DNA from: Flavobacteriaceae bacterium
Lineage (GTDB): Bacteria > Bacteroidota > Bacteroidia > Flavobacteriales > Flavobacteriaceae
DNA length: 32,000 bases
Direction of reading: 5' to 3'
Assembly: GCA_965224465.1 (NCBI GenBank)
Contig: OZ245049.1
Coordinates: 4,950,001 to 4,982,000 of the forward strand
Both the position numbers and the translations under genes were made by a program. This document shows positions 1 through 32,000 of the stretch, piece after piece (position 1 is the first letter of the stretch; every line of letters begins with the position of its first letter). The notes under the pieces are model-generated. The model was not told the origin of the DNA, did not search any database, and saw nothing but the letters and a program-made list of their open reading frames with translations.

Positions 1-2
1 TA

Positions 3-1349
3 ATCATAATTATCTTAACTACCTTTTATACCGTAAAAGGGGGGATGTTTTCTGTAGTAGCTACGGAAGTATTGCAATATGGAATTATGGTAATCGCTGG
101 AATTTTAGTGGCGGGCTATACTTTTTATGCCATTAGTGATGCTCAAATTGCTGCGGTGATTACCCCAGAATGGCGCTCTGTATTTTTCGGATGGGAATTA
201 GAAACCCATTGGTCGGATAAATACCAAGCGTTTAACGATTTGATCGATTCTGAAGGTTATAAAATGTTTGGTGCTTTGATTGGGATGACTATTTTTAAAG
301 GATTCTTTGCAAGTATTGCAGGGCCTACTCCTAGTTATGATTTACAACGTATTTTATCTACAAAATCGGTAAAAGAAGCTGCTTTAATGAGCGGGTTTAC
401 AAACCTAATATTGTTTATTCCTAGATACTTATTAATTGCTGGGATTGTAGTGGTTGCTTTGGTAGAATTAGCACCTGTAATGGCTGAGAATCCATTGCTT
501 AGTGGAGCTGATTTAGAAGTGATTTTACCCAAAGTAATTAATTTCCATATTCCTGTTGGGATTAAAGGATTGTTATTGGCAGGGTTGTTAGCCGCGTTTA
601 TGTCTACGTTCTCTGCTTTTGTAAATGCAGGACCTGCTTATATTGTAAACGATTTATATAAAAAATATTTCAAGCCAGAGGCAACTGATAAACACTATAT
701 CAGAGCCAGTCATATTGCATCTTTTACCGTTGTAGGATTAGGGGTGTTTATGGGCTTCTTTGCAAATTCTATTAACTCCTTAACGCTTTGGATAACCTCT
801 GCGTTGTTTGGAGGCTATGTAGCAGCAAATTTCTTGAAATGGATTTGGTGGCGTTTTAACGGATGGGGTTATTTCTGGGGAATGTTTGCAGGACTATTTA
901 TTGCTTCTCTACAATTTGTAATGGATAGTTATAAAGGTACATTTACTGAAGGAACATTGATACATGACTTGTCAGAAATAAATGCAATTTATTTATTCCC
1001 TATTATTTTTGGTGTTTCCTTATTAGGATCGTTCTTGGGTACTTGGTTTACAAAACCTACAGATATGGATACCTTAAAATCCTTTTATAAAACCGTACAT
1101 CCTTGGGGTTGGTGGAAACCTGTTTGTGAAGCAATCCAAGAGGAAGATCCAACGTTTACAAAAAACAAGAATTTTTGGTTCGATATGGGGAATAGTGTGA
1201 TTGGTGTGATTTGGCAATCGAGCATGATTGTGTTGCCTATTTATTTTATTATTCGTGATTATCCAAAAGGGTTTATAGCATTAGCTGTATTTTTGGTGAC
1301 TTCAACCATTTTAAAATTCACATGGTACGATAAAATTAAAAATTTATAG
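3..1349 (+). CDS. Sodium:solute symporter (SSF) family transporter, 5'-truncated by the window edge
   Basis: The reading frame is open from nt 3 (..[19 protein letters not shown]..), so the true start lies upstream of the window. The protein is very hydrophobic with many predicted TM segments. SSF-like motifs are present: [11 protein letters not shown] and [18 protein letters not shown]. It sits directly upstream of a cytoplasmic GH130, as in known N-glycan loci. Confidence 0.85.
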
Positions 1350-1398
1350 CACGCTTATAATTAGTAAAAAAAAGTTTCAATTATTAAATAGATATAAA

Positions 1399-2364
1399 AT
1401 GAGTGATATTCCTTGGCAAGATAAACCAGAAGGTAGTAATGATGTAGTGTGGAGATATTCTGAAAATCCTATTATAGATAGATATGCAATTCCTTCTTCA
1501 AATAGTATTTTTAACTCTGCGGTTGTCCCTTTTGAAGGTGGCTTTGCAGGTGTGTTTAGATGTGACAACAAGGCAGTTCAAATGAATATTTTTGCTGGTT
1601 TTAGTAAAAATGGTATTGATTGGGATATCAATCATGATCCTATTGTAATGCAGGCTGGGAATACAGATATGATCGCATCTGATTATAAATACGACCCAAG
1701 AGTTGTGTTTATAGAAGATAGATATTGGATTACTTGGTGTAATGGCTACCATGGTCCCACCATTGGTATTGCATATACGTTTGATTTTAAAGAATTTTTT
1801 CAATGCGAAAATGCCTTTTTACCTTTCAATAGAAATGGGGTGTTATTTCCGCAAAAAATCAATGGGAAATATGCCATGTTAAGTCGTCCAAGCGATAATG
1901 GACACACACCTTTTGGTGATATATATATTAGTTATAGTCCTGATATGAAATATTGGGGGGAACATCGCTGTGTGATGAAAGCAACTCCTTTTGAAGACAG
2001 TGCTTGGCAGTGTACAAAAATAGGTGCGGGTGCTGTTCCTATTTTAACAGAAGAGGGCTGGTTGATGATTTATCACGGTGTAATTAATACGTGTAATGGT
2101 TTTAGATATGCTATGGGATCTGCAATTTTGGATACAGAGGATCCAAGCAAGGTATTGTTTAGAACCCAACCTTATTTATTAGGACCTGCGGAATCGTATG
2201 AACTTACAGGGGATGTACCAAACGTTGTATTTCCATGTGCAGCTTTGCACGATTTTGAGAAAGATAGAATTGCTATTTATTACGGAGCAGCAGATACGGT
2301 AGTCGCCATGGCTTTTGCTAAACTGAGCGAATTGATACAATACACAAAGGATAATAGTTTATAA
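1399..2364 (+). CDS. GH130 beta-1,4-mannoside phosphorylase, likely of the beta-1,4-mannosyl-N-acetylglucosamine or mannosyl-chitobiose type
   Basis: 321 aa with no signal peptide, so cytoplasmic. The size and sequence (NSAVVPF.., [29 protein letters not shown]) are typical of GH130 five-bladed propeller phosphorylases. The context (symporter, GH92, GH20) matches the described Bacteroides BT1033-type locus. Confidence 0.85.
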
Positions 2365-2375
2365 ACCCATTGATT

Positions 2376-3446
2376 ATGTACTCGAAATTAAATTTTTTAA
2401 GTGCCGTTTTAGGATGTTTTTCATTGATGGCTTGTGCACAGAGTTCGAAGGAAATTATTCCAGAGACCTATGTGGCTTTTCAAACAGATGAAACCATTAC
2501 CATAGATGGTGATGCTTTGGAGAAATCTTGGTCTAAGGTGGAATGGTCCAACGCTTTTATGGATATAGAAGGGATTAAAAAGCCAACGTATAAAACCCAA
2601 GTGAAGATGATGTGGGATCAAAAGTATTTCTACATTTTAGTACAGATGGAAGAGCCGCATGTTTGGGCAGATATTACCCAAAGGGATGCTATAATTTTTC
2701 ATAATAATGATTTTGAAGTGTTTATAGATCCTGATGGTGATACGCATAACTATTACGAATTGGAAATTAACGCCTTGAATACGGTCTGGGACTTGTTCAT
2801 GACCAAACCTTATAGAGAAGAAAATGTGGTCTTGAACGATTGGACATTGACAGGCTTAAAATCTGCTGTAAAAGTACAAGGGACAATTAATAATGCATCT
2901 GATACAGACAAAGGATGGACCTTAGAAATGGCCATTCCTTGGGCAGCTTATAAAAAATCTTATTTCGAAAAAAATGTGCCTAAAAATGACTTCTGGAGGG
3001 TTAATTTTTCTAGAGTCAATTGGGATTTTGACCTTGTAGATGGAAAATACTCTCGAAAAAAAGACAGTAAAGGAAACTATGTACATGAATACAATTGGGT
3101 ATGGTCTCCTATGGGAGTGATAAATATGCATGAACCAGAAAAATGGGGCTATGTGTATTTTAGTTCTAAAAAGGTAGGTGAAACGGATGTATTTACAATT
3201 CCTCAAGACGAAAAAATCAAATGGGAATTATACCGTTTGTTACGTGCTCAAAAATCATATCATTCAAAATATAAAACCTATGCTACGCGTATTGATAGTT
3301 TAATTTCGAAACAAATTATTGTAGATCATAAAACCTTAATTCCTTCGATAGAAAATCATAGCACAGGATGGAATATTACAATAAAAAGCCCTTTTTCACA
3401 TAAAACATTAATTATAAAAGAAGATGGAAAATTCATTTCTAAGTAA
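2376..3446 (+). CDS. Secreted CBM9-like (DOMON-fold, carbohydrate-binding family 9-like) lipoprotein
   Basis: The ATG at 2376 is preferred over the TTG at 2370 used by the ORF track. Lipoprotein signal LGCFSLMAC. CBM9-like signature: ITIDGDALEKSW ... WDQKYFYI ... NDFEVFIDPDGDTHNYYELEINALN. No catalytic motif recognised. Confidence 0.7.
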   Translation: MYSKLNFLSAVLGCFSLMACAQSSKEIIPETYVAFQTDETITIDGDALEKSWSKVEWSNAFMDIEGIKKPTYKTQVKMMWDQKYFYILVQMEEPHVWADITQRDAIIFHNNDFEVFIDPDGDTHNYYELEINALNTVWDLFMTKPYREENVVLNDWTLTGLKSAVKVQGTINNASDTDKGWTLEMAIPWAAYKKSYFEKNVPKNDFWRVNFSRVNWDFDLVDGKYSRKKDSKGNYVHEYNWVWSPMGVINMHEPEKWGYVYFSSKKVGETDVFTIPQDEKIKWELYRLLRAQKSYHSKYKTYATRIDSLISKQIIVDHKTLIPSIENHSTGWNITIKSPFSHKTLIIKEDGKFISK

Positions 3447-4581
3447 AAATTTAATAAAAGTTACCATTATAAGTGTCTTGTTACTTCTTGTAGGTATCGC
3501 AGCATGTACCGATTGTAACCTTTCGAGTAAAGAATCGGTAAAAGAAACAACAAAGGAATCTGTAAAAGAAAAAGATGTTTTTGAATTTGGCGTATGGATT
3601 ACTGCAAAGAACAAAACTTCAAACGAAGCCTATGCCGTAGAATTTAAAAAGTATAAGGATGCGGGAATTGATGAAGTACTGATCAATACAGGAACGGATC
3701 CTGTTTTGTTACAGCGCATTACTCCTGTAGCAATAAAAGCGGGTTTAAAAGTACATGCATGGATTATGACGATGAACCGTCCAGGGGATTCAATAGCATT
3801 GCAACATCCAGAATGGTACGCGGTGAGTAAGGAAGGGAAGTCTTGTTTTGATACCCGTCCTTATGTGGATTATTACCAATGGCTTTGTCCAAATAGAGAA
3901 GCCTCTAGAAATCATATCTTAGGATTGATAGAAGGATTGGCAAAAGTGGATGGGATTGAGAGTGTTCATTTAGATTATATCCGTTTTGCTGATATTTTCT
4001 TACCTATTGGATTGTTACCTAAGTACAATTTAAAGCAGGAAACAGAAATGCCTGAATATGATTTTTGCTACTGTGATGTTTGTTTGGCTAAATTTGAAGC
4101 GCTACATCATAAAAATCCATTAGAAAGTGCCAATACTTCTATCGATATGGAGTGGAAACAGTTTCGTTTAAACAGTGTGAAAAATATTGTGAATGATGCG
4201 TATAAAATTGTTCATAAATACAACAAACGTTTAACAGCTGCTGTTTTTCCTTATCCAGAAATGGCGGATCACATGGTGCGTCAACGTTGGGATAAATGGA
4301 ATATAGATGAAGTGTATCCAATGATATATCACGGGTTTTATAACGAAGAAATAGATTGGATTGGATTTGCTACCAAACAAGGAGTGGATGATGTTAAAGA
4401 CAAGGGAATAGGTGTGAATACCGGTATTTATATGCCTCCGTTTAAATCGGCTGATGAGGTTAAAAAAGCCATTATGCTTGCCAAAAATAATGGAGCTAAA
4501 GGGGTGACTTTCTTTGATGGTCCAGCCTTGACTCCCGAATTTTTAAAAGCAATTAAAGAAACAAAAGATAGTTTAAACTAA
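3424..4581 (+). CDS. Glycoside hydrolase-like family 10 (GHL10/DUF187, YngK-like) lipoprotein of unknown specificity
   Basis: Lipoprotein signal LLLLVGIAAC. TIM-barrel GH-like sequence with the VHLDYIRF motif typical of GHL10. Cys cluster FCYCDVC at nt 4066..4083. The start overlaps the upstream gene by 23 nt. Confidence 0.7.
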   Translation: MENSFLSKNLIKVTIISVLLLLVGIAACTDCNLSSKESVKETTKESVKEKDVFEFGVWITAKNKTSNEAYAVEFKKYKDAGIDEVLINTGTDPVLLQRITPVAIKAGLKVHAWIMTMNRPGDSIALQHPEWYAVSKEGKSCFDTRPYVDYYQWLCPNREASRNHILGLIEGLAKVDGIESVHLDYIRFADIFLPIGLLPKYNLKQETEMPEYDFCYCDVCLAKFEALHHKNPLESANTSIDMEWKQFRLNSVKNIVNDAYKIVHKYNKRLTAAVFPYPEMADHMVRQRWDKWNIDEVYPMIYHGFYNEEIDWIGFATKQGVDDVKDKGIGVNTGIYMPPFKSADEVKKAIMLAKNNGAKGVTFFDGPALTPEFLKAIKETKDSLN

Positions 4582-4587
4582 GAATGA

Positions 4588-6828
4588 ATGCGTAAAACAG
4601 GGCTGTTTATCATAGGAATTATAATGCTTGCCATAGGATGTAAAAATCGAGATGTTCAACCATTAAATTTAGTGGATTATGTAAATCCATTTATTGGGAC
4701 AGATGGCCCTGGAAATACGTATCCTGGGGCTACAGTGCCCTTTGGAATGGTGCAATTAAGCCCAGATATTGGAATACCTGGCTGGGATCGGATTGCAGGA
4801 TATTATTACAAAGATTCTATCATTTCTGGATTCTCCCACCTGCATTTAACAGGTACAGGGGCCGGAGATTTATATGATATTCTTGTGATGCCTACCAACA
4901 GCCGATTCGCTAAGCGTATTCCTGCAAATAATTACAAACCATTTTCGAGTTTTTCTCATCAGAAAGAAACGGCAAGTCCAGGCTATTATAGTGTGGACTT
5001 GTTAGATTATGGGATTAAAGCGGAATTGACGGCGACCCCTAGGACAGGAATTCATCAATATACGTTTCCTAAAGATGACGCTTCTAAAATTACGATCGAT
5101 TTGGGCTATGCCTTAAACTGGGACAGTCCTATTGATACGTATCTTAAAGTAGTTGATAAGAGTACTATTGAAGGCTATAGAAAATCAACGGGTTGGGCAA
5201 AAGACCAACGTGCTTATTTTGTAATCAAAGTATCAAAACCTTTTGATTCGTACCAAATATACAGCAACGATTCTTTGGTGTCATCACCCGTAAAAGGTAA
5301 AAATACACGCATTGTTTTAAATTATAAAACAGATCAGGGAGAACAAATTGTACTTAAAACGGGGCTGTCTACAGCACGTATTTCTGGAGCATACAAATCA
5401 TTAGAAATAGAAGCTCCAGATTTTAATTTTGAAAAGTACAAACGCAATGCTAGTGATTTGTGGGAGAAGCAATTGAATAAAATTGTAATAACAACAAACG
5501 ATACTATAAAAAAACACATATTTTATACCATGATGTATCAATCTATGTTGGCGCCTACCTTATTAAGTGATCTTGATGGAGATTATAAAGGGGCAAATGG
5601 TCACATAGAAAAAGCGGTTGGTTTTGATCGTTATGATACATTTTCTTTATGGGATACCTATCGTGCTGCGCATCCTTTGTACACTATTTTACATCCTGCA
5701 CGGACCTCGGATATGATCAATAGCTTATTGGCGCATTATAAAGAAACAGGGATTTTACCTGTTTGGTCTATGCAAGGGAATGAAACGAATATGATGATCG
5801 GTTACCATGCGGTTCCTGTTATCGTAGATGCTTATTTTAAAGGAATTGAGAATTTTGATGTTGCTTTTGCTTATGAAGCATGCAAAAAAAGTGCAATGGT
5901 AGACACACGTCAGATAGATAAGTATAAAGAATTAGGCTATGTTCCTGTAGCTACCGATCATGAAAACTGGTCAGTTTCTAAAACCTTGGAATATGCTTAT
6001 GACGATTGGTGTATTGCAGAGTTTGCAAAGGCTTTGGGGCATACAAAAGACCAAGCTTATTTTTATAAGAGATCCGAGAATTGGCGTAATTTATATGATA
6101 CTCAGAGTACATTTATGCGTCCAAAATTAGCGGATGGAAATTTTATCAAACAGTTTGTTCCTAAGGAATATTCCATTTATTTTTGTGAGAGTAATGCATG
6201 GCAGTATTTTTGGTCTGTTCCTCAAAATATGGAAGGTTTGATACAAGCTCTTGGAGGAAATCAAGCATTTGAAAAAAAATTAGATACCATGTTTAGTTTG
6301 CGACCTTTAGCAACTGATAAATTGCCTATTTTTAGTACCGGAATGATCGGACAATATGCACATGGAAATGAACCAAGTCATCATGTGGGCTATTTGTATA
6401 ACTATATAGGGAAACCATGGAAAACCCAAAAAATTATTCGAGAAATACTAGAAACACAATATAAAAACACGCCTGATGGACACTGTGGAAATGAAGATTG
6501 TGGTCAAATGTCTTCTTGGTATATTTTTAGTTCTCTTGGCTTTTATCCTGTAAATCCAGCACAAGGCGTGTATAGTTTTGGGGCTCCTTTGTTTGATAAA
6601 GCAGTATTGAATTTGGAAAACGGAAAACAATTTGTGGTAGAGACCCTACATAATAATGATCAGAATTACTACATTCAGTCTGTTGTACTGAATGGAAAAA
6701 CAATCCATCGTAGTTATATCACCCATAAAGAAATTACCCAAGGTGGAACACTTGTGTTTACCATGGGAAATACCCCTAATAAGAAAGGAAAGCATCTGAT
6801 GGCTTTATCTTCAAAAATATATCAATAA
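4588..6828 (+). CDS. GH92 alpha-mannosidase (copy 1)
   Basis: 746 aa with lipoprotein signal MLAIGC. GH92 signatures: VNPFIGTDG, GATVPFGMVQLSPD, SLWDTYRA, HGNEPSHH, GNEDCGQMSSWY. Confidence 0.92.
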   Translation: MRKTGLFIIGIIMLAIGCKNRDVQPLNLVDYVNPFIGTDGPGNTYPGATVPFGMVQLSPDIGIPGWDRIAGYYYKDSIISGFSHLHLTGTGAGDLYDILVMPTNSRFAKRIPANNYKPFSSFSHQKETASPGYYSVDLLDYGIKAELTATPRTGIHQYTFPKDDASKITIDLGYALNWDSPIDTYLKVVDKSTIEGYRKSTGWAKDQRAYFVIKVSKPFDSYQIYSNDSLVSSPVKGKNTRIVLNYKTDQGEQIVLKTGLSTARISGAYKSLEIEAPDFNFEKYKRNASDLWEKQLNKIVITTNDTIKKHIFYTMMYQSMLAPTLLSDLDGDYKGANGHIEKAVGFDRYDTFSLWDTYRAAHPLYTILHPARTSDMINSLLAHYKETGILPVWSMQGNETNMMIGYHAVPVIVDAYFKGIENFDVAFAYEACKKSAMVDTRQIDKYKELGYVPVATDHENWSVSKTLEYAYDDWCIAEFAKALGHTKDQAYFYKRSENWRNLYDTQSTFMRPKLADGNFIKQFVPKEYSIYFCESNAWQYFWSVPQNMEGLIQALGGNQAFEKKLDTMFSLRPLATDKLPIFSTGMIGQYAHGNEPSHHVGYLYNYIGKPWKTQKIIREILETQYKNTPDGHCGNEDCGQMSSWYIFSSLGFYPVNPAQGVYSFGAPLFDKAVLNLENGKQFVVETLHNNDQNYYIQSVVLNGKTIHRSYITHKEITQGGTLVFTMGNTPNKKGKHLMALSSKIYQ

Positions 6829-6841
6829 AAAAACAAAAAAA

Positions 6842-7861
6842 ATGTCTGGTAGAAGAAATTTTATAAAAAAAGCAGCGTTGGGTACTATTGGAATGACTGC
6901 CATTTTGAGTTGTAAAGAAGGAACTAAGGAAACTGCTGAAGTGGTCGTAAAACCCAAGAATACAACACTTAAAAAACCTGTAATTATTTCTACATGGAAT
7001 CATGGATTACCTGCGAATGCTGCCACTTGGGAAAGTTTACACGCACATAAACCTCCGCTAGATGCCATAGAAAAAGGATTGAAAATTCCAGAAGCAGACC
7101 CAAAAGTAAGAAGCGTAGGCTATGGTGGGTTTCCTGATAGAGAAGGAAAAGTAACCTTAGATGCTTGTATTATGGATCATAATAGTGATTGTGGATCCGT
7201 GTGTTTCTTAGAAGGAATAATGCATCCTATTTCTGTTGCAAAACGTGTATTGCAAAATACGCCTCATGTGATGTTATCAGGGGAAGGTGCATTTCAATTT
7301 GCAAAAGAAGAGGGCTTTAAAGAAGAAAATTTACTGACTGCCGAAGCAGAAAAAGATTGGCATAAATGGATGGAGGAATCTAAATACGCTCCAGTAATTA
7401 ATACAGAAAATCACGATACTATTAGCATGTTGGTATTGGATAAAGACGGGAATCTTTCTGGGGGATGTACCACCAGTGGTGCTGCTTGGAAAATGCACGG
7501 TCGTGTTGGTGATTCTCCAATAATTGGTGCAGGCTTGTTTCTTGATAATGATGTGGGTGCAGCCGCTGCTACGGGACTTGGAGAGGCAGTGATTAGAACC
7601 GCAGGTTCTGCCATGGTGGTAGAATTGATGCGTCAAGGAAAATCTCCGAATCAGGCATGTAAAGAAATAGTAGAACGTATTTATAATAAACATAAAAATC
7701 ATAAGGACATGCCTTATTTACAAGTGGGATTTATCGCTTTAAATAATAAAGGTGTTCATGGAGCTTACAGCTTGCGTTCTGGATTCAATTATGCCATACA
7801 TGATCAAAAAGAGGGGAACAGAATGGAAGATGCTGCATTTAAAATGACTTGGGATGATTAG
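6842..7861 (+). CDS. N4-(beta-N-acetylglucosaminyl)-L-asparaginase (glycosylasparaginase, Ntn hydrolase)
   Basis: Twin-arginine-like signal SGRRNFIKKAALG followed by a lipobox-like ILSC. Autoproteolysis and nucleophile site HDTISM. Downstream motifs TTSGAAWKMHGRVGDSPIIGAG and GAAAATGLGE are as in flavobacterial and human aspartylglucosaminidase. Confidence 0.9.
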   Translation: MSGRRNFIKKAALGTIGMTAILSCKEGTKETAEVVVKPKNTTLKKPVIISTWNHGLPANAATWESLHAHKPPLDAIEKGLKIPEADPKVRSVGYGGFPDREGKVTLDACIMDHNSDCGSVCFLEGIMHPISVAKRVLQNTPHVMLSGEGAFQFAKEEGFKEENLLTAEAEKDWHKWMEESKYAPVINTENHDTISMLVLDKDGNLSGGCTTSGAAWKMHGRVGDSPIIGAGLFLDNDVGAAAATGLGEAVIRTAGSAMVVELMRQGKSPNQACKEIVERIYNKHKNHKDMPYLQVGFIALNNKGVHGAYSLRSGFNYAIHDQKEGNRMEDAAFKMTWDD

Positions 7862-8035
7862 CGACTCGCATTGAGTACAGGAGTTTTACCGTCGTGAAAT
7901 GTTAGCTGATAAAAAGAATACAGATTAATTAAACTATATATAACGATCCTTTTTTTTCTTTGGGAATAAACTGAAGGCAGAGAGGATCCTTAACGAATAA
8001 ACGTCATCCTTGTGTATGCAAGGAAACCAATAAAG

Positions 8036-9016
8036 ATGAAGACAAATTACCCTATAAAATTCGAACCAATTTTAAAAGATAAAATTTGGGGAGGTGAAAA
8101 ATTAAAAGCATTGTTTAATAAAAAATCTACACGAAATGATATCGGTGAAAGCTGGGAAATATCTGATGTAAATGGAAATGTTTCTGTGGTGACCAACGGT
8201 GCTTTAAAAGGTCAGGATTTACAAGAAATATTAAAAGCACACAAAGGCAGTTTGGTAGGGCATAAAGTCTATGAAAAATTTGGTGATAATTTCCCCTTGT
8301 TAATCAAATTTATAGATGCGAAAGAAGCCTTGAGCATCCAAGTACACCCAGATGATGTGTTGGCAAAAGAACGTCATAACTCATTCGGAAAAACAGAAAT
8401 GTGGTATGTGATGCAGGCAGAAGCAGCAGGTGATCTGATTGTTGGTTTTAACAAAACTGTAAGCAAAGAATCGTATGTGGAACATTTGAAAAATAAGAAA
8501 TTATTGGAGATAATGAACCAAGAAAAAGTAAAAAAAGGAGCTTGTTATTTTATACCTACGGGGCGTATTCATGCTATTGGAGCAGGTGTTTTATTGGCAG
8601 AAATTCAACAGACAAGTGATATTACTTATAGAGTGTATGATTGGGATCGTGTGGATGATCAAGGGAATGGACGTGAGTTACATACGGAAATGGCATTGGA
8701 TGCTATTGATTATAAAGCCCAAGAAAAATATACGACAGACTATGATACCGTTGTAAATGCATCTTCTCCTATGGTGGATTGTAAATATTTTACGACCAAT
8801 ATGGTGGCTGTAGACGGTACCTTATCCATAGACAATACGGACAAAGATTCCTTTGTGATTTATATGTGTGTGGAAGGTGAAGCAAGCATTCATTATGGTG
8901 ATAATCAGTTTGAAACAGTCTTAAAAGGGGAAACTATTTTAATTCCAGCGAGTTTAAAATCATACCAAATTAAATCGAATATTTATTCAGAATTATTAGA
9001 AGCATATATTAAATAA
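8036..9016 (+). CDS. manA: Mannose-6-phosphate isomerase, class I
   Basis: No signal peptide. Cupin PMI motifs: LSIQVHPD, KTEMWYV, IPTGRIHAIGAG, YRVYDWDR. The ATG at 8036 (MKTNYPIKFEP) is preferred to the GTG at 8012 used by the ORF track. Confidence 0.88.
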   Translation: MKTNYPIKFEPILKDKIWGGEKLKALFNKKSTRNDIGESWEISDVNGNVSVVTNGALKGQDLQEILKAHKGSLVGHKVYEKFGDNFPLLIKFIDAKEALSIQVHPDDVLAKERHNSFGKTEMWYVMQAEAAGDLIVGFNKTVSKESYVEHLKNKKLLEIMNQEKVKKGACYFIPTGRIHAIGAGVLLAEIQQTSDITYRVYDWDRVDDQGNGRELHTEMALDAIDYKAQEKYTTDYDTVVNASSPMVDCKYFTTNMVAVDGTLSIDNTDKDSFVIYMCVEGEASIHYGDNQFETVLKGETILIPASLKSYQIKSNIYSELLEAYIK

Positions 9017-9038
9017 TAGGGAACCACAACATACATTT

Positions 9039-11366
9039 ATGAAACATATAGTTCGCAACGTTTTTAGGATTTTAATGATGTTATTTTTAGCTGTCTCTTG
9101 TACAAAACCAACAAAAGTTTTTGTAGAAAGTGACCTGAAAATCATTCCAAAACCGGTCTCTTTAGTCTTAAATAAGGGAGTGTTTGAATTTAATAAAAAC
9201 ACCGTTTTTGTAGTAAATAATGATGAGCAACACGAAATTGCTGCTGCATTGACTAAAAAATTGAAAGCGGCTGCTGGATTGGATGTTAACATAATATCGT
9301 CCCCTGTAAATACTAATTTTATTGCATTTGTAAAGGATGCGTCTTTGGCTACAGAGGGCTATACTTTAAGTGTATCTTCTTCTAGTATCACCATTAAAGC
9401 AAAGACAAACGCTGGGTTTATATACGGATTGGAAACCATACGTCAATTATTACCTACAGCTATTGAAAGCAATACGCTGGTTAGTGATGCGCAATGGGTG
9501 ATTCCTGCTGTAGAAATTAAGGATAAACCTCGCTTTGAATGGAGAGGGTTGATGTTGGATCTTTCGCGTCATTTTTTCGGAAAATCGTATTTGAAGAAAA
9601 CGATTGATGCGCTAGCAATGCATAAAATGAATGTACTACACTTGCATTTAGTGGATGACCAAGGGTGGAGAATAGAAATCAAAAAGTATCCTAAATTAAC
9701 AAGTATTGGTGCTTGGCGTGTAGATCAAGAAGATGCACCTTGGAATGGTAGAGAAGCGGTAACAGCGGATCAAAAAGGAACCTATGGAGGGTTTTTGACT
9801 CAGAAAGATTTGAAAGAAATTGTGTTGTATGCCCAACTTAAGAACGTAGAGATTATTCCAGAAATAGAAATGCCAGCCCATGTGTCTTCTGCCATTGCTG
9901 CATATCCTGAACTGTCTTGTTTTGACACTAAAATAGGCGTGCCTTCTGGTGGATTGTGGCCCATTACTGATATTTATTGTGCAGGAAAAGAGCATACGTT
10001 CGAATTTTTAGAAAATGTATTGTTAGAAGTGATGGATATTTTTCCTTCTAAATATATCCATATTGGTGGGGATGAAGCCACCAAAACCAATTGGAAAAAA
10101 TGTCCGCATTGTAAAAAACGTATGAAAACGGAAGGGCTTGCCAATGCAGAAGAATTACAAAGCTATTTTATCAAGCGTATAGAGAAATTTATCAAATCAA
10201 AAGGAAAGAAACTCATAGGTTGGGATGAGATTTTAGAAGGTGGATTGGCGCCAGACGCAACGGTGATGAGCTGGAGAGGTGTCAAAGGTGGCTTGGAAGC
10301 GGCTAAACATGGCAATGATGTGGTGATGACTCCTGGAAGTCATTGTTATTTTGACCATTACCAAGGACCTAGAGATAATGAGCCACAAGCATGGGGAGGC
10401 TATACACCTTTAAGTAAAGTGTATACTTTTGATCCAGTGGTTGATGGGATGACAGCAGAAGAAGCCAACCATGTACTAGGAGGTCAAGCAAATTTATGGG
10501 CTGAGTTTGTACCTACAGCTTCCCAGTCTGAATATATGATTTATCCACGTATTGCTGCATTGGCAGAAACTTTATGGAGTCCTAAAGCATCCCGGAATTG
10601 GGGCGATTTTTCTAAGCGCATCCCAGCAATGTTTGAACGCTATGAATATCTAGGAATCAATTATGCCAAAAGTGTGTATTTGATTACGGCTGCTACTAAA
10701 ATGAATTTAGAAACCAACCAAGTAGAAGTTTCCTTAAAAAACGAGTTTCTAGATGCTGATATTCGGTATAATTTGGATGGTTTAGCAATTACTGAAAATG
10801 CGGTCAAATACGCAACACCTGTCCTGTTGACAAAAACAACAACAATACATGCTTCTCTATTTAAAAATAACAAACCTGTAGGATTGGTGTTTGAGAAAAC
10901 GATCAATTTTCACAAGGCTGTTGGTAAAAAAGTGAATTATATCCAAAAGTATAGCGATCAATACAAAGGAGCTGCAGCTGTTGGTTTGGTGAATGTACTC
11001 AGAGGGTCTAAGGATTTTCACGATGGTCAATGGCAAGGTTGGATTGGAAATGATATGGAGGTTGTGATCGCTACAAAAGGGATAGATTTTGAAACAATAA
11101 CTGTTGGTTCTATGGAAGATCAAGGTTCTGGGATATATTTTCCAAGCCAGATTACGGTACTTGTTTCAGACGATGGTGTAGATTTTAAACAAGTTGCTCA
11201 AATAGACAGACCTTTTGCTAAAAATGCCAATGCTGCATTGCATAATTTTGAAATTCCTGTAGGCGTTCAACATACTAATTTTTTGAAAGTGATAGCGAAA
11301 AATTTAGGAAAAGCTCCAAACGGTGGCGATACTTGGTTATTTGTAGATGAAATTTTAATAAATTAA
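9039..11366 (+). CDS. GH20 beta-N-acetylhexosaminidase with C-terminal F5/8 type C (discoidin/CBM32-like) domain, paralog A
   Basis: Lipoprotein signal FLAVSC. GH20 motifs: RFEWRGLMLDLSRHF, MNVLHLHLVDDQGWRIEIKKYP, IPEIEMPAHV, HIGGDE. The C-terminal ~150 aa look discoidin-like (FHDGQWQGW ... WLFVDEILIN). Confidence 0.92.
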   Translation: MKHIVRNVFRILMMLFLAVSCTKPTKVFVESDLKIIPKPVSLVLNKGVFEFNKNTVFVVNNDEQHEIAAALTKKLKAAAGLDVNIISSPVNTNFIAFVKDASLATEGYTLSVSSSSITIKAKTNAGFIYGLETIRQLLPTAIESNTLVSDAQWVIPAVEIKDKPRFEWRGLMLDLSRHFFGKSYLKKTIDALAMHKMNVLHLHLVDDQGWRIEIKKYPKLTSIGAWRVDQEDAPWNGREAVTADQKGTYGGFLTQKDLKEIVLYAQLKNVEIIPEIEMPAHVSSAIAAYPELSCFDTKIGVPSGGLWPITDIYCAGKEHTFEFLENVLLEVMDIFPSKYIHIGGDEATKTNWKKCPHCKKRMKTEGLANAEELQSYFIKRIEKFIKSKGKKLIGWDEILEGGLAPDATVMSWRGVKGGLEAAKHGNDVVMTPGSHCYFDHYQGPRDNEPQAWGGYTPLSKVYTFDPVVDGMTAEEANHVLGGQANLWAEFVPTASQSEYMIYPRIAALAETLWSPKASRNWGDFSKRIPAMFERYEYLGINYAKSVYLITAATKMNLETNQVEVSLKNEFLDADIRYNLDGLAITENAVKYATPVLLTKTTTIHASLFKNNKPVGLVFEKTINFHKAVGKKVNYIQKYSDQYKGAAAVGLVNVLRGSKDFHDGQWQGWIGNDMEVVIATKGIDFETITVGSMEDQGSGIYFPSQITVLVSDDGVDFKQVAQIDRPFAKNANAALHNFEIPVGVQHTNFLKVIAKNLGKAPNGGDTWLFVDEILIN

Positions 11367-11377
11367 TACGGTGTAAA

Positions 11378-13699
11378 ATGACTTATTTTAAATATATACT
11401 ATGTGTTTTTTTTAGTATTGCATTGCTTTCTTGTCGTACAAAAACAGCAAAGGTTTTTACAGACGAGGATATTAAAATTATTCCAAAACCAGTTTCAGCT
11501 GTTTTAAAAAAAGGAGTATTTGAATTTGATGAAAATACAAGCATTACCGTCTTAAACCCACTGGCTAATGAGGCTGTTATTCTTTTGAGTAAAAAACTAA
11601 AAGTAGCCGCAGGTATTGAAGTAATTATTAAAGATATCGAAGGAAAGAATAGCGATAAAATTATTTTTAAAACCGACAGCTCTTTGACAAAAGAAGGCTA
11701 TGAATTGGATGTAGATCATGGGCTGATCACTATAAAAGCCATTAGTAAACAAGGCTTTTTATATGGAGTACAAAGTTTATTACAACTACTTCCTGTTCAG
11801 ATTGAAAGTTTAAAGGAACTAAGGGATATCGACTGGATTGTTCCTAATATAGCAATTAAAGATCAACCGCGTTTTAAATGGCGTGGATTGATGTTAGATG
11901 TTTCTCGTCATTTTTTTAAGGTTGATTATATAAAACAGGTGATAGATGGACTGTCCAAACACAAAATGAATGTGTTGCATTTACATTTAGTAGATAGCCA
12001 AGGATGGAGAATTGAAATTAAAAAGTATCCCAAATTAACATCTGTTGGTGCTTTTAGGTTAGACTCGGAGAATAAGCAATTGAAAGATATTAATGGAAAA
12101 GTCGAGGGCTATGAGCAAACGCAAGGAGGGTTTTATACCCAAGAGGATATCAAGGATATTGTAGCGTATGCCACCTTAAAAGGGATTGAGGTAATTCCAG
12201 AAATTGAGATGCCAGCGCATGTTGGAAGTGCTGTGGCTGCGTATCCAAGCTTGAGCTGTGGTAGGTATTTAAATGATATTCCAGCCTCTGATTGGGAAAA
12301 CCCTGGGATGTATTGTGCAGGAAAAGAAGCCACTTTTGAGTTTTTAGAAAATGTACTGTTGGAAGTGATGCCTTTGTTTCCTTCTAAATATGTACATATT
12401 GGAGGAGATGAAGCAGGAAAAGATACCTGGAGAAAATGTAAAGACTGTCAAAAACGTATTATAAACGAAAAATTAAAAAACGAAGACGAATTACAGAGTT
12501 ATTTTATCAAACGCATGGATAAATTTTTAACATCGAAAGGGAAAACCTTGATCGGTTGGGACGAAATTTTGGAAGGTGGATTGGCAAAAGATGCTACAGT
12601 GATGAGTTGGCGTGGTGTTGAAGGTGGTTTGGAAGCTACAAAACATGGGAATGATGTGGTGATGACACCTGGAAGTCACTGTTATTTTGACCATTATCAA
12701 GGGCCTCAATCCGAAGAACCATTGGCTTGGGGTGGTTTTACTACCTTGAGTAAAGTGTATGAATTTGATCCTATAGTGGAAGGCATGTCGCCAGAGGAAG
12801 CTGCACATGTTTTAGGAGGACAAGCAAATTTATGGTCAGAATATATTCCTACAGAATCTCATTCGCAATACATGATGTTTCCTAGGTTAGCCGCAATGTC
12901 CGAGGTGCTGTGGACTCCTAAAGAATCACTTTCGTGGGACGATTTTTCCCGACGTTTATTTTCATTATTAAAGCGCTATGATCTTTTGGGAATCAATTAT
13001 GCGAAAAGTGCTTTTTTAGTGACCTATGACACAAAAATAACATCGGAACACAAAGAATTGGAAATTAGTTTGCAAAACGAATTTACAGGAACTGATATTC
13101 GATATACATTGGATGGTAGTCCTGTGACAGCAGAGAGTGTTTCATATACGAAACCTTTTTTGATCCAAAAAACGTGTCATATCAATGCTTCTGTTTTTGA
13201 GAATAGTACGGCTGTAGGAAAGTTACTGAGTCAGTCTTTTATCTATCACAAAGCAGTAGGGAAAACACTAGAGTACCTTACGGATTATAACGATAGTTAT
13301 AAAGGTGTTGGCGCTTATACATTGGTAAATACCATTAGGGGGAGTACAAATTTTCACGATGGTCAATGGCAAGCTTGGTTAGATACAGACATGGAATTAA
13401 TCATTGATTTAGAAACGGAAACAGAGGTAGGTAAAGTAACTGTTGGTGCGATGGAAAATCAAATTCCAGGTATTTTTTATCCTTGCAGTTTTAAGGTGTT
13501 TATTTCTGATGATGGCATACACTTTAAGGAGGTTGGAAGTTTAAAAAGAGACTTTGTGAAAAATGAAATACCGGTTCTTAAAGATTTTGAAATTGTATTT
13601 AAAACTGAAAAAACGAGTTTTGTAAAAGTAATCGCCGAAGGTTATAAAAAAGATCATGGTGGTGTATTTATTTTTATTGATGAGGTTTTAATCAATTAG
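11378..13699 (+). CDS. GH20 beta-N-acetylhexosaminidase with C-terminal F5/8 type C domain, paralog B
   Basis: Same architecture and motifs as the upstream gene: RFKWRGLMLDVSRHF, HLHLVDSQGWRIEIKKYP, IPEIEMPAHV, HIGGDE, ending FIFIDEVLIN. Collinear with paralog A over the full length. Confidence 0.92.
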   Translation: MTYFKYILCVFFSIALLSCRTKTAKVFTDEDIKIIPKPVSAVLKKGVFEFDENTSITVLNPLANEAVILLSKKLKVAAGIEVIIKDIEGKNSDKIIFKTDSSLTKEGYELDVDHGLITIKAISKQGFLYGVQSLLQLLPVQIESLKELRDIDWIVPNIAIKDQPRFKWRGLMLDVSRHFFKVDYIKQVIDGLSKHKMNVLHLHLVDSQGWRIEIKKYPKLTSVGAFRLDSENKQLKDINGKVEGYEQTQGGFYTQEDIKDIVAYATLKGIEVIPEIEMPAHVGSAVAAYPSLSCGRYLNDIPASDWENPGMYCAGKEATFEFLENVLLEVMPLFPSKYVHIGGDEAGKDTWRKCKDCQKRIINEKLKNEDELQSYFIKRMDKFLTSKGKTLIGWDEILEGGLAKDATVMSWRGVEGGLEATKHGNDVVMTPGSHCYFDHYQGPQSEEPLAWGGFTTLSKVYEFDPIVEGMSPEEAAHVLGGQANLWSEYIPTESHSQYMMFPRLAAMSEVLWTPKESLSWDDFSRRLFSLLKRYDLLGINYAKSAFLVTYDTKITSEHKELEISLQNEFTGTDIRYTLDGSPVTAESVSYTKPFLIQKTCHINASVFENSTAVGKLLSQSFIYHKAVGKTLEYLTDYNDSYKGVGAYTLVNTIRGSTNFHDGQWQAWLDTDMELIIDLETETEVGKVTVGAMENQIPGIFYPCSFKVFISDDGIHFKEVGSLKRDFVKNEIPVLKDFEIVFKTEKTSFVKVIAEGYKKDHGGVFIFIDEVLIN

Positions 13700-13737
13700 T
13701 TACAGAAGAAGATATCATCCTAAATAAACGAGAAATA

Positions 13738-16053
13738 ATGATGAAATATATAGTAAAATCCGTTGTATTGGCACTTGTGTTATTCTCTTGTTCTAAACAA
13801 GAAAATCAGCAGCAAACAAAAAAAACAGCAGGTGATTTAGTAGATTTAGTGAATCCATTAATGGGGACAGATTCCGAGTTTAAACTGTCCAATGGAAATA
13901 CCTATCCTGCGATTGCATTGCCTTGGGGAATGAATTTCTGGACCCCAACTACGGCAAAAATGGGGGATGGTTGGACCTATAAATACGATGATTATAAAAT
14001 CAGAGGTATTAAACAAACACATCAGCCTAGTCCTTGGATTAACGATTATGCTGCATTCTCTTTTATGGCAACAACGGGCCCTTTGAAATTTCAAGAAGAT
14101 GCACGTGCGTCTTGGTTTTCTCATAAGTCAGAAACTGTAAGGCCTTATTACTATTCGGTATATTTAGCCGATTACGATGTTGTGGCAGAAGTAACACCTA
14201 CCGAACGTGCGGTACAATTTAAATTTACCTTTCCGGAATCTGAGGAGTCTTATATTATTTTAGATGCTTTTTTTAAAGGGTCTATGGTGAAGATTATTCC
14301 GGAAGAACGTAAAATTATTGGCTATTGTAGAAATAATAGTGGTGGTGTTCCTGAAAATTTTCACAATTATTTTGTGGCGGAATTTGATAAGGATTTTGAA
14401 GTACATCACACATGGAATGATGGTTGGGAATTACTAAAGAATTCGTTGGACAGTGAAGGGGATCATGTAGGAGCTATTATCGGTTTTAAAACAAAAAAAG
14501 GGGAAGTAGTACATGTAAAAGTAGCATCGTCGTTTATAAGCCCTGAACAAGCACAAATTAATTTGTCTAGAGAAGTAGGTACGGCTACTTTTGAACAAAC
14601 AAAAGAGAAAGCAAAACAAGCTTGGGAGAAAGAATTAGGACGCATTGTTGTAGAAGATGATAACCAAGAGCACTTAAAAACGTTCTATTCTAGTTTGTAC
14701 CGTGTCTTGTTGTTTCCTAGAAAATTTTATGAGTTTGATAAAGACAATAAAATAGTGCATTACAGTCCGTACAATGGAAAAGTACTCCCAGGATATATGT
14801 TTACAGACAATGGGTTTTGGGATACGTTTAGAGCCGTATTTCCGTTTTTTAATATGATGTATCCAACAGTGAATGGTCATATTATGAAAGGATTGGAGAA
14901 TACCTATAAGGAATCTGGTTGGTTGCCAGAATGGGCGAGTCCTGGTCATAGAGATTGTATGATTGGTTCGAATTCGGCACCTATTATAGCGGATGCCTTT
15001 TTAAAAGGTGTGAAAAATATGGATACAGAATTGTTGCTGGAAGCCCTCTTAAAAAATGCGACCCAATTGGAAGGAAGACCTGTTAATTCTGTTGGTAGAG
15101 CTGGATTGGATTACTATAATAAATTAGGGTATGTGCCTTATAATGTTGGAATCAATGAGAATGCAGCACGTACGTTGGAATATGCCTATGCCGATTTTAC
15201 GATAGCAAAAATGGCTCAAAAATTAGGGAAGACTGCCATTGCTGAAAAATATTTTAAGCAATCGATGAATTATAAAAATGTATTTGATCCCAGTGTAAAT
15301 CTAATGCGAGGAAAAAATAAAGAAGGTGATTTTCAAACGCCATTCAATCCATTGAAATGGGGAGATGCCTTTACAGAAGGAAATAGCCTCCATTATACCT
15401 GGTCTGTTTTTCACGACATTCAAGGCTTGATAGATTTAATGGGAGGAAAAGAAGAATTTGCTGCTAAATTGGATGCTGTATTCTCAATGCCTCCTAAATT
15501 TGATGCCTCTTATTACGGACAAACCATTCACGAAATTAGAGAAATGCAAATTGCCAATATGGGGAATTATGCGCATGGAAATCAGCCAATTCAACACATG
15601 ATTTATTTGTATGATTTTGTAAATCAACCCTACAAAGCACAAGCAAGAGTTCGTGAAGTATTGACGAGGTTATACGCGGCTACTCCTGACGGATATTGTG
15701 GAGACGAGGACAATGGTCAAACATCTGCATGGTATGTGTTTAGTTCCTTAGGATTTTATCCGGTGACGCCAGGAGTGGATCAATATGTTATTGGAAGTCC
15801 ATTATTTGATAAGGCGACGCTTTATTTAGAAAACGGAAACACCTTTGAAATTAAATCAAAAAACAACTCAAAAAATAATTTCTATATTCAAAAAGCCTCA
15901 TTAAATGGGGAACCATACTCAAACACATATCTTAATTTTGATGCCGTTCAACAAGGAGGTTCTTTGTTGTTTGAGATGGGAGCACAGCCTAATAAAAGCT
16001 GGGGAGCTAAGATAGAAAATGTACCATATTCATTAAGTACCGAAAAAAAATAA
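13738..16053 (+). CDS. GH92 alpha-mannosidase (copy 2)
   Basis: 771 aa with lipoprotein signal LVLFSC. GH92 motifs: VNPLMGTDS, FWDTFRA, HGNQPIQH, GDEDNGQTSAWY. Confidence 0.9.
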   Translation: MMKYIVKSVVLALVLFSCSKQENQQQTKKTAGDLVDLVNPLMGTDSEFKLSNGNTYPAIALPWGMNFWTPTTAKMGDGWTYKYDDYKIRGIKQTHQPSPWINDYAAFSFMATTGPLKFQEDARASWFSHKSETVRPYYYSVYLADYDVVAEVTPTERAVQFKFTFPESEESYIILDAFFKGSMVKIIPEERKIIGYCRNNSGGVPENFHNYFVAEFDKDFEVHHTWNDGWELLKNSLDSEGDHVGAIIGFKTKKGEVVHVKVASSFISPEQAQINLSREVGTATFEQTKEKAKQAWEKELGRIVVEDDNQEHLKTFYSSLYRVLLFPRKFYEFDKDNKIVHYSPYNGKVLPGYMFTDNGFWDTFRAVFPFFNMMYPTVNGHIMKGLENTYKESGWLPEWASPGHRDCMIGSNSAPIIADAFLKGVKNMDTELLLEALLKNATQLEGRPVNSVGRAGLDYYNKLGYVPYNVGINENAARTLEYAYADFTIAKMAQKLGKTAIAEKYFKQSMNYKNVFDPSVNLMRGKNKEGDFQTPFNPLKWGDAFTEGNSLHYTWSVFHDIQGLIDLMGGKEEFAAKLDAVFSMPPKFDASYYGQTIHEIREMQIANMGNYAHGNQPIQHMIYLYDFVNQPYKAQARVREVLTRLYAATPDGYCGDEDNGQTSAWYVFSSLGFYPVTPGVDQYVIGSPLFDKATLYLENGNTFEIKSKNNSKNNFYIQKASLNGEPYSNTYLNFDAVQQGGSLLFEMGAQPNKSWGAKIENVPYSLSTEKK

Positions 16054-16081
16054 ATGATGTAATTTTTAAATTATTCCTGTT

Positions 16082-17557
16082 ATGAAAAATTGTGTAGTAT
16101 TATTAGTATTGATTTTTTCCTCTCAATTATTTTCTCAAGCCATCTATGAAGATGAGCGTTATGTACCCGAAACAGATCCGTTGGTTCTAAAAAAATTAGA
16201 ACAATGGCAGGATAAGAAATTCGGTCTGCTAATGCATTGGGGGACCTATAGTCAATGGGGTATTGTAGAGTCTTGGTCTTTATGTCCAGAAGATTACGGA
16301 TGGTGTGAGCGTAAAAAAGGAGCAAATCCTAAAAATTATTATGCATATAAAAAGGAATATGAAGGCTTGAAAAACAGTTTCAATCCAGTGAAGTTTAATC
16401 CTGAAAAATGGGCTCATGCAGCTCAGAAAGCAGGGATGAAATACATGATATTTACGACCAAGCATCACGATGGTTTTTCGATGTTTGATTCTAAGTATAC
16501 CGATTATAAAGTAACGGACAAGGAATGTGCTTTTAGTACGAATCCTAAGGCAAATATCACTAAAGAAATTTTTAATGCCTTTAGAAAGGAACAGTTATGG
16601 ATTGGTGCTTATTTTTCGAAGCCAGATTGGCATAACGAAAATTATTGGGATCCGTATTTCCCTCCTTTTGATAGAAACGTAAATTATGATCCTGCTACAC
16701 ATCCCGAAAAATGGCAAAAATTTGTTGATTTCACCCACCATCAAATTCTTGAATTATTGAGTGATTATGGAAAGGTGGATATTTTATGGCTTGATGGTGG
16801 ATGGGTTGCAAAGACTTCTGAAAAAGAAATTGACGCCTTTTATATGAAGAAAATCGCGAATAATAAAGGTGGTTTTTTAAAAAGTTCTATCGTGAATCAG
16901 GATATTAAAATGGATGAATTGGTGATCGAAGCAAGGAAGAAACAACCTGGTTTAATTGTTGTAGATAGAGCAGTACATGGTAAAAATCAAAATTATTTAA
17001 CACCAGAAAATCGAGTTCCAGAAAAAAGCTTGCCCTATCCATGGGAATCTTGTATTATCTCTGGAGGTGGGTGGTCCTATACGCCAGATGCTACGTATAT
17101 GAGTGGTAGAAAAGGAATTCAGATGTTGATTGATGTGGTTGCAAAAGGCGGTAATTTATTATTGAATATTGCCCCAAGCCCAGAAGGAGAATGGCAACAA
17201 GGAGCCTATGATTTGTTAAATGAATATGCAGACTGGATGGCTGTAAATAGTACCGCTATTTACAATACCAAACCGATAGCTCCTTTTAAGGAGGGGAATA
17301 TTTGTATGACTCAAAATAAAGCGGGTAACGTGTTTTTATTTTATTTGGCAAAAGAGGGTGAAACTAAAATTCCTTCTGAAATTGTGCTCAAGTCAATCAG
17401 TCCTAAAAAGGGTTCTAAAATTACGTTATTAGGATCTAATAAAACATTAAAATGGTCATCATTGAAAGAGGGGTTTAAAGTAAAAATACCAAGGTCGTTG
17501 CGTGCTAATTTACCGTGTAAGTATGCCTGGACATTAAAAATTGAAGCGGTAGAATAA
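16082..17557 (+). CDS. GH29 alpha-L-fucosidase
   Basis: Sec signal peptide. GH29 motifs: FGLLMHWG, YMIFTTKHHDGFSMFDS, ILWLDGGW. Confidence 0.9.
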   Translation: MKNCVVLLVLIFSSQLFSQAIYEDERYVPETDPLVLKKLEQWQDKKFGLLMHWGTYSQWGIVESWSLCPEDYGWCERKKGANPKNYYAYKKEYEGLKNSFNPVKFNPEKWAHAAQKAGMKYMIFTTKHHDGFSMFDSKYTDYKVTDKECAFSTNPKANITKEIFNAFRKEQLWIGAYFSKPDWHNENYWDPYFPPFDRNVNYDPATHPEKWQKFVDFTHHQILELLSDYGKVDILWLDGGWVAKTSEKEIDAFYMKKIANNKGGFLKSSIVNQDIKMDELVIEARKKQPGLIVVDRAVHGKNQNYLTPENRVPEKSLPYPWESCIISGGGWSYTPDATYMSGRKGIQMLIDVVAKGGNLLLNIAPSPEGEWQQGAYDLLNEYADWMAVNSTAIYNTKPIAPFKEGNICMTQNKAGNVFLFYLAKEGETKIPSEIVLKSISPKKGSKITLLGSNKTLKWSSLKEGFKVKIPRSLRANLPCKYAWTLKIEAVE

Positions 17558-17575
17558 TTAAAATACAGATTTTAA

Positions 17576-19801
17576 ATGAATAAATTTAACAGTTTTTTAT
17601 TGGTTTGCTTGGCTAATGTATCCATACTATTAGCGCAACAACCAGCAGATTTTGTAAATCCATTTATTGGAACTTCTAATTATGGAGCTACATTCCCGGG
17701 GCCTATTGCACCTAGAGGAATGGCTAGTGTGAGCCCCTTTAATGTGGCGGGCCCACAAAACATGCCTTTGGAAAAAGACAGCCGTTGGTTGTCCAATCCT
17801 TATGTAAATGAAAACACCTTTCTAACAGGGTTTTCTCAAGTAAATTTAAGTGGTGTTGGTTGCCCTGATTTGGGCGTGTTATTATTGATGCCTACCACAG
17901 GAGCACTTGAAACAGATCACTTAAAATATGGATCTACCTATTCCAATGAGCTTGCAAAAACGGGATATTACAGTACAACTATAGATAAATCGAAGGTAAA
18001 AGTGGAGCTCACCGCCACAAAAAGAGTGGGGGTAAATAAATACACTTTTCCTAAAGGGACATCCAATGTACTGTTAAATCTAGGTCTTGGTTTGACAAAC
18101 GAAGAAGGTGCAATGGTAAAAATAGTGTCTGCTACAGAAATAGAGGGAATGCGAAGCGTGGGGTCGTTCTGTTATAATAGTCCCGAGGCTGCCTATCCAG
18201 TTTATTTTGTTGCCAAATTTTCAAAACCAGCTACTGCATTTGGCGTTTGGAAAAAACCTGAAACCTATAAAGGGGTAGAAGCCCAGTGGATGGGGTATAA
18301 TGGGAAAACACGAATCATGAAAAATGCGACTAGAATGGTGGTTGGGAATGATATAGGGACTTATTTTACCTATCATTTTGAAGAAGAGACGTCGGTGGTT
18401 GTTAAGGTCGGAGTTTCCTATGTAAGTATTGAAAACGCCCGTGAGAATTTAGAGATAGAAACAGGGAATAAATCCTTTGAAACAATCTATAAAGAAACCT
18501 TTACGGCATGGAATACGCTGTTGTCAAGAATTAAAGTGGAAGGTGGGTCTAAAGATGATAAAACCATTTTTTACACCGCTTTATACCATACTTTAATTCA
18601 TCCCAATACCTTAAATGATGCCAACGGTCAATATCCAGAAATAAAAACAGGTAAGATTGGAACTACAGAAGGGACGCGTTATACCGTGTTTTCTTTGTGG
18701 GACACCTATCGTAATTTACACCAATTGATGTCTTTGGTATACCCAAAACAGCAGTCTGATATGGTAAAAAGTATGATAGATATGTATGACGAAAATGGCT
18801 GGTTGCCTAAGTGGGAATTGAATTCAACCGAAACATTTACGATGGTAGGAGATCCTGCAGGTATTGTAATTACGGATACGTATTTAAAAGGGATTCGTGA
18901 TTTTGATGTTCAGAAAGCTTATAAAGCCATGTTAAAAGGAGCAGATCAAATGGAGAAGAACCCTGTAAGACCTGGACTTAAAAGTTATATTGAAAAAGGT
19001 TATTTACCTGCAAAATCTGGAGGTTCGGTGTCTACAACCGAGGAGTACAATACGTCCGATTATGCCATTTCTTTATTGGCGAAAGAACTTGGGAAAAAAG
19101 ACGATTACAAGAGATTTAAAAAAAGATCCTTGTCTTATAAAAACTTGTTTGATCCTAAATTTGGACTTCTGCGCCCTAAAAATGCAGATGGCTCATGGTA
19201 CACACCTTTTGATCCAGATGCGGGTGCTAATTTTACTAAAAACGTTGGTTTTATAGAAGGAAATGCTTGGCAATATGCCTTTATGGTTCCGCATGATATG
19301 AAGGGCTTGATGCAATTAATGGGAGGAGCGAAAAAGTTTTCTAAAAATTTACAGCATGTATTTGATACCGATAAATTTGACATGGCAAATGAACCAGATA
19401 TCGCCTATCCATTTTTGTTTAATTATGTGAAAGGTCAAGAGTGGAGAAGTCAAGAAAAAGTGCAAGAATTAGTGCGTAAATATTTTCAAAATAAACCTGC
19501 AGGATTGCCAGGGAATGATGATACTGGAACTATGTCTGCATGGTTGGTCTATGCCATGATGGGAGTGTATCCGATATCTCCAGGAGAAACTAAGTACGCA
19601 ATTACCACTCCGTTTTTTGATAAAATAACCATTCAATTGGATAGCAATTATTATAAAAACAAGGACTTGGTGATCAAAAAAGGCGGAAAATCTAAAGGGA
19701 AAATTTCTAAGATTTTAAGCGATGGAAAGCGGCATCGAGGCTATTTTATCGATCATAAAGACTTAGTAGAGAGTAAGGTGTTAGAAATTATTTTAAAATA
19801 A
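17576..19801 (+). CDS. GH92 alpha-mannosidase (copy 3)
   Basis: 741 aa with Sec signal peptide. GH92 motifs: VNPFIGTSN, SLWDTYRN, MANEPDIAYPF, GNDDTGTMSAW. Confidence 0.9.
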   Translation: MNKFNSFLLVCLANVSILLAQQPADFVNPFIGTSNYGATFPGPIAPRGMASVSPFNVAGPQNMPLEKDSRWLSNPYVNENTFLTGFSQVNLSGVGCPDLGVLLLMPTTGALETDHLKYGSTYSNELAKTGYYSTTIDKSKVKVELTATKRVGVNKYTFPKGTSNVLLNLGLGLTNEEGAMVKIVSATEIEGMRSVGSFCYNSPEAAYPVYFVAKFSKPATAFGVWKKPETYKGVEAQWMGYNGKTRIMKNATRMVVGNDIGTYFTYHFEEETSVVVKVGVSYVSIENARENLEIETGNKSFETIYKETFTAWNTLLSRIKVEGGSKDDKTIFYTALYHTLIHPNTLNDANGQYPEIKTGKIGTTEGTRYTVFSLWDTYRNLHQLMSLVYPKQQSDMVKSMIDMYDENGWLPKWELNSTETFTMVGDPAGIVITDTYLKGIRDFDVQKAYKAMLKGADQMEKNPVRPGLKSYIEKGYLPAKSGGSVSTTEEYNTSDYAISLLAKELGKKDDYKRFKKRSLSYKNLFDPKFGLLRPKNADGSWYTPFDPDAGANFTKNVGFIEGNAWQYAFMVPHDMKGLMQLMGGAKKFSKNLQHVFDTDKFDMANEPDIAYPFLFNYVKGQEWRSQEKVQELVRKYFQNKPAGLPGNDDTGTMSAWLVYAMMGVYPISPGETKYAITTPFFDKITIQLDSNYYKNKDLVIKKGGKSKGKISKILSDGKRHRGYFIDHKDLVESKVLEIILK

Positions 19802-19824
19802 AAGATCTTAGGATCAATATTAAT

Positions 19825-21003
19825 ATGAACAAACAATTGTATTTTGTATGTGTGTGGCTATTTTCAGTAGTAGCATTAGTTGCTCAAGAGCCAGAAACAC
19901 ATGTAGTATTTAAAAATCAACCTATAAATTTTAATGGAGATAAAGGAAGTGATCAAGGCGTAGTACGTTTACAATCAGGTAGACTTATTTATAAAAAAGT
20001 GACCATGCCTACTTTTAGAAAAGGTACCGATGTATGGGTAAATTTGACGCTGCGTTCCAATGGGGATCGATGGGATAAGTCTGGATCTTGTTTTGTAATT
20101 ACAGACCCAGATCAAATTTCAATTCTAAAGGTTTCGGAAGGGAATGCTACGTTTCCTAAAGCGGCGATTGTAGATACTAAATTTAATGGGGTTTTAGCAA
20201 CAGACACCTACACTCCAGCCTTGGAAATTATGCGTTTTATGACGCCTTTTGGTGTGGGACATTACAGTAGCGATAAAGGAAAACATCGCAAGCCAGTATA
20301 CATACCTGTTTGGGAAAAAGAAGTGAAATGGACACATGATATTTCTGATTTGGTACGTGTGGTAAGTGGTGAATTCTATGTGGGAGTTTGGATCGATTCA
20401 TGGACTCCAGAAGGCTATGCTGTAGATTTGAGTTTTACCTATTCAAACCGCCCTAAAAAGAACCTAAAAGTAATGCCATTACTAAATAATGTTCCCTATG
20501 TAAACGGACAAGGGATTCCCGACTTTTTTGCACGTACCGATGTAGATTACAGTTTTGAATTGCCTAAAAATGCCAAGAATGTAACACTAAATTACATCAC
20601 TACAGGACATGGAGGTCATGAAGGTGGAGATGAGTTTATCAAAATTAAAAACAGTGTTTATTTTGACCAGAAATTAGTTATTGATACCATTCCTTGGCGA
20701 GATGATTGTGCGTCTTTTAGACGATTTAATCCTACCTCTGGCGTGTGGCTGCAAAAAGATACGGCTTCTTATATTGATATGAAAGCCATGAAGTATATGA
20801 AGAAAGAAATTGAAGAACGCATTGCGTCTTCTGACCTTTCTAGATCAAACTGGTGCCCAGGATCTTCTGTAAAACCAATAGTAGCCAAGCTTGGGTATTT
20901 AAAGAAAGGAACACATCAGTTGAAAATTAGTATTCCTGCTACAGAAGCTGTGGCTGATAAGTTAAATCATTGGTTGGTGTCGGCGTATTTAACCTACGAA
21001 TAG
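19825..21003 (+). CDS. PNGase F-like peptide-N4-(N-acetyl-beta-glucosaminyl)asparagine amidase
   Basis: Sec signal peptide. By eye it aligns to Elizabethkingia PNGase F at GDRWDKSGSCFV (vs CDEWDRYANVYV, catalytic Asp region), TTGHGGHEGGDEF (vs GWGH..GCAEW, catalytic Glu region) and NWCPGSSVKP (vs GWCPGMAVP). Otherwise strongly divergent, with a longer N-terminal part. Confidence 0.72.
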   Translation: MNKQLYFVCVWLFSVVALVAQEPETHVVFKNQPINFNGDKGSDQGVVRLQSGRLIYKKVTMPTFRKGTDVWVNLTLRSNGDRWDKSGSCFVITDPDQISILKVSEGNATFPKAAIVDTKFNGVLATDTYTPALEIMRFMTPFGVGHYSSDKGKHRKPVYIPVWEKEVKWTHDISDLVRVVSGEFYVGVWIDSWTPEGYAVDLSFTYSNRPKKNLKVMPLLNNVPYVNGQGIPDFFARTDVDYSFELPKNAKNVTLNYITTGHGGHEGGDEFIKIKNSVYFDQKLVIDTIPWRDDCASFRRFNPTSGVWLQKDTASYIDMKAMKYMKKEIEERIASSDLSRSNWCPGSSVKPIVAKLGYLKKGTHQLKISIPATEAVADKLNHWLVSAYLTYE

Positions 21004-21034
21004 CGGGGGAAAGCGACAGAGAATAAAATAGATT

Positions 21035-21072
21035 AAAGACAGTTTTTCCAGTTTGGAGGACTGTCTTTTTTT
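21035..21072 (+). terminator. Rho-independent terminator closing the 13-gene array
   Basis: Stem AAAGACAGT (21035..21043) pairs with ACTGTCTTT (21060..21068). There is an inner TCCA/TGGA stem and a GTT loop. A run of T follows through 21072, 32 nt after the PNGase F-like stop codon. Confidence 0.7.
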
Positions 21073-21223
21073 ATGTAAAAAAATAAAGATGTTTCCATTC
21101 GTACTCGTTCTAAGCGCATTGGACGAAATAGTGCTGTTTTATCTTCTAGTTTTAGTTAATTTTAAAGGTGCTTCGCAAACGTTATCGTTGCGGGTGAATC
21201 CATTATACCAAGTACATTTCTAG

Positions 21224-21362
21224 GTGACGGTTTAGAGATGTAATTATTTTTTGTTTTAGTTAGGTAAAAAATGGATGGATTGCCATTGCTATCGTTCTGT
21301 TTTTTAACAATGCTAGAACGTAAAATAAACTATTTATATCAGTCATTTTGGATTGTAATAGG
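21224..21362. repeat. Conserved intergenic element, copy A (full length), ending 32 nt before the GH3 start codon
   Basis: The 5' block GTGACGGTTTAGAGATGTAATTAT matches copy C at 22/24 positions. The 3' core GCTAGAACGTAAAATAAACTATTTATATC (21312..21340) is identical to copy C over 29 nt, and is followed by a TTTTGGATTGTAATAG tail. Confidence 0.8.
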
Positions 21363-21393
21363 TATTCATATAGAATCTTAAAATTTAATTTAA

Positions 21394-24048
21394 ATGAGTT
21401 TACGGAATTGTTTTTATAGTGTTTTATTCCTTTTTTTTAGTCTTAATCTGCAGAGTCAAGAAATCAGTAGCTATCCTTATCAAAATGCAAAGCTATCTAT
21501 TGATGAACGCGTAGACGATTTATTAAGCCGCATGTCTTTGGAGGAAAAAGTCCGCCAAATGGACATGTACAAAGGATGGGGATTTAAGGATGGTGAATCA
21601 TTTTCTGCCTCAAAAACAGTCAAACAAACAGGAAGTTTGGGGATAGGTGCGATTCATGATTTATACCCAAGATCCGCTAAAATGATCAACGATTTACAAA
21701 GCGAAGTTATTAAAAGTAACCGTTGGGGGATTCCTGCATTAATTATGTGCGAAATGCTACATGGATATTTAGATGAAGGTAGTACAGCTTTCCCTATGAA
21801 TATTGGTCTTGGAGCTACTTGGGATGTGGATATTATGAAAAAAGTAGGCGCTGTAATTGGTGCAGAGGCTAGGGCTCATGGAGTTCATTATGGTTTAGGG
21901 CCTGTGTTGGGAATAGGTAGAGAACCTCGTTGGGGCAGGGTTGCTGAAACCTTTGGTGAAGACACGTATTTGGCAAGTGAAATAGGCTTGGCAATGATAC
22001 TTGGAATGCAAGGCGATACGCTGGCTTCTAATCACTCTATTATTGCAGAACCAAAACATTTTGCTGTTCATAGTGCTCCGCAAGCGGGAGGGAATTCCTC
22101 TCCTGTAATTGTAGGAGAACGGACTGCGCGTCAAGATTTTTTGCCAGTGTTTCAAAAAGCATATATGAAAGGAGGTGCTTTGGGTGCGATGTGTGCCTAT
22201 TCAGAGTTAGATGGCGTGCCATGTGCGTCCAATAAGTGGTTGTTGACCGATGTATTGCGTAAAGAATGGGGGTTTAAGGGAATTGTAGTGTCTGATTTAG
22301 GAGCGATTAAATACATTCAAACGACACATTACACGGCGGATTCACCCAAGGAAAGCATCAAGCAATCCGTAAGTGCTGGTGTAGATATGCAGTTTTATGA
22401 CTTTACCAATCAGTTTTGGCAACAGACAATTATTGATTTGGTTAGAGATAAAGAAATGGATGTAAAATATGTAAATCGTGCGGCTGGTGGGGTATTGAGA
22501 TTAAAGTTCTTAGTAGGTTTATTCGAAAATCCTTATACAGAAAAAGGCTTGATTGCAACACGTTTTCATTCAATAGAAAATCAACAAGTGGCTTTAGAGG
22601 CGGCTCAGAAATCTATCATTTTACTTAAAAATGAAGCAGAGATACTTCCTTTGTCAAAAAATATAAAAACCATTGCTGTGATTGGACCTAATGCCAATGC
22701 ATCAAGATTAGGAGGGTATTCGGTTAAAAATAAAGTTGCGATTACGGTATTGGAAGGGATTCGAAAAATTGTTGGAAAAAGAACAACGGTACTCTATGAA
22801 GAAGGAGTACCTCTAGTTGTAAAAGGACAAATTATCGGTTCAGAAAATTTACGAACTCCAGATAGATTAGAACACGGATTGAAAGGGGAATATTTTAACA
22901 ATCGTAATTTGGAGGGAACTCCTGCATTGACACGAATAGACAAACAATTGAATTTTGATTGGCCATGGTCGCCAGGTATTGGCGTAAATGATGATGAATT
23001 TTCTATACGATGGACAGGGTTTTTAAATGCTAAAACCTCTTTTAAAGGCTGGCTAGGTCTAAGCTCAGATGATGGTATTAGAATGTGGATTGATGATGTG
23101 TTAGTAATCGATAATTGGAAAAAAGGCGGGACTAATATTGTGACGTATCCAATGGAAGTTAAGGCGAAAAAAAACTATAAAGTCCGCATCGAAATGTGGG
23201 AAGGAGGTTGGGGAGCGCGTGCACATTTTAGATGGAATTTGGAAAAAGTTAATTTTCAGCCAGCTATTGCTATTGCGAAAAAAGCAGACGTTGCTATTGT
23301 TGTACTTGGAGAATCTAGGGAATTGGTAGAGGAAAATAGAGATGTTGCCACTTTAAAATTACACGGAAAGCAAGAAGATTTAATCAAAGCGATTCAGAAA
23401 ACAGGAACTCCTGTTATATGTGTGTTATTAAATGGTCGTCCTTTAGCTATCAATTGGGTTCAGAACAATGTGCCTGCAATTATAGAGGCATGGTTTCCTG
23501 GTGAAAAAGGAGGGGATGCTGTTGCGGATGTTTTATTTGGGAATTATAACCCAGCGGGGAGATTGCCCATCACAGTTCCTAAATCTGTAGGACAGTTGCC
23601 TATTTATTACAATCAAAAACCTACGGCTATTCATCGTTATGTAGCCGAAAGTGAATTGCCTTTGTATCCTTTTGGATTTGGATTGAGTTATACGTCATTT
23701 CGCTATGGTGCTGTTAAAATGAGCTCAAAAATCATTAAAATAAATGAGTCTTTAAAAATTACAGTGGACGTTACCAATACAGGCGATGTTGATGGTGATG
23801 AGGTGGTGCAGTTGTATATTAATGATGTGTACAGCAGTGTTACAAGTCCTAGAATTTCCTTAAAAGATTTTAAAAGAGTACATATTAAAAAAGGAGAAAC
23901 AAAAACAGTAGTATTTGAGTTGACACCAGAAAAACTAGCCATTTGGAACTTAAAAATGAATAATGTAGTGGAGCCAGGAGACTTTGAAGTGATGGTAGGC
24001 CCTAATTCAGTAGACGTTTCAACCTCGGTATTTAAAGTGATAAAATAA
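21394..24048 (+). CDS. GH3 beta-glycosidase (BglX-like) with inserted PA14 domain
   Basis: Sec signal peptide. GH3 motifs: PRWGRVAETFGED, KHFAVHS, GFKGIVVSDLGA (nucleophile Asp). PA14 insertion: GLKGEYFNNRNLEG ... FSIRWTGFL ... DDGIRMWIDD. C-terminal Fn3-like domain. Confidence 0.9.
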   Translation: MSLRNCFYSVLFLFFSLNLQSQEISSYPYQNAKLSIDERVDDLLSRMSLEEKVRQMDMYKGWGFKDGESFSASKTVKQTGSLGIGAIHDLYPRSAKMINDLQSEVIKSNRWGIPALIMCEMLHGYLDEGSTAFPMNIGLGATWDVDIMKKVGAVIGAEARAHGVHYGLGPVLGIGREPRWGRVAETFGEDTYLASEIGLAMILGMQGDTLASNHSIIAEPKHFAVHSAPQAGGNSSPVIVGERTARQDFLPVFQKAYMKGGALGAMCAYSELDGVPCASNKWLLTDVLRKEWGFKGIVVSDLGAIKYIQTTHYTADSPKESIKQSVSAGVDMQFYDFTNQFWQQTIIDLVRDKEMDVKYVNRAAGGVLRLKFLVGLFENPYTEKGLIATRFHSIENQQVALEAAQKSIILLKNEAEILPLSKNIKTIAVIGPNANASRLGGYSVKNKVAITVLEGIRKIVGKRTTVLYEEGVPLVVKGQIIGSENLRTPDRLEHGLKGEYFNNRNLEGTPALTRIDKQLNFDWPWSPGIGVNDDEFSIRWTGFLNAKTSFKGWLGLSSDDGIRMWIDDVLVIDNWKKGGTNIVTYPMEVKAKKNYKVRIEMWEGGWGARAHFRWNLEKVNFQPAIAIAKKADVAIVVLGESRELVEENRDVATLKLHGKQEDLIKAIQKTGTPVICVLLNGRPLAINWVQNNVPAIIEAWFPGEKGGDAVADVLFGNYNPAGRLPITVPKSVGQLPIYYNQKPTAIHRYVAESELPLYPFGFGLSYTSFRYGAVKMSSKIIKINESLKITVDVTNTGDVDGDEVVQLYINDVYSSVTSPRISLKDFKRVHIKKGETKTVVFELTPEKLAIWNLKMNNVVEPGDFEVMVGPNSVDVSTSVFKVIK

Positions 24049-24072
24049 ACCATAACCTATAAAACAAGTACT

Positions 24073-26304
24073 ATGTATTTTAATAAAGGATTGCGAAGTG
24101 TATTCTTTTTACTATTGATTAGTGTGATGTCTTGTACATCAGATAACACATTAAAACTAGTTGAAAACGGAAGGTCTAATTACGAAATTGTTGTGCTCAG
24201 TACAGCTTCAAAGAGTATTCAGAATTCTGCAGAAGTATTGCAAAATTATATGTATAAAATTACAGCCGTAAAGATCCCCATTTGTAATGTACCAAGTAAA
24301 ACCAAAGGGAGTATTTCTGTTGGACTAGGAAATCTTAAAAAAGATGAAATACAGTTCTTAACTGCTCAGGGGAATCTAATGATTAAAGGAGGTTCAGATG
24401 CGGCGGTTTCTAATGCTGTCTACGAGTTTTTAGAACGTTATTTAGCATGTAAATTTTATGCGCCTGATGCCGAAGTAGTTCCTCTGTCAAAAACAATTAC
24501 TATTGCTAAAAACATAAACTACACATACAGTCCTAAAATTACGACACGAACGGTGCATTCACGCTTGTTTTATGAAAATCATGAGTTTGCAGCAAAGCTA
24601 AAAGTAACTACAGAGGGGTTTCCTTTTTATGTTCCTAAAACAGGAGTACATACCTTTCAACGTTTTTTGCCAGAAGAAACCTATTACGCAAGCCATCCAG
24701 AATATTTTGCATTGAGAGAAGGGAAACGCTATCCAACGCAATTGTGTTTGACAAACCCTGCTGTAGTCGTAATTGTTAAAAATGCCGTACATAAATTGTT
24801 TGAAGAGTATCCAGAAGCATCTGTGATTTCCGTGAGTCAAAATGATAATCAACAGTTTTGTACTTGTGATGCCTGTTCAGCAATTAATAAGGAAGAAGAA
24901 AGTGAGGCAGGATCCTTGATTTATTTTGTCAATAAAATAGCCGCTGAATTTCCAAACAAAACAATTTCTACTCTGGCCTATCAATACACGAGAAAAGCAC
25001 CGAAAGTGAAACCTCTAAAAAATGTATTGATTACGTTGTGTTCTATAGAATGTGATAGAAGTGGCCCTATTTCTGAGAAATGCACCGATTTTGCCGATGA
25101 TATTAGAGCATGGAACAGGATAACCAATACTATTAGAATTTGGGATTATACCACGCAGTTTACCAATTTTTTAGCGCCATTCCCTAACATGCATACCTTA
25201 AAACCAAACATTGAGTTTTTTAGCGCCAATAATGCCAAATGGATATTTGAGCAACACAGTAATAATCCAAGTGAATTGTTTGAATTACGTTCTTATATTA
25301 CCGCTAAATTATTATGGGATCCTAGTTTAAATTACAATGATTTGTTGACGGAGTTTACAAACGGTTATTATGGAGATGCGGGTGTGTATGTAAAAAAATA
25401 TGTAGATTTAATAAGTCTAAAGATTCAAGAAACTCCTGAGTTTTTCTTGTTTTTATACGGGGATCCTTCTCAAGGATTTGAATCGTTTTTAAGCCCGAAA
25501 TTACTGTCAATATATGATGGTTTTTTTAAGAAAGCTATGGAAGCTGTTAAAAATGATGCTGTCTTGGTGAAGCGAATAAAAGAAGCGAGAATAGGTGTTG
25601 ATTATGCTATTTTAGAAGCTTCTAAAAAAGGATTGACGCAACACTTGAGTTTGGTAATACCTGGGGATGGTGTAAAAAAAGTAATCAACCCAAAAGTGGT
25701 GGCTAGGTTGGAATCTTTTGTCGCAACGTGTAAAGCGGCAAACATTACAGTAATGAATGAAATGGGTTTTACTGTGCAAGAATATTACAACAATTATAAG
25801 ATGGCTTTAGATGTGGCGGTACTCCCAAACATAGCTAAAGGAAAAACGGTGACCTTGCTTACAAAACCTAAGAAATATGCCAAAGAAGATCCACAAGTAT
25901 TGACCGATGGTGCCTTGGGAGGGAATAGTTTTTATGCCAATTGGTTAGGGTTTGAAGGGAATAACTTAGAGGTAGTGATTGATTTGGGAGCATTAACTGA
26001 AATATCAACCATATCTACGGCATTTTTACAAGTGACCAATCACGTGGTGTTTTTTCCAGAGAATGTAACCTATTTTGCTTCGAATGATGCTAATGTGTTT
26101 CGTAAATTGGCATTCCTTGAGAATGATGTTCCATTGGTGAAAAAGAGTAAAATAAATGATATTAAATATTTTAACGCAACATTTCCAAAAACAACTGCTC
26201 GGTACATTAAAGTGCTAGGGAAAAACATAAAGAAAGCTCCTTATTGGCATCATGCAGCAGGGTTGCCAGCTTGGATTTTTGCAGATGAGGTGATTGTAAA
26301 TTAA
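24073..26304 (+). CDS. DUF4838-type putative glycoside hydrolase with C-terminal F5/8 type C (discoidin) domain
   Basis: Lipoprotein signal LLLISVMSC. The N-terminal region resembles GH20b/GH67N-like zincin-fold modules. Central region carries Cys cluster FCTCDAC (nt 24859..24876). The C-terminus is discoidin-like and ends WIFADEVIVN, like the two GH20s. The family assignment is from memory of DUF4838 architecture. Confidence 0.6.
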   Translation: MYFNKGLRSVFFLLLISVMSCTSDNTLKLVENGRSNYEIVVLSTASKSIQNSAEVLQNYMYKITAVKIPICNVPSKTKGSISVGLGNLKKDEIQFLTAQGNLMIKGGSDAAVSNAVYEFLERYLACKFYAPDAEVVPLSKTITIAKNINYTYSPKITTRTVHSRLFYENHEFAAKLKVTTEGFPFYVPKTGVHTFQRFLPEETYYASHPEYFALREGKRYPTQLCLTNPAVVVIVKNAVHKLFEEYPEASVISVSQNDNQQFCTCDACSAINKEEESEAGSLIYFVNKIAAEFPNKTISTLAYQYTRKAPKVKPLKNVLITLCSIECDRSGPISEKCTDFADDIRAWNRITNTIRIWDYTTQFTNFLAPFPNMHTLKPNIEFFSANNAKWIFEQHSNNPSELFELRSYITAKLLWDPSLNYNDLLTEFTNGYYGDAGVYVKKYVDLISLKIQETPEFFLFLYGDPSQGFESFLSPKLLSIYDGFFKKAMEAVKNDAVLVKRIKEARIGVDYAILEASKKGLTQHLSLVIPGDGVKKVINPKVVARLESFVATCKAANITVMNEMGFTVQEYYNNYKMALDVAVLPNIAKGKTVTLLTKPKKYAKEDPQVLTDGALGGNSFYANWLGFEGNNLEVVIDLGALTEISTISTAFLQVTNHVVFFPENVTYFASNDANVFRKLAFLENDVPLVKKSKINDIKYFNATFPKTTARYIKVLGKNIKKAPYWHHAAGLPAWIFADEVIVN

Positions 26305-26319
26305 GCGTTAATTTTAAAG

Positions 26320-27192
26320 ATGAATCAAAAAATAATGAAAAAATATATTTCTATTACGATCTTAATCATAGGTTTTTTTCAATTTTCAATGGCACAAAAT
26401 TATGAGTTAATGACTTATAATATTCGTTATAGTAACAGCCATGATGGAGAAAACAAATGGGAAAAACGAAAAGAGTATCTCTGCAATCAAATTTCTTATT
26501 ACAATCCTGATGTTTTTTGTATTCAAGAAGGCTTGCATTCTCAAGTAATCTATTTAGAAAACTATTTTAGTGAGTATAAATATGTAGGAGTTGGACGAGA
26601 TGATGGAAAAACAAAAGGGGAGTACTGTGCCATTTTTTACAATGCTACTGTTTTTGAAGTACTTGAAAGTGATACCTTTTGGCTATCTAAAACTCCAGAA
26701 AAAATATCGGTGGGTTGGGATGCAGCATTGGAACGTATTTGTACCTATGCCTTGTTAAAAGACAAAAAAACGGGGCTTAAATTTTATGTGTTCAATACCC
26801 ATTTTGACCATATAGGAACTAAAGCACGTATTAAAAGTGCCAAGCTAATCGCTAAAAAAATTGAAGGTATAAATAAAGAGCATGTTCCTTTTTTTATAAT
26901 GGGTGATTTTAATTTGTTGCCAGAAAGTAAACCGATTCATTATTTATCCACACAATTTAATGATGCTAAGTTTACAAGCATTCACAAGCCTTTTGGTCCC
27001 GAAGGAACTTTTAATGCCTTTCAATTTGAAAAACCAGTTATGGATCGGATTGACTATATATTTACTTCCAAAGGCAATGTAATTGTACATAAATTTGCAA
27101 TAATTAGCGATTCAAAAAATTGCAAATATCCTTCTGATCATTTGCCTGTTATGATTCATACCTCCTTTTATACCAAATACATTTCGAAGTAA
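26320..27192 (+). CDS. Secreted endonuclease/exonuclease/phosphatase (EEP) family phosphoesterase
   Basis: Signal peptide (the start could instead be the ATG at 26335). EEP motifs: LMTYNIRY near the N-terminus, CIQEG, FNTHFDH, MGDFN and C-terminal SDHLPV. Confidence 0.85.
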   Translation: MNQKIMKKYISITILIIGFFQFSMAQNYELMTYNIRYSNSHDGENKWEKRKEYLCNQISYYNPDVFCIQEGLHSQVIYLENYFSEYKYVGVGRDDGKTKGEYCAIFYNATVFEVLESDTFWLSKTPEKISVGWDAALERICTYALLKDKKTGLKFYVFNTHFDHIGTKARIKSAKLIAKKIEGINKEHVPFFIMGDFNLLPESKPIHYLSTQFNDAKFTSIHKPFGPEGTFNAFQFEKPVMDRIDYIFTSKGNVIVHKFAIISDSKNCKYPSDHLPVMIHTSFYTKYISK

Positions 27193-27280
27193 CAGTTTAG
27201 AAACGGAATTATTTTCTGATTCTAAACAACGCTAGAACCTAAAACAAACTATTTATATCTGTTATTTGGGATTGTAATAG
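27193..27280. repeat. Conserved intergenic element, copy B (internally deleted), starting immediately after the EEP stop codon
   Basis: CAGTTTAGAAACGGAATTAT matches copy C at 18/20 positions. The core GCTAGAACCTAAAACAAACTATTTATATC (27231..27259) has 2 mismatches to copies A and C. About 45-50 nt of the middle section is missing. It contains the inverted repeat GTTTAGA (27195..27201) / TCTAAAC (27221..27227). Confidence 0.75.
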
Positions 27281-27455
27281 ATATGAGTAGTGTGTTTTTT
27301 CCATAATAGCAATTACGATTTACCTATAGTCATGCTGCTTGTTTTTCTTGATTTAAAAATAAACGAAATAATAAAGGTTTTTATTACGCTTATTAATCTA
27401 AAAGCTGTAGCTTTGAAAGGACTTAAGACAATAATTAAACAGAGATAATTAATTT

Positions 27456-29045
27456 ATGAGATTTAACTATTTATTAGTGAGTTGCTTGTGTGTTTTGGCA
27501 ATGATTGGTTGTACAGAGAAGACAGCCGTAAAAAAGCAACCCAATATTATTTTTATCATGAGTGATGATCATGCTTATCAAGCTATCAGTGCCTATGGAC
27601 ATGGATTGAATAAGACACCTAATATTGATAGAATTGCTACAGAAGGCGCTATTTTTAATAGAGGTTTTGTTACCAATTCTATTTGTGCGCCGAGTAGGGC
27701 TGTGATGTTGACAGGGAAACACAGTCATATCAATGGGAAAGTAGATAATATTTTACCGTTTAATTGGGGACAAGATAATTTTGCAAAAGGGCTTCAGAAG
27801 GTTGGTTATGAAACAGCGCTTATTGGGAAAATACATTTAAAAGGGCTTCCTCAAGGATTTAATTATTCCAATGTACTGCCAGGGCAGGGCGAATATTACA
27901 ATCCCGATTTTATAGAAAATGGTGTAAAAAAAACCTATCATGGTTATGTAACCTCCATAACTACGGATATCGCTTTGGATTGGTTGCAAAACAAACGAAA
28001 ACAAGATGCTCCTTTTTTACTATTATATCATCAAAAAGCACCGCATAGAACATGGATGCCAGAAGCTAAATATTTAGACCTGTTGACAAAGGTGAATTTT
28101 ACACCTCCAGCAAATTTCTTTGATGACTATAAAGGACGTCCAGCGGCAGCGCAGCACGAAATGGGAATCTATAAACATTTGGATGTGGTCTATGATTTAA
28201 AAATGTTAGACAAAGAAGGGACTTTAAAAACTAAATATAGAAAGTGGTTTCAAGGGCAATATGACCGTATGGATGAGGCACAGAAAAAATTATGGGATGC
28301 ACATTATGATCCTATTATAGCCAAATTTAAAAAAGAAAAACCAACAGGTAAGGAATTGGCTTTATGGAAATTTAATCGTTATATGCGAGATTATTTAAGT
28401 ACTATACAATCGGTAGATGATGGTGTAGGGGAGATTTTAGATTATTTAGAAACCAATGGATTGACAGAGAATACCATTGTGGTTTACACTTCAGATCAAG
28501 GGTTTTATCTAGGAGAGCATGGTTGGTTTGACAAGCGTTTTATGTACGAAGAATCTTTTAGAACACCTATTTTAATGAGATATCCAAAAGAAATTAAACC
28601 AGGAACCGTTGTGAATAATTTGATTCAGAATCTAGATTTTGCACCTACGTTTTTGGATTATGCAGGAGCGCCTATTGCTAAGGATATTCAAGGAATGTCT
28701 TTCCGTAAGTTACTTAGTGGAGAACAGACCCAATGGCGTGACGCTATATATTATAGCTATTACGAATATCCGGGAGAACATAATGTTCAGCGTCATTACG
28801 GGGTAAGAACAGATCGTTATAAACTCATTCATTTTTACTATAAAGATGATTATTGGGAATTATACGACTTAGAAAAAGATCCTACAGAGATGAACAACCT
28901 TTATAATAATGCTGCGTATGTGACTGTTCAGGCGGAGTTACACAAAAGACTAATAGAACTCCGTGTACAATATGGAGATAGTAAGGAATTAAATGAACAA
29001 AATCTCACTAGTTTTTTAAAAGTAAAAGGCTTGGAGCGGGAGTAG
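27456..29045 (+). CDS. S1-family formylglycine-dependent sulfatase; a carbohydrate sulfatase is likely, possibly GlcNAc-6-O-sulfatase-like
   Basis: Lipoprotein signal LAMIGC. Motifs: PNIIFIMSDDH, formylglycine motif CAPSRAVMLTG, and SDQGFYLGEHGWFDKR. The substrate assignment comes only from context. Confidence 0.85.
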   Translation: MRFNYLLVSCLCVLAMIGCTEKTAVKKQPNIIFIMSDDHAYQAISAYGHGLNKTPNIDRIATEGAIFNRGFVTNSICAPSRAVMLTGKHSHINGKVDNILPFNWGQDNFAKGLQKVGYETALIGKIHLKGLPQGFNYSNVLPGQGEYYNPDFIENGVKKTYHGYVTSITTDIALDWLQNKRKQDAPFLLLYHQKAPHRTWMPEAKYLDLLTKVNFTPPANFFDDYKGRPAAAQHEMGIYKHLDVVYDLKMLDKEGTLKTKYRKWFQGQYDRMDEAQKKLWDAHYDPIIAKFKKEKPTGKELALWKFNRYMRDYLSTIQSVDDGVGEILDYLETNGLTENTIVVYTSDQGFYLGEHGWFDKRFMYEESFRTPILMRYPKEIKPGTVVNNLIQNLDFAPTFLDYAGAPIAKDIQGMSFRKLLSGEQTQWRDAIYYSYYEYPGEHNVQRHYGVRTDRYKLIHFYYKDDYWELYDLEKDPTEMNNLYNNAAYVTVQAELHKRLIELRVQYGDSKELNEQNLTSFLKVKGLERE

Positions 29046-29282
29046 TATCATTTTAATCCCACTAGTGGGTTTAATTCACCGATGCTTGTATCTAAATGAT
29101 TAAGGTTTTTTTTCATACCTCGTGGGCTTTCCCCAAGGTTATTGAATTTTTTAAATAAAAGGGGTATTTCTAAATGAATAGTTTAGGATTGCCTCTTTTT
29201 TTGTGTATCAAAAAAGCGGTATTTATGAGTTGAATTCAATCATCAATAAATGAGTACTGAATAATACCTACTAAATTTACAA

Positions 29283-29413
29283 GTGACGGTTTAGAAATGG
29301 AATTATATTTTAGCTAGGTAATAAATCTAAGTATAGCCCCTCTACCGTTTTAATTTTCAGTAACGCTAGAACGTAAAATAAACTATTTATATCGGTTATT
29401 TTGGATTTTAATG
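29283..29413. repeat. Conserved intergenic element, copy C (full length), ~340 nt upstream of the SusC-like gene
   Basis: 5' block GTGACGGTTTAGAAATGGAATTAT. 29-nt core at 29365..29393 identical to copy A. Weaker similarity to copy A extends ~20-40 nt further upstream. Confidence 0.8.
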
Positions 29414-29751
29414 GATACACTTTGTTAAATGTGTTTTTGAGCGTGTTAATTTTTTAAGTATTGTGATGAAATTGCATATTTCCTTTCGGTATGATATTAC
29501 TGTTAAATATGTTTTTTTACTGTGTATTTGTGGTGTTTATCCTTGTATGTTTATGTTATAGTTAGTAAAAAAGACTTGTTGTTGAATAAAAAAAACAGAG
29601 AGGATTCTTTTTAGGAATGTTTTTGTGAAATGTCTTTAGTGTGTGGAATCTATTCCTACAACGGTGTAGTACAAACATTGGTCGAAAAAATGAAAACGTT
29701 TTCGTGAATTTAACGTACTTTTAAGATGATATTAACTCAAACAATTTTTTA

Positions 29752-32000
29752 ATGATGCAAAATGTATTAAGGCTTTTTGTGATCTGTCTACTAGGAATAA
29801 CTAGTTTACAAGCGCAATCAGTAAAAGGAACAATTACAGATGCTGTTGATGGAAGCCCACTTCCTGGAGTGAATGTAATTGTAAAAGGAACGACAAATGG
29901 TGTTTCAACAGATTTTGATGGTAACTATATCATCGAATTATCAGAAGGACAACGTGTATTACAATTTTCGTATATGGGCTATACGACAAAAAATGTAACT
30001 GTAAATGGACGAAGAGTGCTCAATGTTAAGTTAGCTCAAAGTGCAGAGTCGTTAAACGAAGTCGTTGTAACTGCTTTGGGGATTAAAAGAGAAAAAAGAT
30101 CCTTAGGATACTCTGTTTCTGAAGTAAAAGGAGCATCGGTTTCTTTAGCAAAAGAATCAAATGTTGTAAATTCATTAGCAGGTAAAGTTGCAGGGGTCGT
30201 AATTACCCAGTCAGCCTCTGGACCTGCAGGAGGAACAAGAGTCATCATCAGAGGGAATAACTCTATTACAGGGAACAATCAGCCATTGTATGTAGTAGAT
30301 GGTGTTCCTATAGATAATTCTGGTATTGGTTCTGCAAACGGTTCAAATACGGGTGAGTATAGTCGTTCAGATTTGGGAACTGGTATTTCGGATATTAATC
30401 CTGACGATATCGAATCTATGTCTGTTTTAAAAGGACCAAACGCAGCAGCTTTGTATGGTTCAAGAGCAAGTAATGGTGTAATAATTATTACAACAAAAAA
30501 AGGCGGTGAACAAAAAGGATTGGGAGTTTCTTTAACTTCAAGTACAACTTTTAACTCTCCTCTAGTTTTACCTCAATATCAAAATCAATATGGTCAAGGT
30601 AAAGATGGCAATTTTGCTACTGATTTAACAGAATTAAAATCAAATGGTTCTTGGGGGCCTAAATTTGATGGATCTTCACAATTGTATTATAATGGAGAAA
30701 ATAGACCTTATGTTGCACAACCAAATAACGTTGAGAGCTTTTTTCAAACAGGTGTGAGTTTGGTAAATACAATTGCTGTTAGTAAAAGTACTACAGATTC
30801 ATCTTTAAGATTTTCTTATTCTAATTCAGATTTAGGATCTATTTTACCTAATTCTAAAGTGAAAAGAAATAATTTTAATTTAAGAGGTTTCTCAAAAATT
30901 ACAGATAAGTTTTCTTTAGATGCTAAAGTAACTTATTTTTTACAAGATGCTAACAACAGAGCTACACAAGGAACCGAAGGTATTATGGCGTATGTATATG
31001 GTATGCCTAGAAATATTGTAACAGAGGATTTAAAAAAATACCAAGATCTAGACAATGGTTATGGTATTATTGCTCCAAGTTCTAGTGGGGGTAATCCTTA
31101 TGCTATTTTGTACAATGATTTGAATGAAGATGACAGAACTCGTTTTACAGGTTTTGCAAAAGCACAATATGATTTTAGTGATAAATTACAAGCATTTATG
31201 AGAATAGGTACTGATGCAGTTTCACATAACACAAAAAGTGTGACAGCTGTAGGGCATCATTTTTACCCAGATGGAAGAATTAGTTATTCCAAAAATGATA
31301 GAAGAGAGACCAACTATGATTTCTTATTTATGTATAATGATGATTTAAGTGATGCTTTTAATTTGTCTGCAAATTTAGGAGGAAATTCCTTACATTCTAC
31401 ATATATAGGATCCTCTATAAGAGGTGAGGACTTTAAAATTCCAGGTAAGTATTTTATTTCAAATACAGATGGAGAGAAAATAAGAGTTTCACAGTCTGAT
31501 TTGATCGAGAAAAAAGTAAACTCTTTATATGGTTCTACTTCATTATCGTACAAAAACATGGCATATTTAGATTTAACAGGTCGTAATGATTGGTCGTCTG
31601 CTTTAGCGGCAGAGAACCGTTCTTATTTTTATAAATCTGCAAGTTTAAGTTTATTAGTAAGTAAAATGGTTGATTTATCTGCTGCAGGAGTTGATTTTGC
31701 AAAAATCAGATTTAGTTTTGCAAATGTTGGTAACGATACAGGAGCACAACAGATAGTGAATTTGTATAGCGTTGCTTCAAATGGTTATTTAGGAAATGTT
31801 ACTGTGTCTAGACCTAATATTAAGTTTAGTAAAAGTTTAAGGCCAGAAGATGTTACATCTACAGAAGTTGGTTTTGAGTTAAAGGCATTTAAAAATAGAT
31901 TTTTTGCAGATTTCACTTATTACTCCATAGCGTCAAAGGATTTAATTTTTGATGTACCTGTAGATGCTGCAACTAAATATTCGCATTTTAGAGAAAACGT
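29752..32000 (+). CDS. SusC/RagA-family TonB-dependent outer-membrane transporter, 3'-truncated by the window edge
   Basis: Not in the ORF track because it has no stop inside the window. My own translation from the ATG at 29752: MMQNVLRLFVICLLGITSLQAQSVKGTITDAVDGSPLPGVNVIVKGTTNGVSTDFDGNYIIEL...LNEVVVTALGIKREKRSLGYSVSEV. This shows a signal peptide, a carboxypeptidase-regulatory-like domain and a SusC-type TonB box/plug. The frame stays open to nt 32000. There is no STN-type N-terminal signalling extension. Confidence 0.9.
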   Translation, partial: MMQNVLRLFVICLLGITSLQAQSVKGTITDAVDGSPLPGVNVIVKGTTNGVSTDFDGNYIIELSEGQRVLQFSYMGYTTKNVTVNGRRVLNVKLAQSAESLNEVVVTALGIKREKRSLGYSVSEVKGASVSLAKESNVVNSLAGKVAGVVITQSASGPAGGTRVIIRGNNSITGNNQPLYVVDGVPIDNSGIGSANGSNTGEYSRSDLGTGISDINPDDIESMSVLKGPNAAALYGSRASNGVIIITTKKGGEQKGLGVSLTSSTTFNSPLVLPQYQNQYGQGKDGNFATDLTELKSNGSWGPKFDGSSQLYYNGENRPYVAQPNNVESFFQTGVSLVNTIAVSKSTTDSSLRFSYSNSDLGSILPNSKVKRNNFNLRGFSKITDKFSLDAKVTYFLQDANNRATQGTEGIMAYVYGMPRNIVTEDLKKYQDLDNGYGIIAPSSSGGNPYAILYNDLNEDDRTRFTGFAKAQYDFSDKLQAFMRIGTDAVSHNTKSVTAVGHHFYPDGRISYSKNDRRETNYDFLFMYNDDLSDAFNLSANLGGNSLHSTYIGSSIRGEDFKIPGKYFISNTDGEKIRVSQSDLIEKKVNSLYGSTSLSYKNMAYLDLTGRNDWSSALAAENRSYFYKSASLSLLVSKMVDLSAAGVDFAKIRFSFANVGNDTGAQQIVNLYSVASNGYLGNVTVSRPNIKFSKSLRPEDVTSTEVGFELKAFKNRFFADFTYYSIASKDLIFDVPVDAATKYSHFREN

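Follow-up and report, generated by a model that had tools for sequence, protein, structure and literature searches.

A newly catalogued family of palindromic repeats in marine Flavobacteriaceae, found upstream of three transcription units of an N-glycan locus

The GH3, sulfatase and SusC genes of a flavobacterial N-glycan locus each head a transcription unit, and each is preceded by a copy of the same conserved non-coding sequence, which raises the question of whether these units share a regulatory element or have been entered separately by a repeat. A sequence-only reading of the window (the whole 32,000-nt stretch of DNA analysed here) had left room for both. Here, we report that the copies belong to a family of palindromic repeats of marine Flavobacteriaceae that had not been catalogued before. 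The sequence is probably a non-coding, imperfect palindrome of roughly 163 bp belonging to a small dispersed family in a narrow group of these bacteria, and it behaves like a non-autonomous mobile element of the MITE, ERIC or Correia-like kind; we infer that it is not a glycan-specific regulator. This removes a tempting false lead, as the conserved ‘module’ heading three PUL units is a dispersed repeat. Real conserved upstream signals adjoin it, namely the block with the sulfatase −7 box and the SusC leader with its CCTACAACGnTGTAG palindrome.

The repeat unit is one long imperfect palindrome

The repeat unit is about 163 nt long (159–165 nt per copy), has a G+C content of 27–30% and begins and ends sharply (TTATACC... 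and ...TAATnGrTA). It carries terminal inverted repeats, the 5′ end TTATACCAATTAAATTTCCAAGTGACGG matching the reverse complement of the 3′ end ATATCAATTAAAACCCAAAATGACCG, and the pairing of the termini runs on through the entire unit, so that the left and right halves are inverted repeats over its whole length. Alignment of one arm against the other gives 52–57 matches over about 80 positions, in-register pairing reaches 93.5% of cells as against at most 52% when the partner is slid, and the intact copies fold into a rod with z scores of −5.6 to −7.1. Conservation between genomes, at about 85%, spans the whole unit length and not the termini alone.

The features singled out by the sequence-only reading fall into place within this architecture. 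Its 29-nt ‘core’, GCTAGAACGTAAAATAAACTATTTATATC, occurs exactly in copies A and C (21312–21340 and 29365–29393) and with 2 mismatches in copy B (27231–27259), against 0 expected in 100 shuffles; its ‘5′ block’ occurs three times with at most 3 mismatches, where none is expected; its tail motif is present, and the middle that it found to be missing from copy B amounts to 46 alignment columns. The 5′ block and the core form opposite arms of a rod of approximately 55–60 bp and pair chiefly with each other. The GTTTAGA/TCTAAAC pairing proposed for copy B does arise locally, but it is secondary and results from the loss of the middle of that copy. The three copies are likewise real, but the repeat starts about 21 nt upstream of where that reading had placed it and ends a few nucleotides further on.

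The unit has stops in all six frames, and no ORF is conserved across copies; a 36-aa ORF in copy A (21271–21381), considered as a hidden peptide or toxin gene, was rejected, as it relies on an ATG unique to that copy. The earlier failure to match the element to a known RNA family was borne out: Rfam gives no match on it at gathering thresholds in the window or in two loci from other genomes (L001 and L002), nor any at E values of up to 10 in L001. Weak Rfam matches at L001:5254–5385 fall outside the element, on its upstream side, with scores far short of the gathering values.

Copies in the window and the signals of neighbouring genes

The window contains three copies, all on the + strand, as is every gene in the window; each copy thus has the orientation of the gene that it precedes, as first noted (Table 1). 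They fill the only three long spacers of the N-glycan locus, ending 27, 170 and 332 nt before the start codons of GH3, the sulfatase and SusC, respectively. Copy A begins 135 nt after the PNGase F terminator, a hairpin that lies outside the repeat and marks the end of the upstream unit. In copy B, the deletion takes away the apical hairpin together with the inner part of the 5′ arm. Its spacer had been described as intergenic along with the other two, but the Exo_endo_phos ORF at 26320–27192 draws its final 7 codons and stop (YTKYISK*) from the first 25 nt of the copy, and its protein has 290 aa here versus 279 aa in orthologues. These data show that one copy of the repeat rewrote the C-terminus of the preceding gene. 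Copy C bears 5-nt and 1-nt deletions and several stem-breaking substitutions, and no longer folds as a rod (z of about 0 on both strands).

Table 1 Features of the repeat copies and adjoining signals in the window (copy limits are those of the covariance model)
Feature	Position	Strand	Description
Terminator-like hairpin after PNGase F	21035–21068	+	Intrinsic; 14-pair stem, then T-run
Copy A	21203–21367	+	Intact, full-length, 165 nt; covariance model 171 bits, E 8e-35
Copy A, 5′ arm	21203–21264	+
Copy A, apical part	21265–21306	+
Copy A, 3′ arm	21307–21367	+
29-nt ‘core’ in copy A	21312–21340	+	Within the 3′ arm; pairs with the 5′ block (GGTTTAGAGATGTAATTATTTTTTGTTTTAG)
Copy B	27168–27286	+	46-nt internal deletion; covariance model 88.9 bits
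Sulfatase upstream block	27366–27428	+	Perfect Bacteroidota −7 box TAGCTTTG at 27408–27415
Copy C	29262–29420	+	Full-length, decayed; covariance model 143.7 bits
SusC leader block	29631–29752	+	Palindrome CCTACAACGGTGTAG (29655–29669) and TTGGTCGAAAA

Three copies within 8.2 kb, all co-oriented with and upstream of three transcription-unit heads, could be read as one cis-regulatory module or leader common to the GH3, sulfatase and SusC units and co-regulating them, possibly through an ECF-sigma promoter (AGAAC-N17-TATC). The stretch from the PNGase F terminator to the GH3 start codon lacks a perfect −7 box, so a promoter inside copy A is conceivable. We nevertheless consider a shared module very unlikely. 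The distances to the start codons differ widely, copies B and C are damaged, and both lie upstream of conserved promoter or leader sequences that belong to the genes themselves. The sulfatase block, downstream of copy B, has 84% identity with its counterparts in three related loci (L003, L004 and L005), all without copy B, and its −7 box is also found at L003:8061; the block is independent of the copy. Similarly, the SusC leader block lies downstream of copy C and is independent of it, being conserved before SusC genes in three loci that lack the repeat at this position (L003, L006 and L014). No perfect TAnnTTTG box occurs inside any window copy, in agreement with the earlier observation that the element does not match the Bacteroidota TTG/TAnnTTTG consensus; the copies hold only one-mismatch boxes (TACATTTC and TCATTTTG), which are common in A+T-rich DNA here.

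The AGAAC...TATC pair is itself the 3′ arm of the hairpin and is equally conserved where no co-oriented gene follows. The window encodes no sigma or anti-sigma factor and, as the sequence-only reading had stated, no transcription factor (no such domain in its 18 proteins), and Pfam finds only CarboxypepD_reg and Plug in SusC, without an STN domain. Given this conservation and the lack of STN and of sigma/anti-sigma genes, the ECF-type promoter reading is not supported. Regulation of Bacteroidota PULs involves ECF sigma/anti-sigma systems with STN-SusC, hybrid two-component systems, SusR and cis-antisense PUL sRNAs (DonS), which act upstream of SusC. The element resembles such regulatory sites in that it precedes a SusC gene within an N-glycan locus. 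In contrast to them, it has no regulator gene in the window, lies on the sense strand upstream of the SusC leader and is not specific to PULs.

Unrelated neighbours, empty orthologous sites and decay

Copies in other genomes, full-length ones with the same sharp ends among them, have neighbours unrelated to the N-glycan locus. One, in the NORP129 MAG (L001), is bordered by a 116-aa hypothetical gene on one side and, on the other, by the stop codon of an amidotransferase gene in convergent orientation; another, in the NORP167 MAG (L002/L011), occupies the ahpC–ahpF spacer, antisense to the operon; and a third (L010) adjoins Porph_ging and CarboxypepD_reg genes. In L001, L002 and L003, the conserved core is present with no co-oriented gene downstream. 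At least six further loci in the source genome, a lower bound, were read from spurious ORFlets that run across the element (P0121, P0122, P0123, P0125, P0127 and P0128), all on the 5,241,564-bp contig and none encoded in the window; at P0125 and P0122, one copy abuts the next in a tandem, head-to-tail arrangement.

Outside the source genome, copy number looks low. A relaxed-core pattern scan of the genome contig collection returned 2 loci only, each NORP MAG has one exact-core match, and about 200 kb of fetched loci hold no further copies. Metagenome contigs gave 0 matches with either the core or the 5′-arm pattern, and the plasmid and phage collections gave no match to the element. Among viral contigs, one scan gave 0 matches, and two candidates (L008 and L009) were rejected as chance matches to the A+T-rich core only, without the flanking unit. 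A profile of the ORFlets run with HMMER against 1.84 billion representatives recovered only the ORFlets already known, and nothing relevant was found in the literature on a described MITE or palindromic repeat of Flavobacteriaceae.

At orthologous positions, sites B and C are empty in three relatives (L003, L004 and L006) that keep the sulfatase–SusC–SusD order, although divergence at these sites has gone too far for a clean junction of excision or insertion to be visible. Site A in L003 holds a 5′-truncated copy with 74% identity, fused to a T-run equivalent to that after PNGase F. Gene content changes at this boundary: the copy is followed by GH3 here and by a ParE toxin–antitoxin pair in the relative. 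The unrelated neighbours, the occurrence in either orientation and the absence from orthologous loci are the observations that the sequence-only reading had itself named as telling against a shared module or leader, and together with the additional loci and the decayed copies they uphold its other suggestion, a generic intergenic repeat of the REP/MITE-like type.

Decay has proceeded through internal deletion, truncation and point mutation, giving variants of approximately 119–133 nt beside the 163-nt unit. The 3′ arm is lost in L010 and the 5′ arm in L003. Apical deletions with three different endpoints are seen in window copy B, P0127 and P0128; the latter two, read from the ORFlet peptides, fall between short direct repeats or T-runs, and deletions at the hairpin tip are of slippage type. 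Window copy B and the L002 copy share two diagnostic core substitutions, which define subfamilies across genomes.

The same comparisons bear on whether segmental duplication or gene conversion within the locus, and not a dispersed element, gave rise to the copies. The copies are clustered on the same strand, and the locus does contain tandem paralogues, a GH20 pair (9039–13699) that is 75–79% identical. Against this, the copies share no flanks beyond the sharp unit ends, occur at unrelated loci and elsewhere in the source genome, and resemble copies from other genomes more closely than they resemble one another (A and C, 77% identity; A and L001, 87%). Local duplication is thus the least probable of the explanations weighed here, and we regard it as hardly credible.

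Mobility and comparison with known elements

The repeat has several features of a bacterial MITE: small size (MITEs span about 100–400 bp), no coding content, terminal inverted repeats, dispersed copies and insertion polymorphism. Accounts of bacterial MITEs describe such a size, inverted repeats at the termini, long stem-loops, a division into two size classes and C-terminal fusions within genes (PMC3184786, PMC2759123, PMC2649163). Across about 230 kb of the window and fetched loci, we found neither a transposase nor a full-length parent IS whose ends match; the element would have been spread by a transposase from elsewhere in the genome, and insertion may have duplicated 3 bp, TAT or TTA. 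If the ends are taken as ACC...GA, TAT flanks both sides in 4 of 5 copies, and if they are taken as TACC...GATA, TTA does so in 2 of 5; both sets of flanks overlap the palindrome, which can itself explain part of the flank repeats.

Movement or recombination as folded single-stranded DNA, in the manner of an IS200/IS605-type PATE, a RAYT-mobilised REPIN or an attC-like site, would account for a strand-specific hairpin with strand-biased single-strand stability. It would also fit the tandem head-to-tail copies. In 4 of 5 copies, TTA is conserved directly at the left end and could represent a fixed motif for targeting or cleavage instead of a duplicated site. Yet the ends of IS200/IS605 elements form separate subterminal hairpins without end-to-end pairing, unlike the unit described here. 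The attC-like form was rejected, as the sequence read by eye has no R-box (GTTRRRY) at its 3′ end, and none of the fetched loci contains an HUH or RAYT gene. Like REP, BIME and REPIN sequences, the unit is an extragenic hairpin palindrome that can cluster in tandem and folds in a strand-specific manner when single-stranded; in contrast to REPs, described as G+C-rich sequences of 20–40 bp with GTAG or CGTC heads (PMC3733652), it is 163 bp long with about 28% G+C and has neither tag at either end. We therefore hold this route to be improbable.

A MITE-like element, the reading that we prefer, has close counterparts in two known groups. Correia repeat-enclosed elements (CREE) of Neisseria are described as non-coding palindromic elements of about 100–160 bp, with full-length and internally deleted classes, that are mobile between strains; when co-transcribed, they yield hairpins open to cutting or protection by RNase III, and their ends can create promoters (PMC2649163, PMC3184786). 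The unit here is similarly intergenic, palindromic, present in two size ranges and polymorphic between relatives. It differs from CREE in belonging to another phylum, in being palindromic over its whole length and not in 26-bp termini only, and in an apparently far lower copy number, and no sequence relationship to CREE has been established; a TA duplication and an IHF site are further traits of CREE. ERIC or IRU (RU-1) and RU-2/RU-3 elements of Enterobacteriaceae are reported as imperfect palindromes of 103–168 bp that form one long stem-loop in transcribed intergenic regions and are sometimes inserted into gene ends, adding coding sequence (PMC2759123, PMC3184786), much as copy B does in the Exo_endo_phos gene. 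ERIC is flanked by TA at both termini (PMC3184786), whereas the flanks here are ambiguous, and its sequence and host clade are unrelated.

Strand-specific stability of the rod

The + strand rod is more stable than the − strand rod by 11–26 kcal/mol in all three intact copies; in copy A, the values are −46.3 kcal/mol (z −5.7) and −20.0 kcal/mol, respectively. Among + strand oppositions in these copies, G-U occurs 25 times and A-C 5 times, in an alignment that does not favour G-U and a sample of 3–4 informative sequences related by descent. Private substitutions in intact copies mostly give G-U, by about 10–11 to 2 (binomial p of about 0.02, post hoc). An overall A-to-G mutational bias was rejected as the source: the full set of substitutions shows rough symmetry (A>G 7, T>C 6, C>T 5, G>A 2), so that the asymmetry lies in where the changes fall. 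The G-U excess hints that selection acts on the + strand in single-stranded form and that decay has not been purely neutral.

These observations, with private changes that preserve pairing and three pairs changed on both sides, would fit a functional, strand-specific structured RNA, whether a small RNA family or an RNA-level module (an RNase III site, an mRNA 3′-end stabiliser or an operon insulator), perhaps a domesticated mobile palindrome selected where intact. It is also in keeping with this that copy A is intact although the same-site copy in the relative is a truncated wreck, and that most copies are co-oriented with the upstream gene. Conversely, no compensating change accompanies the pairs broken by the diagnostic substitutions of window copy B and L002, the L002 copy lies antisense to the ahpC–ahpF operon, and the element has no Rfam family and no perfect −7 box; the sequence read by eye shows no U-tract after the rod, and a terminator was rejected for that reason. 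The few related sequences behind the bias also weigh against it. Deletions and truncations affect many copies, at whose sites the structure is therefore dispensable. On balance, we judge a functional RNA of this kind unlikely.

Whatever its origin, a MITE-like copy that is intact and transcribed in the + sense would form an RNA duplex of some 55–60 bp, placing such a duplex in PUL transcripts, where it might be a substrate for RNase III or an obstacle to exonucleases. In this way, copy A could incidentally influence the GH3 mRNA, as Correia and ERIC elements do in other bacteria. A stronger version, which we put forward as a long shot, is that the repeat is a mobile, strand-specific RNA (or single-stranded DNA) hairpin whose intact copies are selected for + strand folding and which, between PUL transcription units, serves as an RNase III-type processing or insulating site that tunes or uncouples neighbouring glycan operons. 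To our knowledge, a Correia-like layer of post-transcriptional control has not yet been described for Flavobacteriia, and if the strand bias holds genome-wide, the repeat would offer a tractable mobile RNA hairpin that shapes operon expression in Bacteroidota. In the decayed copy C, alignment of the two arms gives 4 G-U and 5 A-C oppositions.

A palindromic repeat in three spacers of the N-glycan locus

The window carries an N-glycan utilisation locus with all of its genes on the + strand. The genes listed in the table are preceded by an SSF (sodium:solute symporter family) transporter, a GH130, three GH92, two GH20, an asparaginase-type amidase, a mannose-6-phosphate isomerase and a GH29 fucosidase. 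The two GH20 hexosaminidase genes are tandem paralogues (9039-11366 and 11378-13699) with 75-79% DNA identity over long stretches, an old tandem duplication within the locus. No regulator is encoded within the window, as a preceding sequence-only reading had said of transcription factors.

Only three spacers in the window exceed 250 nt, and each holds one copy of a repeat of roughly 163 nt (copies A, B and C). The sequence-only reading had proposed a shared element in these gaps, and the element is real: its 29-nt core is present unchanged at 21312-21340 and 29365-29393, a version with two mismatches is at 27231-27259 (0 expected, 100 shuffles), its 5′ block occurs three times with at most three mismatches (none expected), and alignments show a tail common to all copies and the loss of 46 middle columns from copy B. 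The three sites stand, but the ends drawn for them do not, as similarity sets in at TTATACC, some 21 nt ahead of the proposed starts, and ends sharply past TAATnGrTA, giving a longer unit with termini of the type TTATACCAATTAAATTTCC...GGAAATTTAATTGGTATAA. The candidate target duplication, TAT or TTA, overlaps the palindrome in either case. A covariance model built from four copies found no further copy in the window.

Locations of the repeat copies and of the neighbouring genes (window coordinates unless another locus is named)
Feature	Location	Strand	Remark
PNGase F	19825-21003	+	
Copy A	21203-21367	+	covariance model 171 bits
GH3	21394-24048	+	
DUF4838	24073-26304	+	
Exo_endo_phos	26320-27192	+	
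Copy B	27168-27286	+	covariance model 89 bits
Sulfatase	27456-29045	+	
Copy C	29262-29420	+	covariance model 144 bits
SusC	from 29752	+	
L001 copy (NORP129 MAG)	L001 5378-5542		intact
L002 copy (NORP167 MAG)	L002 1484-1648		intact

Predicted fold and strand bias

The unit is a single long imperfect palindrome in which the 5′ block and the 29-nt core are opposite stem arms. Intact copies (A, L001 and L002) are predicted to fold into one rod of 55-61 pairs, with + strand energies of −46 to −48 kcal/mol and z scores of −5.6 to −7.1. Standard pairs fill 93.5% of cells in register, against at most 52% when partners are slid by 1-3 columns, and both partners have changed in three pairs, as in TACATTT/TTGTAAT (A and also B) versus TAAATTT/TTTTAAT elsewhere. 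In copy B the inner 5′ arm and the tip are deleted, which leaves the core unpaired, and a local alternative hairpin forms instead, GTTTAGAA...TTCTAAAC. Of the earlier proposal that the 5′ block pairs with a downstream segment, the local hairpin of B survives, but the opposite arm of the block is the core itself. Copy C has acquired small deletions and stem-breaking changes, and its rod fold is gone (z about 0).

The + strand rod of each of the three intact copies exceeds its − strand counterpart in stability by 11-26 kcal/mol, and G-U outnumber A-C oppositions by 25 to 5 in an arm-against-arm DNA alignment that has no G-U preference. Departures from the family consensus specific to A, L001 and L002 give about 10-11 G-U versus 2 A-C on the + strand (binomial p of about 0.02, post hoc and from a small, related sample); the decayed copy C has 4 versus 5, and the overall substitution spectrum is symmetric among copies. 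The bias is a lead rather than a result, fitting weak selection on a single-stranded + form, either RNA or transposition-intermediate DNA. Against selection on folding, however, subfamily-diagnostic changes break pairs without compensation.

Relatives lack the repeat at sites B and C of the glycan locus

The orthologous glycan locus was retrieved through its sulfatase (proteins 88% and 84% identical). In three such loci (L003, L004 and L006) neither the Exo_endo_phos–sulfatase nor the sulfatase–SusC spacer contains the element, and three additional sulfatase loci, from more distant relatives, are also free of it. In L003, the spacer that follows PNGase F contains a 5′-truncated remnant with 74% identity, joined to the T-run of the terminator. 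In the window, the first 25 nt of copy B supply the last seven codons and the stop of Exo_endo_phos (YTKYISK*; 27169-27192), and the protein has 290 amino acids versus 279 in the orthologues of relatives, which terminate a few codons past the SDHLPV motif.

Other differences were seen at these loci. Repeat site A is the precise point at which gene content diverges: the window continues with GH3, the relatives with a ParE-type toxin and antitoxin on the minus strand after PNGase F (L003 5620-6171, L004 8-559). L004 additionally carries a GH97 gene, flanked by DUF4838 and Exo_endo_phos, that is missing from the window. Between the sulfatase stop and copy C, the window contains a 216-nt stretch (29046-29261) of several short hairpins and T-runs, such as CCCACTAGTGGG and AAGGTTTTTTTT, with no counterpart in any retrieved relative; relatives instead have one clean terminator downstream of the sulfatase.

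Dispersed copies in the source genome and in two MAGs

In a scan of one genome per species, a relaxed core was found in only two Flavobacteriaceae MAGs. Both copies are full-length, 85-92% identical to the window copies and in unrelated places: L001 lies between a gene for a 116-aa hypothetical protein and the stop codon of a convergent amidotransferase-like gene, and L002 (also retrieved as L011) lies in the ahpC–ahpF spacer, antisense to the operon and beside a divergent LysR (OxyR-like) gene. A Flavo-1 RNA (Rfam RF01705; L002 3732-3808, approximately L011 11732-11808; 61 bits versus a gathering score of 42) lies some 340 nt past the 3′ end of the LysR-type gene adjoining ahpC and is unrelated to the repeat in sequence.

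Copies in the source genome were sought by comparing the translated element with a protein collection that includes spurious ORFs running across it. Six such ORFlets come from the 5,241,564-bp contig of the source genome (P0121, P0122, P0123, P0125, P0127 and P0128), none of them encoded in the window; the search also recovered the L002 ORFlet, already known, and one in a different assembly, L010, a 3′-truncated copy whose left flank is shared with P0127. In P0125 and P0122 the 3′ end of one copy runs directly into the 5′ end of another (…FWIVIG|IIPITFPSEDLEMELFFVLARQ…), and therefore head-to-tail tandem copies exist. P0127 and P0128 have apical deletions with endpoints that match neither each other's nor those of copy B; the peptide junctions place these endpoints between short direct repeats or T-runs, the pattern expected of slippage across a hairpin. 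The source genome thus has at least nine repeat loci, and this is a minimum, as the three window copies all escape detection by this route. An exhaustive HMMER search of 1.84 billion representatives gave no ORFlets beyond the known ones, and metagenome, viral, plasmid and phage searches gave no genuine match, which indicates that the family is narrow in distribution.

The window copies are not most similar to one another (A and C are 77% identical, A and L001 87%), and B and L002 share two diagnostic core substitutions (AACCTAAAACAAAC). This pattern speaks against local duplication and points to a family with subfamilies.

Regulatory readings

The sequence-only reading had left two possibilities, a module or leader co-regulating the glycan units and a generic intergenic repeat of the REP/MITE kind. 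The unrelated sites, dispersed copies and empty orthologous sites support the latter; the unrelated neighbours, the absence from sites B and C in relatives, and the upstream blocks that the sulfatase and SusC have of their own speak against co-regulation. The shared orientation with the following gene holds in the all-plus window but not at L002, whose copy is antisense to ahpC–ahpF.

A perfect Bacteroidota −7 box (TAnnTTTG) is absent from every copy, in keeping with the earlier failure to match that consensus; boxes with one mismatch occur often in DNA this rich in A+T. The sulfatase does have a perfect box, TAGCTTTG, at 27408-27415, past copy B and 48 nt ahead of its start codon, within a 63-nt block (27366-27428) that is 84% conserved in L003, L004 and L005, which lack copy B; this box is likely to be the native sulfatase promoter. 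Upstream of SusC, the block 29631-29752 contains the palindrome CCTACAACGGTGTAG (29655-29669) and TTGGTCGAAAA, in the layout TTCCTACAACGnTGTAG...TTGGTCGAAAA...TACnTTTAAC...ATATTAACTCAAACAATT. It is common to four loci in different genomes (the window, L003, the second SusC of L006, and L014), with no repeat there in the latter three, and, as the operator or leader of these N-glycan SusC genes, is a stronger candidate than the repeat. Element-to-start-codon distances are 27 (A), 170 (B) and 332 nt (C). A strong terminator-like hairpin (21035-21068) follows PNGase F, and the DNA from there to the GH3 start is free of perfect −7 boxes; GH3 is the sole place among the three where the repeat, as copy A, may contribute to expression.

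The suggestion that AGAAC-N17-TATC resembles an ECF-sigma −35/−10 pair fails, as this is merely the 3′ arm of the repeat, equally conserved in L001, L002 and L003 without a co-oriented gene downstream; SusC lacks an STN domain and the window lacks a sigma/anti-sigma pair. Assignment to an ECF/PUL-promoter class was rejected on the same grounds.

Nature of the element

The repeat is a discrete, palindromic, non-coding family that is dispersed, polymorphic and decaying. No Rfam model fits it, in line with the earlier lack of a known RNA family, and no description of such a repeat in Flavobacteriaceae was found in the literature searched. It falls outside REP as defined in PMC3733652. With MITEs it shares size, non-coding character, inverted termini, dispersed copies and insertion polymorphism, which liken it to Correia, ERIC, RUP and Nezha (PMC3184786). 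It probably works like a Correia- or ERIC-type palindromic MITE, a non-autonomous mobile element moved in trans by a putative transposase. Transcription of an intact copy in the + sense would yield a long RNA duplex that could be processed or shield RNA ends, as has been demonstrated for Correia elements (PMC2649163). The insertion of copy B at a gene end, creating a new C-terminus, has a parallel in enterobacterial RU elements (PMC2759123).
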